Numbered from the stretch's first letter, positions 1 to 64,000 are shown. The stretch: 64,000 nucleotides of DNA from Clostridiaceae bacterium (GCA_012838135.1 DUPV01000048.1:13546-77545), one strand, 5' to 3'. Notes: generated by a model not told the origin, from the sequence alone. Program-made: numbers and translations.

Positions 1-1058
1 GACCTGCCAAAAGAGATCCGGATACTTTGGATACTTTTGTTTGTTCGTCTTGGTATCAATTCAGATTTGTCGATAATAAGAATGATCAGACAATGTTTGA
101 TAAGACTAAAGTTAATAAGATGTGTCCGGTTGATCACTATATTGGCGGAGCAGAACATACAACGATGCATTTATTATATTCCAGGTTTATAACTAAAGCA
201 CTGCGCGATATGGGTTATCTGGATTTTGACGAACCGTTCCAAGCCCTGACCCATCAGGGAACAATTTTGGGGGCTGATGGCAGAAAAATGTCGAAATCTA
301 TAGGTAACACTATTTCACCCGATGCTTACATCAATAAATATGGTTCCGATACATTGCGTTTGTTCCTGGCATTTGCTTTTTCTTATGTCGACGGCGGTCC
401 GTGGAATGATGATACTTTAATAGCAATCACGAAATATATGGGCAGAATTGAACGTTTTGTAGCTGAATTGATTGAGCAGATAGAGCAAAAAGATCAATCA
501 TTGTTAGGTACATGGGCAGCTGATGTGAATTTTGATCCTTGGCACAGCACAGACTTGACTAAAGCTGAAAAAGAATTAAATCGGGTCAAAAACTATACAA
601 TCAAAGAAGTTACACGTGATGCGGATAAATTCCAATTCAATACATCAATTGCACGTTTAATGGAATTACTCAATGCTTTGCAGGATTATGTCAAAGAAGA
701 GAATGTAAAATTGGACTTAGTCTATCAAACTGTTTCCGACTATTTAAGACTGTTAGCTCCGTTTGCTCCTCATTTCAGTGAAGAATTATGGGAAAGCTTA
801 GGTCATCAAAATACGAGTATTTTCTATGAAAAATGGCCGGAACATGATGAAAAAGCTTTGATTACTGATACAGTAGAAATTGCTGTTCAGTTCAACGGTC
901 AATTAAAAGGGCGAATTAATATAGCCAATGATGCAAAACAACCGGAGGTTGAGGAGCAATTAAAAGCTATGCCGGAATTTATAACATGGCTTGGAGACAA
1001 AACCGTCAGAAAAATAATTTATGTTCCGGGCAAAATCATCAACGTTGTAGCTAATTAA
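1..1058 (+). CDS. leuS: Leucyl-tRNA synthetase, C-terminal ~350 aa (5' end outside window; reading frame 3)
   Basis: Contains DTFVCSSWYQFRF, the class-I KMSKS loop (RKMSKSIGN) and a LeuS-type C-terminal domain. The frame is open to the window edge. Confidence 0.93.
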   Translation, partial: PAKRDPDTLDTFVCSSWYQFRFVDNKNDQTMFDKTKVNKMCPVDHYIGGAEHTTMHLLYSRFITKALRDMGYLDFDEPFQALTHQGTILGADGRKMSKSIGNTISPDAYINKYGSDTLRLFLAFAFSYVDGGPWNDDTLIAITKYMGRIERFVAELIEQIEQKDQSLLGTWAADVNFDPWHSTDLTKAEKELNRVKNYTIKEVTRDADKFQFNTSIARLMELLNALQDYVKEENVKLDLVYQTVSDYLRLLAPFAPHFSEELWESLGHQNTSIFYEKWPEHDEKALITDTVEIAVQFNGQLKGRINIANDAKQPEVEEQLKAMPEFITWLGDKTVRKIIYVPGKIINVVAN

Positions 1059-1089
1059 CGTAACATCTTAGCCTGTAAGGAGAAACTAC

Positions 1090-1926
1090 ATGAAACAAAA
1101 GAACTCAGCAGCTTTGGTAGTAATTAGAGGAATGATTAGTTTTGTTTTGGTTTTCATTTTACTTTGTTCTGTCTCGTGTGAAAAAGGTGACAGTGCAAAA
1201 TTCAGTAAAAACACTCAATCGGAACATTCTGAAAGAGCAAGCAAAACTTGGAAGAAAGTAGTTTTTACAGAATCAGAACAAGGATCAGATAAAAATTCCG
1301 AAACCTTATCACGAAGTGACTCAAGTGGAGCAAATACTGAAGAAAGCACTACTGCAACCGCTCAGACAACAACTAAAACTACAGATGAAACAACAGCAAC
1401 AACCGCTCCGACAACTACGACTGCCCCGCCAACGACCGCATCAACTACTATTGATCTGGGTAAATATACAGCAGATCAGCTGGTAGGAGAATGGGAATCT
1501 TATCTAACTGTAGACTATTATTCTGAAAAATCTGAATCCGGTGTAATGGATAATATTTGGTCCGAAGAAATTGTTTTTGCAACGACTCTGACACATATTT
1601 CAGGTAATAAGTTTACAATTTCTTTAACTCCGGTCAGGTATATACTAGATTATGAAGAAGCTGATATGAATGGGATGCGTCCGGGACCGCTCAATTATGA
1701 AGCAGAAGTAAATAAAGATGTATTATCTTTTTCGCTGGAATCTGAAACATTTGCTTTTGAAGAGTTCTATGATAAAGGATTTATTAAACCTTTAGACATT
1801 AAATTAGAACTGGATAAAGGAGAATATTTATTCGGTCTTGTTTATGTTACTGAAGAAGCGAAAATTGACGGTTTACCTTCAATGGCCAGGGTATCATTTT
1901 ATATTACTAAATATATATCAACATGA
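1090..1926 (+). CDS. Hypothetical secreted protein or lipoprotein with Thr-rich linker
   Basis: N-terminal hydrophobic signal ending in VSC (possible lipobox), a T/A/P-rich linker (TTATAQTTTKTTDETTATTAPTTTTAPPTTASTT) and GGAG upstream of the ATG. No family recognised. Confidence 0.55.
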   Translation: MKQKNSAALVVIRGMISFVLVFILLCSVSCEKGDSAKFSKNTQSEHSERASKTWKKVVFTESEQGSDKNSETLSRSDSSGANTEESTTATAQTTTKTTDETTATTAPTTTTAPPTTASTTIDLGKYTADQLVGEWESYLTVDYYSEKSESGVMDNIWSEEIVFATTLTHISGNKFTISLTPVRYILDYEEADMNGMRPGPLNYEAEVNKDVLSFSLESETFAFEEFYDKGFIKPLDIKLELDKGEYLFGLVYVTEEAKIDGLPSMARVSFYITKYIST

Positions 1927-1959
1927 TGGTCAAAGCATCCGTTCTAGATTCCGATATTT

Positions 1960-2799
1960 ATGAGTAAACCGAGTATTTTAAAAACAAAAATTATACCGAC
2001 AATTGTAGCACTCATTCTTCTTTTAGCAGCTATAATACAGATATTTGTGCCTTTGCTGGGAAAGGAAACAAGCGCCAGAGAAATTAAACGTGAGATCGTA
2101 GAGCGGGATCGCGATGAGCATCCGAATCTTCAGTATGAATGGGCAATCTATTACGAGTATACGGATTCGCAAGGTGGCAAGCATACCGGAGTTCACAGAC
2201 AAAACGGCAATGCAACGGGGAGCAATGTTCGGGCTCCGGGAACAGTTTATTATCTTTCTTTTTTACCGAGTTGGAATGTTGCAAATATTAATAACGGAGC
2301 AGGTAATTTGTTGAGTGGCTTGATTTTTTTATTGCTCGGAATATTGATATTGGTCGCAACTTTTAAAAAAGGCGGCAAGAAAAAGAAAGCCAAAACTCAA
2401 GCAATACAAAGTCAGAATACGCACCCGCTTCCGGGAAATTATCCTAACCAATATCCGGGGCAATGTTATTATCCAAACCCAATAAATAATTCAAACCAAA
2501 CTGTTTTTAAAAATCAAAATTCGTATCCCGGGCAATATTATCAGCCGTATCCGGCTAATTATCCTGAACAATTAGATAATTCAAATAAAACTGTTTATCC
2601 GAATCAGATTGTGAAATCACAATTTGTCGAAAATAATCATTCTTCTATGAGATTTTCAGACCAACAACAAACGCAATACAACCAATATCAAAAAGATCAA
2701 TGGCAGTGTCCGAGCTGCAGAAAATATATTCAGGGTAACTTCTGCAATAATTGCGGATTTCCGAAAAGAGAATCCGCAGACATTGAAACGCCTGTTTGA
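1960..2799 (+). CDS. Membrane protein with DUF3592-like N-terminus, Q/N/P/Y-rich low-complexity region and C-terminal zinc ribbon
   Basis: Has an N-terminal TM helix, a second TM helix (LLSGLIFLLLGILILVATF) followed by KKGGKKKKAK, and a terminal CPSC...CNNC motif. Confidence 0.55.
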   Translation: MSKPSILKTKIIPTIVALILLLAAIIQIFVPLLGKETSAREIKREIVERDRDEHPNLQYEWAIYYEYTDSQGGKHTGVHRQNGNATGSNVRAPGTVYYLSFLPSWNVANINNGAGNLLSGLIFLLLGILILVATFKKGGKKKKAKTQAIQSQNTHPLPGNYPNQYPGQCYYPNPINNSNQTVFKNQNSYPGQYYQPYPANYPEQLDNSNKTVYPNQIVKSQFVENNHSSMRFSDQQQTQYNQYQKDQWQCPSCRKYIQGNFCNNCGFPKRESADIETPV

Positions 2800-2905
2800 G
2801 TAGTTTATTTATGATGGTTTCAACATCTGTTTTTATATATTTGATAAATAACATTTCCTGTGATAAACTAATTTTCGTTGATTTACTAATACATGCAAGA
2901 TAAAC

Positions 2906-2997
2906 GGAGAGTTGGCCGAGCTGGCTGAAGGCGCACGATTGGAAATCGTGTTTACGTTAATAGCGTAACGGGGGTTCAAATCCCCCACTCTCCGCCA
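2906..2997 (+). tRNA. tRNA-Ser (anticodon GGA), encoded CCA end
   Basis: Cloverleaf read by hand: acceptor GGAGAGT/ACTCTCC, anticodon stem CACGA/TCGTG with loop TTGGAAA, long variable arm TTACG/CGTAA, T-arm GGGGG-TTCAAAT-CCCCC. Confidence 0.9.
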
Positions 2998-3006
2998 GAT
3001 CCGGAT

Positions 3007-3049
3007 AAGGTAGCAGCTTTTGAGAGAAGGTTTGCTGCCTTTTACTTTT
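3007..3049 (+). terminator. Putative intrinsic terminator after tRNA-Ser
   Basis: AAGG(tag)CAGC ... GCTGCCTT stem followed by TTACTTTTG. Confidence 0.45.
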
Positions 3050-3121
3050 GCTAAAATTTTTGATTGTAAGAGGGGATTGTTTGTCTTGTCAATCGCAGAA
3101 GAAGCTTGATATACTGTGAAT

Positions 3122-3259
3122 ATGTTCAAAAGGGAAGGAGAATATAGATCGGGAACGCTTAATAAAAAGGCTGCAATATCCGTCATAGCGATTATTGCCG
3201 CATTTATACTCCTTTTGGTCTATGCTCCGATGTTTTACATGAACGGTAATATATCATAA
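3122..3259 (+). CDS. Possible 45-aa single-TM micro-protein, possibly leaderless
   Basis: ORF MFKREGEYRSGTLNKKAAISVIAIIAAFILLLVYAPMFYMNGNIS is not in the supplied track. TTGTCA-18-(TGa)TATACT at 3086-3115 puts the predicted +1 on the ATG. Confidence 0.25.
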   Translation: MFKREGEYRSGTLNKKAAISVIAIIAAFILLLVYAPMFYMNGNIS

Positions 3260-3345
3260 AGAGGAAAATAATCACAAAGAATGTTTATTTCATAAACTTA
3301 AGTTGATGCAGTTGTAAAACTTTCTGACAAGAATATGGGAGTTAA

Positions 3346-3828
3346 TTGAAAGTGAAAATCAGAAAGAATAATGGATTTACCCTAATGGAAGTTCTTATCG
3401 TGGTCGCAATCATTGCCGTCCTTGTAGCGATAGCTATTCCTATTTATAATGGCTTGGTAGAAAAGGCCAGGGTCGCGGCGGATGCCACAACCATGAGAAA
3501 TGCCCAAACCGCGTTTGTAATTCAGGAATTGACGACAGGCATAAAGCCCTCGGAGAGAGCTATTTACGACATCGTAAGCAATACATTCATTGAAAGGGAT
3601 GTTTATGATAAGGCAGGAGGGTATAAAACGTATAAGTTTTACGGTCAGGCCTATAATAAGGAAGGCGGAAGGGCTAAAAATGGGGAAGGTGACCCTAGCC
3701 AAGGTACAAACGCCCATATATATGTCGCTCATGAACTCATAGTCAAATCTGGTGAGAACTACGGCCCCGAGGTTTTGGTCTGGTGGGCCGGAAAAAAAAG
3801 TGCATATCCCGGAGGGTGGGGTGATTGA
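3346..3828 (+). CDS. Prepilin-type N-terminal cleavage/methylation domain protein (type IV pilin or pseudopilin-like)
   Basis: Has the KNNG/FTLMEVLIVVAIIAVLVAIAIPIY class-III signal with Glu at +5. TTG start with GGGAG RBS. Confidence 0.8.
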   Translation: MKVKIRKNNGFTLMEVLIVVAIIAVLVAIAIPIYNGLVEKARVAADATTMRNAQTAFVIQELTTGIKPSERAIYDIVSNTFIERDVYDKAGGYKTYKFYGQAYNKEGGRAKNGEGDPSQGTNAHIYVAHELIVKSGENYGPEVLVWWAGKKSAYPGGWGD

Positions 3829-3918
3829 AAGCTTACACCCATACCCTCGATTTGTACCCAAATATAATTTTACTGTATAATTTACATGGTAAATAAACAA
3901 ATAATCTAGGAGAGTTAA

Positions 3919-4875
3919 ATGAAAGAAGAAATTTTTAAATATGATAAGTATTCTCTTGTAACACGTTCTGATTTTGACGGCTTGGTATGTGCCATGATAT
4001 TAAAAGAAATAGGAATATTGGATGATATAAGATTTGTGCATCCTAAGGACGTACAAGACGGCAAGGTGGAATTAAGCGATAGAGATATCACTACAAACCT
4101 TCCTTACGACGATAGGACAGGGATAGTCTTTGACCACCATGAATCGGAGACCATTAGGAATAAAGAGACTCTCGGAAAAGGAAACTATATTATAGACGGA
4201 AAAGCAAAAAGTGCTGCAAGAGTAGTGTTTGATTTTTTCGGAGGTAGAGGGAATCCTAAGCTCAATCGTATTTCCGATGAAATAATGGAATACGTGGATA
4301 AGGCCGATGCCGCTGAATTTTCAAAAGAAGATATATTGAACCCTCAAGGTTGGGTTTTTTTGAGTTTTTTGATGGATGCAAGGACAGGACTTGGAAGATT
4401 CCGCAATTTTACCATATCTAATTACTATCTTATGATGGAGCTTATAGATAATTGCCTGGAGAATGATATAGATGCAATTTTGGAACTGCCTAACGTCAAA
4501 GAGAGAGTCGATTTATACAATGAGTATAGTGAGAAATTCAAAGAGCAGCTTAAAGAAATATCTACAATAGATGGAAAGGTAGTTGTTGTAGACCAGAGAA
4601 ATCTTGAAACAATATATCCGGGCAACAGGTTCTATATATATGCAATGTATCCTGAGATAGAAATATCTATACATCTTACGACAGGATTCAGAGGTATGAA
4701 TACACCTATAATGATAGGGAAATCCATAATCAATAGAGCGTCACAGATAGATATAGGTAAGATTTGTCTAAAATACGGTGGCGGCGGACATAAAAATGCC
4801 GGTACATGCCAAGTTGATAATGACAAAGCTGATCAAGTCACTAAAGAGATAGTGGAATATATAAATAATAATTAA
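3919..4875 (+). CDS. DHH/DHHA1-superfamily phosphoesterase (NrnB/COG2404-like)
   Basis: Contains SDFDGLVCA (DxD-type motif), FDHHES (DHH motif) and C-terminal GGGGHKNAG (DHHA1 GGGH motif). Confidence 0.75.
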   Translation: MKEEIFKYDKYSLVTRSDFDGLVCAMILKEIGILDDIRFVHPKDVQDGKVELSDRDITTNLPYDDRTGIVFDHHESETIRNKETLGKGNYIIDGKAKSAARVVFDFFGGRGNPKLNRISDEIMEYVDKADAAEFSKEDILNPQGWVFLSFLMDARTGLGRFRNFTISNYYLMMELIDNCLENDIDAILELPNVKERVDLYNEYSEKFKEQLKEISTIDGKVVVVDQRNLETIYPGNRFYIYAMYPEIEISIHLTTGFRGMNTPIMIGKSIINRASQIDIGKICLKYGGGGHKNAGTCQVDNDKADQVTKEIVEYINNN

Positions 4876-5086
4876 TATTAATCCATTAGGGCGGGCCCCT
4901 CGCCTCCATATATTTACATTTTCTTCTTCGTCCTTAATATTGCTTCACGGATGCCTTGTTAAGATACTCCACACCAAAGGCTTCTAGCAAGAAATCCTCT
5001 TTTGCATTGACCGTCCGCTAATAGAGCATCATAGCCGCCAAAACAGAAACAGCAAGTAATACCCGGTTAAAGAACATTAAAATGAG

Positions 5087-8000
5087 TCAAAATACCTGTA
5101 TCATTTCGTTTTTAAGAAATTCTTCAAGCGCTTCCGGCGGCAGGGGCTTCGAATAATAGTATCCTTGTATTTCATCGCAAGGTATACTTTTCAGTAAATC
5201 CGCTTGCCCTTTTGTTTCAACACCTTCAGCCGTAACACTCGCTTCGAAAATCCGAGCTAACGAAATAATATTTTCTGTTAAAGGAGCCCCTTTTCCTTCT
5301 ATTTCAATATAATCTATGATTTCTTTGTCTATTTTCAATCTGTCAAAAGGTACCTGTTTTAACCGATTTAATGTCGAGTAACCTTTGCCGAAATCATCTA
5401 TAACAATATGGACTCCCAATCCTTTCAATTCATATATTTTTTTGAGTACATTTTCAAGGTCTTTAGAGAACAAACTTTCTGTAATCTCCAACTCGATATA
5501 TTTCGGATCTACCTGACTTTCCTCTATAATTTTTGCAAAATCAAGAATAAAATCTGCATCTTCAAATTGCACAACCGATAAGTTTATAGAAAAGCGAAGG
5601 GGAGGAAATCCCTTTGTAATGAGTTTCTTATGTTCCAGAAGCGTCTGCTCCAATACCCAGAGTCCCACATCATAAATTAATCCCGTCTGTTCAAGTATTG
5701 GAATAAATCTATCCGGCGGTACTCTCCTGTTGTCGTCGATCGTCCATCTGAGCAAAGCTTCAACCCCGACGGTTTTTCCCGTATCACAGCTGATCTGAGG
5801 TTGAAACTCCAAAAAGAACTCTTTGTTGTCCAACGATTTAAAAAGCTTATTCGTGAACAAGGTGTTTTCCGCAATATGGCTTCCAATTCGCTCTGAATAG
5901 AATACAATATCTTCATTGTTTTTTACCGCTTCATAGCCTGCCAAATCGACGCTCTGTGAAAAAGTCATTAAATCCCTTCCGTCATCCGGATACACCGATA
6001 TGCCTATGCGGGGCACAACAAATAATGCTTCTATCTCCAGATCAGTCGATATGGGATGAGAAAAAGCAGCAAGCAATCTGTTAGCGCAGCCTTTTATCTG
6101 TTCGGTGCTTTCTACATCGGGTAAAATAAGGACAAATTCTCCATCATTTGTCCTTGAGATAGTACATGAGGGCTCTAACAGATTTCTAAGCATTGTCGCA
6201 GATTTCAACATTACTTGCTCGGCTACATCATAACCGAAGGTATCTTTAATCATCCTGATGTTTGCGAGTTCAATATTTAAAAGTGCTATTTTACCTGATT
6301 CTTTTCTGTCACGAATACTTTCCTCAAGTGTTTTTCTTAACATGTTTCTGTTCGCTAATTTTGTGGTTTCATCAAAATACGCGACATCATATAGCATTTC
6401 CTCGTAAAATGTCTTCTTTCTTGCATCCCCCAACAGATTCACAAGCATGTTTAAAAAGTTCAAGCGATTTTTGATGAGGTTCTTATCACTCCGGTCGTAA
6501 TATTCAAAGACAAGCATCCCTTCTATCGGTCCGTCTGCGAGTTGCAACGGATATGCAAAAAAGGAGTATATCTCTCTTGAAATGAGAAAATCTCTCGTTC
6601 CCTCACATTCATCAAAGGATTTATCTGTGAGGTTTTCACACATCATGGGTGTACCCTTGACAGTCAGAATTTTAGCCATGGGCAAGTCATCCATTTTAAC
6701 TTTCATTCCCGGATGATAGGGAAGTGAATTGCTCTCTAAATTTTTCGTATATGTGCTGAATACATTTGCCTCGTCATCATCCTCGCGGAATCCGATTAAA
6801 TATGCATAATCAAATTCAAGAATCTCAGCAGACATTTTTAACATCTGATCAACTTTTTCTTTAGCGTTCTCACTGCTAATCGTAATAAAATTGGTCGAAA
6901 TAGCTTCCAGCACTTGTTGTTCTTTTATTAACTTTTTATGTGCATCCAGCTTTAAAGTATATTCTTCTGCCAATCGCCGCACGGCAAAATAAGTAAGAAT
7001 AACAAGTGCAATTCTTGTCATATACTCATTTATATCGATGGTGACAGTAACTGCCGGGTAAAATGCTGAGAAATATACCTGAATTAAGATTACCAATCCG
7101 GCATAGATCATGAGATGGATTTTACTGTCGAGGATAACGGTAAACATAAAGAACAATATATAGATTGACCATATGGTCACCGCCCCTGTATCGACATTTC
7201 TTAAAATTATAAGGAATAAACTATAGGTGCCTGCAGCCAGAAACAAGGTATTCTGAAGGGTATGATTTTTCGTTATACGCGGTATGGATCTTACAAAGAT
7301 TCCAAGTGATAATAGAGTCGCTGCTATCAAAATTTCTTCTCTAATCGTTTTTTTCATGGCAAAATATCCTATGAAAAACGATAACGAACTGCCCGCTGTA
7401 AATATAGACGCAACCGTCCGAAACATGCGCATTCGATCTGCATCTGCGAGTTGGCCACTTTTTAAGGGCAAGTATACTTCCGCAGGTCTCTTAAGAAGCA
7501 GGCCGGATTTCCTCAATGTAAAAGAAAGCATTGTCACGGGCAGGATAATAAATATGATTACCGATTTGGGAACATACTTTATCCCGAGGAGTTCGGGCAC
7601 AGTTTCTGTCGCTATTCCCAAACAGAAGGGAACCAGTACGGATATTAAGAAATTCCTTGCCAGCCGCTTCTGAGGATCCTGAGGATCAATTCTGAGCCAC
7701 CAGCGAATAAGTAATAAAACACTTGTAGTCGCAAAGACCAAGTAGTATGAGATAAGCCAAATATTCACCGCGTTGCCGGAAAGTATATTTACCCAGCCGA
7801 AATCGGATTCCACCATGTGGTATTGCTTCGCCCCAAGATATCCGAAGGGCGCAAACAAAAGTATATTTATTACAGCGGGCAAATAAATTATAGTGTGCAA
7901 AATCCACTTGCGAATTGGAATTTTAGTTTCTGTCAGAAGCAGTACAAAGTGGAGTAGGATACTGTAAAAAACTCCCCATCCGAAAACGGAGAGGCATTTC

Positions 8001-8215
8001 CAAAATGCACTTGCTTCCGCCGTAGGCGCTGAAGTTGAGAGGGAGTATGAGTATGCCCAGGACCCCGTTGAACTCATTAAAAGTACAAACAGCCTGTTAA
8101 CACGGCTGTTTGCGTTGACATCTACTGTATATGTGCCGAAACCCATATAAATAAAACCGCAGAGATAGTACAAAATTGACAAACTTAAGCTATATTTCAT
8201 AACCTTATCTCCCAA
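5087..8215 (-). CDS. Polytopic membrane sensor with degenerate GGDEF and intact EAL domain (likely c-di-GMP phosphodiesterase)
   Basis: About 400 aa of TM helices and a GAF-like middle region. The GGDEF position reads NDGEF (6134-6148). EAL signatures are present: EALLRW (5753-5761), ELEITES, DDFGKGYS, LKIDKEII, AEGVET, QGYYYSKP. Confidence 0.9.
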   Translation of the reverse strand: MGDKVMKYSLSLSILYYLCGFIYMGFGTYTVDVNANSRVNRLFVLLMSSTGSWAYSYSLSTSAPTAEASAFWKCLSVFGWGVFYSILLHFVLLLTETKIPIRKWILHTIIYLPAVINILLFAPFGYLGAKQYHMVESDFGWVNILSGNAVNIWLISYYLVFATTSVLLLIRWWLRIDPQDPQKRLARNFLISVLVPFCLGIATETVPELLGIKYVPKSVIIFIILPVTMLSFTLRKSGLLLKRPAEVYLPLKSGQLADADRMRMFRTVASIFTAGSSLSFFIGYFAMKKTIREEILIAATLLSLGIFVRSIPRITKNHTLQNTLFLAAGTYSLFLIILRNVDTGAVTIWSIYILFFMFTVILDSKIHLMIYAGLVILIQVYFSAFYPAVTVTIDINEYMTRIALVILTYFAVRRLAEEYTLKLDAHKKLIKEQQVLEAISTNFITISSENAKEKVDQMLKMSAEILEFDYAYLIGFREDDDEANVFSTYTKNLESNSLPYHPGMKVKMDDLPMAKILTVKGTPMMCENLTDKSFDECEGTRDFLISREIYSFFAYPLQLADGPIEGMLVFEYYDRSDKNLIKNRLNFLNMLVNLLGDARKKTFYEEMLYDVAYFDETTKLANRNMLRKTLEESIRDRKESGKIALLNIELANIRMIKDTFGYDVAEQVMLKSATMLRNLLEPSCTISRTNDGEFVLILPDVESTEQIKGCANRLLAAFSHPISTDLEIEALFVVPRIGISVYPDDGRDLMTFSQSVDLAGYEAVKNNEDIVFYSERIGSHIAENTLFTNKLFKSLDNKEFFLEFQPQISCDTGKTVGVEALLRWTIDDNRRVPPDRFIPILEQTGLIYDVGLWVLEQTLLEHKKLITKGFPPLRFSINLSVVQFEDADFILDFAKIIEESQVDPKYIELEITESLFSKDLENVLKKIYELKGLGVHIVIDDFGKGYSTLNRLKQVPFDRLKIDKEIIDYIEIEGKGAPLTENIISLARIFEASVTAEGVETKGQADLLKSIPCDEIQGYYYSKPLPPEALEEFLKNEMIQVF

Positions 8216-8560
8216 AAATGCAATTCTCTCAGCTTACCATAGGTTTCTTCTTGCTTGTTTACATTTTTAAGCAGGTTCTGCATTTTTCTCGTATATTTAT
8301 GATGCTTTGAGATCTTTCGCATATTATATAATATCTTCTAAAGAATTCAAATTATTTATATTCTTCACCGTCAGTAATGTCAAATTATGCAGGAGCGAGA
8401 GACAGACTAATTTGCATTTAGTGTGACTTGTTTTTTGGTCAGATCGTCAACAATGCCTACATCCAATCCAAGTTTCTTGCAGAACGCGATGTGTGCCTTG
8501 GACGGACAGGGCTTTTTTGAATAATAATCAGGGGATTCAGGCAGGTAGTTTACAATTAGC

Positions 8561-10132
8561 TTAATAGCCGACAATATTATCAAAGCCGTTAAGCCATTCT
8601 GCATTTCCGGTAATGAAAGTTGAATTGAGAACCAATACATCATTGATTTTCTTTTCGCTGATAAAAGGTAAGATTGGATCAGTCATATATCTCGGATCTA
8701 TCGAATATATATTCTCATAATTATCCATTAAATAAGGCAAGAATGCATTTGCAAAAGAATCCTTGATTACCAGGATAGATTTTCCGTTATTAATGTCGCT
8801 TTTGATTAAACTTAAAGCGACATCGTCACCTGAATAAAGAATATAATGTGAATCGATTTTGCTTTCCGAATCTAAGAGCATTGTCGGGACTCCGTCAGAC
8901 ATGCTGGTATCGCTATATACTGTATTGGTACCTGAATGTTTGGGTAAAAAGATTTCAGCTTGATCTTTAGAATTTTCGAGTAGTGGACTATTGCCGGTAA
9001 AACTGTATAAAGAGCCAAGAAATTTATAATCCGGCCTGGTCAGTTCCATATCTTCCAAGGCGGTTGCAGTTTGTCCCGTGTAAAAACAAAATGCCTGATA
9101 TGCATAATATGCACCGCGACCTGTCCAGTGATGATCAGTATTAAAGTAAATGTATTCATCAGCATGTTTAGAAATATTTGTAATTGCATCAATTTTAATA
9201 ATCGAATCATTTTCTGCTTGATATATTTGATCAGTTGCCTGATAGACAATCTTGCTTTCGTCTTCTAATTCTTCCAAGCCGTTAAAAGTGATTGCAGGTG
9301 GCGCCACTAAATGAATCAACCTGATTTGATCCGGCAAAACATCGCGTAAATAATTAATTCTATTCGCATAAGCTACGGCATTTTCCGGAAAATATCCGAA
9401 TATTTCCATTGCTTTGCCATCAACAATTATATTACTTGCATCATTATATTGCAGTTCGCGATTTTTAACCTTTTCTCTATTTTTTTCTTCAACAAGCTTT
9501 TCCAGATTATTGCTATCTCTATTATCATTATCAATTTCATTTTGAGCAGTTTCGGGATTTGTTGCAAGTTTAGCATCTTGGCCGGCTTGATTGTTTGTGT
9601 CTTCGTTTTTGATTTGAGGATTATTTACTTCAGGTGTATCGTTTGGTTGATTTTTTGAACCTGTAATCAAATGAATTTTTTGTTTGCCGCCAGGGAAAGA
9701 ATTCATTAAGCTAACCAGCGATTTGTAAAAACCCATAAATTGATTCCGCATTGGAAATTGGTCCGCATAATATGCTTCCACCTCTTTGCCATATTCTCCG
9801 CTGAACAATCTTTCAGAGGTTAATTCAGGTTTTTGTTGCAAAGCTCTTTTTTCCATTTCAGAAACGTCTTGTTTTTTCCAGACCAAAAAAAGCAGCCCGA
9901 AAATAAGGAGAAAAATGAAAAAACTAATAAAAATAATTCCGTCATTTTTATTAGCTTGCGGCCTGTACGGATTAGGTTTTTTCCTCAGCGGTTTTGCTTC
10001 ATTTGCTGAAATATCAGAACGCTTACGATTTAAGCTGTATTTATCAGTTTCCATTGTCGCCTTTTGATATTTGTTCTCTCTTACTGAGGTTAGGGAATGC
10101 TTGCGATTTAAACTATACTTATGATTTTCCAT
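8561..10132 (-). CDS. DHHW-family protein (AlgX/AlgJ/PatB-like SGNH-type O-acetyltransferase partner), membrane-anchored
   Basis: Has the FNTDHHWTGRGAYYAYQAF (DHHW) motif and one TM helix after a basic N-terminus. Lies directly downstream of the MBOAT gene on the same strand. Confidence 0.8.
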   Translation of the reverse strand: MENHKYSLNRKHSLTSVRENKYQKATMETDKYSLNRKRSDISANEAKPLRKKPNPYRPQANKNDGIIFISFFIFLLIFGLLFLVWKKQDVSEMEKRALQQKPELTSERLFSGEYGKEVEAYYADQFPMRNQFMGFYKSLVSLMNSFPGGKQKIHLITGSKNQPNDTPEVNNPQIKNEDTNNQAGQDAKLATNPETAQNEIDNDNRDSNNLEKLVEEKNREKVKNRELQYNDASNIIVDGKAMEIFGYFPENAVAYANRINYLRDVLPDQIRLIHLVAPPAITFNGLEELEDESKIVYQATDQIYQAENDSIIKIDAITNISKHADEYIYFNTDHHWTGRGAYYAYQAFCFYTGQTATALEDMELTRPDYKFLGSLYSFTGNSPLLENSKDQAEIFLPKHSGTNTVYSDTSMSDGVPTMLLDSESKIDSHYILYSGDDVALSLIKSDINNGKSILVIKDSFANAFLPYLMDNYENIYSIDPRYMTDPILPFISEKKINDVLVLNSTFITGNAEWLNGFDNIVGY

Positions 10133-10271
10133 TTTTAACCCTTTTTATCTTGTTGCATATTGTATTTCCACTGTTTAGATCAACCGCTTAAAACATGAAA
10201 TTAAGGAAATCATTCTCATTCTACTATTATTTTATTGCTATTAATTAAAATATCATTGCTTGAATTGACAG

Positions 10272-11699
10272 TTAAAACCTGAAATATAGGAAAGGATTAA
10301 AGCTGTCACCTACCAAAGATGCAGTACTGATTAACAACAATAATAAAATTGAAACGGTTGATCCGATAACATAAAATTTTGTTGCTCTGAATCTGTAACT
10401 TCGTAAACCGGGCAAACGTTTTCTGATTTCCGGCACAATCGGCATTGATGCAATCCAAGAGAAAATAAAAAACACCAAATTTTGATTAAACAATAATTTA
10501 CCTTTCAGATTGATGAAATCATTGCCGGCAAAAGTTAATAATCGGCTGAGGAATATTCCAAGATCGGGGATTGAAGTAAAATAGAAAATTGCAAAACCGA
10601 GCATCGTTACAATACTCATCGGTATCCACATGATGGCACGCGGAATTTTGTCCGTATATTTTAAGGTTAAATATTTTTCGATTTGGAGAATTGCAAAATA
10701 ATATAAACCCCAAAAAATAAAATTCCAATCTGCGCCGTGCCAAAAGCCGGTTAAAAACCAGACAATAAAAGCGTTACGTAATCTATGATGTCTGTTCCCG
10801 CCTAAAGGAATATAGACATAGTCGCGGAAGAAAGTACCGAGTGAAATATGCCATCTGCGCCAGAATTCAGTAACTGATTTTGAATAATAAGGATAATCAA
10901 AATTTTCTTTAAATTTAAAACCGAACATGTGGCCTAAACCGATTGCCATATCTGAATATCCGGAAAAATCAAAATAAATTTGAATAGTGAATGCCAGTAT
11001 TCCGACGAAACATTCGATGCCGGAGAGTGTATTCAAATTTCCACTGCCGATAGTCTGGACAACTAAAGTACCGGCGTAGTTGGCAATCAAAGTTTTTTTT
11101 GCTAAACCGACAATAAATCTTTTGGTTCCGTCTGCCAGACCTCTGATTGTAATTCTGCGTTCTCTCAATTGTTGCTCAATATCGCTGTAGCGAACGATCG
11201 GACCGGCGATCAATTGTGGGAATAAAGCCTGATAAAGCAAAAAGTCCGGTAGAAATTTTTGGACTTTACATTGACCTCGGTAGAGATCAATCAGATAACT
11301 TAAAATTTGGAATGTATAAAAGGATATTCCGATCGGCATTGTCCAGCCGGGGAGAGGAATATTGATTAAAGGAAGTACATTGATTATTCGGATGAAAAAT
11401 CCGGCATATTTGAAAAAAAATAAAGGGAGTAAGGCTCCGACAGTACCGATAGTTAAAATAGTTTTATGTATTGCAGGGTCATGTTTATAACGTTCCAGGA
11501 CTAAACCTGACAGAAAAACCCAAATACCGGATATCAACATCTGAATAATCCAGAACGGTTCACCCCAAGCATAAAAAAAGAGAGAGAAAACCAATAAGAC
11601 AAGATTTTTGAATTTTAAGGATCGAGGTATCTGATAAACAATCAAACATAAAGGTAAAAAAGCATACAAAAAGAATAAACTGGAAAAAACCATAAACAT
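10272..11699 (-). CDS. MBOAT-family membrane-bound O-acyltransferase (AlgI/DltB/PatA-like)
   Basis: Multi-TM protein with FWRRWHISLGTFFRDYVYIPLGGNR and the conserved His in WFLTGFWHGADWNF. Confidence 0.9.
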   Translation of the reverse strand: MFMVFSSLFFLYAFLPLCLIVYQIPRSLKFKNLVLLVFSLFFYAWGEPFWIIQMLISGIWVFLSGLVLERYKHDPAIHKTILTIGTVGALLPLFFFKYAGFFIRIINVLPLINIPLPGWTMPIGISFYTFQILSYLIDLYRGQCKVQKFLPDFLLYQALFPQLIAGPIVRYSDIEQQLRERRITIRGLADGTKRFIVGLAKKTLIANYAGTLVVQTIGSGNLNTLSGIECFVGILAFTIQIYFDFSGYSDMAIGLGHMFGFKFKENFDYPYYSKSVTEFWRRWHISLGTFFRDYVYIPLGGNRHHRLRNAFIVWFLTGFWHGADWNFIFWGLYYFAILQIEKYLTLKYTDKIPRAIMWIPMSIVTMLGFAIFYFTSIPDLGIFLSRLLTFAGNDFINLKGKLLFNQNLVFFIFSWIASMPIVPEIRKRLPGLRSYRFRATKFYVIGSTVSILLLLLISTASLVGDSFNPFLYFRF

Positions 11700-11888
11700 T
11701 TTCCTCGATAGATATAAAATACATCCCTAAAAAAAGTAAAATTAAAAACTTTTGCGGTGAATAATACTTATTTATGATAATATCATAAATAGATATTAAA
11801 GTTGCTTAAACTTATATTTTTTTAGTTTTATTCAACTGGTTTTTATTCAATTAATAATATTATTAGTAAACATGAATAGGAGAGACAA

Positions 11889-13217
11889 ATGGGTTTAATA
11901 AAAGCAATTGCAGGTGCCATAGGGGGTACCCTGGCTGATCAATGGAAAGAGTTTTTTTATTGTGAATCTTTGGAAAATGATGTTTTAGTCAGAAAAGGTC
12001 AAAAAGTAATTGGCAATCGTTCATCCAATACCAAGGGTAGCGATAACATTATTTCAAATGGTTCAGGTATAGTGGTTGCCGATGGTCAATGCATGATTAT
12101 TGTTGATCAAGGTAAAGTAGTTGATGTTTGTGCGGAACCGGGTGAATATACATATGATACTTCCAGCGAACCAAGTATTTTCTCAGGTAAATTCGGCCAG
12201 AGCTTGCTTGGAACATTCAAAACAATAGGCAGACGTTTTACTTTTGGTGGAGATACGGGTAAAGATCAAAGAGTTTATTATTTCAATACCAAAGAGATTT
12301 TAGACAATAAATTCGGTACCCCTAATCCGATTCCGTTTCGTGTTGTAGACCGCAATATCGGTTTAGATATTGATGTCGCTGTAAGATGTTCCGGTATTTA
12401 CTCATATGAAATTTCCGATCCGATTTTATTTTATACAAATGTTACGGGTAATGTTCAGTCAGAATACACAAGAGGTCAAATTGACAGTCAATTGAAAACC
12501 GAATTTGTCAGCGCATTGCAACCGGCTTTTGCTGAAATTTCAACTATGCAAGTAAGACCGAACGAATTGCCGGGTCATGCAGGCAAACTTGCAGATTTAA
12601 TGAATGAAGAATTGACTAAAAAATGGTCTGAACTACGTGGTTTGAAAATTGTTTCAATTGCTCTGAATCCGATTACTTTACCGGAAGAAGATGCTGAATT
12701 GATTAAACAAGCACAAAGAGCCGGTATGATGCGCGATCCTTCAATGGCAGGAGCAACTTTAGTCGGAGCCCAGGCAGATGCGATGAGAGCTGCTGCAGCC
12801 AATGAGGGCGGAGCAATGACCGGTTTTATGGGATTCGGTATGGCACAACAAGCCGGCGGTGTTCGAGCAGGAGATTTATTTGCGATGGGTCAACAAAATC
12901 AACAAAATGCTCAGGCACCTCAACAAGCAACCGGCGGTCAATCTGCGATTGATTCATGGACGTGTCCGAAATGCGGCAATGTTTCAAGCGGCAAATTCTG
13001 TACGGAATGTGGCGGCCCGAAACCGGAGCAAGGCTGGCAATGTGCATGCGGCACAGTCAATCAAGGCAAATTCTGCCATAATTGCGGAAAACCCAAACCC
13101 GAGGGAGCACCTCTTTACAAATGTGACAAATGCGGCTTTGAACCGAAAGATCCGCAAAACCCACCCAAGTTTTGTCCTGAATGTGGTGATCCTTTTGATG
13201 AAAATGACATCACATAA
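11889..13217 (+). CDS. SPFH/Band-7-like protein (YdjI/COG4260-like) with C-terminal array of zinc ribbons
   Basis: N-terminus MGLIKAIAGAIGGTLADQWKEFFYC. The C-terminus carries CPKC..CTEC, CAC..CHNC and CDKC..CPEC pairs. Confidence 0.75.
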   Translation: MGLIKAIAGAIGGTLADQWKEFFYCESLENDVLVRKGQKVIGNRSSNTKGSDNIISNGSGIVVADGQCMIIVDQGKVVDVCAEPGEYTYDTSSEPSIFSGKFGQSLLGTFKTIGRRFTFGGDTGKDQRVYYFNTKEILDNKFGTPNPIPFRVVDRNIGLDIDVAVRCSGIYSYEISDPILFYTNVTGNVQSEYTRGQIDSQLKTEFVSALQPAFAEISTMQVRPNELPGHAGKLADLMNEELTKKWSELRGLKIVSIALNPITLPEEDAELIKQAQRAGMMRDPSMAGATLVGAQADAMRAAAANEGGAMTGFMGFGMAQQAGGVRAGDLFAMGQQNQQNAQAPQQATGGQSAIDSWTCPKCGNVSSGKFCTECGGPKPEQGWQCACGTVNQGKFCHNCGKPKPEGAPLYKCDKCGFEPKDPQNPPKFCPECGDPFDENDIT

Positions 13218-13242
13218 ATAAGCAGATAATAAGAGGTAGACT

Positions 13243-14328
13243 ATGGCACAATTATTAGATTTTAAATGTCCTTCTTGCGGCGGTGCGATAAATTTTGACA
13301 GCCAAGCTCAAAAAATGAAGTGTCCTTATTGCGATACAGAGTTTGAAATGGATGCCGTATTGCAGCATGAAGAAGCGATACAAAGCGAATCGGCCAAAGA
13401 TGATTTTACTTGGAATGTGCAAGCAGATAATAATTGGCAGGAAGACGAACTTAACAATTTTGCAGCCTATGTTTGTCAGTCCTGTGGCGGTCAAATTGTA
13501 GGTGATTTTACAACTGCTGCGACCAGTTGTCCTTATTGTGATAATCCGGTGGTAATTGCCGGTAATATATCCGGTGACATGCGACCTGATTATATTATTC
13601 CTTTCAAGCTGACCAAAGAACAGGCGAAACAGGGTTTGCGTGAACATATGAAAGGCAAACGATTATTGCCTAAGCAGTTTAAAGATGAAAATCATATCGA
13701 TAAAATTCGCGGGATGTATGTGCCGTTTTGGCTTTTCGATACTAAAGCTGATGCCAATTTCAGATATAAAGCGACCAAAACAAGCACCTGGAGTGATAGT
13801 AATTACGTTTATACGAAGACCAGCTATTATTCGATTTTGCGTAGCGGGAATATTGCCTTCAGCAGTGTTCCGGTTGATGCATCTTCACAAATGCCGGACG
13901 ATTTAATGGAATCGATTGAACCTTATAATGTTGCTGAATTAACAAACTTTCATGCCGGTTTTTTAGCAGGTTATTTAGCTGATCGTTATGATGTTCCGGC
14001 AGATGAATGTATTGAAAGGGCAAATCATCGTGTGCGCCAAAGTACGGAAAATCAATTCAGATCAACCGTAACGGGCTATTCAACAGTCGCAACGGAAAAC
14101 AGTAATATACAATTATCCGACGGCAAAGCGAACTATGTTCTGTATCCGGTCTGGGTTCTGAATACTTCTTGGCAAGGCGAGCAATTTACCTTTGCCATGA
14201 ACGGTCAAACCGGTCGCTTTATCGGTGATCTTCCCTTGGATAGAAAAGCTTACTGGAAATGGTTCGGTCTGGTAGCCTTGATTGCTGCAGCACTTGCCTA
14301 CGCAGCAGCCTGGCTGTTTTTACGTTGA
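13243..14328 (+). CDS. Zinc-ribbon protein with C-terminal TM anchor (YdjG-like)
   Basis: Contains CPSCGG...CPYCDT and CQSCGG...CPYCDN ribbons and a terminal hydrophobic helix WFGLVALIAAALAYAAAWLFL. Confidence 0.6.
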   Translation: MAQLLDFKCPSCGGAINFDSQAQKMKCPYCDTEFEMDAVLQHEEAIQSESAKDDFTWNVQADNNWQEDELNNFAAYVCQSCGGQIVGDFTTAATSCPYCDNPVVIAGNISGDMRPDYIIPFKLTKEQAKQGLREHMKGKRLLPKQFKDENHIDKIRGMYVPFWLFDTKADANFRYKATKTSTWSDSNYVYTKTSYYSILRSGNIAFSSVPVDASSQMPDDLMESIEPYNVAELTNFHAGFLAGYLADRYDVPADECIERANHRVRQSTENQFRSTVTGYSTVATENSNIQLSDGKANYVLYPVWVLNTSWQGEQFTFAMNGQTGRFIGDLPLDRKAYWKWFGLVALIAAALAYAAAWLFLR

Positions 14329-14353
14329 AAATAGGTTATGAATGGAGATAATT

Positions 14354-15196
14354 ATGAAACAGAAAAAACATCTTAAAACAATAGCTCTATTTATCAGCGT
14401 GATTTTTACAGTTTTATTAATCCCGATCCAAACATCGGCTCAGACAATTCCGGATCAGAGACTATTGCCGAGATTAGTCGACAATGCAGATCTATTAAAT
14501 GATTCCGAAGAGGAAAAATTGCTTGATAAGCTGGATTTGATCAGTGAGAAATATCAGACTGATGTGGCCATAGTTACGGTCTATTCTTTAGAAGGAAAAA
14601 CCGCAGCCGAATATGCTGATGACTTTTTTGATTATAACGGTTATGGTATCGGACCGAATCGTGATGGAGTATTATTCCTGATCAGTATGGAACATAGGGA
14701 TTGGTTTATTACTACTCACGGTTCCGGGATTCAGACTTTTACTGATGCCGGCAGAGCACATATGACGGAACAATTTTTGTCATATATCAGCGATGCTAAA
14801 TATGCCAAAGGTTTCAATAAATTTGTCGATCTATCCGAGCAATATTTAAAGCAAGCTGCTAAAGGCAAACCGTATGATTATGGTAATTTGCCGAAAAAAC
14901 CGTTAGCTTGGTATTGGCTGCCTGCTGCAATCGGAGTTGGTTTAATTGTTGCATTTGTCATTGTCGGCGGTATGAAAGCTAAACTGAAATCAGTGCGTCG
15001 ACAGGTCGGTGCAGATGACTATGTAGCGGCGAACAGTTTTGTTTTAACCGATCAACGAGATCTCTACCTATATAGTCATGTTTCGCGAACGGCTAAACCG
15101 AAAGAAAGTTCTTCCGGTGGCGGCAGTGGTGGCGGCTCCAGGACCCGCACCTCATCTTCCGGCTCAACCCACGGCGGATCCGGTGGAAAATTCTAA
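14354..15196 (+). CDS. TPM-domain protein (YdjH-like), with TM helix and Gly/Ser-rich tail
   Basis: Signal/TM helix, then the TPM-like motif LLNDSEEEKLLDKLDLISEKYQTDVAIVTV, a TM helix and SSGGGSGGGS. GGAG lies 6 nt before the ATG at 14354 (alternative ATG at 14342). Confidence 0.7.
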   Translation: MKQKKHLKTIALFISVIFTVLLIPIQTSAQTIPDQRLLPRLVDNADLLNDSEEEKLLDKLDLISEKYQTDVAIVTVYSLEGKTAAEYADDFFDYNGYGIGPNRDGVLFLISMEHRDWFITTHGSGIQTFTDAGRAHMTEQFLSYISDAKYAKGFNKFVDLSEQYLKQAAKGKPYDYGNLPKKPLAWYWLPAAIGVGLIVAFVIVGGMKAKLKSVRRQVGADDYVAANSFVLTDQRDLYLYSHVSRTAKPKESSSGGGSGGGSRTRTSSSGSTHGGSGGKF

Positions 15197-15229
15197 ATTA
15201 AAAATTTCACATTAATTAAATGTAATATT

Positions 15230-15269
15230 AATGCTCATCTATTGTAAATCTGCAATTGGTGAGCATTTT
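15230..15269 (+). terminator. Putative terminator after the TPM gene
   Basis: AATGCTCA ... TGAGCATT stem (8 bp, large loop) followed by TT. Confidence 0.4.
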
Positions 15270-15466
15270 GAAATAATTCAGTAACAAATTCCTTAAACAA
15301 TTGTTAAGACTAAGCCTTGTATTTTGTTTGCGAAAATAATATATATATTGTATTATTTAACCACTGACTATTCTGAAATAATTCCTTCGAGATACAGTTG
15401 ATTTATTTTTGATAGTTTTTGATTTAGACTAATGCGTTTTTAGATAGATTTTCGAGGTAAATATCC

Positions 15467-16474
15467 ATGGGTTTAGGTATGAACATGGGCATTGATTTAG
15501 GTACTTCCAGTGTCCTGATTTATGTTCGCGGAAAGGGAATAGTACTCCGTGAACCTTCAGTTGTAGCAATTAATTCGCGTACAGGTAAAGTTTTAGCAGT
15601 TGGCGAAAGTGCCAGTTTAATGTTAGGGAGAACTCCCGAAATGGTTGAAGCTGTCCGACCGTTAAAGGATGGCGTAATTTCAGATTTTAAAGTGACCGAG
15701 GTTATGCTCAAAGCTTTTATCAGCAGAGTTTCAACCGGGTTTTTAGCAAGATATTTCAAACCGACGATAGTTGTTTGTGTCCCTACCGTAATTACACAAG
15801 TAGAACAAAAAGCGGTAGAAGATGCATGTAGACGAGCCGGTGCAAAAGATGTATATCTGATTCGAGAACCGATAGCCGCAGCAATCGGAGCAGGTATTGA
15901 TATTACTCAAGCTAATGGTTCAATGATTTTGGATATCGGTGGGGGAACTACGGATATAGCGGTTATCTCAATGTGTCAACCGGTTGTTGAAGAATCGCTT
16001 AAGGTTGCCGGCGATGCATTTGACCAAGCTATCATTAAATATGTCAGACGCAAACATAATATCTTGATAGGCGAACAAACAGCGGAGGATCTGAAAATCA
16101 ACATAGGTTGTGCTTATCCGCGCGACGAAGAATTAAGTATGGAAGTAAGAGGTAGAAATTTAATTACCGGAATGCCGGCAACATTGACATTGACTTCTAC
16201 CGAAATGTTGGAAGCTCTGGAAGAACCGGTTAATCAGATTTTTGAAGGTGTTCACAGTGTATTGGAGCGTACACCGCCTGAATTAATGGCAGACATTTCA
16301 CAAAGAGGAATTATGATGACCGGTGGTGGAACATTATTGTACGGTATTGATAGGATGTTAGAAGCAAAAGTAGGTGTTGAAATTTTGATTGCGGAAGATC
16401 CAATTTCATGTGTAGCTGTCGGAACCGGTTTAGCTCTGAACATTATGGACAAATTTGATGCCCTCAGCAGTTAA
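15467..16474 (+). CDS. mreB: Rod-shape-determining actin homolog MreB/Mbl
   Basis: Contains GIDLGTSSVLIY, REPSVVAI, DIGGGTTDIAV and MTGGGTLLYGID. Confidence 0.92.
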   Translation: MGLGMNMGIDLGTSSVLIYVRGKGIVLREPSVVAINSRTGKVLAVGESASLMLGRTPEMVEAVRPLKDGVISDFKVTEVMLKAFISRVSTGFLARYFKPTIVVCVPTVITQVEQKAVEDACRRAGAKDVYLIREPIAAAIGAGIDITQANGSMILDIGGGTTDIAVISMCQPVVEESLKVAGDAFDQAIIKYVRRKHNILIGEQTAEDLKINIGCAYPRDEELSMEVRGRNLITGMPATLTLTSTEMLEALEEPVNQIFEGVHSVLERTPPELMADISQRGIMMTGGGTLLYGIDRMLEAKVGVEILIAEDPISCVAVGTGLALNIMDKFDALSS

Positions 16475-16480
16475 TAATTT

Positions 16481-16529
16481 TTAACCGATTGCGGATTATC
16501 GATTTATGAATTGATCCGTAATTGGTTAA
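16481..16529 (+). terminator. Strand-specific 16-bp hairpin downstream of mreB (terminator-like, no clear U tract)
   Basis: TTAACCGATTGCGGAT / ATCCGTAATTGGTTAA pair with two G-U wobbles on the + transcript only. Confidence 0.35.
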
Positions 16530-16732
16530 ATTATTCAGATTAAACCACTATTGCAGATATTTCATAGATTAATTAACATAAAACTAAAAATTTAAGCGTC
16601 AATTCTTGACCTAAAGTAAAATTTATTATATGATTCAAACCTACTCTGAATTTTTTCTAAATATATTCAATTAATTATCATTTTATATACAAATTTAATA
16701 TTTTAAACAAACATCGACAAGAGGAGAATTTT

Positions 16733-18580
16733 ATGTCGCCATCCAAACTCAAGGGTAAAACCAAGAGAGATCTCATAGAGATTGCTCATCTATCCGGTTT
16801 GCTCACTCCGAAAGAGACTAACCGCATGACAAAAGCCCAAATTTTAGAGTTCTTGCAAAAAATGGAGGAAGAATCTGAAGCAGAATCTATAATAGAACAA
16901 AGCACGACAAATCAACATATATCTGAAAATGAATCGGAAAATCCAATCGAAAAAAGAAAGATTGCCGGAAGGAAAAAAAACGAAGTTGTTGCCAAAACTG
17001 AAAATCATAATGCTCAAAAGAATATAGAAATGTCGATTGAGTTTGATCAGAGAAAAACTTCTGAAGAATCAAGTGAAGAATTGCCTGAAAATCTTTCTGA
17101 AGAATATGAACGTGATGCGGAGTTTGTTGTAGATAACGAAGAAGCATTATCTGAAGAGAAATTAGATGAGATAGATGACAAATTATCGGAAAAAAGTTCA
17201 AAAGTTACAGATAAAGAGGATTCGGATGACGAATTAATTAAGACTAAGACAAACAAAAGAACGAGAACCCGACGCACCAAAGCAACGGATAAAAAAATCA
17301 TCGAATTAAAGGCAGATTCTTCTGATCAGGACTTAAAGAAATCTCAAACTAATAATTCCAAAGAGCAAACAACCAAAGAACCTAAAGAAGAACTGGAAAC
17401 TGTTTCCGGGATTCTCGAAATTATGCCTGACAATTACGGCTTTCTCAGAGTTGAAAATTATTTACAAAGTAGCAATGATGCTTACGTTCCACCTCAATTT
17501 ATCAGACGTTTTAATTTGCGTGACGGAGATGAAGTGTCAGGACCATGTAAGGTGCAGCGCGATGTTGATCGTTACCGTGCTTTAACTTATATTGATTTAA
17601 TTAACGGATTGCCGCCTGATCAAATATACAATAGAAAATCCTTTGATCGTTTGACTCCGATTTATCCGAATGAAAAATATACTTTGGAAACTGAAACAAA
17701 AGAGCTTTCCACTCGGATGATTGATTTGGTATCTCCCATCGGAAAAGGACAGAGAGGTATGATTGTTTCGCCGCCTAAAGCAGGCAAGACAATTCTATTA
17801 CAAAAAATTGCAAATGCGATCAGTATCAATAATCCTGAAACAAAATTATTTGTACTCTTGATCGATGAACGTCCGGAAGAAGTGACCGACATGCAAAGAT
17901 CAATCAATGGTGAAGTCGTCTATTCCACTTTTGATAAAACACCGGAAAATCACGTTAAGGTTACGGAATTGGTCTTAGCACGAGCAATGCGTTTGGTAGA
18001 ATTGGGTCAAGATGTTGTAATCTTATTGGACAGCATTACCCGAATGTCCAGAGCATATAACTTAACAATTAATCCTACCGGCAGAACTCTTTCCGGTGGT
18101 TTGGATCCCGGTGCACTATACGGCCCGAAACGCTTCTTCGGAGCAGCTAGAAATATTGAAAATGGCGGAAGCCTGACAATTATTGCTACGGCACTTGTCG
18201 AAACAGGTTCTCGCATGGATGAAGTTATTTTTGAGGAATTCAAAGGTACGGGTAATATGGAGGTGTATTTGGATCGCAAGTTGGCTGAAAGAAGAATTTT
18301 CCCTGCGATTGATTTAAATCGTTCAAGTACAAGAAGAGAAGAACTGTTAATGAAAACTCAAGAATTGAATACAGTTTGGGCAATGCGCAAAGCTTTCTCA
18401 TCTTTGGAAACTGCCGCAGTTACTGAAACCATGATCAGCTTATTACTAAAAACCAAAAACAATGAACAATTTACAAATTCAATCAGCATTTCACTCAAGG
18501 ACCAGGACTTATTTGAAGCGATGCGTGGTTCTATGCCAAAAGGTACAGACAATAACGGAAATAATAAATTAGGAGTATAA
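16733..18580 (+). CDS. rho: Transcription termination factor Rho with ~180-aa N-terminal insertion domain
   Basis: Rho_N helix bundle (KRDLIEIAHLSGL), a CSD-like RNA-binding region (SGILEIMPDNYGFLR), Walker A (PPKAGKT) and TALVETGSRMDEVIFEEFKGTGN. Confidence 0.95.
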   Translation: MSPSKLKGKTKRDLIEIAHLSGLLTPKETNRMTKAQILEFLQKMEEESEAESIIEQSTTNQHISENESENPIEKRKIAGRKKNEVVAKTENHNAQKNIEMSIEFDQRKTSEESSEELPENLSEEYERDAEFVVDNEEALSEEKLDEIDDKLSEKSSKVTDKEDSDDELIKTKTNKRTRTRRTKATDKKIIELKADSSDQDLKKSQTNNSKEQTTKEPKEELETVSGILEIMPDNYGFLRVENYLQSSNDAYVPPQFIRRFNLRDGDEVSGPCKVQRDVDRYRALTYIDLINGLPPDQIYNRKSFDRLTPIYPNEKYTLETETKELSTRMIDLVSPIGKGQRGMIVSPPKAGKTILLQKIANAISINNPETKLFVLLIDERPEEVTDMQRSINGEVVYSTFDKTPENHVKVTELVLARAMRLVELGQDVVILLDSITRMSRAYNLTINPTGRTLSGGLDPGALYGPKRFFGAARNIENGGSLTIIATALVETGSRMDEVIFEEFKGTGNMEVYLDRKLAERRIFPAIDLNRSSTRREELLMKTQELNTVWAMRKAFSSLETAAVTETMISLLLKTKNNEQFTNSISISLKDQDLFEAMRGSMPKGTDNNGNNKLGV

Positions 18581-18643
18581 AGTGCTGAAATTGCAGAACA
18601 AGACTATGCTGATTGTCTTAAATATTTAAAATTAAGTTGAATA

Positions 18644-18672
18644 AAAAAATCGCCGTAAAAGGCGATTTTTTG
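18644..18672. terminator. Bidirectional intrinsic terminator between rho and secG
   Basis: AAAAATCGCC-GTAAAA-GGCGATTTTTT, a perfect stem flanked by A and T runs. Confidence 0.8.
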
Positions 18673-18695
18673 CTTAAGGATTTTATTAATCTGAA

Positions 18696-18938
18696 TTATC
18701 TGGTCAATAAGTAAAGTACAACAGTCAGAATTGCAAAAAGAGAAGCAAAAATAGCAGTTAATTTTTTTTGCAGTTGCTCTTTGCTTTTAGCTTGTCCTGT
18801 TCCGAAGAAAGTATCCGAACCGCCTTGAATAGAACGCCCCATTCCCTGAGAATTTCCTTCTTGAGAAATTACTAAAACTACTAAAATAATTGCTATAATG
18901 ATATCTATTACCGCTAATATTGTTGTCAAAACGCCCAT
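18696..18938 (-). CDS. secG: Preprotein translocase subunit SecG
   Basis: 80 aa with two TM helices and a central Gly-rich loop (SQGMGRSIQGGSDTFFG). Confidence 0.85.
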   Translation of the reverse strand: MGVLTTILAVIDIIIAIILVVLVISQEGNSQGMGRSIQGGSDTFFGTGQAKSKEQLQKKLTAIFASLFAILTVVLYLLTR

Positions 18939-19185
18939 CGAAAACTCCTATGTTTATTAATATTGCCCTTGGCATTGCTTGTAATAAAAATTTATGGAAC
19001 TGATCCTGATTCATGATTTTTATGTCACATCAAAGTATTATAAGGATAATTTATCATCAATGCAAGACCACGATATAAATCTTATGCGATACAAATGTTA
19101 GCATGTACACTTTCTAAAAGTAATGAAATCGCTTATTCATGCATACGGATAAAGATTCTAATCTTAATAATATAATTAATTAATC

Positions 19186-19566
19186 CTAAAACTTATCAAC
19201 GTTTTTTTGACTCTCAACTAAATTGCAAGCTTCTTCAAGTGTATTTCCGGCTTGAATGGCTGATGCCGCAATAATTGTTCCTTCCACTATCGGAGCATTT
19301 TGCATGATATGTTTATCATTAGGCTCAAATTCCAACGCCATTTCCGTACTCATTACCGCACTTCCAAGATCCATAAAAATCATGACACCGTCGCCTTGAT
19401 CAGCTTCATTTAGTCCGGAATATATTCTTTCGACATCTGTACCGGGACTTCCGTCAGGCAGTCCGCCTACGGATATAATCGGAACTGCAGGAGCTATCAT
19501 TTTAGCCAAATCTTTCACACCGTCTGCCAAACTTTGAACATGAGAGACAAGTAAAATACCTACCAT
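19186..19566 (-). CDS. dhaM: Dihydroxyacetone kinase phosphotransfer subunit DhaM (EIIA-Man-like)
   Basis: Begins MVGILLVSHVQSLADGV. GGAG RBS lies before the ATG at 19566. The longer track ORF overlaps dhaL. Confidence 0.85.
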   Translation of the reverse strand: MVGILLVSHVQSLADGVKDLAKMIAPAVPIISVGGLPDGSPGTDVERIYSGLNEADQGDGVMIFMDLGSAVMSTEMALEFEPNDKHIMQNAPIVEGTIIAASAIQAGNTLEEACNLVESQKNVDKF

Positions 19567-19579
19567 TTTTTGCTCCAAT

Positions 19580-20209
19580 CTATTGAATAACTTCGGCAAT
19601 CGACTGTAATAGGATCAAAGATGAAGCTGCACCGGGATCCATATGACCGATACTCCGCTCACCGATATAACTTGCTCTGCCTTTAGTTGCTTTTATAGTT
19701 TTTGTATATTCAGCACCTGCTGCGCAAGCATCAAGCATTGCTTTAATTGCTTTTTCTGAATTGCTGCCGCCGGCCAAAGCTTCTTCTAAGGCAGTTTTTG
19801 CCGGAATCAATGCATCCAACATGGTTTTTTCATTTTGTTCAGCTTTACCTCGCATTTGAATTCCGCTGATTCCGGCGTCCAAAAGAACAGGCAAATCCTC
19901 AATCACGATTTCATTTTTGCCTTTAAGTACATCGCTTGCTTTCATAAAAGCCGTACCATACAAGGGTCCTGATGCACCACCGACTTTAAAAGCTAAAGTC
20001 ATACCGGTGGTTCTCAAGATTCCTGCCAAATCCTGATTTTTCATTTCGTCCATCTTTTTCATTACTTCCTGAAAACCGCGATCCATATTAATACCATGGT
20101 CACCATCGCCGATTTCACGATCTAAATCAGAAAGATATGATCTGTTTGCGGTAATGTTTTTTTGCATACATTCAATAATGTCTAATAGGGTTTCTTTATT
20201 AACGCTCAT
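19580..20209 (-). CDS. dhaL: Dihydroxyacetone kinase ADP-binding subunit DhaL
   Basis: Contains the DLDREIGDGDHGINM motif. Confidence 0.9.
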   Translation of the reverse strand: MSVNKETLLDIIECMQKNITANRSYLSDLDREIGDGDHGINMDRGFQEVMKKMDEMKNQDLAGILRTTGMTLAFKVGGASGPLYGTAFMKASDVLKGKNEIVIEDLPVLLDAGISGIQMRGKAEQNEKTMLDALIPAKTALEEALAGGSNSEKAIKAMLDACAAGAEYTKTIKATKGRASYIGERSIGHMDPGAASSLILLQSIAEVIQ

Positions 20210-20305
20210 GTTACTTTTCCTTAAGATAATTAGTTGATAGCTATCTGCCGGCAGTTAAAAAACTTACCAGCCGATAAAAATATAATTTGCTGATAATTTT
20301 GAAAA

Positions 20306-21298
20306 CTAAATTACTGTGATAGCGGGAGTGTCTGCTTTTGCATCCAGCAAATCTTTCATTTCAGCATCTAATTTGAGTAAGCTGATAGAGAAGCCTTCCA
20401 TCTCAATTGAAGTCATATATTCACCGACAAAACTCTTATAAATCTTAACGTCTTTTGCTTGCAGTACGTCTGCAACGTGATTCATAATAATATATAGCTC
20501 CATTAAAGGAGTTCCACCCGAACCGTTAATCATTACAGCAACTTCATTTCCGGCATAATCCAAATCCGCTAAGATTTTTTCTAATAAATGCTCAACAATT
20601 TCATTAACCGGTGTGATTGTTTCACGATGTGTACCCGGTTCACCGTGGATCCCGATACCTATTTCTATCTCATCTTCAGCCAGTTCAAACCCCGGTTTAC
20701 CGTTTGCCGGCACTGTACATGGAGTAATGGCAACACCCATGGATCGCACTTGATCACATACTTTTTGGGCTGTTGCCTGAACCTCATCAAGTGAAGCACC
20801 GGTTTCGGCTTTAGCGCCTGCAATTTTATGTACAAAAATCGTTCCGGCAATACCGCGCCTGCCGACAGTCCAAGTACTGTCTTCAACAGCAACATCATCT
20901 TCAACAATAACTTGTTTAACTTTAATACCTTCGCTCTGAGCCATGTCACTTGCCATTTCGAAGTTCATAACGTCACCGGTATAGTTTTTAATTACTAAAA
21001 GAACGCCCTCATCTGTGGCAACTTCTTTGATAGCTTCATATACTGCATCAGGAGTGGGGGAGGTAAATACTGCACCCGGTACCGCCGCATCGAGCATGCC
21101 GTATCCGACAAATCCTGCATGTGCCGGTTCGTGACCGCTGCCGCCGCCACTGACGATTGCTACTTTGCCTTTTTTTGCATCTTTACGGACTAAAACGTTG
21201 CTATAATCAAGTTTTTTGAGATATTGAGGATATGCTTTTACGAGACCGGCTATCATTTCGTTTTCGACATTTTCTACATCATTGATAAATTTTTTCAT
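20306..21298 (-). CDS. dhaK: Dihydroxyacetone kinase substrate-binding subunit DhaK
   Basis: Contains SGGGSGHEPAHAGFVG and IGIHGEPG. AGGAGG RBS. Confidence 0.95.
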   Translation of the reverse strand: MKKFINDVENVENEMIAGLVKAYPQYLKKLDYSNVLVRKDAKKGKVAIVSGGGSGHEPAHAGFVGYGMLDAAVPGAVFTSPTPDAVYEAIKEVATDEGVLLVIKNYTGDVMNFEMASDMAQSEGIKVKQVIVEDDVAVEDSTWTVGRRGIAGTIFVHKIAGAKAETGASLDEVQATAQKVCDQVRSMGVAITPCTVPANGKPGFELAEDEIEIGIGIHGEPGTHRETITPVNEIVEHLLEKILADLDYAGNEVAVMINGSGGTPLMELYIIMNHVADVLQAKDVKIYKSFVGEYMTSIEMEGFSISLLKLDAEMKDLLDAKADTPAITVI

Positions 21299-21966
21299 TG
21301 CGTGCCTCCTGCAATTTTACAATTTTTTATGTTTTAATTAGTTATGTTTTATGTTTGATAAAACACTGTCACTGTTAAAGATTCAATCTCGAAAAAGATA
21401 ATTTCGAAAAACGGATTGTCACTTTTGTATGATCAATATACCTGAAACAATTTCATTTGGTCTGGAATAATCCTTAATACTTCGAACATAATTTAATCAT
21501 GAAAAAAGTTTTGCCGACTGTTAAAAAAAATAAAATATTACTTTTGTTAGTATACCATAATTCAATAAAATATTAGTTTTTAACATGGAATTTCAGCTGA
21601 ATATCCAACTGCTTTTTATACGATTATAATGCTTTTTTATTGACTTGTTAGCTGCAATAAGTAAACGGAACACAAGCTCTTACCGGTATTCTACAGACAA
21701 TGACGAGTGAAGGGAGAACCAAATGATACAAATAATTTAATGTAAAATGCAGTTATCTTGTTTAACATTATTTCAATATGATTTAGCAAGATTGATATTT
21801 TATCGTTATTTATGCTTTATTCCCAAATAGTTTTAGTGAAATATAAATATAATATTTATATTAGCAAAAATCTCCGTAAAGGTTTATGAAAAAACAAATT
21901 CTTGTTAAAATTACATTATAATGATAATTCATTATGACAAGAATATCTAAATTCTAGGAGGATATT

Positions 21967-22707
21967 ATGACAAAAGTTGCAATTGTAACAGGTGGTTCGA
22001 GAGGACTAGGCAGAGCAATGGTTCTTCGTCTCGGTGAAATAGGTTATAACGTTGTTATGAACTATGTCAGCGATACGAGCAAAAAGGAATGTGAAAAGAA
22101 TTTGGCAGATTTGCGCGAAATGGGCGTAGATGGTTTGTATGTACAAGCAGATGCATCTGATTATGATCAATGTAAAAAAGTTGTAGATGCAGCCATTGAA
22201 AAATTTGGCAATAAAATTGATGTGTTGGTAAACAATGCAGGTGTTTCCAATAATGCTCCTTTCTATCAACAAGATCATAGCGATTATGAATGGTTAATCG
22301 GTGTTAACTTATTCTCTATGATGCATATGACAAGATTGGTTTTACCTTATATGGTAGAGGCAGAAGAAGGCAATATTATTAATATCTCCTCTATTGGTGG
22401 TTTAATGGGTGTGATCAATCAAGCAGACTATTGTGCATCTAAATCAGCTGCTATCGGATTTACGCGTGCTTTAGCTTTAGAATATGCTGGTAAAAACATC
22501 CGTGTGAATGCAATTTGCCCGGGCATGATTGATACAGATATTTTAAAAGGCGTGAATCAAGATGAATTAAAAGCATTAGCTGCAACAGTACCTCTAGGAA
22601 AAATTGGTGATCCAAAATGTGTTGCTGACGCAATGGAATATTTAATAATCAATGATTATACAACAGGTACATATTTAACACCTAATGGTGGTATTCATAT
22701 GCCATAA
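21967..22707 (+). CDS. Short-chain dehydrogenase/reductase (FabG-like 3-oxoacyl reductase)
   Basis: Contains TGGSRGLGRAM (TGxxxGxG), NNAG and YCASK (YxxxK). Confidence 0.85.
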   Translation: MTKVAIVTGGSRGLGRAMVLRLGEIGYNVVMNYVSDTSKKECEKNLADLREMGVDGLYVQADASDYDQCKKVVDAAIEKFGNKIDVLVNNAGVSNNAPFYQQDHSDYEWLIGVNLFSMMHMTRLVLPYMVEAEEGNIINISSIGGLMGVINQADYCASKSAAIGFTRALALEYAGKNIRVNAICPGMIDTDILKGVNQDELKALAATVPLGKIGDPKCVADAMEYLIINDYTTGTYLTPNGGIHMP

Positions 22708-22732
22708 TTCCTATTGTTGAATTATATATTTA

Positions 22733-22787
22733 AAAGAGATTAACTTAAATAGTGGAATGTATTCGATTAAAGTTAATCTCTTTTTTA
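22733..22787 (+). terminator. Intrinsic terminator after the SDR gene
   Basis: Perfect 13-bp stem AAAGAGATTAACT / AGTTAATCTCTTT followed by TTT. Confidence 0.6.
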
Positions 22788-22978
22788 ATTTTGAAAATAT
22801 AAATTGCTGCCGATGAATTCTGATATTTATTGGTTGTCAATAATCATAAACTTACATTCAGATCAACTAAAGTCTATGTAAATACCCTGTAAAAACAAGT
22901 TTATATCAAATTTTCTTTAGACTGGAACTTAACTTTGCACTCTAGATAAATTAATGATTAGATTATTTGTGAAATAAT

Positions 22979-23007
22979 TTGACAATAAGAATTCACTTTG
23001 ATAATAT
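22979..23007 (+). promoter_or_regulatory. Sigma-A-type promoter of the tRNA operon
   Basis: TTGACA, 17-nt spacer, TGaTAATAT (extended -10), about 30 nt upstream of tRNA-Asp. Confidence 0.65.
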
Positions 23008-23036
23008 GTTCAAGCATTCAAAATGAATGATGACTT

Positions 23037-23113
23037 GGCGCAGTAGTTCAGTTGGTTAGAATGCCAGCCTGTCACGCTGGAGGTCGAGGGTTCGAGCCCC
23101 TTCTGCGTCGCCA
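23037..23113 (+). tRNA. tRNA-Asp (GTC), encoded CCA
   Basis: Acceptor GGCGCAG/CTGCGTC, anticodon loop CTGTCAC, T-loop GGTTCGAGCCC. Confidence 0.9.
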
Positions 23114-23155
23114 TCAAGCCGGTCATTTGTAATGAGTGACCGGTTTGCACTTTAA

Positions 23156-23231
23156 GCCTGGTTAGCTCAGTCGGTAGAGCAGGGGACTGAAAATCCCCGT
23201 GTCGTTGGTTCGATTCCGACACCAGGCACCA
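23156..23231 (+). tRNA. tRNA-Phe (GAA), encoded CCA
   Basis: GCCTGGTTAGCTCAGTCGGTAGAGC..., anticodon loop CTGAAAA, T-loop GGTTCGATTCC. Confidence 0.9.
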
Positions 23232-23237
23232 TTATAT

Positions 23238-23313
23238 GGGAGTTTAGCTCAGCTGGGAGAGCATCTGCCTTACAAGCAGGGGGTCACAGGTTCAAGTCCT
23301 GTAACTCCCACCA
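23238..23313 (+). tRNA. tRNA-Val (TAC), encoded CCA
   Basis: GGGAGTTTAGCTCAGCTGGGAGAGC..., anticodon loop CTTACAA, T-loop GGTTCAAGTCC. Confidence 0.9.
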
Positions 23314-23318
23314 ATACT

Positions 23319-23359
23319 AAAACCCTTGATACAATAGTGTTTCAAGGGTTTTTGTTTTT
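23319..23359 (+). terminator. Intrinsic terminator of the tRNA operon
   Basis: AAAACCCTTGA / TCAAGGGTTTT stem followed by TGTTTTT. Confidence 0.8.
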
Positions 23360-23484
23360 CAAAACAAGTATTCATTTAATACTTTTATGGTGAATTGCAG
23401 TGATCTGCTGCAGTCGCTGTACCTGTGATGGGAGCGAGATCTGCCTATCAAATAGCTACACTGTTTGCGCATGACTTTGCTAAA

Positions 23485-24540
23485 TTAATATATACCTAAT
23501 TCATCTGCCGGTGAATTATGGATTCCGTGTGGGATTAGTGGAACTTCATAAATCTCATACAATTCAGAAACCGTGACAAAACGATAATTTTGTTCGTATA
23601 AAATAGGTAAACTTTGTTTCAAAGCTTCAAGTGTTTCGGGAAATAAAGAATGCATGAGGATTACCGATCCGGGTCTGGTATTTTCTATGGAATTGCTGAT
23701 TAAATTCGCATTTCGCAAACGCCAGTCTTCAGTATCATGATTCCAAATAATATGAGGGTATGGCAAAGCTTCCAGAACGGAATCATTATAGGCACCATAT
23801 GGTGGACGGATCATAGTAGGAGTAATACCCGTATACTCCTTAATTTTTTCATTTGTCAAATTAATTTCTGCAAGTAATGCTTCATGCGATAATGTTGTTA
23901 AATCCGGATGATTGAATGAATGATTAGCGATTTCAGAACCTTGTTCTGCGATTGCCTTTACAGTATCCTGATAATAATCTATTCGACTTCCAACCAGGAA
24001 AAATGTGGCATGAGCATTATATTCATTTAACAAATCTAAAATTTCCAAATCAACTTCATCGTATGGACCGTCGTCAAAAGTCAGAGCAATATAATTATAG
24101 TCGGCTAGAGAATATATAGATTTCTCTGAAGTTGAAGGTTCGGTAGTTTCACCTTCAGAATCCGAAGTATCGGAATCTTCAGAATCTGAATCAGATTCTG
24201 AGATCGTTTTTTCAGCTTTTTCAGTTTTTTTGTTTTTTTCATGATTAATACTTGATAAATCTATAGTCGAGTGCACGGTATTGTCATCCAGATTATTGTT
24301 TTGCTGTTGACCGTTTGAGGAATCTTGTTCATCTGTCGGATCAATTTTACCTTGTTGCCCGGTCTGATTTAAATTGTTTTCGGATATTGAATCGGAAGTA
24401 TCTTGTGTGACAAATTCGGCTGTATTCTTTGTTTTTTGTGAATTTAACAGAAACAAGATAATGACTGCGCTAACTAGCAGTCCGCTAAATACAAAAGCTA
24501 AAATTTTCGGAATGTTTCTTTTTTGATTTTCTTTATCCAT
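23485..24540 (-). CDS. Membrane-anchored polysaccharide deacetylase (NodB domain, PgdA-like)
   Basis: N-terminal TM helix and acidic Ser/Asp linker, then TFDDGPY, HSFNHPDL and RPPYGAYN. Confidence 0.88.
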   Translation of the reverse strand: MDKENQKRNIPKILAFVFSGLLVSAVIILFLLNSQKTKNTAEFVTQDTSDSISENNLNQTGQQGKIDPTDEQDSSNGQQQNNNLDDNTVHSTIDLSSINHEKNKKTEKAEKTISESDSDSEDSDTSDSEGETTEPSTSEKSIYSLADYNYIALTFDDGPYDEVDLEILDLLNEYNAHATFFLVGSRIDYYQDTVKAIAEQGSEIANHSFNHPDLTTLSHEALLAEINLTNEKIKEYTGITPTMIRPPYGAYNDSVLEALPYPHIIWNHDTEDWRLRNANLISNSIENTRPGSVILMHSLFPETLEALKQSLPILYEQNYRFVTVSELYEIYEVPLIPHGIHNSPADELGIY

Positions 24541-24887
24541 AGTACCTTATTAATATTCTTGATTCATAGTTTGAGTTTATTTAATAATATCATAATATCT
24601 ATATGTTAAAATAAAAAAACTTAACTGTTAAGGGCAAAAATAAATAAATAATAAAATGTAAGCAAATCTTAAAATTTAAGTATAGAAAAAGTGGAAAACC
24701 AACAAATTTATAAAAATTAATTGCTTTAAAAGTAAGAAACAATAAATCTATAACAACTACTTATTTATAATGATCTGGGAAACACATAATAACAAACATA
24801 ATTATTAGTTAAATAAACTAATTAAATTACGGGCATAATCTTAATTGTTTTTACTAATTTGTGAATTGTTTGGTCAAGGAGGAATAA

Positions 24888-26813
24888 ATGAACGCATTAG
24901 TGGGTGTATTACGCCAAAACGGCAAGCATGGAATTGTTGAATTGGATCGTAAAAATGATGAACTAGGTGCGCGAATAAATATACCTCGAAAATTTCTTAA
25001 TGGTGCCCCGTTCAATATGAAAGTAGTTTGCGATTATAAGGGTACGGATTCCGGCGGTGAACCTTGGGGTTCGGTGATTGAAGTTTTGGGGGAAGAAGGA
25101 AATCCGGATACTGCAATTTTGGGGATAATCAAGTATTATAATTTACCTTTGGAATTTCCTTCCGGAGTTCTTGAACAAGCAAAATCTTTCGGCAATAGTA
25201 TATCGGAACAGGAGATTGCCGAAGAAATTAATCAAGGCAGAGTAGATCTGCGTGATTTGCGGACACTTACGATTGACGGAGAGGATGCAAAAGATTTAGA
25301 TGATGCAATTGATATAAAAAAGCTGGAAAATGGAAATTATTTGCTTTATGTCCATATAGCTGACGTGTCGCATTATATTAAAGACAAATCTGAATTGGAT
25401 CAGGAAGCTTTCAAAAGAGGTAATAGTGTATATTTGGTTGACCGGGTAATCCCGATGTATCCGCCACAATTGTCTAATGGAATTTGCAGTTTGAATCCGG
25501 ATCAGGATCGTTTTGCTTTCACGGCGGAAATGGAGATTAATCATCAGGGAAAAGTTGTTAAAGGCAAACTTTATCCTTCAGTTATTTGCAGTAAAGTCAG
25601 AACTTCGTACAATGAAACTCAGTCGATTCTGAATGGCGAAGAGGTCGGTGAGGATCGACCGGATTGGCTCAGAAATCAATTGTTTTTGATGAAGGAATTG
25701 ACCGATATTTTGCAAACAATGCGCAGAAGACGTGGGGCTTTGGAATTTGAATTTCCTGAAATAAAAGTTGATTTGGATAATTCCGGTAATCCAACCAACA
25801 TTTATCCGGAACCGGATCTTTATTCTAATCATATAATTGAATCTTTTATGATTGCAGCAAATGAATATGTTGGAGATTTAGCACAAAAACATAAAATTCC
25901 GATAATTTATCGAGTGCATGAGCTACCTGACTCTGAAAAGTTGAATGTTTTTGCTGCTTTAGCAAAACGGTTTAATATCAGATTGCAAATTGATTATGAT
26001 AACCCGGAACCAAAAGAACTGGCAAAAGCACTTGAAGAAATGAAAGATCAGCCGTATGGCTTAACTCTTTCTACAATGTTGTTGCGCTCACTGGCAAAAG
26101 CCCGCTATTGTGAGAAAAACTTGGGCCATTTCGGTTTAGCTTCAGAGAATTATTGTCATTTTACGGCACCGATCAGAAGATATTCGGATACTTTTACCCA
26201 CCGTAGTCTGAAACGCTGGTTAGATGGACAAAATAAAGCAGGTAAAGAGTCTTTAAAACGTGCTGGTCAAATAAGCGACCATGTTTCAGATACGGAAAGA
26301 ATAGCGATTGATGCGGAACGCGATACAGTTGATCAAAAAGCGGCTGAATATTATGCTGACAGAATCGGTGAAGTATTTGACGGAAAAATTTCCGGATTTG
26401 CACCGGCGAGTATGTTTGTACAATTGGAATCGCTGGTTGAGGGTGCAGTTTTTTTTAGAAATCTAAACGGATATTATGAATATGACCCGGAGCAATTCAT
26501 TGCTATAAACCGAGATACCGGTGAAGTTTTATCCTTAGGCCAAAAAGTGAAAGTCCAAATTGCAGCAGTTGATACGAATCGCCGTTTTATTGATTTTAAT
26601 TTATTGGAACATGATACTGCCAGTTCAAATAATATGAAATATATAAATTCCAAAGGCAATCGACATTATAAACTCAATAAAAATGCTGCAAAATCGTATG
26701 TCAGAACGAAAAAGGTCAAATCATCCGTAAAAAGCAATGAAAATGAATATAATCCTTATTCAGGGAAAAAGCGCTCAAAAGTAAAAAAAAGACGTAAAGG
26801 CAGAAGGAGATAA
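24888..26813 (+). CDS. rnr: Ribonuclease R (RNB family 3'-5' exoribonuclease)
   Basis: Contains TIDGEDAKDLDDAI, FTAPIRRYSD, a C-terminal S1-like domain and a Lys/Arg-rich tail. Confidence 0.92.
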   Translation: MNALVGVLRQNGKHGIVELDRKNDELGARINIPRKFLNGAPFNMKVVCDYKGTDSGGEPWGSVIEVLGEEGNPDTAILGIIKYYNLPLEFPSGVLEQAKSFGNSISEQEIAEEINQGRVDLRDLRTLTIDGEDAKDLDDAIDIKKLENGNYLLYVHIADVSHYIKDKSELDQEAFKRGNSVYLVDRVIPMYPPQLSNGICSLNPDQDRFAFTAEMEINHQGKVVKGKLYPSVICSKVRTSYNETQSILNGEEVGEDRPDWLRNQLFLMKELTDILQTMRRRRGALEFEFPEIKVDLDNSGNPTNIYPEPDLYSNHIIESFMIAANEYVGDLAQKHKIPIIYRVHELPDSEKLNVFAALAKRFNIRLQIDYDNPEPKELAKALEEMKDQPYGLTLSTMLLRSLAKARYCEKNLGHFGLASENYCHFTAPIRRYSDTFTHRSLKRWLDGQNKAGKESLKRAGQISDHVSDTERIAIDAERDTVDQKAAEYYADRIGEVFDGKISGFAPASMFVQLESLVEGAVFFRNLNGYYEYDPEQFIAINRDTGEVLSLGQKVKVQIAAVDTNRRFIDFNLLEHDTASSNNMKYINSKGNRHYKLNKNAAKSYVRTKKVKSSVKSNENEYNPYSGKKRSKVKKRRKGRRR

Positions 26814-26814
26814 T

Positions 26815-28185
26815 TTGCCTAAATTATATATACATAGCTTAGGTTGTAAAACGAATCATTATGAAATTCAAGCACTGGTTCAACAATTATCAGAGCATAA
26901 TTTTGAATTAGTTGAAAAAATGCAAGATGCCGATGTCGGAATTTTGAATACTTGTACGGTAACTGCTGAAGCAGGTCGAAAATCCAGACAATTTCTCCGC
27001 AGAATGAAAAAGCAAAATCCGAGAGCTTTGATTGTTGCAATGGGTTGTTATTCACAATTATACGATATTACAAAAGATTGCGACATTGCGGTCGGAACAA
27101 GCCGGAGAAATTCAATTGTTGATCTGATTTTAAATAAATTACCAATTCTTAATCGAGAGCAAATTGAACCAACGTCTTTTCACAGAAATAACAATGAAAT
27201 GGAAACAATTCCTGTTCAAAGACAATCTGAGCAAATGCTTTTGGGTAAAAATAGTATTGAAACCGAATATGAAGAATTGGGTATTATTTCTCAACAGTCA
27301 GATACCAGAGCCCTGCTTAAAATTCAGGATGGCTGTAATGAATTCTGTACTTATTGTGCAATTCCTTTAGCAAGGGGTCGAATTCGAAGCAGATCCAGAA
27401 GTAACATTTTAAAAGAAGCGGAAAGATTGGTTGAAAGCGGTCATAAAGAAATTGTTTTAACAGGTATCCATATTTGTTCATTTGAAAGAGAATTAGGTCG
27501 TAGTAGCAATGCTTTGGCTGAACTTTGTCTTGAATTAAACAGTGTAGCAGGCTTATCTAGAATCAGGTTAGGTTCATTAGAACCTTTGTCAATTACACAA
27601 TCATTTCTAGATATTTTGCGACAAGCAGATAAGGTTTGCCCACACTTTCATCTTTCGTTACAATCCGGAAGTGACAGTGTGTTAAAAAGAATGCATAGAA
27701 AATATAATTCCGAGCAATATTCGGCAAGAGTTCAACTTTTGCGTGAAATCTATCCTGATCCTGCGATTACAACGGATATCATGGTGGGGTTTCCGGGAGA
27801 AACGGATACAGAATTTGAACAGAGTTTGGCATTTGTCAAAAAAATAAATTTCAGTAGAATTCATGTATTTCCTTATTCGCTTAGACCGGATACTTTGGCT
27901 GCTAAAATGGAACAAGTTCCGCAAGATATTGTTAAACATAGAGTACAATCTATGTTGGAAGCCGGTGATATTTTAGCAGCAGAATATGCTGAAAAATTCA
28001 TGAATAAAACAGTTGAAGTATTGCTTGAAGATGAGACCGAAATTGAAGCCAAAGTATTTATCAGAGGATATACACAACATTATGTACGTACTCTAATTCC
28101 AAAAAGCCAGGGCAAAACCGGAGAAATTAAAAATGTTTTAATATTAGATACGCAAAATGATGAATTAATTGGTAGAATTGTATGA
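26815..28185 (+). CDS. mtaB: Radical-SAM methylthiotransferase, MtaB/MiaB-like
   Basis: N-terminal LGCKTNHYE, the radical-SAM cluster CNEFCTYCAIP and a C-terminal TRAM-like region. Confidence 0.85.
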   Translation: MPKLYIHSLGCKTNHYEIQALVQQLSEHNFELVEKMQDADVGILNTCTVTAEAGRKSRQFLRRMKKQNPRALIVAMGCYSQLYDITKDCDIAVGTSRRNSIVDLILNKLPILNREQIEPTSFHRNNNEMETIPVQRQSEQMLLGKNSIETEYEELGIISQQSDTRALLKIQDGCNEFCTYCAIPLARGRIRSRSRSNILKEAERLVESGHKEIVLTGIHICSFERELGRSSNALAELCLELNSVAGLSRIRLGSLEPLSITQSFLDILRQADKVCPHFHLSLQSGSDSVLKRMHRKYNSEQYSARVQLLREIYPDPAITTDIMVGFPGETDTEFEQSLAFVKKINFSRIHVFPYSLRPDTLAAKMEQVPQDIVKHRVQSMLEAGDILAAEYAEKFMNKTVEVLLEDETEIEAKVFIRGYTQHYVRTLIPKSQGKTGEIKNVLILDTQNDELIGRIV

Positions 28186-28239
28186 TATTATAATATTTAT
28201 ATGTAGATAGGATAAGTAGAAAAGAAAAGAGGTAATGCA

Positions 28240-28503
28240 ATGGCTAATCAAGAAACTGCAAAATTTGTAACCGGTATAAATCGTAAAGCGGAAGCTGCCG
28301 ATATTATGACACAAGTTATGGCAGCATTAAAAGAAAAAGGGTATAATCCCAAGAATCAATTGGTAGGCTACTTTATCTCCGGTGACCCTACATATATTAC
28401 TAATCATCAAGGAGCAAGAGCAATCATCAGTAAAATGGAGCGTGACGAACTACTGGAGGTTATTTTGACAGATTATTTAGATAACCTTGAACGACAATCA
28501 TAA
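28240..28503 (+). CDS. ireB: IreB-family regulatory phosphoprotein (UPF0297/DUF965)
   Basis: 87 aa containing [30 protein letters not shown]. Sits in the canonical position upstream of ruvX. Confidence 0.85.
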
Positions 28504-28512
28504 TAGCTAACG

Positions 28513-28962
28513 GTGATTGTGATGCAGAGATATCTTGCGATTGATTATGGGACTGTACAAGTAGGTTTGGCAATGAGTGATCCTTTAGGTTTAATAGCTA
28601 CAGGATTTAAAACTCTTAATCATAAAGCAAAAACAATGGATGAAATTGCTTTTGAAATTGCTGAAATAGTCAAGGACCATGACATTACCGATTTAATCCT
28701 GGGGTTACCGAAACGTACCGATGGTATAGTTGGAGAAAAAGAGCAATTAACCAGAGAATTTGCTGAAATACTTGAGAAGGTGACAGGATTAAAGCCGATT
28801 CTATATGATGAGCGATACACTACGGTAATCGCACATCAGTTTATGAACCAAACAGGTGTTAACCCTAAACGTAAAAAAGCGATTATCGATCAGGTTGCCG
28901 CTGAAATTCTTTTGCAAAATTATTTAGAAAAACATTCTAAAAACATTTTTGATAACATTTGA
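28513..28962 (+). CDS. ruvX: Putative pre-16S rRNA nuclease / Holliday junction resolvase-like RuvX (YqgF)
   Basis: Contains LAIDYGTVQVGLAMSD and YDERYTT. The start could instead be the ATG at 28522. Confidence 0.88.
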   Translation: MIVMQRYLAIDYGTVQVGLAMSDPLGLIATGFKTLNHKAKTMDEIAFEIAEIVKDHDITDLILGLPKRTDGIVGEKEQLTREFAEILEKVTGLKPILYDERYTTVIAHQFMNQTGVNPKRKKAIIDQVAAEILLQNYLEKHSKNIFDNI

Positions 28963-29012
28963 AATGTCAGGTGTTTTCATAAGTAAAATAATTTAAACAA
29001 ATTGGAGGATTT

Positions 29013-29411
29013 ATGTATAGAAATAAACAATTCTTTTATAATACTGAAACCGGTTCAGGTTGTGCTTGCGGACACGATCATGATGATTGCAATCATCACG
29101 ACGATGGTGATGACTATGATGACTATGATGAATTTGATGAAGATGATGAGTCTGATGAAGATGTGATGATAGAAATTGTAGATCCGGAAACAGATGAGAT
29201 TTATCAATTTTATCTGGGTGATGAATTTGACTATCAGGATGATCTTTATTATGTACTGGTAACAGTTGATGACGACCCTGTTTTTGTAATAGCCCGAGTG
29301 GTCGAGCAGGACGGTGAAATTTACATTGAAACCCTGGAAGACGAAGAAAACGAAGAAATCTATGAAGTTTATGATAAGATTTTAGAAGAAATTTTTGAAG
29401 ATGAGGGATGA
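29013..29411 (+). CDS. DUF1292-family protein with Cys/His/Asp-rich N-terminus
   Basis: DUF1292-like core (DPETDEIYQFYLGDEFDYQDDLYYVLV). Position after ireB-ruvX matches the yrzL-yrrK-yrzB arrangement. Confidence 0.75.
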   Translation: MYRNKQFFYNTETGSGCACGHDHDDCNHHDDGDDYDDYDEFDEDDESDEDVMIEIVDPETDEIYQFYLGDEFDYQDDLYYVLVTVDDDPVFVIARVVEQDGEIYIETLEDEENEEIYEVYDKILEEIFEDEG

Positions 29412-29856
29412 TCAAACGCAAAAACCTCTACAAGGTGTAGAGTCCAAGTCTTATCCGGTAAGGGAAAAGTCTGTTTTTCACAAAAAAACAGCACATGCTA
29501 ACCAAAAACCGACTGTTACCAAGGGCAGGAATAACTCTCGCAGCGGTTTAAAAAAAGGTTCCGTTAGGAAAGGCAGCACAGATTCCTTGAGCGATGAAAT
29601 GCTTGGAATTATTGTGGAAGAACGTAGCGGACAGACATTTTACATTTCTTTGATTGATAATTTTGTCTATAAGAGAAAAGAATATGCAGTTATGTATCAT
29701 TATCGAGTTGAAGACGGTGTTGACAGTGTGCCCGAGATGATTATTATGCGCTCTTATAGAGATAAAGATAAACAATATTTTACTTCTATACGCGATAAAG
29801 ATGAACTAAACACTGTTTTTGACGTGTTTTACGATCGTTTCCAACAATCAGTATAA
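29395..29856 (+). CDS. Second DUF1292-like protein with basic N-terminal extension
   Basis: C-terminal half GQTFYISLIDNFVYKRKEYAVMYHY...PEMIIMR resembles DUF1292. Overlaps the upstream gene by 17 nt. Confidence 0.5.
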   Translation: MKMRDDQTQKPLQGVESKSYPVREKSVFHKKTAHANQKPTVTKGRNNSRSGLKKGSVRKGSTDSLSDEMLGIIVEERSGQTFYISLIDNFVYKRKEYAVMYHYRVEDGVDSVPEMIIMRSYRDKDKQYFTSIRDKDELNTVFDVFYDRFQQSV

Positions 29857-29866
29857 TGGAGGATTC

Positions 29867-30787
29867 ATGAATTTCCATTCTCTTCAGCCATTCACGATAG
29901 AACAGGCTGAATTATATACGCATTATTTTAAACAGAGCAATACCAGATTGGCTGATGCTTGTCCTAACAGCAGATTTGCATGGAATGTGGGTTACGCATA
30001 TCGATATTTAATATCCGAAGATTGTTTTTGCTTAATTTCGGATGGCGGAATTTTTACCGAGCCGCATTTTTCTTTACCTTTAGGCAAATTAAATTCTGAA
30101 AAGCTGCATATTATTCTCCAACAAATTGAACCGATTTTTGAACAGGAGAACTGGTCACTTGTGGGTATGTTTATAGATCAGGCATATACGGCATTATTCT
30201 CGGAACTTACAACATATAACATGGAAATGTCATATGAAGAAGATTTTAGCGATTATATCTACCGAACTTCTGATTTGGCAAATTTAAAAGGTAAAAAATA
30301 TCGTGCTAAACGGAATCATGTCAATCGCTTCATTCGGGATTATGCAGAATTTGAATATACTTCTCTGACAAAATCCGATCAGGAAAAAGCTGTTGAGCTG
30401 GTCAGAACATGGTGTCAGGATAAAGAAGTTGATTGCTCTGATCCTTTGGCAAGTGATTGTAAACCGATTAGCAATTTGTTTGATTATTGGGATGAATTAG
30501 ATGTGCGTGGCGGTGCTATTTATTATAATTCAGATTTAATTGCTTTTTCGATGGGTTCGGTTATTTCAGACGGTCAGGAAGCGGTCATACATTTTGAAAA
30601 AGCACATCCTGACTATGAAGGACTTTACTCTGTGATTAATCAACTGACTGTAATTAATGAATTTTCTGAAACCGAATTGATCAATCGGGAAGAGGATATG
30701 GGTGAGGAAGGTATCCGAATTGCAAAAGAATCTTATTTGCCTACAGAAAAATTAAAAAAATATAGAATAGCATTATCAAAAAAATAA
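29867..30787 (+). CDS. DUF2156 domain protein (phosphatidylglycerol lysyltransferase C-terminal-like, GNAT fold)
   Basis: Contains KGKKYRAKRNHVNRFIRDY. GGAGG RBS lies before the ATG at 29867; the track start at 29819 overlaps the upstream gene. Confidence 0.65.
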   Translation: MNFHSLQPFTIEQAELYTHYFKQSNTRLADACPNSRFAWNVGYAYRYLISEDCFCLISDGGIFTEPHFSLPLGKLNSEKLHIILQQIEPIFEQENWSLVGMFIDQAYTALFSELTTYNMEMSYEEDFSDYIYRTSDLANLKGKKYRAKRNHVNRFIRDYAEFEYTSLTKSDQEKAVELVRTWCQDKEVDCSDPLASDCKPISNLFDYWDELDVRGGAIYYNSDLIAFSMGSVISDGQEAVIHFEKAHPDYEGLYSVINQLTVINEFSETELINREEDMGEEGIRIAKESYLPTEKLKKYRIALSKK

Positions 30788-30806
30788 ACATGAATTAAGA
30801 AAGTAA

Positions 30807-31892
30807 TTGTTTATGTATACGAATGAAGAAAAATGGCAACAGGAAAATCAATCACAGTCGCCGGAACAATTAAAGTTCCAAGAACAGACGCAGTTTCAGG
30901 AGCCGGCAACGCACGAAGTTCAACAAGTCTATTATCAGCAATCGTTTGGTATGGGATCGACTCATTATATCCATAAACAACAAATAGAGAATGCGGAACA
31001 TACTCAGAATTTGAACAAGAAAGTTCCGTTTTGGCGAATATGGCTCGTTTCATTTGCTTTTTTAGTATTACACCTGATTGTATTAAGTCTAAGCGGAATT
31101 ATAGCAAGTGCGATCAAAATTGCGACTAATCCGGTAAAAACACAACAAGAAATGATAAATCTTCTCATGTCCTCTGATGTTCAAAACTGGGCTTGTGTTA
31201 TCATGGGGTTAATCTGTATACCGCTTTATATTGTGTTTCTGAAAAAACGCAATCACAAATATAATGGCAGCTTGGGTTGGCATAAATTAACTATGGGATC
31301 CGTTTCAAGCATGTCACTTGCTGCAGTCGGTTCATTGGGCATGGTTACAGGTTTGCTTTTGTTACTTCAAGAATTAAGCAAGTATATACCTTATATTGAG
31401 CAAAAGCTTAAACATTATCAGGAATTGACGGAACTGGTTGTTTCAAAAGAAAGCAATATAATCTTACAAATTGTTGCAACTGCAATTATTGTGCCGATTG
31501 CGGAAGAACTTTTGTTTAGAGGGATTGTATTGGGTGAACTCAATTTTCGATATTCACCACGCACGGTCGTCCTTCTTCAAGCAGTATTATTCGGTTTATT
31601 TCATATGAATTTCGTTCAATCGCTATATACGTTTATTCCGGGATTGCTTTTGGGAATTGCATATTACTATACCGGAAACATTATCATGCCAATTATTATG
31701 CATGTTATATTTAATTTATTCGGTGGAGTTCTAACTGTGTTTTTATCGGAAAAAATCTTAAATTATATAAATTATATTGAATTGGCTACAGGATTCTTTT
31801 CGCTGATCACAATAATCATCTTTTTTATCAAAGCAAAACCCTATGCAAAACACAAACTTCAATGGGAGCGTAATTATCCGCAGAATGTTTAA
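30807..31892 (+). CDS. CPBP-family intramembrane glutamic endopeptidase (CAAX/Abi)
   Basis: Contains EELLFRG, FGLFH and HVIFN motifs in a polytopic protein with a Q-rich N-terminus. The start may be the ATG at 30813. Confidence 0.85.
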   Translation: MFMYTNEEKWQQENQSQSPEQLKFQEQTQFQEPATHEVQQVYYQQSFGMGSTHYIHKQQIENAEHTQNLNKKVPFWRIWLVSFAFLVLHLIVLSLSGIIASAIKIATNPVKTQQEMINLLMSSDVQNWACVIMGLICIPLYIVFLKKRNHKYNGSLGWHKLTMGSVSSMSLAAVGSLGMVTGLLLLLQELSKYIPYIEQKLKHYQELTELVVSKESNIILQIVATAIIVPIAEELLFRGIVLGELNFRYSPRTVVLLQAVLFGLFHMNFVQSLYTFIPGLLLGIAYYYTGNIIMPIIMHVIFNLFGGVLTVFLSEKILNYINYIELATGFFSLITIIIFFIKAKPYAKHKLQWERNYPQNV

Positions 31893-34800
31893 ACAAAGAT
31901 ATGGTAGAATTAAGAAAAGAAATTTTGTTGTATTGGCTATTTGTTTGGTAGCTGTATTGCTTCCTGTATTAATCTTGTATTTGTTTTCGACCGAAAGAGT
32001 TGAATCCGGCAATATAGCTGACTTTTCAATTAGCGATCACTCTTCACGTAAGGTTGTACAAGGCTTAGGATATGATATTGTCGCAGTTGATGATGGCAAT
32101 CTGATAAATAATAATTCTTTTGAACCTATGGTATATAAGCAGAATCTGATAGTAGACTCAGGAAACGATGAAATTATTAAGGTTGCAATGCCTAACGATC
32201 CGACAACCCGAATTTTTACAGAAAACTTTTTTGTCGATGCGAACGCTGAAGTTTTTGCAACAGATTCCGAAGGGCGTAGAGCCTTGAAAAAAAGTGGCAA
32301 AGTCAGTCAATATTTATCTGATCAAATTGATGATTTTCAACCGGTAAGCTTACCGCCGGATTTGCCAAGCAATATTCGCTGGAAGAGTATTGTCGAATCA
32401 GGCGAGAAAGTAATTCTGGGCGGGAGCAAGGGCTATATCTTGAGCATAGATTCATTTTCTTCAACATCTTTAAGTCGTTTACCTAGCGAAGAAGAGGTAA
32501 TCGGTGTTTGTGTTTTCGATGACTTGTTTTTAGCTCTCGATGAGAATGGCGGTTTTTATAAGTCTTCCGATTCACTTAAGTGGGAATTGGTTTTTCAGAT
32601 AAATGACAAGTTTTTGTTGACAAAATCGGAAGACAACTTAGAGGAAAATACGGAGGCATCAACAAGTAGAACAGATGATGTTGTAACATCGACTGATAAA
32701 ACAGATGTTGCTGAAACGTTGATAAATAAAATTAATGACACTGAAACATCAACGAGTAAAACAGATAGTTTCGCAATATCAACGGGTAAAACAGATGTTG
32801 AAATTGGAGCAGAGCCATCAGAAAATATTAAATGGCTGGATTTAAGTTCAAGAATTGATGAGCAGGGCAATTCCATATTCATGGCAGTTGGTGAGGCAGG
32901 TTTTGTTTTATATGGAAATCTGGAAAAAAACGACACTAAAAGACTTGTAACTTCACAAAATATTAATGCAGTAACTTCAAATTCCGACGGGTTTTATTTG
33001 GTCGGGGACAATTCTTTAGCATTTTATTCATATGACGGAGAGAACTATCGATATTTAGATATTCCGCAAAAAGCGAATTGGCAAGCGGTTTCTTCACGAG
33101 GCCATCAAGTCATGATCGCAGGTGATCAAGGACAGGTAGTTTTCAGCAAAGACGGCTATTCATTTGATTCTTTGAATAATGAAACGCTCAGTGAACTTTC
33201 CTTGCAACATACTGAGCAAAACCATGATGATCAGGAAGTCATTGTAATTAAACCGCATTTTGTTTCTTGTAGTATATTGAGCAACAACCAATTTATCTTG
33301 CTTGATTCACGTGGTATATCGTTTTATTCTGATAATTTCGGAGAAACCTGGAAAAATTTTAGTAATCTTGCCACGAGCAAATTTAATCTTGTGCAAAGAT
33401 TGCCGAGCGGAAGATTGTTGATGACGGGATTAGACGGCGGAATTGAATATGCCATTATGGGTTTAGTTATAAAGCTTGACAGTAAATTGGAACAAGGAAC
33501 ATATGAAAATGGTGATTTATTAGTTCTGGAGCAGATTTCGACTACACCGATTATTCAACCGAAAATAGAAGAATCAGAAACTCTGATTGGTGACTGGTAT
33601 ATCAGTAATCCGTCTGCTGTGCAGATTCAATTAAATCATAATGCACCTGATGGAGGCAGAGCGGCTCTTGAAATAGATTTGTCCCGAAAATCAAATTCCG
33701 AAAATGAACTTACAGGCTTGTTTAGTCAACAGATTATTGAGCATCAGATTCCGCAAAATGCGGGTTTGATTATTCAACAAAAGTTGGAAGATACCGCATA
33801 TACAAATATTAAAAACAATACAATTTTTAGTTTTGAATTTTGGGCAAAATTCGACTCTGATGACTCAGCCAATCTGAACCTTTCATTTGAGGGCTTAAAC
33901 TTGCAAATTGAACAATTTAACAAAAACATTTCCGGTGACTGGGAAAAGTATCAAGGTTTTTTTGTAATTCCCAAGAATTCGCTCAGAGAAGATAAATCAC
34001 TCTGGTTGCGGATTGAGCTTAACGGTTCCGGTAAACTTTATTTGGATAATTTATGGTTCGGTGCGGCAGATAATTCAGGAAAAAATATTCTGGCAAATTT
34101 ATCTGACGATTTTTCCAAAGGCTCAATTTTGCGTTTAGATTTTGTTCCAATCGGCAGTAAAGAATATCATTCTGAAAGTTGGTTGTCCTCTGAAAAATAT
34201 TACAGTTCATATTATCAGGATAAAAAGGGAATCAAACTTCAAGGTCAAGCTAATTTAGCAAAAAGCATGGAGCTTTGTAACTCGTTTAACGCTAATCCCT
34301 GGTTGCTTATTGACTCTCAAGCATCAGATAGCGAATTAAAAAATTTGATGCAGTATTTATTCGGTCAACAGAGCACACCGCTCGGGGAATTACGTACCGT
34401 ACATGGTGCGTTAAGCCGTTACAGTGATATTTTTAATCAAATATATATTGAAATAGGCGATCAAAATGGACTTTTAGAAAATGATTGGCAGCGTAAATCA
34501 TATGTAAATTGGGTTGTTCAGATTTTATCGGAGACACCGGAATATGCGCAAGTAAAGAAAAATTTGATTTTTGTGGACGGTATGCAATATAAAGATAATA
34601 TTATTTTATCTGATGCCGATTATCATGCATCAGATTTCAATTTGGATAGCAGAATCAATAATCTAACTGACTTAAAACAATTCAATAAAAATTTTACGGA
34701 ATCATTGCCCAGAGATCCGAGGAGAGGAACAGCAACTCGTTCCGAACTGATTCGTCAGACCAATCAGAATTTCGAAGAAATCAGATTGGCCGATGTAATT

Positions 34801-35205
34801 GCAACAGCTTTAAGCATGATGGGCGATGAAATTGATGCGACTTTACTGAATCTTGATTTAACGTCGGATTCGATGACAAATCCTTATGCGCATTGTTATG
34901 GCAATATAGGTAAAGCGATTTCAGATATGAATCCGTACACTTTAACTTCCGGTATTAAACAGGATAATGTATCAGCCTATGCCTATGGTTCCGGCAACAG
35001 ACGGGTTATTGTTTTGGTAAATTTCTCTGAAATGTCATCCAGCTGTCAGATTTTCAATATTGACCTCAAAGGATTCAGGCAATCAATCTATGATGCAAAA
35101 GGTGCCGTTCTTGAACAATCTAAGGTCAGACATCGTAAATCGGTTTATTCACTTTTGCCCGGCGGAGTTATTGTGCTTGAGGGAACGTTAGAGAAAAACA
35201 AATAA
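31885..35205 (+). CDS. Large membrane-anchored extracellular protein with BNR/Asp-box propeller-like region, CBM-like module and GH-like C-terminal domain
   Basis: N-terminal TM helix, Asp-box-like SDNFGETW plus related YSYDGENY and FSKDGYSF, then a jelly-roll-like segment (FEFWAKF...LYLDNLWFG). ATG at 31885 overlaps the upstream stop (ATGTTTAA). Confidence 0.6.
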   Translation: MFKQRYGRIKKRNFVVLAICLVAVLLPVLILYLFSTERVESGNIADFSISDHSSRKVVQGLGYDIVAVDDGNLINNNSFEPMVYKQNLIVDSGNDEIIKVAMPNDPTTRIFTENFFVDANAEVFATDSEGRRALKKSGKVSQYLSDQIDDFQPVSLPPDLPSNIRWKSIVESGEKVILGGSKGYILSIDSFSSTSLSRLPSEEEVIGVCVFDDLFLALDENGGFYKSSDSLKWELVFQINDKFLLTKSEDNLEENTEASTSRTDDVVTSTDKTDVAETLINKINDTETSTSKTDSFAISTGKTDVEIGAEPSENIKWLDLSSRIDEQGNSIFMAVGEAGFVLYGNLEKNDTKRLVTSQNINAVTSNSDGFYLVGDNSLAFYSYDGENYRYLDIPQKANWQAVSSRGHQVMIAGDQGQVVFSKDGYSFDSLNNETLSELSLQHTEQNHDDQEVIVIKPHFVSCSILSNNQFILLDSRGISFYSDNFGETWKNFSNLATSKFNLVQRLPSGRLLMTGLDGGIEYAIMGLVIKLDSKLEQGTYENGDLLVLEQISTTPIIQPKIEESETLIGDWYISNPSAVQIQLNHNAPDGGRAALEIDLSRKSNSENELTGLFSQQIIEHQIPQNAGLIIQQKLEDTAYTNIKNNTIFSFEFWAKFDSDDSANLNLSFEGLNLQIEQFNKNISGDWEKYQGFFVIPKNSLREDKSLWLRIELNGSGKLYLDNLWFGAADNSGKNILANLSDDFSKGSILRLDFVPIGSKEYHSESWLSSEKYYSSYYQDKKGIKLQGQANLAKSMELCNSFNANPWLLIDSQASDSELKNLMQYLFGQQSTPLGELRTVHGALSRYSDIFNQIYIEIGDQNGLLENDWQRKSYVNWVVQILSETPEYAQVKKNLIFVDGMQYKDNIILSDADYHASDFNLDSRINNLTDLKQFNKNFTESLPRDPRRGTATRSELIRQTNQNFEEIRLADVIATALSMMGDEIDATLLNLDLTSDSMTNPYAHCYGNIGKAISDMNPYTLTSGIKQDNVSAYAYGSGNRRVIVLVNFSEMSSSCQIFNIDLKGFRQSIYDAKGAVLEQSKVRHRKSVYSLLPGGVIVLEGTLEKNK

Positions 35206-35225
35206 TTATCTGATGAGGTGAAAGA

Positions 35226-36410
35226 ATGATTGATGATTTTACGCAACTTTATTATTTGGATTCATATCAAAGCGAATTTACAGCAGAAGTAACAGCCGTT
35301 AGAAAAGAAAAAAATAAGATTTGGTTATCCCTGTCTCAGACTTGTTTTTATCCGGAAGGTGGTGGTCAACCGGGTGACCGGGGAATCTTGCAAGTGATCA
35401 AACCGAACAAGCAAGTTGTAAAGGTTTTTGATACCATTTGGTCTGACGATGTAATTTGGCATCAAGTTGATCTATTGTTGGCAAAAGGTACATCAGTCGT
35501 CGGTCAAATCGATTTTGCCAAACGTTATGATTTAATGCAGCAACATAGTGGCGAACACATTTTTTCCGGTATTGTAAATCGTGAATATGGCTATACAAAT
35601 GTAGGCTTTAATATTAATTCAACCGAGATGACATTTGATTTTGACGGAGATCTAAATTGGGAACAAATAGCAGAAGTAGAAAATGAAGCAAATCAAGCTA
35701 TCTACGAAAATATTCCAATTGAGATTCGTTATATTACTCAGTCAGAACATGATGCCTGGACCTATCGGAGCAAATTACAACTTGAGCAAAACATCAGACT
35801 GGTAATTATTCCGGGCTATGATACATGTGCATGTGCAGGTACACACCTTGCTCGTACCGGAGAAATCGGTCAAATCAAGATTATTAAACGTGAATCTTAT
35901 AAAGGTGGCGTTCGCTTAACAGCTCTATGCGGTGCAAGAGCATTACACTATTTTCAAAACATTCTTCAAGTTATGCAAAGTGTTGGTGAGGTTATGTCTG
36001 CCAATCCGGAAAATTTGTTGGAAAAAATACACAATCAACAATCTGAAATTTCCGATTTAAAATTTCAAGTCAACAAAAAAAATAAAGCATGGTTGGATCT
36101 GTTCATGCAAACACTGCAACCGAAGACTAAAAGAATAATATTAACCAATCCCGAGTTTGCCAAACATGAATGGAAATATGCATGCCAATATTTAAGCGAA
36201 CATGTAAGTGAATTTGCCGGCATTTTAACTTCAGTAGCCCAATCTAAACAGCTTTTATTTCTATGTTCTGAAACACAAGATCTGCGAATAATGATTCCAA
36301 AATTAGAAGAAAAATTTAACTTCAAAGGTGGAGGAAATGCAACTTTGATCCAAGGTTTGTTACAAGCAGAGTTGCCGATAATTGAAAAATTTTTAAATGA
36401 AATACCTTAA
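35226..36410 (+). CDS. alaX: Alanyl-tRNA editing protein, AlaX-L type
   Basis: Contains HSGEHIFSG (HxxxH) and CACAGTH (CxxxH) zinc motifs and a C-terminal GGG(N) DHHA1-like motif. Confidence 0.8.
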   Translation: MIDDFTQLYYLDSYQSEFTAEVTAVRKEKNKIWLSLSQTCFYPEGGGQPGDRGILQVIKPNKQVVKVFDTIWSDDVIWHQVDLLLAKGTSVVGQIDFAKRYDLMQQHSGEHIFSGIVNREYGYTNVGFNINSTEMTFDFDGDLNWEQIAEVENEANQAIYENIPIEIRYITQSEHDAWTYRSKLQLEQNIRLVIIPGYDTCACAGTHLARTGEIGQIKIIKRESYKGGVRLTALCGARALHYFQNILQVMQSVGEVMSANPENLLEKIHNQQSEISDLKFQVNKKNKAWLDLFMQTLQPKTKRIILTNPEFAKHEWKYACQYLSEHVSEFAGILTSVAQSKQLLFLCSETQDLRIMIPKLEEKFNFKGGGNATLIQGLLQAELPIIEKFLNEIP

Positions 36411-36508
36411 AAATCAATTCTGAAGGAAGAAAAATTGTTCAAATAGCACAAGAAAACTTGATATTTCTAATCAATTATCCAAATTTCAAGAAAAGACTAA
36501 TTTACTCC

Positions 36509-36537
36509 TTGACCTAAATCAAAGTGATGCATATACT
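36509..36537 (+). promoter_or_regulatory. Near-consensus sigma-A promoter inside an ORF-free gap
   Basis: TTGACC, 17-nt spacer, TATACT. Predicted +1 near 36544. Confidence 0.5.
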
Positions 36538-36543
36538 ATAGAC

Positions 36544-37192
36544 AAGCTTCAGGGAATTCTAAAAAACCTTGATCGGAAACCTAAGCACCATGAAAATGGT
36601 TCGGGATGGCAGTAACTTGATAACTGAACATTTAGCTGGCAAAGGAAGAGTCGAAATTACCTAAAGGTAAAGGTGGTCTGTACAAGAGGCTGAAATGGTA
36701 TAACAAACATGACTATTAACTTAAAAGCTATTAACTAGTTGAATATTAGATGAAATAATAGCTGAAAATAATGAAAGTAAATAGTAAAGTATTCGATCTA
36801 ACATCAGATACCAATTGAAATATTCTAGTTAACACCCTTGTGACTATAGATCTTAAGAAAAATCATAGAAGGATCATTGATTGATCAGAAACACAATGAT
36901 TAAATAAATGAATTGCCGGCTTGAACAACTATCATTAAAGAAGTAATAAAAAATGAATGTTAAGTTGCGTATTGTAAATGCTAAGTTAGAAAGATGATTG
37001 CAAGTCAAACAATTGAATAAAGACATAGGGTTCAACAGCATACGAGAATGTATAAAAAACGTCTGAAGTACTGTTGGTAAAATGGTAACATAGCCTGGAA
37101 TGTAGTAAGTTCAAGAGTTGGATAAAAAAAGTTCCGTTAATGTAAGAGAGTGACGATTTAAGAGTTGGCAGGTTCGCTGAAGCTTTTTTATT
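36544..37192 (+). ncRNA. Candidate ~650-nt structured non-coding RNA (unclassified)
   Basis: No ORF of 60 aa or more in any frame. The + strand is purine-rich and C-poor. The 5' AAGCTTCAG (36544-52) is complementary to CTGAAGCTT (37177-85), which is followed by a T-run, and there are several perfect local helices. Confidence 0.3.
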
Positions 37193-37260
37193 TGCTCAAA
37201 AAATTCGGAAAATCACTTATAAGATTCGCATAATAATAAGTTTTTTATAAAACATCAATT

Positions 37261-37794
37261 CTAATCTGTTGCATCCAGTTTTTTGATGTAGCCGAGATTG
37301 CGATATTGTTCTTTATAATCAAGTCCGTACCCGACGAGTCTGGTATAATCAATTTCAAATCCGATATATTTTAGAGGAAGATTGATCATTAACTGATCCG
37401 GATTAGCAAACATAGCGACCAGAGTGATGCTTGCGGGATTAAATTTTTCTAAATGCTCAAACATAAAATGAGTTGTCAGTCCGGAACGGACTATTTCTTC
37501 AACAACCAGAACATCATTTCCTGTAATGTCAATTTCAATATCACGGGTAACTTGAACAATATTTGTTGCCGACTTAACTTGACTGATTGCCATAAAATCG
37601 AATTTTAGCGGCAGCTTAATTGCACGTGTAAGATCTGCTAAAAAATAAGTGGAGCCTTTGAGCATTGCGATAACGCTAAAAGGTCTTTTTGAATCCTGAT
37701 AATCTTGGGTAATTTGTTGTCCGAGTTCGATGATTCTTTTTGCGATTTGTTGTTCGGTAAATAAAATTTCATTATTTTCCAGATTTTCCAGCAT
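37261..37794 (-). CDS. hpt: Hypoxanthine(-guanine) phosphoribosyltransferase
   Basis: 177 aa with the PRPP-binding loop VLVVEEIVRSGLT and a C-terminal GYGLDY motif. Confidence 0.88.
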   Translation of the reverse strand: MLENLENNEILFTEQQIAKRIIELGQQITQDYQDSKRPFSVIAMLKGSTYFLADLTRAIKLPLKFDFMAISQVKSATNIVQVTRDIEIDITGNDVLVVEEIVRSGLTTHFMFEHLEKFNPASITLVAMFANPDQLMINLPLKYIGFEIDYTRLVGYGLDYKEQYRNLGYIKKLDATD

Positions 37795-37803
37795 AAAAAC
37801 TCC

Positions 37804-38841
37804 TTATTCGAAACGTTGAATCAGCGATAGAAAATCTCGCCGATAAATTATTTTAACATTAACTCCGGGATATATTTCTTCCAGTTTTTTAAGTTTTTTT
37901 CGTTTAGCACTGACATACCGTTGATCCATTGTGGTTAATTCTAAATATAAATCAAACTTGGGCAGATAGAAGTCCGGACTGAATGCCATGGTTACTCTGT
38001 TTTCTTCATCCCATTCAACCGGAAAAAACTTAGGTTCGTAACGCCATTCAACTTGATATAGATTAAGCAATCTGGCAAATTCTTTTTCTGATTCATTTTT
38101 GAATTCAGGCAAATTGGTACTTTGAAGAATTGCCTGCTCGCTATCTCCTTGTCTGGCTAAATGGCGATTGATTTCATAATCTTCAACTAAGCTGTTAACT
38201 ACACTTAAACAAGCATCTAAAGACAATTTGTCCGTATTTAATATTAAGTGGAAAGAATCGAATTGATTATCGTCAGCTTGGAATAACGTACTTACAAAGC
38301 GACGATATTGACGATCAATTCTTTGAGTTAAATCGCCAGGCGTTAAATCAGCAATCTGAGCAGCAGGAATGAATTTCTCCATGAATTTTAATTCATGTAA
38401 AGAATCGATTGATGTAGAAAACTCTTTGTTCTTTTCCTTGTATTGCAAATAATTGCGATATTGTTCCTGAGAAATTTCTATTCGCTGTTCACGAATTTCT
38501 AAGGGAGAAACCGTTCGCAAATGAATTGCTCTGGGATGATCTTTTAATAAATAATTCGCTCCACAACCCAGTAATATTGCATTATTATTTTTAGCCCAAT
38601 CATGAATTGAGCCTTCCAAATATGCTTTAAAGTTCATTTGCTGATCTGTAGTAATCGGCTCGAAAAAATACTTGGCACTTACTTCGAGCATCTGTTTTTC
38701 ATGTTCACTGGCTATCGGCTTGAGAAATATTTCAATCATTTGATCAAAATCGATTAGAGTATATCCACTTTTATTAGATAAACGTTCAGCGAATTCATCT
38801 CCGAAACTGCCGGCTTCTCTGGAAATAGTTAATATGGGCAC
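37804..38841 (-). CDS. Cytidylate-kinase-like family protein fused to a C-terminal PD-(D/E)xK-like domain
   Basis: N-terminus ILTISREAGSFGDEFAERL (PF13189-like). C-terminal ~95 aa contains WRYEP...FSPDFYLPKFDLYLELTT...K. Confidence 0.55.
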   Translation of the reverse strand: MPILTISREAGSFGDEFAERLSNKSGYTLIDFDQMIEIFLKPIASEHEKQMLEVSAKYFFEPITTDQQMNFKAYLEGSIHDWAKNNNAILLGCGANYLLKDHPRAIHLRTVSPLEIREQRIEISQEQYRNYLQYKEKNKEFSTSIDSLHELKFMEKFIPAAQIADLTPGDLTQRIDRQYRRFVSTLFQADDNQFDSFHLILNTDKLSLDACLSVVNSLVEDYEINRHLARQGDSEQAILQSTNLPEFKNESEKEFARLLNLYQVEWRYEPKFFPVEWDEENRVTMAFSPDFYLPKFDLYLELTTMDQRYVSAKRKKLKKLEEIYPGVNVKIIYRRDFLSLIQRFE

Positions 38842-38959
38842 TTGAACCTCTTTTCAGAAATGATCAGAAACTTTAAAATATTATATCATGAAATCTGTTT
38901 GGATTGAACTCAAATGTGAAGAATTCTTGACTTAAAATTTTAATTTAAAGGAGGATTGA

Positions 38960-39895
38960 ATGAATAAAAAAAACATAATTAAATCAGGTATAATTGGCTA
39001 TCCGTTGAACTATTCAATTTCACCGGATATTCATAATTATTTGTATGAACAGGCTGGTATACAAGGTGTATATAAGGAGTTCAGAATCCGGCCGGAAGTA
39101 TTTGCCGAAAGAATTGATGCCATTCTGAAAGAATATCAATATTTGAATGTCACAATACCATATAAAAAAGATATTATTTCCCATTTACAAGGAACCTCTG
39201 ACAGTGCAAGGATTTTGGGTGTTGTTAATACTGTAGCATGTGAATTGGGTTATAATACGGACGGCATGGGATTAGAATTAGCTTTGGCGGAATGGCCGAA
39301 ACCTGATCATGCAATGATAATCGGGGCGGGAAACACTTCACGGACGGCGCTATATACTTTGCTTGATTTGGAAATTCCCAATATTTCTTTAATCCACAGA
39401 AATGCGAATACTCTGAATAAATTAAAGCAGGAATTTGCTGAAGTGATTAAAGTAAAAGTATTATCCGCAAGATCTTTTGCAAGCATAGCGACCGACCAAC
39501 AAATTAGCTTTTTGGATAATCCGGAAGAAATATTTGGATTTGATCAAAAAATAGATTTGTTAATTAATACAACTTCAGCAGGCATGTACCCCGAAATTGA
39601 TCAAATTCCCTTGCCTGAAGAGATTATTCAACATATTTTAATTGAATCAAAACCGAGAGTGTTTGATGTCGTTTACAATCCGATTCGCACAAAATTACTG
39701 AAGATGGCAACTGAAAGAGAATTAGAAATAAAGAATGGGCTTTCAATGCTGTTTTATCAAGCATATGCTTCCCAATCTATTTGGTTAGACAAGCAATACT
39801 CTGTTGAAAAAGCAGAAAAACTTTGGAAAAGTTTTGTTGAGAAATTTAATCCGGAAAAATTTATTGTGGAAAATTGGTCGGTTAAAAAAATATAA
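38960..39895 (+). CDS. aroE: Shikimate dehydrogenase
   Basis: Contains GIIGYPLNYSISPDIHN, NVTIPYK, NTD and a GAGNTSR Rossmann-type loop. Confidence 0.85.
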   Translation: MNKKNIIKSGIIGYPLNYSISPDIHNYLYEQAGIQGVYKEFRIRPEVFAERIDAILKEYQYLNVTIPYKKDIISHLQGTSDSARILGVVNTVACELGYNTDGMGLELALAEWPKPDHAMIIGAGNTSRTALYTLLDLEIPNISLIHRNANTLNKLKQEFAEVIKVKVLSARSFASIATDQQISFLDNPEEIFGFDQKIDLLINTTSAGMYPEIDQIPLPEEIIQHILIESKPRVFDVVYNPIRTKLLKMATERELEIKNGLSMLFYQAYASQSIWLDKQYSVEKAEKLWKSFVEKFNPEKFIVENWSVKKI

Positions 39896-39979
39896 TTTAT
39901 TACGGATTAACTTAAAATTATCTGAAATATAATTTAAATTTTCGATCAAAATATTGAGAAAAATTATATAGAAAGAAAT

Positions 39980-40864
39980 CTAGTGTTTTTTATAAAATAG
40001 CCTGAAAATTTTACTGAAATAAAATTTCAATTCTCGATACATACCTTTTATAAAAATGCGCAAATTAAATCTGCGAGGAAAAAATTGAGCCTTATTCTTA
40101 ACATAAGCACGAATTAACATTGCAATTTCCTGAGTATGCACTTGAATATTGTAATGCATCATATAATCTTCTGTATTCGGTGCAGCGCAGAAGAAACGAT
40201 ACCAAGCGCCATATGCATCACCGAGTCCGAATAAATGCCCGGCCTCATGTGCTGCGACTTGTTTCAGATGCTGTATGCTGCGTAAATCATTGATCACTGC
40301 ATAGCCGGGAAAATGTCGACTCCAATTGTAGCCTAAACTTTCAATTTGTCCGGTGCGAAAAATTCCCCAGAACTTGCGAAAGAGTCCACTCGCAACATGT
40401 GATGGTAAAATCCTGGGATTTTTGACGAAGATAGGTATCGGTCTTATTTTGCCCTTTAGTAATCGCTTTAAAAAAACGATTCTCGGATTTTGCCGACCGG
40501 ATAAGATATCTTCGGATAGTTTCACATGTATCGGCAATTTTGTCAGATGTTGTTCTGACAGTTGACAGGTAATATTATTTGAAAAATTGCGATTCATTTT
40601 GCAATCGGGTGATTTTGCTTGATATTGTTCTGCTGAATTTTGCCCTGTTTTTTGTAATAAGAAAAAATCTGAACATGCCTGTTTCAGTTCGGAATTCATC
40701 GAATAAATACCAGACCAATTTTGTTCAATACCTTCGATGACATAGTGTTTGTAAGATTGGTTACCCGAAAAAATATTAAGTGCAAACTTATTAAAGGATA
40801 CATGAAGGGTTAAATGAAAACCGCTGAGCGGATCATAGTTTAAATGTAAAGGGGACCGGTTCAT
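39980..40864 (-). CDS. Cytoplasmic zinc metallopeptidase-like protein with HEXXHXXGXXD motif
   Basis: AHEAGHLFGLGDAY at 40217-40249 (H206, E207, H210, G213, D216). No signal peptide seen. AT-rich gene. Confidence 0.55.
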   Translation of the reverse strand: MNRSPLHLNYDPLSGFHLTLHVSFNKFALNIFSGNQSYKHYVIEGIEQNWSGIYSMNSELKQACSDFFLLQKTGQNSAEQYQAKSPDCKMNRNFSNNITCQLSEQHLTKLPIHVKLSEDILSGRQNPRIVFLKRLLKGKIRPIPIFVKNPRILPSHVASGLFRKFWGIFRTGQIESLGYNWSRHFPGYAVINDLRSIQHLKQVAAHEAGHLFGLGDAYGAWYRFFCAAPNTEDYMMHYNIQVHTQEIAMLIRAYVKNKAQFFPRRFNLRIFIKGMYRELKFYFSKIFRLFYKKH

Positions 40865-40878
40865 AAACAGCTCATAGA

Positions 40879-41682
40879 TTAGTTTGGCCGAATATTATTC
40901 TTCAGCCAAGATTTCAAGCTAATTAAATTAAATTTCCGGGCTAAACGTTTATACCACGGAAATAAAGATATGTCCTGGGGATAAAACAGATGGGCATGGC
41001 TCATATCGAGAAAAATCGGATAGAGATAAGAAGTTTGTTCAGTACTGACATAATTTACGATTCCGGCTCCGGCAGAAAGAATTTCTTCTTCGTTTTTCAT
41101 GTCTGTAATCAAAATCAGATTGTTTTGGCTAACTGTTTTTTTTATATTTTCTGATTCAATAAATTTTATAGTTTCCGATAAAATGTTATCGACAATCAGA
41201 ACATTTAACAGAGGACGATAAAGCAGGAATATTCGATGGTATTTACTCTGAAACTTAAGATTAATGAAAGGAGTCTTTTTTTCGAAAATCAAACCTAAGC
41301 GATGTTTGGCAACTTGTTGATAATTTTGTTTACCAAGCCAACCAATGATCATTTGTACAATATTTCCTTGTTGCGCAATCTGATTTAGCAAAGCGGTATC
41401 AAGTTTATATTTTTCTACCTTAGCCAATTTAGCCAAACTTATGGGGTCTGCAGGGTTATAGGGATGAATTATATGATCGGCAATCATCGTACTGATGCTA
41501 CCAACACAATATATGAAATATAAAATTGCTAAACCGGCAAAGATCAAATTCAGCCATTTCATTGTAAGCAAAGGTTGCAAATGTTGAATATTGCTTCTAA
41601 TCCATAATAGAGCAAACCCTAGCAAAATAATAATAAGAATTTGGCCAGTTATATTACGGATTTTCCAATATTTTCGTTTCAC
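40879..41682 (-). CDS. Hypothetical 2-TM membrane protein with ~190-aa soluble domain
   Basis: Two N-terminal hydrophobic helices. Lies 14 nt upstream of the metallopeptidase gene on the same strand. No family recognised. Confidence 0.5.
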   Translation of the reverse strand: MKRKYWKIRNITGQILIIILLGFALLWIRSNIQHLQPLLTMKWLNLIFAGLAILYFIYCVGSISTMIADHIIHPYNPADPISLAKLAKVEKYKLDTALLNQIAQQGNIVQMIIGWLGKQNYQQVAKHRLGLIFEKKTPFINLKFQSKYHRIFLLYRPLLNVLIVDNILSETIKFIESENIKKTVSQNNLILITDMKNEEEILSAGAGIVNYVSTEQTSYLYPIFLDMSHAHLFYPQDISLFPWYKRLARKFNLISLKSWLKNNIRPN

Positions 41683-41782
41683 GCTTTACTCCTAATTTTT
41701 TATAATTGTAACATTAAAAAAAACATTTTAAAACTTGAGACGATTTAGATTACATTAATTTATTGCAGGTAAGAAAAATTTA

Positions 41783-42082
41783 TTATTTATTGTTTTCTGT
41801 AGAATAAGAATTTTTAATTTCAGCCGCTCCCAAATTACTATTCTGAATTTCACGAAGGGTTTGCTCAAAATCTTTTTCGGAGAAATCGTTTCCAATTAGA
41901 GTGTCAAGACTGACATTGAAATAAGAGCTGATTTTCCTTGCAACAGCTAAACTGGGAGTTCTTTCAGCATTTTCATAATGTGAAATCAAACTGCGAGAAA
42001 TTCCGAGCTCTCTTGCTAACATTAATTGAGTTAGATTATTTTGTTTGCGTAATTGTTTGAGGTTATTTGAAAAATCCGTCAT
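41783..42082 (-). CDS. XRE-family helix-turn-helix transcriptional regulator
   Basis: Contains LKQLRKQNNLTQLMLARELGISRSLISHYENAERTPS. Confidence 0.85.
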   Translation of the reverse strand: MTDFSNNLKQLRKQNNLTQLMLARELGISRSLISHYENAERTPSLAVARKISSYFNVSLDTLIGNDFSEKDFEQTLREIQNSNLGAAEIKNSYSTENNK

Positions 42083-42108
42083 AAGATCACCTGAACTAAA
42101 CTAAATCA

Positions 42109-42143
42109 ATGTTACAAACAGCCACTGTTTCTTATTGTAACAT
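42109..42143. promoter_or_regulatory. Perfect 9-bp inverted repeat (candidate operator) upstream of the XRE gene
   Basis: ATGTTACAA-N17-TTGTAACAT with an inner AACAG/CTGTT pair. Confidence 0.4.
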
Positions 42144-42396
42144 ATTTTAGGAACAAGTAGTTGATGAGTTGTAAGCTGGATAGAATAAATTTTTATCTGT
42201 TATGCCCGAGAATCAATTTTATCGCCTAATTATAATTCTAAATCATTATAGAAATTAATTTGTTGTAAGTTAGAAAAGTCAAAACATGGTTTAGCTCAGC
42301 CCTTATTATTTTAGGATGAAGAATATTTAAATTCGTGATACAATAAGTAACAATAAGTCACCTGTCAAGTTAGTAATAATATTAAGGAGTAACAAG

Positions 42397-42582
42397 ATGC
42401 GTGATTGGTTAAAGGAAATACGCTTAACATCGGGCTACACTCAGACCGATATAGCCAATTCATTAAAAATTTCCCGTTCTTACTATACACAAATTGAGTT
42501 GGGAAATAGAAACCCTTCTCCTAAAGTTGCAATTGAATTAGGCAAACTATTAGATTTCGAGTGGACTCGGTTTTTTGAGTAA
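42397..42582 (+). CDS. Small XRE-family HTH regulator (61 aa), divergent from 41783-42082
   Basis: Contains GYTQTDIANSLKISRSYYTQIELGNRNPS. AAGGAG RBS. Confidence 0.8.
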   Translation: MRDWLKEIRLTSGYTQTDIANSLKISRSYYTQIELGNRNPSPKVAIELGKLLDFEWTRFFE

Positions 42583-42706
42583 TAACTGCAATCATTCCGG
42601 TTTATAACAATTATTTGCTAATTTTGAATGATAGCTGCAGTATGCAGTATATTGTTTATCGATAATTTTTTACTAACTTGATTTCACAATTGTTCATTTT
42701 AAAGTC

Positions 42707-42734
42707 TTGAAGATGTTTGTAAAAGTGCTATAAT
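42707..42734 (+). promoter_or_regulatory. ctsR operon promoter
   Basis: TTGAAG, 16-nt spacer, TGcTATAAT (extended -10). Confidence 0.6.
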
Positions 42735-42742
42735 AATTTCAA

Positions 42743-42766
42743 AGTCAAAGAAAGTCAAAGTCAAAA
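42743..42766 (+). promoter_or_regulatory. CtsR operator (GTCAAA direct repeats)
   Basis: AGTCAAAGAAAGTCAAAGTCAAA, three GTCAAA heptad cores immediately downstream of the -10. Confidence 0.75.
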
Positions 42767-42823
42767 TTTAAATATGAAAATACATAATTGCTAAATTATC
42801 AATGTGACAAAGGAGTGAGGATA

Positions 42824-43306
42824 GTGTCAAAGATAAGTGATTCAATTGAAGCGATTTTAAAGCAAATGTTGGATGAGAATGAGGGAATTGCAGAATTTAC
42901 CCGTAATGAATTGGCGGAAAAAATGAATTGTGTCCCTTCGCAAATAACTTACGTTCTCCAGACGCGATTTACCAATGGTATGGGTTATCTCAAAGAGAGC
43001 AAACGCGGCGGCGGAGGATCAATCACGATCAGGAGAGTGGAGTTCACTTCGCCTAAACAACAACTGGCTCAGCAAATACAATCTATACCGGAGAGTCTCA
43101 GTCAACAAAAGGCGTATTTAATATTGGATAATTTAAGTGAACAAGATGTTATTGATGAGCGAATTTCCAAAATAGTCAAATCTGCAGTTTCGCATCAAGC
43201 TTTGCATAAAGTGCCGAATCTGATTGTCGATCAAGTTCGTTCAGATATTTTTGTAAATATCTTATTGGTACTGTATCAACAAAAACATGCAGGAGGGAAA
43301 AAATAA
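42824..43306 (+). CDS. ctsR: Class III stress-gene repressor CtsR
   Basis: Contains SDSIEAILKQML, VPSQITYVLQTRFT and KRGGGGSITI. GTG start at 42824 lies 8 nt after AGGAG; the track TTG start at 42788 is less likely. Confidence 0.9.
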   Translation: MSKISDSIEAILKQMLDENEGIAEFTRNELAEKMNCVPSQITYVLQTRFTNGMGYLKESKRGGGGSITIRRVEFTSPKQQLAQQIQSIPESLSQQKAYLILDNLSEQDVIDERISKIVKSAVSHQALHKVPNLIVDQVRSDIFVNILLVLYQQKHAGGKK

Positions 43307-43896
43307 TGTTATGTGAGAAATGTCTAAAAAATGAAGCTAATATTTCGGTTAAAACAATGATTAATGGTGTTGTGAAAACCTATCAACTCTGTTCTGAATG
43401 TGCGCAAAAACAGGGATTATTTCAATCGGGATTTGGTTTTGAGAATTTTCCAATGTCTAATTATTTAGGTCAAGCATTATTTAATTTTCCTTTTAGTACA
43501 TTGAGCAGTCAACCGAAAACTATCGGAACCAAAATTAAAAAGTCCGTCTGTTGCCCTGCCTGCGGTCAGAAATTTGCTGATTTCAAAACAACCGGTTTGT
43601 TTGGCTGTCCTGAATGTTATTCAACATTTCATGATGTAATTTGTTCAATGCTGGATCAAATTCACGGCGGGCATATTCATAATGCCACTCAAATTGCACC
43701 TGATTATATCGAGGTTGCGGAATCGAAACCTCTCACGGAAATTGAGCAATTAAAATCTGAGTTAAAAGAGAAAATTCAATTAGAACAATATGAAGAAGCT
43801 GCTGTGCTCAGAGATAAGATCAAAGAACTAACAGCTGCCGAAAAAAGCAATGCAGCAAATAATATTGAAATTGAATCTGAAGGAGAGGGGAAATAA
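43306..43896 (+). CDS. mcsA: McsA (ClpC adaptor / McsB activator) with zinc fingers and UVR motif
   Basis: Contains CEKC...CSEC, CPACG...CPEC and the UVR-like EQYEEAAVLRDKIKEL. Confidence 0.88.
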   Translation: MLCEKCLKNEANISVKTMINGVVKTYQLCSECAQKQGLFQSGFGFENFPMSNYLGQALFNFPFSTLSSQPKTIGTKIKKSVCCPACGQKFADFKTTGLFGCPECYSTFHDVICSMLDQIHGGHIHNATQIAPDYIEVAESKPLTEIEQLKSELKEKIQLEQYEEAAVLRDKIKELTAAEKSNAANNIEIESEGEGK

Positions 43897-43897
43897 T

Positions 43898-44935
43898 ATG
43901 AGTTGGTACGAAGAACACGGTTCTGATCAGGACGTAGTAATCAGTACGAGAGTACGTTTGGCCCGCAATATTAAAGGATATAAGTTTCCCCATTTGCTTG
44001 ACGGTGCAGAAACTGCCGAATTGACAAATGAAGTTGTTACGGCTGTGCAAAGACTTGATCCGCAATCTTTTCGTTTGGTTGAATTAAATAGCCTGAATTT
44101 GACTGATAAACAAAGCCTGGCGGAAAGACATTTAATCAGCCCGCAACTGATTAATTCTAAACAAAATAAAGCTTTGTTGATAAATCAGAATGAAGATTTG
44201 AGTGTACTGATTCTGGATGAAGATCATCTGAGAATTCAAGCTATAAAAGCCGGCTTTGATCCGGATCAGGCTTTTGAACAAGCGAAGAATTTGGCTGTAG
44301 CTTTGGAAAGCGTTTTGGAAATAGCTTGCGATCAGGAATTCGGTTACTTGACCGCTTGTCCGACTAATGTAGGTACCGGACTGAGGATTTCTGCTCTGTT
44401 ACATGTTCCTGGTTTGGAGCATTTGAATCAACTAAAGTATATGATTGATTCTTTGCGCAGATCGGGTTTTACAGTTAGAGGTTATTACGGTGAGGGCAGT
44501 TCTGAACAAGGTCAAATGTTGCAAATTTCAAACCAGATCACTTTGGGCAAAACGGATAAGGATTTGGTCAATCAGTTTAAAACGATACTGAGTGTTTTTA
44601 TCAAACAAGAACGTGAAGCAAGAAAGCATTGGTATGAAAATGAGCAGATTAAATTACGAGATAAAGTTTATCGCTCTAAAGCAATTTTAAGTAATGCATA
44701 TTTGATTGGACATGAAGAGGCATTTAATTGTCTAAGCGATGTACGTTTGGGTCGTGCTTTAGGTTTTGCCGAATTTCCTGATTATACCGATATTTTAGCC
44801 CTGATTTATTTAATCGGTGTAGGTTCAATTCAGAAAAAAGAAGGTCAGATCTTAAATAGTGAACAAAGAGATATTGCCAGAGCAAAATTAATCAAAAAAT
44901 ATTTTGCCGAATTAACCAATAATAAAGAACAATAA
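43898..44935 (+). CDS. mcsB: Protein arginine kinase McsB
   Basis: Contains VISTRVRLARNIKGYKFP and CPTNVGTGLR (phosphagen-kinase fold). ATG at 43898 follows a GGAG-rich RBS. Confidence 0.92.
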   Translation: MSWYEEHGSDQDVVISTRVRLARNIKGYKFPHLLDGAETAELTNEVVTAVQRLDPQSFRLVELNSLNLTDKQSLAERHLISPQLINSKQNKALLINQNEDLSVLILDEDHLRIQAIKAGFDPDQAFEQAKNLAVALESVLEIACDQEFGYLTACPTNVGTGLRISALLHVPGLEHLNQLKYMIDSLRRSGFTVRGYYGEGSSEQGQMLQISNQITLGKTDKDLVNQFKTILSVFIKQEREARKHWYENEQIKLRDKVYRSKAILSNAYLIGHEEAFNCLSDVRLGRALGFAEFPDYTDILALIYLIGVGSIQKKEGQILNSEQRDIARAKLIKKYFAELTNNKEQ

Positions 44936-44957
44936 CTTTCAACTTAAAACGATTTTA

Positions 44958-44988
44958 AATTTCAAATTTTTTAAAATAATTTGAAATT
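44958..44988. repeat. AT-only 11-bp perfect palindrome between mcsB and clpC
   Basis: AATTTCAAATT-TTTTAAAAT-AATTTGAAATT. Confidence 0.4.
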
Positions 44989-45031
44989 GACAAATAAAAA
45001 TAAATAATATCTGAAAATGGAGGAAATAGAT

Positions 45032-47587
45032 ATGATGATAAAATTATCCGAACGTTCCGGTAAAGTGCTTACCGAAGCATATAAAACAGCAAGATCTTAC
45101 GGGATAGATTATATCGGAACGGAGTATTTGTTAAAAGGGATTCTGGTGGAAGGCGGGAAAGCCGGTCAAATTCTGAATAAGTATAATTTAACTGTCGAGA
45201 ATATAACAGAAGTCTTGAATCAATTTAATAAACAAGAACCGAAAGATTTCTCCGGTGACAGCAATATCAGCGGTGATCAGATTTACCAAATGATGACACC
45301 CAGAACCAAGCAGGTTCTGAATTTGGCTGCGAGAGAGGCAAATGCACGGAATGTCCCTGCGGTTGAACCTGAGCATCTATTATTAGGAATTTTAAGAGAA
45401 GGTGATAGTGTTGCAGTAAGAATTCTCCGTAGTGCCAATATCAGCATCCAAAAACTTTATGCCGAGATTATTCAAAGTTTTGGCGGTTCTTTCTTCGGCA
45501 GCCTTTTTGGTCAGCTGGCACATAATCCTGAAGAGCCGGATTTGACAGCTAAAGACAGTTTATCCGGACAAGCCGGATCAAAGAATAGTTCTACGCCGAC
45601 TTTAGATCAATTTGGTATCGATTTTACGGAAGTAGCAAGGAATGACGGCTTCGATCCCATTATCGGTCGTGATGAAGAAATTATGCGCTCAATGCAAATT
45701 CTTTGCCGCAGAACCAAAAACAATCCGGTGCTGATTGGTGAACCGGGTGTAGGAAAAACGGCTATTGCAGAAGGCTTAGCTCAAAAAATTGCTGCAGATG
45801 ATGTACCTGATCTTCTGAAAAACAAACGTCTCTTTTCGCTTGATCTTTCCGGTATGTTGGCAGGTGCAAAATACAGGGGTGAATTTGAAGAACGTCTGAA
45901 AAACGGTATTGATGAGGCAGTAAAAGCCGGAGATGTAATTTTGTTTATCGATGAATTACATACGATTATCGGTGCCGGAGCATCAGAGGGTGCAATGGAC
46001 GCTTCTAACATCTTGAAACCGATGCTGGCAAGAGGTGAAATGCAGGTGATTGGGGCAACGACAATTGATGAATACAGAAAGAATTTGGAAAAAGATGCTG
46101 CATTAGCCAGAAGATTCCAACCGGTTATGATTGATGAACCGAGTGAAGATGAATCAATTCGTATTTTAATGGGTTTAAGAAAAAAATATGAGGATCATCA
46201 CAAAGTTGTAATCACTGATCAAGCGATTGAAGAAGCGGTTAAGTTATCCAGTCGCTACATTACGGATCGATTTTTACCGGATAAGGCAATTGATTTAATT
46301 GATGAAGCTTCTTCAAAGGTCAGAATGGCTGTTTCGGAAGAACCGCAAGATTTGAAAGATAAAGAAGAAGCATTGGCCAAGATTATTCAGGAAAAAGAAA
46401 CTGCTGTAAAAAATGAAGAGTTTGAACAAGCAGCTGAGCTTCTGAAAGAAGAAAACAAATTAACTGAAGAGATTAATGTCGCCAAAGCCGAAAAAGATGA
46501 TGCCGAATCGGCTGAACGACCTGAAATAAAAGTTGACGACATTGCGGAAATTGTTGCTGCCTGGACCGGAATTCCTGTAATGAAATTGACCGAAGATGAT
46601 CATGAAAAGATGAGAAATCTTGAAGCTGAACTCAAAAAACGGGTAATCGGTCAAGATGAAGCGGTGACCGCAGTTGCCAAAGCTATTCGCAGAGGCCGAC
46701 TGGGCTTGAAAAATCCGAATCGTCCGACAGGATCTTTCGTTTTCCTGGGTACAACCGGTGTCGGTAAAACAGAACTGGCAAAAGCTTTGGCAGATACGAT
46801 GTTCGGTGATGAAAATGCAATGGTCAGAATCGATATGTCGGAATATATGGAAAAATTCGATGTGTCAAAGCTGATCGGATCTCCTCCGGGTTATGTCGGC
46901 TATGATGAAGGCGGGCAGCTAACGGAAAAAGTCAGAAGAAGACCATATACGGTGATCTTATTTGATGAAATTGAAAAAGCTCATCCGGACGTATTTAATG
47001 TTTTGCTGCAAGTTCTGGAAGATGGTCGTTTAACCGACGGTCAAGGTCGTACGGTTGATTTTAAGAATACAATAATTATAATGACATCGAATATCGGAGC
47101 TCGTCTATTAACTTCAAGCAGCAGCGGAAAAATCGGTTTTGCAGCACCTGTAAGTGATGAACAAGTGGACGATGCTCAAATTGACCAAAATTTATATGGC
47201 GGCAGACGCTATGAAGAAGCCAGAGAATTAATTATGAAAGAAGTTAAAAATACTTTTCCACCTGAATTCTTAAATAGAATTGATGAAATGATTTTCTTTA
47301 CGATGTTGTCGCAAGAGGCATTATTGCAAATTGTGAATATTATGCTGGGTCAACTTGAAAAAAGAATTGCCGATATCGGTATCCAAATTGAAGTCACTGA
47401 TCAGGCTAAAGATTGGCTGGTTAAGAACGGCTATGAACCGCAATATGGTGCCAGACCGTTGCGTCGTTTGATTCAATCTTCAATTGAAGATAAATTCTCG
47501 GAAGCGATGTTAGATGATATTATCGCTGAGGGAGATACGGCATTAATTGACGTAGAAGAAGACCAAATAGTAATCAGCAAAAAATAG
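45032..47587 (+). CDS. clpC: ATP-dependent Clp protease ATPase subunit ClpC
   Basis: Clp_N repeats, two Walker A loops ([16 protein letters not shown]) and a UVR-like coiled coil. GGAGG lies 8 nt before the ATG at 45032. Confidence 0.95.
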
Positions 47588-47601
47588 CTTGTTAAAAGGA
47601 T

Positions 47602-47807
47602 AAAATAGCTTCTTAGAAGCAAAAAATCTCTTGGAATGCGTTTGCTTGAAAAAAATCATCAAAAACTTAGCGAAATTGCCGTTAGAAAATTACGTATTTT
47701 AAGGCTTTAAGTCGAGTTTGTAATTTTCCGGCAATGAGCTTTAGTTTTTAGAATTTTTATCAGTACGCATGAACAAGCGATTTTTTGTTTTAGTAGCAAG
47801 CTATTTT
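47602..47807. repeat. Long (~80-nt arms) imperfect inverted repeat / extended hairpin
   Basis: Outer AAAATAGCTT/AAGCTATTTT, AAAAAATC/GATTTTTT, ATGCGT/ACGCAT, TTGCCG/CGGCAA, and inner GAAAATTAC/GTAATTTTC. A direct copy of AAAATAGCTT sits at 47581-90 over the clpC stop. Confidence 0.6.
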
Positions 47808-48007
47808 TCTTTTATTACTTGCAGCAAGAGGTTTTACTGCTGATGATAATATGTTTTACACAAGCAAGATAGATTTAATTCTTCATAGATTAGAAAGCTC
47901 AAAAGATTAGATAAAATTAAATTAATTTAACTTAAATAGTTTTTTTATTTAGATAAAGGTTGTGTTATTATTAGCGAAGATACTTCTCAAAACCGGAGGA
48001 GGTTCAT

Positions 48008-48319
48008 GTGAGTATAGATTTTGTCCAAAAGATAAAAGATGCGGAACTGCAAGCTGAACAGATTATTCAGACAGCGGAGCGAGATGCCAAAAGCAAGATT
48101 GAGCATACAAATCGTGAGTTGACAAAGCAGCTTGAAACAGTGCGTGTCGAGGCGGAAGAAAGGGTACGTGCTGCAAAAATCGATGCCGACAACAAGTCGG
48201 ATCAGAACTTAGAGCAAAGTTTAGCAAATCTCACTTTGCCTGAAATCAGTTCTGAAGAAAAAAATCAGGCAGCTGATCAAGTTTTAGAAGGGATCGTGAA
48301 TTTACTTGGCAATTCTTGA
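48008..48319 (+). CDS. V-type ATPase small coiled-coil peripheral-stalk subunit (G/H-like)
   Basis: 103-aa charged helical protein and first gene of the operon. GTG start after GGAGGAGG. Confidence 0.7.
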   Translation: MSIDFVQKIKDAELQAEQIIQTAERDAKSKIEHTNRELTKQLETVRVEAEERVRAAKIDADNKSDQNLEQSLANLTLPEISSEEKNQAADQVLEGIVNLLGNS

Positions 48320-48320
48320 A

Positions 48321-50303
48321 ATGGACAAAATCAAAATATTAGGTTTGCTTAAAGAGAAAGCTTCCGTTTTACAATTTTTACAAAAACAAGGAGTAGTTGA
48401 ATTAATTGAAACAGGCGTTTCCGGATCAGAATTCTCGTCAGAATTATCGACACAAGCTGATATATCTGATCAACGTTTGACATTGCAAATACAAGAAGAA
48501 GAAATTTTGAAAAATCAAACTCGCCTAAATTCAGCAATTCAAACTCTTGAAACCAATTACGCTAATGTCCCACAGGAATCGACAGATTTTCGTATATCTA
48601 TAAATGATTTATTGTCAGTTAAAAAGCGTGAAAGTGAAATTTTAGATTTGCTTGATGAGATGAAATCAGCTGAAAAACGCAAAATAGACTTGGCTGCTGA
48701 ACGAGAACAAATACAACGTGAACAGGATATTTTGCAAGATTGGCGGCAGGTAGAAATTGATTTGCAACAGACCTCTACACAACGTACTTTAGTATTTCTA
48801 GGTCGCTTGGAAAAATCCGCCCTATCGGAATTGGAACAGGAGTTAACTGAATTTTCTATAGTCGAAACGGCAATTCTTACTTTAGATTCGGGTGATACTT
48901 TTGATTTGACAGCAGTTATAGCATTGCGCGAGCATGAATTGACCATTAACCAATTGTTGCAGCAATATGATTTCAAATATTTACCGATCCGAAAAAAAGG
49001 TACACCGAATCAGATTTACCGATCTAACGAACGTAAAATAAATAAAATTGATAGAATAGTTGTTGAACTTGAGACTAAGATTAAATCAATTGCTGCCAGG
49101 CGTTTAGATTTTTGCCTGTTATCTGATTATTATGCAGTAACTTTAGAATATCATTCTGCCAGCAAGATTCCGGCAGATACTCTTTATACTTTTTCTTTAG
49201 AAGGGTTTATTCCGCGTAAGGTTTCCGGCAAAGTAAAGAAAAATTTAGAAGATGATTTTACAGTTTTTGTCGAAATAATTGAACTTAAACCTGAAGATGA
49301 ATATCCAATTTTGTTGCAAAACAAACCTTTTGCCGGGGCTTTTCAAACCATTCTTGAAATGTTCGGTGCTCCGTCAACCCGAGAAATTGACCCGACACCG
49401 GGTTTGGCTCCTTTCACTTTTATGTTTTTCGGTATGATGTTGAGCGATGTCGGTTACGGATTGCTGTTAACGATCGGTTGTGCTTACCTGATTTGGAAAG
49501 CTAAAATTGATACTTCGACTGAAGGCGGTAAACTGGTACGTATGTTATTTCTGTGTGGTATATCTTCCACGTTATGGGGATTTATTTTCGGTGGATTCTT
49601 CGGCGATATGTTAACCTTAATGAGTGATAATAAAATCGCTTTTCCCTGTCTATGGTTCAATCCGATGGATGAACCGCAAAAGTTATTGATTTGGAGTATG
49701 ATTTTCGGAGTGATTCATCTGTTTAGCGGTATGGTTATGAAAATCATCAATGAAATAAAATTTGGAAAAATTTCGAATATCTTTTTTGATATCGTACCTT
49801 GGTTTTTCATTATTATCGGATTAGGTCTTATGTTTGGCGGATCCTCACTTAAGATTACTGCATTTAATATAACTGAAATTGGTAAATGGTTGGCAATTGC
49901 CGGTGCTGTAATTGTATTTTTATTTGCCGGCAGAGCAAAGAAAAACATTTTTTCTCGTTTGATTTCCGGGATTGGCGGACTTTATGGAGTCATTAATTAT
50001 CTGGGGGATATCCTATCTTATACCCGAGTTTTAGCATTGGTACTCGCTACCAGCGTAATTGCGACCGTTGTAAATTTCTTGGCAAATATGGTATCAGGCG
50101 GGATTATCGGTTGGATTTTTGCTGTAGTTATTTTGGTCGGCGGTCATCTTTTAAATTTGGCACTTTCGGGACTTTCAGCATATGTACATTCAAGTCGTTT
50201 GCAATATGTTGAATTTTTCGGACAGTTTTTTGAAGGCGGCGGACGTTTTTTCAAACCGTTAAATTATAAAACGAATTATTTAAAGATTAATAAAGATGAA
50301 TAA
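48321..50303 (+). CDS. ntpI: V-type ATPase subunit I (membrane a-type subunit)
   Basis: About 330-aa cytoplasmic coiled-coil N-half plus a polytopic C-half containing SYTRVLALVLA (the conserved Arg region). Confidence 0.9.
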   Translation: MDKIKILGLLKEKASVLQFLQKQGVVELIETGVSGSEFSSELSTQADISDQRLTLQIQEEEILKNQTRLNSAIQTLETNYANVPQESTDFRISINDLLSVKKRESEILDLLDEMKSAEKRKIDLAAEREQIQREQDILQDWRQVEIDLQQTSTQRTLVFLGRLEKSALSELEQELTEFSIVETAILTLDSGDTFDLTAVIALREHELTINQLLQQYDFKYLPIRKKGTPNQIYRSNERKINKIDRIVVELETKIKSIAARRLDFCLLSDYYAVTLEYHSASKIPADTLYTFSLEGFIPRKVSGKVKKNLEDDFTVFVEIIELKPEDEYPILLQNKPFAGAFQTILEMFGAPSTREIDPTPGLAPFTFMFFGMMLSDVGYGLLLTIGCAYLIWKAKIDTSTEGGKLVRMLFLCGISSTLWGFIFGGFFGDMLTLMSDNKIAFPCLWFNPMDEPQKLLIWSMIFGVIHLFSGMVMKIINEIKFGKISNIFFDIVPWFFIIIGLGLMFGGSSLKITAFNITEIGKWLAIAGAVIVFLFAGRAKKNIFSRLISGIGGLYGVINYLGDILSYTRVLALVLATSVIATVVNFLANMVSGGIIGWIFAVVILVGGHLLNLALSGLSAYVHSSRLQYVEFFGQFFEGGGRFFKPLNYKTNYLKINKDE

Positions 50304-50418
50304 TAAATGATAAAAAATCGGATAAATAAAACAAAGCTGATTAATTCAAACTGAATCAGATAAGAAAGTTAAATTAAGGTAATTGTAAATTAATTAACAT
50401 ACATTTTTGGAGGTTTTT

Positions 50419-50904
50419 ATGGAAGTCTTAGATAAATTAGGACCGTTTTTTACCCTGTTAGGTGCAGCGTTGGCTGCCTTTCTGCCGGGTTTAGGTTCTG
50501 CAAAAGCAGTTGGCCGGTTAGGACAGGCAATTAACGGAGTTCTCAGCGAACAGCCGGAATTATTCGGCAGAGCATTGATTTTACAAGCTTTGCCCGGGAC
50601 ACAAGGTATTTACGGATTGCTGTCATTCTTTTTGATTTTGACTCGGTCCGGCTTAATGGAATCCGGTTTTTCTGCAGATATTACCTGGTATCAAGGTTTA
50701 CTATGGATTGCAGCAGCATTACCTATTACTATTGTCGGCTATCTTTCTGCACTACATCAGGCGAAAGTATGTGAAACCGGTGTATCTTTAATAGCAAAAC
50801 GCAGTGATCAGCATGCAAGAGTTATAGTTCTGGCGGTTGTTGTTGAAACATATGCGATTTTTGCTTTGCTGGCTTCAGTGTTAGCTATTTTCAGTTTGTC
50901 TTAA
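50419..50904 (+). CDS. ntpK: V-type ATPase proteolipid subunit K (duplicated 4-TM c subunit)
   Basis: Contains LILQALPGTQGIYGLL and VVVETYAIFALL. GGAGG RBS. Confidence 0.9.
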   Translation: MEVLDKLGPFFTLLGAALAAFLPGLGSAKAVGRLGQAINGVLSEQPELFGRALILQALPGTQGIYGLLSFFLILTRSGLMESGFSADITWYQGLLWIAAALPITIVGYLSALHQAKVCETGVSLIAKRSDQHARVIVLAVVVETYAIFALLASVLAIFSLS

Positions 50905-50916
50905 TCCGGAGGATAT

Positions 50917-51486
50917 ATGGATAAGATAGATAAAATAATTGAAGTAATCTTATCTGAAGCTCAAGATCAAGCAGATCAAATTTGGCAAAAAGCAGATCTG
51001 TATCTTGCTCAGAAGAGATCGGAAACAAAAGCGGAGATTGAGAGAATCAATCTGCTGACAGATCAAGCGATTAAATCTGAACAAAAAACAATTCAAATTC
51101 GAACTGAAAGTCTGATTGCAACCCGATTACGTCAAGAAAAACTGGAACAAAGACAACGCTTGATTGCAGAAGTTATCGATTTAGCATTGCATAAGTTTAG
51201 TTCACAATCGAACCAAGAAAAAATCAAGTTTTATTCTGAATTGATTCAAGTGAATAGTATTAAATCAGGTGCGATAAGTTTGAACAAAGCTGAGCAAGTT
51301 TTATTAGAACCGCTTTTGACAAAACTGGGTCCGGAATTTTCGGCAGGTGAGATTGCTGATATATCGGGCGGTCTGATTGTTAAACATGATCGAATTGAAG
51401 AAAATCTGAGTCTTGATTTGATTGTCAGGGATAACCGGGCGAAGTTATCGGTTATTGTGGCGAACCAATTATTTTCTGAAGGGTAG
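50917..51486 (+). CDS. ntpE: V-type ATPase subunit E
   Basis: 189 aa with an N-terminal long helix and a C-terminal globular part (GGLIVKHDRIEENLSLD). Confidence 0.8.
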   Translation: MDKIDKIIEVILSEAQDQADQIWQKADLYLAQKRSETKAEIERINLLTDQAIKSEQKTIQIRTESLIATRLRQEKLEQRQRLIAEVIDLALHKFSSQSNQEKIKFYSELIQVNSIKSGAISLNKAEQVLLEPLLTKLGPEFSAGEIADISGGLIVKHDRIEENLSLDLIVRDNRAKLSVIVANQLFSEG

Positions 51487-51624
51487 AATTCATTAATAAA
51501 AGCTTAAATTATTACAAGATAAAGAAGAGGTTTAAACAATTACTTAAAATAATAATTGAAGCATACAATTCAAAACATTATTGAAAAATGTGATTGAAAA
51601 GTAGCGAAAACTATAATTGAAAAT

Positions 51625-52710
51625 ATGACTGAAAAATTTGCTGATCAACTAAATCTTGAAAAAAATGCTAACGGATCATGGCTTTATGCATATGGCTTAT
51701 TGGCCGGACGTGAGAAGCTGTTTTTTAATGAGTCGCAATTACAGCAATTAATAAATGCTAATTCCGAATCGGACTTTCTCAATTTAATGCAAAGTGCAAA
51801 TTTTTTAGGTGAAACTGTTGACGAGGCTTTGATAAATTCGCAACAAGCTGATTTGGATCTGATATATTCGATAGTTCCGGATTATGCTTTGCTTGAATTG
51901 TTTTTATTATTTAATGATGCTCATAATCTGAAAGTCCTTTTAAGGACGATCTTGCCGGCACAAGAATCAATTTTAATTAATAATATTGAATATTTATTCA
52001 TGCGACCGTATTTGACTGAACCACAACAAATCCTGTCTGTTATATGTAATTTATCAAAGAATTCAAAAAATGATTCTGAATTGATGACGGAATCCGGTTT
52101 GACAGATCTTAAGGTGCCGGAATGGTTTAAAACAACCATCAAACAGGCAGAAAAAGTTTATCTTGAAACTTATGACATGAGTAGGGTTGACTTAGTAGTA
52201 AATCAAGCTTTATGGCAGGAATTAATCGATAAATTATCTGATATTAATTCAAAGTGGTTAACTGAGTATTATTTGTTGAAAGCAGATTTGATTAATTTAG
52301 AAATATTGTTACGTTGCAGAAATCTTAGCTTGAGTAAAGAGTTCTTTCAGCGCTCAATTTTATTACAAGGAAATATAAGTCAAGAGCAATGGTTGGAATT
52401 ATTTTCTTTTGATAATTCAGCATTAGCCACCAAAATAGATTTGTTAGGATTTGGCGATTTTTCCGAAATAGCGATAAATTACCATGAACTTGGATCTGCT
52501 TCAATCTTTTCCCAATTAGCAGATTCTCGTTTGATGCAAAAAATTCAAGAAACAAAATATTTTTCTTCCGGTGTTGAAAAAGTTGCAGCTTACTATTTAG
52601 TTAGAGAATTGGAACGGAGGAATATTCGTTTGATTAGAGCATGTAATCTTAATGCAATATCTCATGAACGTGCTTATCAAATAATACGACCCCCATATGC
52701 AGGAGTTTAG
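51625..52710 (+). CDS. ntpC: V-type ATPase subunit C (eukaryotic d homolog)
   Basis: 361 aa, with size and operon position typical of this subunit. Helical repeat architecture. Confidence 0.75.
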   Translation: MTEKFADQLNLEKNANGSWLYAYGLLAGREKLFFNESQLQQLINANSESDFLNLMQSANFLGETVDEALINSQQADLDLIYSIVPDYALLELFLLFNDAHNLKVLLRTILPAQESILINNIEYLFMRPYLTEPQQILSVICNLSKNSKNDSELMTESGLTDLKVPEWFKTTIKQAEKVYLETYDMSRVDLVVNQALWQELIDKLSDINSKWLTEYYLLKADLINLEILLRCRNLSLSKEFFQRSILLQGNISQEQWLELFSFDNSALATKIDLLGFGDFSEIAINYHELGSASIFSQLADSRLMQKIQETKYFSSGVEKVAAYYLVRELERRNIRLIRACNLNAISHERAYQIIRPPYAGV

Positions 52711-52713
52711 AAA

Positions 52714-53049
52714 ATGAAATTAGTCAAGGTTGCAGTCATCGGGGATATCGATAGTGTCTTGGGTTTCCGCGGACTGGGAATGACAGTAATTATAACTGAT
52801 AATCCGATTGAAGCTTACAAAAAACTTGAAGAATTAGTTAAAATGCAATATGGTGTAATTTTTGTTACAGAAGATTTAGCTGAAAAAAATCCTGCAATTT
52901 TTGAGAATCATAAAGAAAAATTAGAGCCGGCAGTTATTTTAATTCCTTCTAGCCGAAGCGATAAACAATTTGCAATGAACTATTTGCATGAATTGGTGAA
53001 GAAAGCTATAGGTATAGATATTTTAAAAGAAGACAATAATATAACCTAG
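52714..53049 (+). CDS. V-type ATPase subunit F
   Basis: 111 aa. KVAVIGDIDSVLGFRGLGM is typical of subunit F. Confidence 0.8.
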   Translation: MKLVKVAVIGDIDSVLGFRGLGMTVIITDNPIEAYKKLEELVKMQYGVIFVTEDLAEKNPAIFENHKEKLEPAVILIPSSRSDKQFAMNYLHELVKKAIGIDILKEDNNIT

Positions 53050-53189
53050 ATAGTTGCTCAATAACAGCTGAAAATTGCTACAAGATTAATAAACCAGAAC
53101 TAATAACCAGGTATAAGAGACAGAAAAACAATTATAAATAATATTTAATGAAATTTTAGAGATTATGCTGATAATAGAGGACAACAATT

Positions 53190-54974
53190 ATGAGTACAAA
53201 AGGTAGTACGGAACAGGGGCGGATAATCAAAATATCGGGGCCGTTAGTTGTAGCTGACGGGATGCGAGATGCAAATATGTTTGATATTGTGCGTGTTTCC
53301 GATAAAAATTTAATCGGTGAAATTATTGAAATGCATGGAGATCAGGCGTCGATTCAAGTTTATGAAGAAACTGCGGGTTTAGCACCGGGTGAAATAGTTG
53401 TTTCACAACATGAACCGCTTTCAGTTGAATTAGGTCCGGGATTAATCGGTCGAATATATGACGGAATTCAAAGACCCTTGGAAGAGTTGGTCAAAATTGA
53501 AGGTACTAACATTAAACGTGGTGCAACGGTTAAAGCTCTGGATAGAACAAAAACTTGGAGTTTCAAGCCGCGGGTTACAATCGGCGATCAAGTTGTTGCC
53601 GGAGATATTCTCGGTGAAGTCAAGGAAACCGAGATTTTACTGCATAAAATATTAGTTCCTCCGAAAATTTCCGGTACTATCAAAGATATCAAAACCGGTA
53701 TCTTTACAGTCGAAGATACAGTAGCTGTAATTGTTGACTCAAAAGAACAAGAACATGAAATTACTTTGATGCAAAAATGGCCTGTACGTATGGGTCGTCC
53801 GTATCAACGCAAGTTTTCACCTAGTGAACCTCTGATTACCGGACAACGTTCAATTGACACATTTTTCCCGGTCGCCAAAGGCGGTACAGCTGCCGTACCC
53901 GGTCCTTTCGGTAGTGGCAAAACTGTTATCCAGCATCAATTGGCAAAATGGGCTGCCGCAGATGTTGTTGTGTATATAGGATGTGGTGAACGTGGTAATG
54001 AGATGACCGATGTCCTCAATGAATTTCCTGAATTGGACGATCCAAATTCAGGTCGTCCGCTGATGGAAAGGACGATCTTGATTGCTAATACTTCCGACAT
54101 GCCGGTTGCCGCGCGTGAGGCCTCAATTTATACCGGAATTACTATTGCTGAATATTTCAGAGATATGGGTTATTCAGTGTCAATTATGGCGGATTCGACA
54201 TCGCGTTGGGCGGAGGCGTTGCGTGAGATGTCCGGACGATTGGAAGAAATGCCGGGTGAAGAAGGTTATCCGGCTTATCTCGGTTCCCGGCTTGCTCAGT
54301 TCTACGAAAGAGCCGGCATGGTTCAGTGCTTAGGCAGCGATCAACGCAGAGGAGTCTTGACCGCCATCGGAGCAGTTTCGCCTCCGGGTGGTGATTTATC
54401 TGATCCGGTTGCTCAATCTACACTGCGGATAGTTCAGGTTTTTTGGAGCTTGGATTCAGCTTTGGCATATCAAAGACATTTCCCGGCAATTAATTGGTTA
54501 TCCAGCTATTCCCTGTATAGTGAAAAAATTGACAATTGGATGAACGAGCAAATTTCTGCTTCTTGGTCAAAATTGCGTAAAGATGCAATGGCTTTACTTC
54601 AAGAAGAATCTGAATTACAAGAAATAGTGCGATTGGTCGGACATGATTCACTTTCGTTTTTAGACAGATTGAAATTGGAAGCTGCCCGTTCGATCCGAGA
54701 AGACTTTTTGCATCAGAATTCGTTTCATGAAATTGACACCTATACTTCATTAAAGAAACAGTTTTATATATTAAACAGTTTAATGAATTTTTATTATAAC
54801 GCTGTGGAAGCTCTGGGCAAAAATGCAGATTACAATCAAATTATCACTTTGCCGGTTCGGGATGAGTTAGCCAGAATGAAATATATTCCGGAAGAAAAAA
54901 TCGAGCAAAGCTATCAAGAATTGATCGGAAGAGTACACTCCGAGATTACAGACAGTATTCCCCGGGAGGTTTAA
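53190..54974 (+). CDS. ntpA: V-type ATPase catalytic subunit A
   Basis: Contains Walker A GPFGSGKT, the non-homologous insert region, and SRWAEALRE. Confidence 0.95.
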
Positions 54975-54978
54975 AAGA

Positions 54979-56382
54979 ATGGCGAAAGAATATCGCACGA
55001 TAGAAGAAATTGCCGGTCCATTGATGCTGGTACAAAATGTAGAAAATGTAGCTTATGCTGAGCTCGGTGAAATTATTTTACCAAACGGAGAAATCAGACG
55101 CTGTCAAGTTCTGGAAGTGAACGGTAACGATGCTTTGGTTCAGCTTTTTGAGAGTTCATTAGGTATCAATGTTGACCAAAGTAAAGTTCGCTTTCTTGGT
55201 CACGGTATGGAAATACCGGTTTCTCCGGATATATTAGGTCGGGTTTTTGACGGCTTGGGAACACCGATTGATGGCGGACCGGAAATTATTCCTGTTGCCA
55301 CCATGGATACTAACGGCTTGCCGATGAATCCGGCTGCCAGAGAATATCCGGATGAATTTATTCAAACCGGAATTTCTGCAATCGACGGATTAAATACTTT
55401 AGTTCGTGGTCAAAAATTACCGATTTTTTCCGGATCAGGTTTACCGCATAATAATCTTGCAGCACAAATTGCCAGACAAGCTAAGGTGTTAGATGATTCC
55501 GAAAAATTTGCGGTTGTTTTTGCTGCAATGGGCATAACATTTGAAGATGCAAATTTCTTTATTGAGGATTTGCGTGAAACAGGTGCTATTTCCAGGTCGG
55601 TTATGTACATTAATTTAGCCAATGACCCGGCTATTGAAAGAATTGCAACTCCCCGGGTTGCCCTGACAACGGCAGAGTATTTGGCATTTGAATTGGATAT
55701 GCATGTTTTGGTCATTCTGACCGACATTACCTATTATGCAGAAGCTTTGCGCGAAGTTTCGGCTGCCAAAAAAGAAGTACCCGGACGACGCGGTTATCCC
55801 GGATATTTATATACTGACTTGGCTCAATTATATGAGCGTGCCGGACGCTTAAAGGGTAAAAAAGGTTCAATTACGCTAATGCCGATTTTGACCATGCCGG
55901 ATGACGATAAAACGCATCCGATTCCGGACTTAACAGGTTATATTACGGAAGGACAGATTATTCTGAATCGTGATTTGCATAACAAAGCAATTCAACCGCC
56001 GATTGATGTATTGCCGTCCTTATCAAGATTAAAAGATGAGGCAATTGGGGAGGGCAGAACTCGCTCTGACCATGCCGATACGATGAATCAATTATTTGCG
56101 GCTTATTCACGTGGGAAAGAGGCAAAAGAACTTGAAATTATTTTGGGAGAAGAAGCCTTGAGCGAGATGGACCGTATTTATGCCCGTTTTTCTGATGAAT
56201 TCGAAGCTAATTATATTTCTCAAGGTTTTACTGTTAACCGTAGCATTGAAGAAACCTTGGAATTAGGTTGGGATTTACTTTCTATCTTACCCAAAAATGA
56301 ATTGACCAGAATTGATGAACAATATATTGCCCGTTATTACCGTGACGAAATCTTTGAACGTTCCAGATCGGGAATAAATTAA
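54979..56382 (+). CDS. ntpB: V-type ATPase subunit B
   Basis: Contains [30 protein letters not shown] and PSLSRL. Confidence 0.95.
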
Positions 56383-56572
56383 ACCTATAACCCAGTGAAT
56401 TGACAATTCAACAAAACTGGAATAACGGATAAAACAGAAAAACCGAAAAAATCCTAATTGGTAAAAATTAAACAATTATTAAACAAATTATTAATAAATT
56501 ATGAACAAACGCAGTTTATTTCCATAATAAATATAGTATAATTAGATTAACCAAAGATTATTGGAGAAATAA

Positions 56573-57316
56573 ATGGCTGTAATGCGAGTAAATCCGAATC
56601 GAATGGAGTTGATGCGTCTTCGCGGACAATTGAATGTTGCCAGACGAGGACATAAGTTGCTCAAAGATAAACGTGACGAACTGATGCGGCAATTTATATC
56701 CTTAGTCAGACGGAATCAGGAATTGCGCTTGCAAGTCGAAAAGTTACTCAGAGAATATAACCATGCAATGGTCTTGGCTCGTGCTGTCATGCCAGAACAA
56801 GTTATTGAAACGGCATTATATTCAGGTTATGATAATTTGACTCTGCAAGCCAGAAGAAAGAATCTGATGAGCGTGCAGGTGCCGGAATTTTTTGCTCATG
56901 ATCAGACAATGCTCGAAGATGATGTTGATGATAAAACGCAAAAAATATCCAAGGAACTAAAGAGATCAACAACCTATATTCCCTACGGCTTTTCCGGTGT
57001 TTCGGGAGAATTGGATCATGCTATTTTGATATTACGCAAAGCATTACCGGCAATGATAGAACTTGCAACCGTTGAGAAGACAACCCAACTATTAGCAGTT
57101 GAAATTGCCAGAACCAGACGAAGAGTAAATTCTTTGGAACATAGAATGATTCCTGATTTGGAGGACACGATTCGTTCAATCACAATGAAAATGGAAGAGA
57201 ATGAAAGAGCAAACACGACAAGACTGATGAAAGTTAAAGATTTGATCTTGGAGAAAGAGATTCGCGAGCGGAGGAGTAGAAATGAAAAACTATTCTGGAA
57301 AAACGAAATTTCCTAA
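56573..57316 (+). CDS. ntpD: V-type ATPase central-stalk subunit D
   Basis: Contains VNPNRMELMRLRGQLNVARRGHKLLKDKRDEL. Confidence 0.9.
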   Translation: MAVMRVNPNRMELMRLRGQLNVARRGHKLLKDKRDELMRQFISLVRRNQELRLQVEKLLREYNHAMVLARAVMPEQVIETALYSGYDNLTLQARRKNLMSVQVPEFFAHDQTMLEDDVDDKTQKISKELKRSTTYIPYGFSGVSGELDHAILILRKALPAMIELATVEKTTQLLAVEIARTRRRVNSLEHRMIPDLEDTIRSITMKMEENERANTTRLMKVKDLILEKEIRERRSRNEKLFWKNEIS

Positions 57317-58493
57317 TAAAACTAAAAAAATAAGTATTATTTTAAATTTAATTTTTATCCTAAGCATAGCTTTAAGTGTAATGGGCTGTGGCAGTTCAGT
57401 AAGAAAAGATGTTGCTGATTCAGGGAACTATGAATATAAAAAGGCTCCGATGGAGTCTTATGATAGAGAATATGACGGATATGACGCTGTGGAAGAATCA
57501 TTTGCAGAAGAAGTGCGGACCGGTTCTCCGGGAATAGGAAGCAAAGAGGCAACAACGAGTCAGAGAAAACTGATTAAAAACGGCAGCATTGAATTGCGTT
57601 GTGACGATGTTGAAGTAAGCTATCAAAATGTTCTGGAACTGGTTGAAAAATATGAAGGCTTTGCAACAAATCTGAATCGTGATGAAACAGATACAATGCT
57701 CCGAATAAATGCTGATTTTGGTATCCCGGCAGAAAAATTGGATAAATTTGTTGATGAAATTTCAGAAACCGAAATAGTCAATTATATAAAGATAATTGCA
57801 GAAGACATTACTGATGCTTATTATGATGCAACAATCAGACTTGACACCGCTGAAAAATCATTGGAAAAATATTATGAGTTTTTACTTGATGCAAAAAAGA
57901 TAGAGGATATGGTCTACATTCAAGGTGAAATTGACCGTTTAACTGAAGATATTGAATTACTTAAAGGATCAATCAAGAGATGGGATTCGCAAGTCGACTA
58001 TTCTTATGTGTCAATCGAATTTTCGCAAAAGCAAGCACAAATATCCGGCAAGAGAGAAATTGAATTTTCCGCAATGACTTGGGATGATTTTAAATATTGG
58101 GTAAGCAGCGGTTGGAATTCAGTATTCAGTTCAGTTGTGTCATTTTTTCAATGGTTAGCGATCGGAATTCTGGTATCTGCTCCGGTTATTATTCCGCTAA
58201 TACTGATTATTGTTATAATTTTGACAATTTATCGAAAACGCAAAAAAGCTAGATTACAAAAACAGCAAGCTGAAGCGACAGCAGTCAAGCCGGCAAATCC
58301 TGAAACAGTTGCATATAATCAAAGATTGTATCAAGATATGTATCAAGGCAATCAACAATATTTACATCAAAATCTTGAGCAACCGATTGATCAAAGATTC
58401 GAGCAAAATCCAGATCATAATAATCAAGAGGTTGAGCAAAATATAGGTGCAAAAAACCAAGAGACTGAGCAACAGGAAAATCAAAACAATTAA
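57282..58493 (+). CDS. DUF4349-like lipoprotein with C-terminal TM helix and Q-rich tail
   Basis: Lipobox-like SVMGC, the phrase QRKLIKNGSIELRCDDVE, and a coiled-coil middle. Overlaps the ntpD 3' end by 35 nt. GGAGG RBS. Confidence 0.6.
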   Translation: MKNYSGKTKFPNKTKKISIILNLIFILSIALSVMGCGSSVRKDVADSGNYEYKKAPMESYDREYDGYDAVEESFAEEVRTGSPGIGSKEATTSQRKLIKNGSIELRCDDVEVSYQNVLELVEKYEGFATNLNRDETDTMLRINADFGIPAEKLDKFVDEISETEIVNYIKIIAEDITDAYYDATIRLDTAEKSLEKYYEFLLDAKKIEDMVYIQGEIDRLTEDIELLKGSIKRWDSQVDYSYVSIEFSQKQAQISGKREIEFSAMTWDDFKYWVSSGWNSVFSSVVSFFQWLAIGILVSAPVIIPLILIIVIILTIYRKRKKARLQKQQAEATAVKPANPETVAYNQRLYQDMYQGNQQYLHQNLEQPIDQRFEQNPDHNNQEVEQNIGAKNQETEQQENQNN

Positions 58494-58542
58494 ATTTAAT
58501 TAAAACAAAAATATAATCAAAATAAGTGTAGGGTGGTTTGAA

Positions 58543-59625
58543 ATGCAAGGCAAAGGTTACATCAGGTCCTTACCATATGTCACAATTGAAAGCAAAAAAT
58601 TAAAATATAATCTTAAAACAATTCGAGATATGCTAGAGGAGAAAGGGCTCACAGCACATTATGCTACTCAAGGCATATGTGCCTATGAACCTTTGCTTAA
58701 ATTAATGGCGGAAGCGGGGGTGCGCAATTTTGCAGATTCCCGTTTGGATAACTTGGTCCGGTCAAAGCCATATGCTGATTCAACTTTATTAACCAGGATT
58801 CCGATGATTTCCGAAGCCAGAATGATAGTTAACAAAGTGGATATTTCTTTTAATTCTGAATTGGATACAATTTTTGCTTTATCTGATGCTGCAGTTGTAG
58901 AAAGAAAAGTTCACGGCATTATTCTGCAAGTGGAACTGGGGGATCTGGGTGCCGGAATTTTGCCGGAAGATTTATTGAATACTGTTCATCAAATCCTCAA
59001 TTTACGTGGAGTAAAACTAAGAGGAATCGGTACTGATTTTAATTCTTTTTCCGGTTCAATTGCTACATTAGAAAAATTACAAGAATTTGCCTCAATGATT
59101 AGTCAAATTGAATCAAGGTTTAGTATTGAATTGGAATATGTGTCAGGTGGAAATTCCGGCACAATTCCTCTGATAGACTCGGAGGATTTTCCAACGAAGG
59201 TGAATCATTTGATCTTAGGCGAAGCATGGTTGTTGGGTAAAGATGCATCTCACGGCTATCGTATCAAAAATTTACACCAGGACGTGTTTAGTTTAAATAG
59301 TGAAATCATCGAAAATCAACGTAAAAACTCGCAACCGACCGGACCTATAGGAAAAAATTATCAGGATCAAGTCCTGGAATTTGAGGATATCGGTATAATA
59401 CGTCGCATTATTTTAGCGCTTGGCTCACAAGATGTTGATTTCAGCGGTATTACACCACAAGAAAAAGGTATTGACTACATTGGATCAACACCTGATATTT
59501 CAGTTTTTGATATATCGGAATATAATCGAGACTTGGAAATTGGGGATAAAATAAGTTTTTCATTGAATTATTCCGCTTTAAATAGGATTTTTTCGTCAGA
59601 ATATGTTAACAAGGTGCTTGTTTAA
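58543..59625 (+). CDS. Alanine/ornithine-racemase-fold (COG3457/YhfX-like) protein, possibly lacking the PLP lysine
   Basis: N-terminal barrel motif region KGLTAHYATQGICAYEPLLKLMAEAGVRNFADSRLDNL. Its stop overlaps the alr start (ATGA-type junction at 59625). Confidence 0.6.
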   Translation: MQGKGYIRSLPYVTIESKKLKYNLKTIRDMLEEKGLTAHYATQGICAYEPLLKLMAEAGVRNFADSRLDNLVRSKPYADSTLLTRIPMISEARMIVNKVDISFNSELDTIFALSDAAVVERKVHGIILQVELGDLGAGILPEDLLNTVHQILNLRGVKLRGIGTDFNSFSGSIATLEKLQEFASMISQIESRFSIELEYVSGGNSGTIPLIDSEDFPTKVNHLILGEAWLLGKDASHGYRIKNLHQDVFSLNSEIIENQRKNSQPTGPIGKNYQDQVLEFEDIGIIRRIILALGSQDVDFSGITPQEKGIDYIGSTPDISVFDISEYNRDLEIGDKISFSLNYSALNRIFSSEYVNKVLV

Positions 59626-60809
59626 TGAAATTAAATTCAACAGATCTCAAAACTCAGCGCAGTTGGTGTGAGTTGTCAGGAGCGGCATTAAAACACAATA
59701 TTAAACAAATATCTCAGAATTTGCCTGTTTCTACACAAAAGATGGCTGTAGTAAAGGCTGATGCATATGGTCATGGTGCAGTTTGGGTTGCCGAACAAGC
59801 TTTGACAGCCGGTTGTACATATTTGGCAGTGGCCACGATTGAAGAAGCTGTAGTTTTGCGTCAAGCCGAAATAACAGCTCCGATCTTGATTTTATCTCCT
59901 TATTGCGAAGGTTTGCTTGAAATTTTAATTGAACAAAAATTATCTCAAACTGTGGCTTCGGAATTTGATGTGAATGCTTTGTTAAACGACTTGCAATCTT
60001 ATCTGACTGCGAATAATCTTGTGAAGTTGGCTCATCCGATAAAAATTCATATTAAAATCGATACCGGTATGAATCGGATCGGCTTTCCGGTAAAAGAGAT
60101 GATCTCATCTGAACTGGTTACTTCCGTAATTAAATTAGCGGAAAATGACAATTTGGATTTGGAGGGTATATTTACCCATTTTGCTGTTGCAGACGAACCG
60201 CAAAAAGATTTCACGCAAGTACAATTCAATCGTTTCCAAAAAATTATTAAAAAATTAGCGACGAAAAACATAATATTCAAAATTAAGCATTGTTCCAACA
60301 GTGCCGCAGCAATTTTCTTACCTGAGGTTGCTCTTGACTATGTGCGCTTAGGAATTGCAATGTACGGTTGGTGTCCTAATTCAGAGATTAAAGAAAAGTT
60401 ACAACTAAAACCGGTGATGAGTTTTTTCTCGAAAATATCAAGTATTCATCGAACGTCAGTCAATGAAACGGTCGGATATGGTCAAACATATACTACACAA
60501 AGAAATACTCTGATCGGTACAATTGAAACCGGTTATGCAGATGGTCTTGATCGCCATCTTTCAAATACCGGGACTGTTATAATTAAAGGAAAGACTGTGC
60601 CTATAATCGGACGTATCTGTATGGATCGTACAATGCTTGATTTAACGGATTTACCACAGACAACAATTGGTGATGAAGTCTTGATATTCGGTCAGGATCA
60701 TAATGGTATTTATCGAGATTTGGACGATTTAGCCGAGCAAGCCGGTACGATTTCTTATGAAATCTTATGTGGCATTAATCAGAGAATACCCAAAATAATC
60801 ATAGATTAA
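59625..60809 (+). CDS. alr: Alanine racemase
   Basis: Contains MAVVKADAYGHG (PLP Lys), KIDTGMNRIGF and GYADG. Confidence 0.92.
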   Translation: MKLNSTDLKTQRSWCELSGAALKHNIKQISQNLPVSTQKMAVVKADAYGHGAVWVAEQALTAGCTYLAVATIEEAVVLRQAEITAPILILSPYCEGLLEILIEQKLSQTVASEFDVNALLNDLQSYLTANNLVKLAHPIKIHIKIDTGMNRIGFPVKEMISSELVTSVIKLAENDNLDLEGIFTHFAVADEPQKDFTQVQFNRFQKIIKKLATKNIIFKIKHCSNSAAAIFLPEVALDYVRLGIAMYGWCPNSEIKEKLQLKPVMSFFSKISSIHRTSVNETVGYGQTYTTQRNTLIGTIETGYADGLDRHLSNTGTVIIKGKTVPIIGRICMDRTMLDLTDLPQTTIGDEVLIFGQDHNGIYRDLDDLAEQAGTISYEILCGINQRIPKIIID

Positions 60810-60883
60810 TCTGCCGGAAGATAATTTGTTTACTGGTAAATTATCTTCTGAAAAATAATAATAATTATAAAACGGAGAATAAT

Positions 60884-61180
60884 ATGGTAGAAAATATTTT
60901 ACAAAATCTATATCGTATGGTAGAAGATCGTCGTAAGAATCCTGTAGTTGCATCTTATACTAATTATTTACAAGATAAAGGTGATGATTACATTGCGCGC
61001 AAAATCGGTGAAGAAACTATCGAACTGATTCTTGCACTCAAAGATAAAGAAAAGGACGCGATTATTCATGAAACTGCAGATGTCCTTTATCACCTTACAG
61101 TAGCTATCGAAAATATGGGAATTACGTGGGATGATATTGCGAATGAAATGGGAAGCCGAAGAATTGCCGGATTTCATTAA
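60884..61180 (+). CDS. hisE: Phosphoribosyl-ATP pyrophosphohydrolase-like (HisE/MazG-type all-alpha NTP-PPase)
   Basis: Contains LYRMVEDRRKNPVVASYTNYLQDKGDDYIARKIGEETIELILA...ETADVLYHLTV. Confidence 0.75.
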   Translation: MVENILQNLYRMVEDRRKNPVVASYTNYLQDKGDDYIARKIGEETIELILALKDKEKDAIIHETADVLYHLTVAIENMGITWDDIANEMGSRRIAGFH

Positions 61181-61236
61181 AAGCACAATATGTATTAAAT
61201 CTTTAAATTAGACAAAGCTAATCTTTTGATTTCTAC

Positions 61237-61265
61237 TTGTTTCAAGAGATAGAGTTTGTTAAAAT
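61237..61265 (+). promoter_or_regulatory. Possible promoter of the ferredoxin gene
   Basis: TTGTTT, 17-nt spacer, TGtTAAAAT (extended -10). Confidence 0.4.
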
Positions 61266-61297
61266 ATAAACGTGTTAAGCGTAAGGAGGAAAACTAA

Positions 61298-61468
61298 ATG
61301 GCTCATGTAATTTCAGATCAATGCATCATGTGTGGTGCTTGTGCAGATGAGTGTCCGGTAAGCTGTATCTCCGCTGGTGATACTATATATGTTATTGATC
61401 CGGACGCATGTATAGATTGTGGTGCTTGTGCTGCAGTATGCCCGGTTGGTGCAATAGATCAAGAATAG
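61298..61468 (+). CDS. fdx: Clostridial-type 2x[4Fe-4S] ferredoxin, 56 aa (below ORF-track cutoff)
   Basis: Hand translation MAHVISDQCIMCGACADECPVSCISAGDTIYVIDPDACIDCGACAAVCPVGAIDQE, with two CxxCxxCxxxCP motifs. AGGAGG RBS 8 nt upstream. Confidence 0.9.
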   Translation: MAHVISDQCIMCGACADECPVSCISAGDTIYVIDPDACIDCGACAAVCPVGAIDQE

Positions 61469-61498
61469 TATCAAACAATTATTAAAATTAAATTGAAG

Positions 61499-61528
61499 GA
61501 GCTGCTCAATTGAGTCAGCTCTTTTTTT
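61499..61528 (+). terminator. Intrinsic terminator after ferredoxin
   Basis: GAGCTGCTCA ... TGAGTCAGCTC stem followed by TTTTTTT. Confidence 0.7.
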
Positions 61529-61652
61529 ATTGATGGTTTGAATTAACCTTGCATTTTGTCGTTTTTATGGTGAGAATAGCGCAATTTTCAGCTCATTACA
61601 ACTCAAATTGAAATTGAATTTAATTGATATTTGCAAATTGTAATTGTGCAAA

Positions 61653-62516
61653 TTAATTTTTTTTAAATTCAAGTGCAATTTGGTATAACTTGTTTTTATT
61701 TATTTTATATTTAGCCGATAAAAAATATACAGCAGATTTCATTTTCATTCCGCCTGCCAATAGCTGTTCCAAGTCAATAATCGCCTGATGTTCAATTTCC
61801 GCTTGAAGATCCGCTTGTGGCTGACTGTTTTCGGCTAAAAACTCTGCTTGTCCCTCCAAAACCAGAACAAACTCACCACGCGGATTTTCTTGTTGATAAT
61901 GCCGATAAACATTATCAACTGTACCCCGGACATAAGTTTCATGTTTTTTGGTAAGTTCACGTCCCACAGCAATTCTTCTTTTGCCAAGTCCTTGTTCAAT
62001 CAAATCTTCAAGTGTTTTCAAAATGCGATGAGGTGCTTCATAGAGAATAATTGAAAATTGATGGTTTGTTATTATTTTTATTTGCTTAGAACGTTCTTTA
62101 CCTTTAACCGGCAAAAAACCGAAAAAAGTAAAGTAATCGGTATTTAGACCTGATGCGGCAAGACAGGTTAAAGCAGCATTTGCACCGGGCAAAGCAACAA
62201 CTTCTATATTTTTTGCAATAAGATTTTTTACTATAATTGAACCCGGATCAGAAATACAGGGCATACCGGCATCCGAAATCAAAGCAATGTTCTCACCAGA
62301 TTCAAGCTTACTAATAATTGTTTTAATTCTACTTTGTTCATTATGCTGATGATAACTGATTAGAGGAGTTTTTATTTCGTATTCTGCTAATAATAACCCT
62401 GAAATTCTGGTGTCTTCCGCTAAGATAAAATCAACATATTTCAGGATTTCAATTGCTCTGTATGTAATATCAGCAAAATTTCCAATCGGAACCGGCACTA
62501 AATACAATTTTCCCAT
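61653..62516 (-). CDS. rsmI: 16S rRNA (cytidine1402-2'-O)-methyltransferase RsmI
   Basis: Contains GKLYLVPVPIGNFADITYRAIEIL and ILAEDTR. ATG at 62516 lies 10 nt after AGAGGA. Confidence 0.9.
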   Translation of the reverse strand: MGKLYLVPVPIGNFADITYRAIEILKYVDFILAEDTRISGLLLAEYEIKTPLISYHQHNEQSRIKTIISKLESGENIALISDAGMPCISDPGSIIVKNLIAKNIEVVALPGANAALTCLAASGLNTDYFTFFGFLPVKGKERSKQIKIITNHQFSIILYEAPHRILKTLEDLIEQGLGKRRIAVGRELTKKHETYVRGTVDNVYRHYQQENPRGEFVLVLEGQAEFLAENSQPQADLQAEIEHQAIIDLEQLLAGGMKMKSAVYFLSAKYKINKNKLYQIALEFKKN

Positions 62517-62909
62517 TGTTATCAAATCCTCTTTTTCTTACTTTTAGATCAATTTTCCTAATCTTCATTTAACAAAAACTTTCTATTATAATAATTATCT
62601 GTTTTTAGAGACTGAATAGCAACAATAAATCTTAAAAGGATTGCACCGGATTGATGCAGATTTGACAAATCAAAAAACGATTAGTGAAATCAAAAGGGCT
62701 TTTGCCAACATTTTTTGCATAAGTTGCGATGTTGTGAAAATTGCAGGATAAGATTAAATTTAATTTTATTTTATTTAAATTCAATTTATTTTGTATCTTA
62801 TATAGATTTTAACGATATGTATATGATAAGATTTATGCAATCGTCTACATTTTATAGGCAGATAGAAATGATTCGATATTAATATGTAAGGATCTGAAAG
62901 GAGCTAAAT

Positions 62910-63578
62910 ATGGATCTGAGCACACGATTAAAACGATTTAAAGAGACTGAATACGATATTAACAGAGAAAAATACGATAAAATTGTAGCATCACAAAATC
63001 CGCATACGTTATTTATCACTTGCTCCGATTCGCGCATTGATGTGGAAAAGATTTTACAAGCTGATCCGGGTGAAATTTTTCACATCCGAAATATTGCGAA
63101 TATCGTACCACGCGAAAAAGAGCCCGATAACCATCCTTCCGTCATATCAGCAATTGAATATGCTGTTAAAGTGTTAGGAGTGGAGAACATTGTTGTCTGT
63201 GGTCACTCCAATTGTGGCGGTTGTGCAGCTATGATGCATGTTCAGGACTATGAAACAAAATTACCGTACACGTCAGAATGGATTAGACAGAGCATTTTGA
63301 TCCGAGATTGTGTCAAGGAAAAGTATTCTGAATTATCTGAAGCTGAACAGTTAGAGAAGCTAGAGAAATTAAATATGGTTCAACAGCTTGACAATCTGAT
63401 GACCTACGATTTTGTTGCGGAAAAGGTCAATGCCGGAACACTTAAATTACTGGGCTTATATTTTGATATTAGCACAGGTGTCGTTTCTGAATATGTCTTT
63501 GACGAAGAGATGGATGATCTTGTAAAAGAAATCATAAAGAGACGAGAAAAACAATTTCAGACGGAAGCAACAACTTAA
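62910..63578 (+). CDS. Beta-class carbonic anhydrase
   Basis: Contains CSDSR and HSNCGG zinc-ligand motifs. Confidence 0.88.
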   Translation: MDLSTRLKRFKETEYDINREKYDKIVASQNPHTLFITCSDSRIDVEKILQADPGEIFHIRNIANIVPREKEPDNHPSVISAIEYAVKVLGVENIVVCGHSNCGGCAAMMHVQDYETKLPYTSEWIRQSILIRDCVKEKYSELSEAEQLEKLEKLNMVQQLDNLMTYDFVAEKVNAGTLKLLGLYFDISTGVVSEYVFDEEMDDLVKEIIKRREKQFQTEATT

Positions 63579-63634
63579 ATCTCCGGGTATGCTCAGATAA
63601 TGATTTCTAAACTTATTATACGATTTGTATTTAG

Positions 63635-63667
63635 AAAGGAATGACTCAAAAAGCCATTCCTTTTTTC
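63635..63667 (+). terminator. Intrinsic terminator after carbonic anhydrase
   Basis: AAGGAATGAC ... GCCATTCCTT stem followed by TTTTT. Confidence 0.7.
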
Positions 63668-63905
63668 AACTTTCCCACATTTGCTTACTTTTTCAGACCG
63701 GTAAATAAAAATTCCACAGCTCTAAAAAATTAATGTAATCTGTAATAATGAACAAATATAAATTTTCTTTTTTCTAAAAACTAACCAAATCGGGAATAGT
63801 GATTAAATTTAATACATATTTTTTGTAAAAACCATTTTAATCATGAATAATAAATATATAAAGTTTTTAAATATAAAAAAAACATTGAATCGGGAGTAAT
63901 AGTGT

Positions 63906-64000
63906 ATGCAAAAAATCAGGATGACAACACCGCTTGTTGAAATAGATGGCGATGAGATGACAAGAATAATTTGGCAAATGATTAAAGATCAGTTGATTTT
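63906..64000 (+). CDS. icd: NADP-isocitrate dehydrogenase, N-terminal fragment (runs off window)
   Basis: [31 protein letters not shown] matches the V-E[11 protein letters not shown] start of eukaryote-like (type II) IDH. Confidence 0.75.

Follow-up and report, generated by a model that had tools for sequence, protein, structure and literature searches.

A putative acquired mosaic islet beside tRNA-Ser(GGA), with a stand-alone pilin, a PggH-like phosphodiesterase and a GGDEF/EAL sensor

Results

A variable slot beside tRNA-Ser(GGA)

The window, i.e. the whole 64-kb stretch of DNA analysed here, carries a tRNA-Ser(GGA) gene at 2906..2997 on the plus strand (ARAGORN; Rfam, 57 bits). Directly 3' of it lie a type IV pilin gene, a gene for a PggH-like DHH/DHHA1 phosphodiesterase and, on the minus strand, a gene for a GGDEF/EAL membrane sensor. 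They occupy a variable slot whose left boundary is 2997, the last base (CCA end) of the tRNA. DNA homology ends at this base in six relatives, including L005, L028, L007, L009 and L011 (L numbers designate loci from other genomes). In four close relatives the tRNA has an identical 3' half, with divergence from the first base past CCA on. Homology to the closest relative, L005, is back at 8562, at the stop codon of a DHHW-family gene. The right boundary falls between 8561 and 8562, as seen in L005, the only relative where this flank is visible, all relatives being metagenome-assembled genomes. The block thus delimited, 2998-8561, measures ~5.6 kb. An earlier note, made on the same DNA, had proposed 2998-8400; the location was right and the extent slightly too narrow.

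The DHHW gene (8561..10132, minus strand; Pfam DHHW) is the conserved right flank and lies outside the islet. Its product is 81% identical at the amino acid level in L005, where the gene is syntenic with MBOAT and SPFH. More broadly, L005 keeps leuS, two hypothetical genes and tRNA-Ser to the left of the slot and DHHW, MBOAT and SPFH to its right, with amino acid identities of 81-95%. The pilin, PggH and EAL genes are all absent from that locus, and the block is missing from every related genome compared.

Other genomes fill the slot differently. L028 holds a prophage that begins 100 bp past the tRNA and encodes a tyrosine integrase, XRE and HTH_17 proteins and a phage replisome organiser. L007 has a restriction/OLD defence island (N6_N4 methylase, an Eco57I-like gene, OLD ATPase), L005 small redox genes (rhodanese, ArsC-like, DUF4428) and L009 an HNH protein. 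The slot is a recombination hotspot with its left edge at the last tRNA base, and a tyrosine integrase uses the same tRNA flank in a sister genome. The suggestion that this 3' flank serves as an integration site is borne out by the integrase-bearing prophage at the same tRNA in L028, the one genome among those compared that has an integrase at this site. In the window itself we found no integrase ORF or remnant (best tblastn match E=0.06 over 27 aa), no mobility genes, and only short, chance-level repeats. The 28-nt end of tRNA-Ser is present in a single copy at <=3 mismatches, without direct repeat, so that the lack of an integrase and of a repeated tRNA end, already remarked upon, holds under both tblastn and the repeat scan (<=3 mismatches).

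The pilin cassette

The cassette has as its first element a terminator-like hairpin (3007..3052, plus strand; stem 3007-3041, then a U-rich tail) with a fold energy of -17.2 kcal/mol. In the alignment it is kept right behind the tmRNA gene in L091 and before the pilin in L092. A promoter-like site for the pilin transcript follows at 3086..3115 (plus strand; TTGTCA, 18 nt, TG-TATACT), proposed from its consensus match (10 of 12 positions, extended -10) and conserved in L092. Next comes a small 47-aa ORF with one hydrophobic segment (3116..3259, plus strand; weak Pfam match to DUF7472, E=0.015), whose status as a gene is in doubt, since L091 and L092 lack part of the region. The leader that precedes the pilin gene (3260..3351, plus strand) is near-invariant in the window, L091 and L092; it has no stable RNA structure (fold z=+0.89) and no Rfam family at E<=1.

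The pilin gene itself (3352..3828, plus strand) encodes a stand-alone type IV prepilin (Pfam N_methyl, E=1.7e-8; TIGR02532). Its longest ORF starts at 3346, and public gene calls start at the GTG at 3352; the 158-aa product P0224 is 100% identical to it. The protein reads MKIRKNNG/FTLMEVLIVVAIIAVLVAIAIP, i.e. the leader MKIRKNNG and then FTLME, and has the marks of a class III signal peptide (G at -1, F at +1, E at +5), its N-terminal helix being hydrophobic. In nucleotides, the cassette (3011-3860) shares about 86% identity with L092, 77% with L091 and 79% with L096.

The pilin had been called an orphan, and this holds at the scale of the 64-kb window, where none of the pilus assembly genes (PilB/C/D/M/N/O/T) is found. 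In Clostridioides difficile, PilA1 is controlled by a c-di-GMP riboswitch. The pilin of the window resembles such Gram-positive type IV pilins in its prepilin leader (G-1, F+1, E+5) and its c-di-GMP gene neighbours. It differs from them in that the 64 kb hold no pilus operon, the leader is unstructured and no c-di-GMP riboswitch (GEMM-I/II) matches between 2850 and 8700, either at the Rfam gathering threshold or at E<=1. Its homologues, too, stand alone.

The PggH-like phosphodiesterase

The second cassette (3867..4884, plus strand) is common to L001/L002, at 90.7% nucleotide identity (blastn), with homology running from 52 bp before the ATG to 9 bp past the stop codon. Its gene (3919..4875, plus strand) encodes a PggH-like DHH/DHHA1 phosphodiesterase, a predicted pGpG hydrolase (PDB 7d62_A, E=1.4e-105). 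The earlier note had called this protein NrnB-like. Instead, it is a full-length homologue of PggH, VCA0593 of Vibrio cholerae (PDB 7D62), which it matches over residues 10-316 with 54% identity in 307 residues. Equivalents of D13, D15, N55, D67, H68, H69, D121 and of H282 in the GGGH motif, the Mn-binding and catalytic residues listed in PMC8861645, are all conserved (8/8). Judging from this alignment, there is no doubt that the predicted fold is that of 7D62. Pfam gives no DHH or DHHA1 match for the protein. With the stand-alone NrnA/NrnB nanoRNases of Firmicutes it has in common the superfamily, with its DHH and GGGH motifs. Membership of NrnA/NrnB was rejected: the NCBIfam NrnA match covers 41 C-terminal residues (E=0.0095), and its 14.9 bits fall below the cut-off of 350.

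PggH hydrolyses pGpG, and not pApA, pApG, pAp, cyclic dinucleotides or longer RNA; its homodimer is intertwined, with a rigid linker helix, and the pocket at the active site is small (PMC8861645). The homologue in the window matches it at full length, the GGGH motif and all Mn-binding and catalytic residues included. Its host differs, being a Gram-positive anaerobe, and here both the activity and the specificity for pGpG are predictions.

Behind the gene lies a weak terminator-like GC hairpin (4889..4905, plus strand; -9.6 kcal/mol, z=-0.9). It falls in the spacer between the convergent PggH and EAL genes (4885..5079), which matches no other fetched locus; homology to L001 ends at one side of it and homology to L086/L087 at the other.

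The GGDEF/EAL sensor

The third gene (5087..8200, minus strand; longest ORF to 8215) encodes a predicted membrane sensor phosphodiesterase with a 7TM domain, a GAF-like region, GGDEF and EAL (Pfam HisKA_7TM, GGDEF, EAL). P0121 (1037 aa) is 100% identical to it. The EAL domain (Pfam E=1.8e-66) has all its motifs, i.e. EALxR, N, ExxE, DDFG(T/K)GYS, KxD, EGVE and QG, when aligned to 5m3c and 4rnh. The GGDEF domain retains its fold (Pfam E=3e-22), and in the same alignments NDGEF replaces the active-site signature GG(D/E)EF. Cyclase activity would thus not be expected of this domain. The earlier description of a GGDEF/EAL sensor is right in its domains, with an intact EAL, and needs correcting for the GGDEF half, which is degenerate. 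Composite phosphodiesterases with degenerate GGDEF domains (5M3C, the motility regulator 4RNH, DosP) have the same tandem GGDEF-EAL and intact EAL motifs, and the sensor aligns to the solved GGDEF-EAL proteins over about 420 residues (E=1e-71). It differs from them by the N-terminal HisKA_7TM membrane domain, followed by the GAF-like region, and by the variant NDGEF.

Upstream of the EAL gene, a promoter-like site (8323..8350, minus strand; TTGAAT, 16 nt, TATAAT) has 10 of 12 consensus matches; homology to L087 reaches 8333. The right-hand spacer of the block extends from 8216 to 8561. A 78-aa ORF at 8407-8643 (minus strand) is without family match.

Composition and codon usage

The block had been proposed because of its codon usage, and the counts given for it were correct. 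In the PggH-like gene (3919-4875), proline is encoded seven times by CCT and once by CCG, 25 of 33 isoleucine codons are ATA (window average 0.23), 13 of 16 arginine codons are AGA/AGG (window 0.44) and GAG makes up 0.42 of glutamate codons (window 0.20). GC3 is highest in the window for the pilin (0.45) and second highest for the GGDEF/EAL gene (0.40). We compared each gene with a null in which the synonymous codons of each protein were drawn anew at the codon frequencies of all other genes pooled. Among the 51 genes, the GGDEF/EAL gene ranks first (z=16.6), the PggH-like gene second (z=8.0) and the pilin sixth (z=3.8). The three deviate from window usage in a common direction (r=0.54-0.58); r>=0.54 is reached by 0.44% of pairs among the other genes.

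The tetranucleotide test, which is independent of gene calls, agrees with the codon test: among 118 segments of 5.5 kb, 3001-8500 lies farthest from the remainder of the contig in tetranucleotides (rank 1, z=3.63). Its Karlin delta* ranks 5/118. Bulk GC of the block is 0.37-0.41, within the range of the window, and the signal is thus one of codon and k-mer dialect, not of bulk GC. Codon and tetranucleotide statistics place the block outside the distribution of the window.

Closest copies of each gene

Each cassette has its own closest relatives. The PggH gene is 90.7% identical in nucleotides to its copy in L001; the two genomes share 68% in mreB and 73% in rho. The EAL gene is 89.1% identical to L086 and 86.6% to L087, from a 44%-GC genome. 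The pilin cassette is 86% identical to L092, from a 48.5%-GC genome. These genes are codon outliers in lower-GC3 and higher-GC3 hosts alike: PggH in L001 (z=9.0), the EAL gene in L086 (z=16.2 and 14.4) and in L087 (z=11.8), and the pilin has a GC3 of 0.46, against 0.55-0.72 in L092. PggH fits the background of L003 as a native gene would (z=0.0; -1.439 bits per codon, the mean of native genes being -1.457). No sampled genome background suits the EAL gene or the pilin, and hence these backgrounds point to no donor for the two. The GGDEF/EAL family is common in Saccharofermentanales, where it forms a smooth series of 85-55% identity, so that the gene may have come from a relative that is fairly near; the composition of L086 resembles that of the window.

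The settings of the copies are also diverse. The pilin lies directly behind the tmRNA gene in L091, and tandem EAL genes lie ~400 bp past tRNA-Thr in L086. The three cassettes circulate independently of one another, among genomes of differing composition.

Discussion

Origin of the block

We consider it probable (about 0.78) that 2998-8561 is an acquired mosaic islet without integrase, housed in a hypervariable tRNA-Ser(GGA) slot and possibly acting as a c-di-GMP sink. The host is an uncultured Saccharofermentanales bacterium, in which the slot directly 3' of tRNA-Ser(GGA) would have been filled by horizontal acquisition. The islet would consist of three self-contained cassettes, i.e. terminator-leader-pilin, the PggH-type DHH/DHHA1 gene, and the sensor with its 7TM, GAF-like, degenerate GGDEF and EAL parts, each with a promoter-like region and homology boundaries of its own, and with codons in a dialect foreign to the host. 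As the window has neither integrase nor remnant nor repeat of the tRNA end, the mode of entry can only be inferred. Two routes fit the data equally: an integrase might have inserted the cassettes, its module being lost later, or they might have come in by replacement, with the tRNA and the DHHW gene as the conserved flanks used.

The block resembles islands at tRNA and tmRNA flanks in lying at a tRNA 3' end, in being atypical and absent from relatives, and in the variability of the cargo found there. It differs from them in having no integrase, flanking direct repeats or mobility genes, in its size of only 5.6 kb, and in its three cassettes each with closest relatives of its own. As such, it is a clear but unremarkable case of a genomic islet at a tRNA flank.

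One might suppose instead that the trio came in a single event, on one integrative element whose tyrosine integrase targeted the 3' end of tRNA-Ser, the integrase, excisionase and distal att site being deleted later. This differs from the mosaic reading only in the number of events. It would account for an insertion point exactly at the last base of the tRNA, for the integrase-bearing element at the same site in L028, and for the common codon deviation, expected if the genes cohabited one earlier host. Yet, the trio occurs together nowhere else in the collections except in the same-species contigs L085 and L093, the closest copies stand alone in different genomes with homology ending at gene borders, and neither integrase remnant nor att repeat was found. 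We regard this history as possible but doubtful. The earlier note's old decayed island thus contained a sound part, foreign DNA at the tRNA-Ser 3' flank, and was too simple in assuming one island, because homology boundaries and closest relatives are separate for each gene.

It is very unlikely that the block is ancestral, i.e. inherited vertically and lost or replaced in relatives, with codons that reflect a class of weakly expressed regulatory and membrane genes. Such genes are often weakly codon-adapted, GGDEF/EAL paralogues abound in the order, and MBOAT, also a membrane protein, is a mild outlier (z=4.1). But 4-5 relatives carry 4-5 different cargoes with the breakpoint at the same base, and the cargo is 86-91% identical in nucleotides to copies in genomes of 44-48% GC whereas housekeeping genes are 68-73% identical. 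Gene class also sits badly with cargo genes that are outliers whether hosts have lower or higher GC3, and with PggH, a soluble enzyme whose dialect is native in L003.

Independent metagenome assemblies bear on the integrity of the locus. L093 (JGI sample 3300059485) matches 2278-5289 at 99.97% (1 mismatch in 3012 bp) and covers hyp279, tRNA-Ser, pilin, PggH and the end of EAL; L085 (JGI sample 3300002898) matches 4576-11249 at 99.82% (12 mismatches and no gaps in 6674 bp) and covers PggH, EAL, DHHW and MBOAT. A chimera, with a block of another organism wrongly joined in when the metagenome was assembled or binned, might be suspected in a metagenome-assembled genome with a stretch of atypical composition and a tRNA gene that could serve as a repeat, but it is excluded for practical purposes because these two assemblies, overlapping at 4576-5289, span both junctions at 99.8-99.97%, and L005 carries both flanks as one syntenic locus.

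Possible function and wider distribution

By homology, the sensor EAL would linearise c-di-GMP to pGpG, and the degenerate GGDEF would make no c-di-GMP. The PggH-like enzyme would cleave pGpG to two GMP, lifting product inhibition of the phosphodiesterase. With the two activities in series, the pair would act as a signal-gated c-di-GMP sink; homology and adjacency suggest this pairing. Against it, only two of the six contexts of PggH homologues that we examined adjoin a c-di-GMP enzyme. The pilin would depend on type IV pilus machinery from other parts of the genome. What could tie it to the other two genes is pilus machinery or a c-di-GMP riboswitch, and neither was found, in the 64-kb window and in 2850-8700 respectively.

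One might speculate further. PggH-type proteins could be the dedicated pGpG hydrolase (PDE-B) that is widespread among anaerobic Firmicutes and Actinomycetota, moving as single-gene cassettes; here one of these would have been combined with a sensor EAL to give a portable c-di-GMP sink in a tRNA hotspot, and the terminator-leader-pilin unit could be the end module of an undescribed, integrase-poor cassette family targeting RNA-gene flanks. We hold this larger picture to be rather unlikely as a whole, and put it forward very tentatively. The terminator-leader-pilin cassette abuts RNA-gene 3' ends both in the window (tRNA-Ser) and in L091 (tmRNA). Description has so far confined PggH-type enzymes to Vibrio: the 2022 paper gives the family as highly conserved only in that genus (PMC8861645). 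Yet, thousands of PggH homologues with 63-69% identity are found in Clostridia and Eggerthellaceae, under the name of exopolyphosphatase.

A variable slot at the tRNA-Ser(GGA) end

The block that follows tRNA-Ser(GGA) (2906-2997) forms a small genomic islet at a tRNA flank. When 185,579 species genomes were scanned with a leuS fragment, four close relatives emerged. All are metagenome-assembled genomes (MAGs) recovered from anaerobic digesters and carry the label Saccharofermentanales or 'Clostridiaceae' (leuS product 93% identical in L005 and L006, 91% in L028, 87% in L007); the next tier, Mageeibacillus MAGs, stands at 69-73%. Homology to the window by blastn stops at 2997 in L005, L028, L007 and two further loci, L009 and L011. 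The 3' halves of the tRNA are identical across the four close relatives, and divergence begins at the first base past ...CTCCGCCA. In L005 homology restarts at the DHHW stop codon (8562), and the variable segment is thus 2998-8561 (5,564 bp). The earlier note had asked whether leuS and MBOAT are contiguous elsewhere. L005 keeps both flanks, in the order leuS, two hypothetical genes, tRNA-Ser(GGA), 2.5 kb of other genes, DHHW, MBOAT and SPFH, with flanking proteins 81-95% identical to those of the window, and none of the pilin, 318-aa and GGDEF/EAL genes occurs in its locus.

The relatives carry other cargo in the same slot. L028 (12311-16111) has a tyrosine integrase starting 100 bp past the tRNA, in which Phage_integrase, SAM-like and Arm-binding domains are recognised. 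Behind it come genes for an XRE repressor, an HTH_17 protein and a phage replisome organiser. In this sister genome the tRNA-Ser(GGA) hosts a prophage or integrative element, whose integrase uses the site. The slot of L007 (15071-20699) holds a defence island made of an N6_N4 methylase, a 920-aa Eco57I-like methylase/restriction protein and an AAA_15/OLD-TOPRIM ATPase. L005 has rhodanese, ArsC/glutaredoxin-like and DUF4428 zinc-ribbon genes, and in L009 the slot encodes an HNH-motif protein of 328 aa. Given these differing cargoes, the tRNA-Ser flank is a genuine integration and replacement hotspot in this lineage, with at least one integrase using it.

Gene order near the slot has been rearranged between L028 and the window: mreB and rho are upstream of leuS in the former and 12 kb downstream of the tRNA in the latter. 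Between leuS and the tRNA, two genes (1090-2799) code for membrane or secreted proteins of low complexity that have many Thr, Pro, Gln and Asn residues and match no Pfam family; they are just 50-78% identical to the relatives' counterparts while leuS is 87-93% identical, and hence evolve very fast. Amid housekeeping genes, a 1120-aa ORF (31843-35205, + strand) matches no Pfam family at E<=1e-5. The right-hand spacer of the slot contains a terminator-like hairpin with a T-run (8495-8512, + strand) where no + strand gene ends; it may be a remnant of a former occupant.

Foreign composition of the block

The block holds a prepilin gene (3346/3352-3828, + strand), a 318-aa PggH-like gene (3919-4875, + strand) and a HisKA_7TM-GGDEF-EAL gene of 1037/1042 aa (5087-8200/8215, - strand). 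The earlier note described these as discordant in codon usage, and its counts for 3919-4875 are correct on recount. Pro is CCT 7 times and CCG once, Ile is ATA in 25 of 33 cases (window share 0.23), Arg is AGA or AGG in 13 of 16 (0.44 in the window), and the GAG share is 0.42 against 0.20. The pilin gene has the highest GC3 of all window genes (0.45), followed by the GGDEF/EAL gene (0.40), where CCC accounts for 16 of the 38 Pro codons. As a null for each of 51 curated ORFs, we drew its synonymous codons anew from the usage pooled over all remaining genes. Under this null the GGDEF/EAL gene ranks first (z=16.6), the 318-aa gene second (8.0) and the pilin gene sixth (3.8). The departures of the three genes from window usage also point the same way (r=0.54-0.58), and r>=0.54 is reached by merely 0.44% of pairs among the other window genes. 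The tetranucleotide test, which is independent of gene calls, supports this result, since the largest distance to the rest of the contig falls at the 5.5-kb segment 3001-8500 (rank 1 of 118, z=3.63). Bulk GC of the block is nothing unusual (36.4% in the whole window). The third-ranked codon outlier (z=5.3) is a 177-aa phosphoribosyltransferase gene outside the block (37261-37794, - strand).

The earlier note was thus right about foreign DNA at a tRNA flank. Its alternative, an assembly chimera, is wrong, because two other assemblies reproduce both junctions: L093 (JGI sample 3300059485) corresponds to 2278-5289 with 1 mismatch in 3,012 bp and carries the tRNA, the pilin gene, the 318-aa gene and the end of the EAL gene, L085 (JGI sample 3300002898) corresponds to 4576-11249 with 12 mismatches and zero gaps, and the two jointly cover both block junctions and overlap one another.

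Separate histories of the three cassettes

The islet is a mosaic of separately circulating cassettes, and the three genes were seen together solely in contigs of the same species. The segment 3867-4884, i.e. the 318-aa gene with 52 bp upstream and 9 bp downstream, is 90.7% identical in nucleotides to L001/L002, although the window genome and the L001 genome share only 68% of nucleotides in mreB and 73% in rho (80% and 77% in amino acids). L001 has a GC of 46.6% and the gene is an outlier there too (z=9.0), with a GC3 of 0.37 against 0.52-0.66 in the Ferritin-to-PhoU genes, assumed to be native; its other neighbours (DUF488, a hypothetical gene and AMP-binding) have likewise low values of 0.37-0.44. 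The homologue in L003, by contrast with these outliers, is native to its surroundings (z=0.0): it is 84% identical to the window gene in amino acids and 77% in nucleotides, and ATA makes up 53-79% of Ile codons in every gene of that locus. On the L003 background the codons of the window gene score -1.439 bits per codon, and native window genes on their own background score -1.457 +/- 0.083, which points to a probable donor in an L003-like lineage. The ATA/AGR-rich dialect of the gene and of L003 may resemble the thermophile codon signature, a likeness from which we draw no claim.

The GGDEF/EAL gene has closest kin elsewhere. It is 89.1% nucleotide-identical to one of two tandem 7TM-GGDEF-EAL paralogues in L086 (6428-13119; the two are 72% and 89% identical to the window gene), which lie about 400 bp 3' of a tRNA-Thr(GGT) and are strong codon outliers (z=14.4 and 16.2). 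This is the third RNA-gene flank hosting one of these cassettes. Against the copy in L087 (44% GC, copy z=11.8) identity is 86.6% in nucleotides and 82% in amino acids. That copy is in a defence or mobile neighbourhood (3629-13469), adjoining an N6_N4 methylase, a ResIII/SWI2-SNF2 helicase, a SEFIR-TIR protein and a PhdYeFM-type antitoxin; the neighbourhood comes directly after prophage lysis genes (holin and amidase).

The pilin cassette (3011-3860) is about 86% nucleotide-identical to L092, 77% to L091 and 79% to L096. In L092 (48.5% GC) the pilin GC3 is 0.46 against 0.55-0.72. In L091 (9456-15236) the cassette lies 1 nt past the 3' end of the tmRNA gene and starts a low-GC3 island with Fic, AAA_14/DUF4143 and an LRR protein with a prepilin N-terminus. 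The layout of the cassette is fixed: it opens with a terminator-like hairpin (-17.2 kcal/mol) 1-4 nt past the CCA end of the RNA gene, followed by a variable middle and a conserved unstructured leader of about 100 nt. Since the same hairpin follows tRNA-Ser in the window and tmRNA in L091, its mobility is tied to the pilin rather than to the RNA gene. Yet the order of RNA-gene end, hairpin and pilin is no general rule, as the association holds in just two of four contexts. One metagenome scan with the leader pattern gave a single true further cassette (L096, with no tRNA near) and five chance matches. Decayed tRNA or tmRNA fragments as att footprints before the L092 and L096 cassettes were rejected, as alignments were no better than shuffles (p=0.38-0.96). 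Pilin homologues elsewhere stand alone, and we discarded a travelling pair of pilin and EAL genes: homologues P0238 and P0131 share one 166-kb contig but are more than 10 kb apart.

Mode of entry

A plasmid or phage origin finds no support, the whole block having no blastn match in PLSDB or INPHARED. The block might have entered by integrase-mediated insertion at the tRNA end, its mobility genes being lost later, or by homologous replacement via the conserved tRNA and DHHW flanks. These two routes are not separable because the block has neither integrase remnant nor att repeat nor similarity to plasmids or phages. The earlier note had reported no integrase and no direct repeat of the tRNA end, and both observations are borne out: the tRNA 3' end occurs once in the window at up to 3 mismatches, and tblastn of the slot proteins of L028, L005 and L007 against the window found no remnants in the block. 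A repeat pairing 2803-2820 with 8291-8308 is a short AT-rich two-copy match that we judged to be chance, as were similar ones. In position, distribution and composition the block resembles genomic islands, and it differs from them in having no integrase and no att repeats.

The islet itself is textbook-style and its main value is that of a well-documented example: a base-exact recombination hotspot at a tRNA end, where five relatives within a lineage of uncultured digester anaerobes each have a different cargo, and single-gene cassettes that retain their own codon dialect across hosts of 35% to 48% GC.

A putative sink for c-di-GMP

The side results on PggH may matter more. The 318-aa protein has no Pfam match and only a trivial match to NrnA, but it aligns with Vibrio cholerae PggH (PDB 7D62) at 54% identity over 307 residues (E=1.4e-105). 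PggH hydrolyses only pGpG, and its essential or metal-binding residues are D13, D15, N55, D67, H68, H69, D121 and H282 (PMC8861645); all eight are kept in the alignment to 7D62. Given this homology and these residues, the earlier label of 'NrnB-like' is unsupported. The GGDEF/EAL protein aligns over about 420 residues to the solved GGDEF-EAL proteins 5M3C, 4RNH and DosP. In place of the GGDEF signature it has NDGEF, which lacks both glycines and the acidic residue at the third position, and the EAL motifs (EALxR, N, ExxE, DDFGKGYS, KID, EGVE and QG) are intact. Hence, the protein is predicted to be a phosphodiesterase under sensor control that makes pGpG rather than a cyclase.

Judged by homology, the sensor would convert c-di-GMP to pGpG and the PggH-like enzyme pGpG to GMP. 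Since pGpG inhibits the phosphodiesterases producing it, its removal would lift product inhibition of EAL enzymes (PMC8861645), and the two convergent genes would together form a c-di-GMP sink gated by a signal. Such a functional pairing is plausible, and it is not a general rule. A c-di-GMP enzyme adjoins PggH in two of six contexts, the window and L003 (a PAS-GGDEF gene), and L001, L004, Butyrivibrio proteoclasticus and Criibacterium lack such a neighbourhood. The pairing of a degenerate-GGDEF/EAL sensor with PggH on mobile DNA suggests that bacteria can gain the capacity to remove c-di-GMP as one unit. We found no link between the pilin and c-di-GMP. The prepilin leader is canonical (G-1, F+1, E+5), with no pilus assembly genes within 64 kb. 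A c-di-GMP riboswitch or other structured RNA before the pilin was rejected, Rfam at gathering threshold and at E<=1 giving the tRNA alone, and the pilin leader showed no stable structure (fold z=+0.9).

The most useful side result is the breadth of the PggH family, which was described as highly conserved only in the genus Vibrio (PMC8861645) and is cited only as a V. cholerae enzyme in PMC10570053. Our homologue search gave at least 8000 matches. Among the matches listed, the best share 63-69% of their residues with the window protein; they belong to Lachnospiraceae, Eubacterium, Butyrivibrio proteoclasticus B316, Criibacterium bergeronii and Eggerthellaceae. An exact-sequence look-up of the window protein returned no record. 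Judging by homology, the family is clearly not confined to Vibrio and is common in Clostridia. Most of the best matches (among P0001-P0120) are annotated as 'exopolyphosphatase' or 'nanoRNase/pAp phosphatase', which looks like systematic mis-annotation and suggests a simple re-annotation. The spread of PggH in Clostridia bears on the end-step of c-di-GMP degradation in Gram-positive bacteria lacking Orn, and PggH-type enzymes may serve anaerobes without Orn as their dedicated pGpG hydrolase. On L101 (4943-8100), a metagenome contig bearing a protein named Criibacterium bergeronii exopolyphosphatase by NCBI/UniRef, the homologue lies between queA and tgt, genes of queuosine tRNA modification, a housekeeping context unlike the mobile contexts of the window's copy.

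Follow-up and report, generated by a model that had tools for sequence, protein, structure and literature searches.

The 850-bp gap between the stop codons of an alaX-like gene and hpt (36411-37260) very probably holds a genuine structured non-coding RNA gene of a new family, 0.5-0.65 kb long and on the + strand. We show below how the gene is organised, that it is non-coding and conserved, and what secondary structure its RNA has; its transcription and function are inferred, without transcript data. We class it as a new family within a known kind, the large structured orphan bacterial non-coding RNAs (ncRNAs). Positions are counted from the first letter of the window, that is, the whole 64-kb stretch of DNA that was analysed.

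Taken alone, the promoter match, the complementary 9-mers at the two ends and the fold energy are each at chance level, so the case rests on relatives. These cues become more than chance because the promoter hexamers, the predicted +1 and both terminal strands are kept in 13 diverged homologs.

Gap composition and genomic setting

The gap has no open reading frame (ORF) of 60 aa or more, as the original prediction had claimed from the window sequence; among ORFs initiated by ATG, GTG or TTG, the longest reach 31 aa (+ strand) and 55 aa (- strand). The + strand had also been described as A/G-rich and C-poor, which agrees with its base composition (A 41%, G 18-20%, C 12-13%, with 3 C in 36721-36780) and with a purine content of 59-61%, against 53% in the whole window. 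Every sequence string quoted in that prediction was found exactly where it had been placed. Tandem repeats in the gap amount to merely two weak A-rich 12-mers.

The RNA is set among chromosomal housekeeping genes. No gene lies 3' of it on the same (+) strand, and no oapA-like, reverse-transcriptase or tRNA gene adjoins it, the closest tRNA being 13 kb off (23238-23310).

Homologs, distribution and conservation

The AlaX-like protein served as the anchor for collecting relatives. Loci were taken from species-representative genomes, the nearest of which are labelled Saccharofermentanales or 'Clostridiaceae bacterium', and contigs encoding less and less similar AlaX proteins were added, covering identities of 85% to 45%. 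We recovered 13 distinct full-length homologs of 490-665 nt from uncultured Saccharofermentanales/'Clostridiaceae' metagenome-assembled genomes (MAGs), with partial copies also seen at contig ends. The source lineage is one of uncultured Clostridia MAGs from biogas and anaerobic-digester metagenomes. Each homolog lies directly downstream of an alaX-like gene (AlaX identity 45-85%), and the gene-free gap of 650-1100 bp that follows alaX at every locus fetched contains the same element in all cases. nhmmer E-values range from 1e-19 to 1e-24 for the 5' block of full-length copies and from 1e-34 to 1e-48 for the 3' block.

Searches beyond this group returned little. With the 5' and 3' blocks, nhmmer detected no RNA beside the remoter alaX genes of 76 loci with AlaX identity of at most 43% (Cellulosilyticum, Oscillospiraceae, Lachnospiraceae and others), and profiles of the same blocks revealed no second copy or paralog in the window or in ~100 loci; each locus has a single copy, whose syntenic position does not vary. 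In the JGI metagenome collection, an exact-pattern scan yielded only four further instances, from the same lineages. Nothing similar was found by blastn in phage and plasmid collections, and a scan of a viral collection with the 5' pattern gave no match. A single viral match (IMGVR_UViG_3300031994_000001, 413 kb; locus L100, 3634-3691) lies inside densely coding DNA and was rejected as chance; it came from a 20-base two-part RNA pattern, and matches to such patterns need the locus itself to be read. All 13 sequences come from a single lineage, in which they cover about five clades, and the family is so far limited to one narrow group of uncultured biogas-reactor Clostridia.

In most comparisons the nucleotide identity of the RNA core equals or exceeds that of the adjoining alaX coding sequence (0.91 versus 0.77 in homolog L008, 0.62 versus 0.55 in L011), the exceptions being L095 and L102 (RNA core 0.60, alaX 0.62). 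At one locus (L094) the RNA stays with alaX although the downstream hpt is replaced. The constant linkage to alaX may be functional or may simply be inherited synteny, and the data cannot distinguish the two.

Promoter and predicted transcript start

A promoter aimed into the gap, TTGACC-17-TATACT, was part of the original prediction, and it is kept in the homologs (Table 1). The two hexamers match the consensus at 10 of 12 positions; the spacer is 17 nt long in 12 of the 13 homologs and 16 nt in the other, and the distance from the -10 hexamer to AAGCTT is exactly 6 nt in all of them. Spacer and discriminator bases vary freely. The RNA thus has its own promoter, conserved in position and geometry in 13 of 13 homologs, as expected of an independently transcribed ncRNA gene, and the fixed 6-nt distance to AAGCUU places the start of the conserved RNA at the predicted +1 (A36544). 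If the hexamers act as a sigma-A-type promoter, transcription would begin at or next to this base. Promoter-like sites as such are uninformative in this gap, with 7 observed and 6.8 expected from shuffles, and both the +1 and the 3' end remain predictions without transcript evidence.

The conserved element might instead be a structured 3' untranslated region (UTR) or cis element of the alaX mRNA, made by read-through and possibly processed, with no gene of its own. In favour of this, the RNA invariably comes next after alaX on the same strand and keeps alaX as its neighbour at the locus where hpt is replaced. No terminator was detected between the two, which leaves co-transcription possible. 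We nevertheless regard this reading as unlikely: a read-through product does not explain why every homolog retains the hexamers, their spacing and the 6 nt leading to the first paired base while the bases around them diverge, why the conserved structure starts exactly at the predicted +1, or why the 98 nt between the alaX stop codon and the -35 hexamer are far less conserved.

Within those 98 nt is a block (ATTGTTCAAATAGCACAAG) that is partly conserved across all clades as TTGT..N9..ACAA, with GCA-AA invariant. It resembles Rex-type operators (TTGTTAA-N4-TTAACAA) and could serve the RNA gene as a regulator site, its membership of that gene being uncertain.

Ends of the RNA

The last conserved base is T37185, after which a T-run extends to 37189. 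The 9-mer at the predicted +1, AAGCTTCAG (36544-36552), and its complement before the T-run, CTGAAGCTT (37177-37185), had been proposed to let the two transcript ends pair beside a U-tract. Extended to 14 pairs as P1/P1b, this helix is 100% paired across the 13 sequences, and the U-run 3' of it is likewise present in every homolog. Thirteen of the 14 pairs are invariant and one shifts from U-A to U-G. The opening 16 nt (AAGCUUCAGGGAAUUC) are identical in all copies; the closing 15 nt (GGUUCGCUGAAGCUU) show a single A/G difference, with the pair kept as U-G. Since the helix never covaries, complementarity and position are the only grounds on which P1 pairing is inferred. The warning issued with the original prediction, that one complementary 9-mer is roughly a chance event, was apt, as the gap contains 4 inverted 9-mer pairs where shuffles contain 3.1.

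In the model that we infer, the opening 15 nt would pair with the closing 15 nt, so that the mature RNA would be a closed structure, with the 14-bp P1/P1b clamping the ends of a stand-alone product. The U-run is probably involved in terminating transcription or in defining the 3' end, again by inference. No local GC hairpin terminator was detected before the U-run at the 3' end of the RNA, and for this reason we suggest the long-range P1 helix as terminator stem or 3'-end definer. Several homologs (L010, at about 5822-5865, L097, L092, L008 and L009) carry a GC-rich canonical hairpin and T-run 5-60 nt past the U-run of the RNA, so the true 3' end may lie beyond 37190; the window itself has only a weak AU hairpin (ACTTAT/ATAAGT) and T6 near 37199-37230.

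Secondary structure

We obtained the fold from averaged pair probabilities of the 13 sequences, from RNAalifold and from individual folds, all of which converge on one nested architecture (Table 1).

Table 1 Features of the RNA gene and its flanking genes, in window coordinates
Feature	Position	Strand	Sequence or content	Basis and remarks
AlaX-like tRNA-editing protein gene	35226-36410	+	394 aa	tRNA-synt_2c/tRNA_SAD domains
Upstream block	36434-36452	+	ATTGTTCAAATAGCACAAG	Alignments; between alaX stop and promoter; partly conserved
-35 hexamer	36509-36514	+	TTGACC	TTGAC invariant in 13/13 homologs; spacer sequence diverges
-10 hexamer	36532-36537	+	TATACT	TATACT in 12/13 homologs, TAAACT in one
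Conserved RNA body	36544-37185	+	642 nt	Alignments; +1 predicted at or next to A36544
P1/P1b, 5' strand	36544-36558	+	AAGCUUCAG-G-GAAUU	Pairs with 37171-37185
P2, 5' strand	36569-36575	+	UUGAUCG	Pairs with 37154-37160; hand-aligned table
Hairpin HP1	36588-36599	+	CCAU-GAAA-AUGG	Sequence blocks, alignment, pair counts
P2c	36602-36606 with 37132-37136	+	CGGGA/UUCCG	93.8% paired; G-U alternating with A-U
P3/P3b, 5' strands	36609-36618	+	GCAGU, AACUU	Partners 36997-37001, 36983-36987
Variable expansion domain	36635-36920	+		Size and sequence clade-dependent
Pv1	36635-36642 with 36913-36920	+	GCUGGCAA/UUGCCGGC	Closes the variable domain
Hairpin P8	36926-36967	+	CAACU/AGUUG and UCAUU/AAUGA, A-rich loop	Conserved; modest support
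3' domain, P4-P7	36999-37142	+		Folds, covariance model R1, alignment A6
P4	37004-37018 with 37109-37123	+		
P5	37023-37026 with 37100-37103	+		
P6	37028-37031 with 37093-37096	+		
P7	37033-37047 with 37062-37076	+		
P2, 3' strand	37154-37160	+	CGAUUUA	Hand-aligned table
P1/P1b, 3' strand	37171-37185	+	GGUUC-G-CUGAAGCUU	U-run directly after
hpt	37261-37794	-		Pribosyltran domain

Inside P1, P2 and P2c lead to a junction with two arms. The first, P3/Pv1, bears a stretch of 250-400 nt, in part a lineage-variable expansion; the second is the conserved 3' domain of ~145 nt (P4-P7). P2c encloses both main domains. The stretch from P3b to P3 measures 249-400 nt among the homologs, one pair of P3/P3b alternates between U-A, U-G and C-G, and in the closest clade Pv1 changes from G-C to A-U and from U-G to C-G or U-A. 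Independent minimum-free-energy (MFE) folds of the 3' domain give the same architecture in 13 of 13 homologs. The loop of HP1 is of the GNRA type in close relatives (GAAA, GUGA or GUAA), and the hairpin is shortened in the remaining clades.

Four local helices had been singled out in the original prediction and all exist at the positions given for them, with unequal standing in the family. UUACC/GGUAA and CAACAG/CUGUUG are supported by compensatory changes. AGCUAUUA/UAAUAGCU and AUCAUUG/CAAUGAU, which like UUACC/GGUAA are held in the variable domain, fall outside the conserved core; they belong to the lineage-specific expansion and are deleted or different in most homologs.

Several joining strands are invariant in sequence: GGGAAUUC, GGCAGUAACUUGA, UGCAAGU, GGGUUC, GGUAAAA, AAAAAA-UUCCGUUAAUG and AGGUUCGCUG. 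Presumably they build the tertiary core or a binding surface. A further element, AACCU at 36580-36584, is complementary to the invariant GGGUU at 37028-37032, with zero mismatches in 13 of 13 homologs; its version in relatives is AAUCU, AACCC or GAUUC, and GCCU (37093-37096), the local P6 partner, is a rival for the same site. The pairing with GGGUU could be a pseudoknot or an alternative pairing, on weak evidence, since all the changes are one-sided transitions. In the homolog L097 (1232-1300, - strand)/L101, GAGAGAAGAUCAUA is duplicated in tandem at the P2 3' strand and the 3' domain has a 31-nt insertion, from which we infer that the RNA tolerates insertions at those points.

Covariation and fold statistics

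The homologous alaX-hpt regions, which had been named as the place to look for covariation, contain compensatory changes. We counted them on a plain MAFFT alignment without structure fitting (A3), against slid controls, with the 3' partners displaced by 1-3 columns. For the 55 proposed pairs the paired fraction is 95.8%, compared with 21-44% after sliding. Two-sided (compensatory) changes occur at ten pairs and in 29 cells, versus 1-3 pairs and 1-3 cells in the slid controls, and the covariation score is 0.186 versus 0.015-0.041. Not one of 500 shuffles reached the observed paired fraction, the number of cells with two-sided changes or the covariation score. Phylogeny is not taken into account by the shuffles, and the same 13 sequences were used in deriving part of the structure. 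For the 3' domain, counted with covariance model R1 and alignment A6, the paired fraction is 75% (21-43% slid), 12 pairs have two-sided changes (3-7 slid) and the score is 0.183 (0.03-0.10 slid).

From the raw full-length alignment RNAalifold recovers the structure only in part, because MAFFT misaligns several helices. Realignment with the covariance model fixed the register of the 3' domain only partly, and P2, P4a and P5 were therefore tabulated by hand. In the hand alignment, position 6 of P2 is C-G (8 sequences), U-A (3) or G-C (2) and position 7 is G-C (6) or A-U (3); P4a has C-G or U-A at one point and A-U or G-C at another; P5 reads ACAU/AUGU or ACCA/UGGU; P7b has U-A, A-U or C-G; and the UUACC/GGUAA helix changes from C-G to U-A. 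Homolog L011 has exchanged both partners in four of the six P4b pairs (UUGAAU/GUUCAA to UAAGUU/AACUUA).

Invariant G-U pairs are present in P1b and as the first pair of P4. Together with the change from U-A to U-G in P1, they fit a transcript of the + strand only. Stability is uninformative, with MFE z-scores of -1.2 for the + strand and -1.55 for the - strand.

Proposed function and significance

Action in trans, as a stable RNA or the core of a ribonucleoprotein (RNP) and not as a base-pairing regulator or mRNA leader, is inferred only, and is at best an even call. We base it on four features: the size of the RNA, the closure of its ends, the unpaired segments that do not vary and the lack of a downstream gene on its strand. 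Invariant unpaired stretches at junctions, GNRA loops and tolerated expansions are typical of tertiary-core RNAs that bind a partner or catalyse a reaction, and these features lead us to favour a trans-acting stable RNA or RNP core. The alternatives, namely a ribozyme, an alaX 3'-UTR element, a divergent known RNA and a decayed gene, are less likely.

A self-processing or catalytic RNA, with the invariant ends as processing sites and not simply transcript ends, would account for the conservation of the terminal 15-16 nt on each side beyond the needs of pairing, and the GNRA loops and many invariant unpaired nucleotides are as typical of this kind of tertiary-core RNA. No known ribozyme model matches, however, and there is no experimental evidence; moreover, the conserved promoter puts the +1 at the first paired base, which makes 5' processing unnecessary. 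A ribozyme in this sense seems improbable.

More tentatively still than trans action itself, the gap RNA can be read as opening a new class of large 'ornate' bacterial RNAs, similar in complexity to OLE, ROOL and GOLLD, of which it would be the first example. It would then carry out a sophisticated biochemical task, as a ribozyme, an RNP core or a self-assembling RNA particle and not as a simple antisense RNA, and the invariant terminal helix would be both an end-protecting clamp and a long-range terminator stem. We consider this possible, with the balance somewhat against it.

Bacterial ncRNAs longer than ~400 nt with elaborate conserved folds are rare, and to our knowledge almost every studied example is a ribozyme, an RNP core or, lately, a self-assembling RNA particle. 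The new family offers a compact test case, since its shortest natural form is 490 nt and its variable expansion is clearly separable. It also illustrates that uncultured lineages still conceal such RNAs, to which thermodynamic screens and Rfam annotation are blind there. Because anaerobic digesters commonly harbour the host organisms, metagenome and metatranscriptome data in which expression could be looked for are plentiful. Its importance is limited by its restriction so far to one narrow lineage and by the lack of functional data, and its interest is mainly for RNA specialists.

Comparison with known RNA families

We ran cmscan with the 4227 models of Rfam 15, at gathering scores on the window and at E<=10 with permissive filters on the gap and eight diverged homologs. 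No match in the RNA was obtained at gathering score in the window or at E<=10 in the gap and the eight homologs, where the output consisted of chance snoRNA-type noise only. The absence of any recognisable family, which the original prediction had judged by eye, therefore persists when OLE, ROOL, GOLLD and raiA models are included. Full-text literature searches found no published description of such an RNA.

The named families were considered individually. In the window and the eight homologs there was no covariance-model match to OLE (RF01071), and no oapA lies downstream; ROOL had no covariance-model match, no nearby tRNA and no phage or viral similarity; GOLLD had no covariance-model match and does not suit the length (490-665 nt) or the chromosomal housekeeping context; and raiA motif RNA had no covariance-model match in the same sequences. 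Bacterial RNase P RNA (types A and B) was not matched even at E<=10, nor were 6S RNA and signal recognition particle (SRP) RNA by any Rfam model, again in the window and the eight homologs. For tmRNA there was no Rfam match, and ARAGORN found neither tmRNA nor tRNA in 36300-37400. T-box and group II intron models were without a match, and the RNA has neither a downstream gene on its strand nor an intron-encoded ORF. With no Rfam or ARAGORN match and without the characteristic gene neighbourhoods, the RNA is not a member of any of these families.

OLE is highly structured, has many invariant unpaired nucleotides, is found in anaerobic Bacillota and was long of unknown function (PMC9723947, PMC12286853). 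The gap RNA is like it in length (about 600 nt), in its high degree of structure, in its many invariant unpaired nucleotides and in its anaerobic Bacillota hosts. The oapA gene lies immediately downstream of OLE, whereas the gap RNA has alaX-like and hpt neighbours and no gene for an oapA-type membrane protein; it differs further in its far narrower taxonomic range and in the invariant terminal helix that closes its ends.

ROOL and GOLLD are large ornate RNAs that form homo-oligomers (PMC12286853). The gap RNA shares with them its large size (0.5-0.8 kb), its inferred independent transcription, ornate character, Bacillota hosts and lack of an assigned biochemical function, as well as a conserved core ringed by lineage-variable expansion segments. 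ROOL is often near tRNAs or in prophages, and GOLLD, of about 800 nt, has a prophage context; the gap RNA, by contrast, is outside prophages and without tRNA neighbours.

The raiA motif RNA (RF03072) is a structured stand-alone Bacillota ncRNA of unknown biochemistry (PMC10861870, PMC11706538), and in all these respects the gap RNA is alike. They differ in size and range: raiA RNAs are about 200 nt long and occur in thousands of species, the gap RNA measures 490-665 nt and is known from one lineage.

In RNase P, 6S, tmRNA and SRP RNAs the 5' and 3' ends pair. The gap RNA likewise has a terminal helix formed from both ends, and its gene stands alone behind a strong constitutive-type promoter, but the RNA is found in one lineage only and is not universal. 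On direct reading it also lacks the universally conserved P4 strands of RNase P, the tRNA-like domain or tag ORF of tmRNA and the central-bubble dimensions of 6S RNA.

Could a very divergent OLE, ROOL, GOLLD, raiA, RNase P, tmRNA, 6S or SRP RNA, or a group II intron remnant, have been missed by the models? The size and the Firmicutes/anaerobe host recall OLE and ROOL, and paired ends are shared with the four RNAs just named, yet the silence of all 4227 families at E<=10, the negative ARAGORN result and the absence of oapA-like, reverse-transcriptase or tRNA neighbours make this very unlikely.

Coding potential

Close relatives differ by many 1-2-nt indels, and their substitutions favour none of the three codon phases and show no 3-nt periodicity. 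A Pfam search of six-frame fragments gave no real match, a BLOC1_2 hit (E=0.03; 15 bits, where the cut-off is 33) being sub-threshold and taken as noise. These three observations exclude a decayed gene, a check for which the original prediction had recommended a translated search. A decayed protein gene, or a mobile-element remnant with the two 9-mers as terminal inverted repeats, is hardly credible: the strand is purine-rich like the coding strands of the + strand genes of the window, and the ends are inverted repeats, but in addition to the indels, even substitutions and lack of Pfam matches, phage and plasmid collections hold nothing similar, each locus has a single syntenic copy without paralogs, and the compensatory changes and G-U pairs point to an RNA fold as the target of selection.

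Other features of the window

The only Rfam matches across the 64-kb window are tRNA genes, namely a cluster of three and one long-arm tRNA (23037-23310 and 2906-2994). The AlaX-like proteins of the RNA-bearing lineage (that of the window and P0001-P0015) are without a precomputed DHHA1 (PF02272) match in their C-terminal third; such a match is present in many remoter AlaX homologs, whose loci lack a nearby RNA.

A 1120-aa ORF without a confident Pfam domain occupies 30807-35205. Its start overlaps by 50 nt the 3' end of a 361-aa ORF, the called product of which is 359 aa long and has an Rce1-like (CPBP) match. The 1120-aa ORF sits 5' of alaX at every homologous locus, and the block of large protein, alaX and RNA is therefore conserved.
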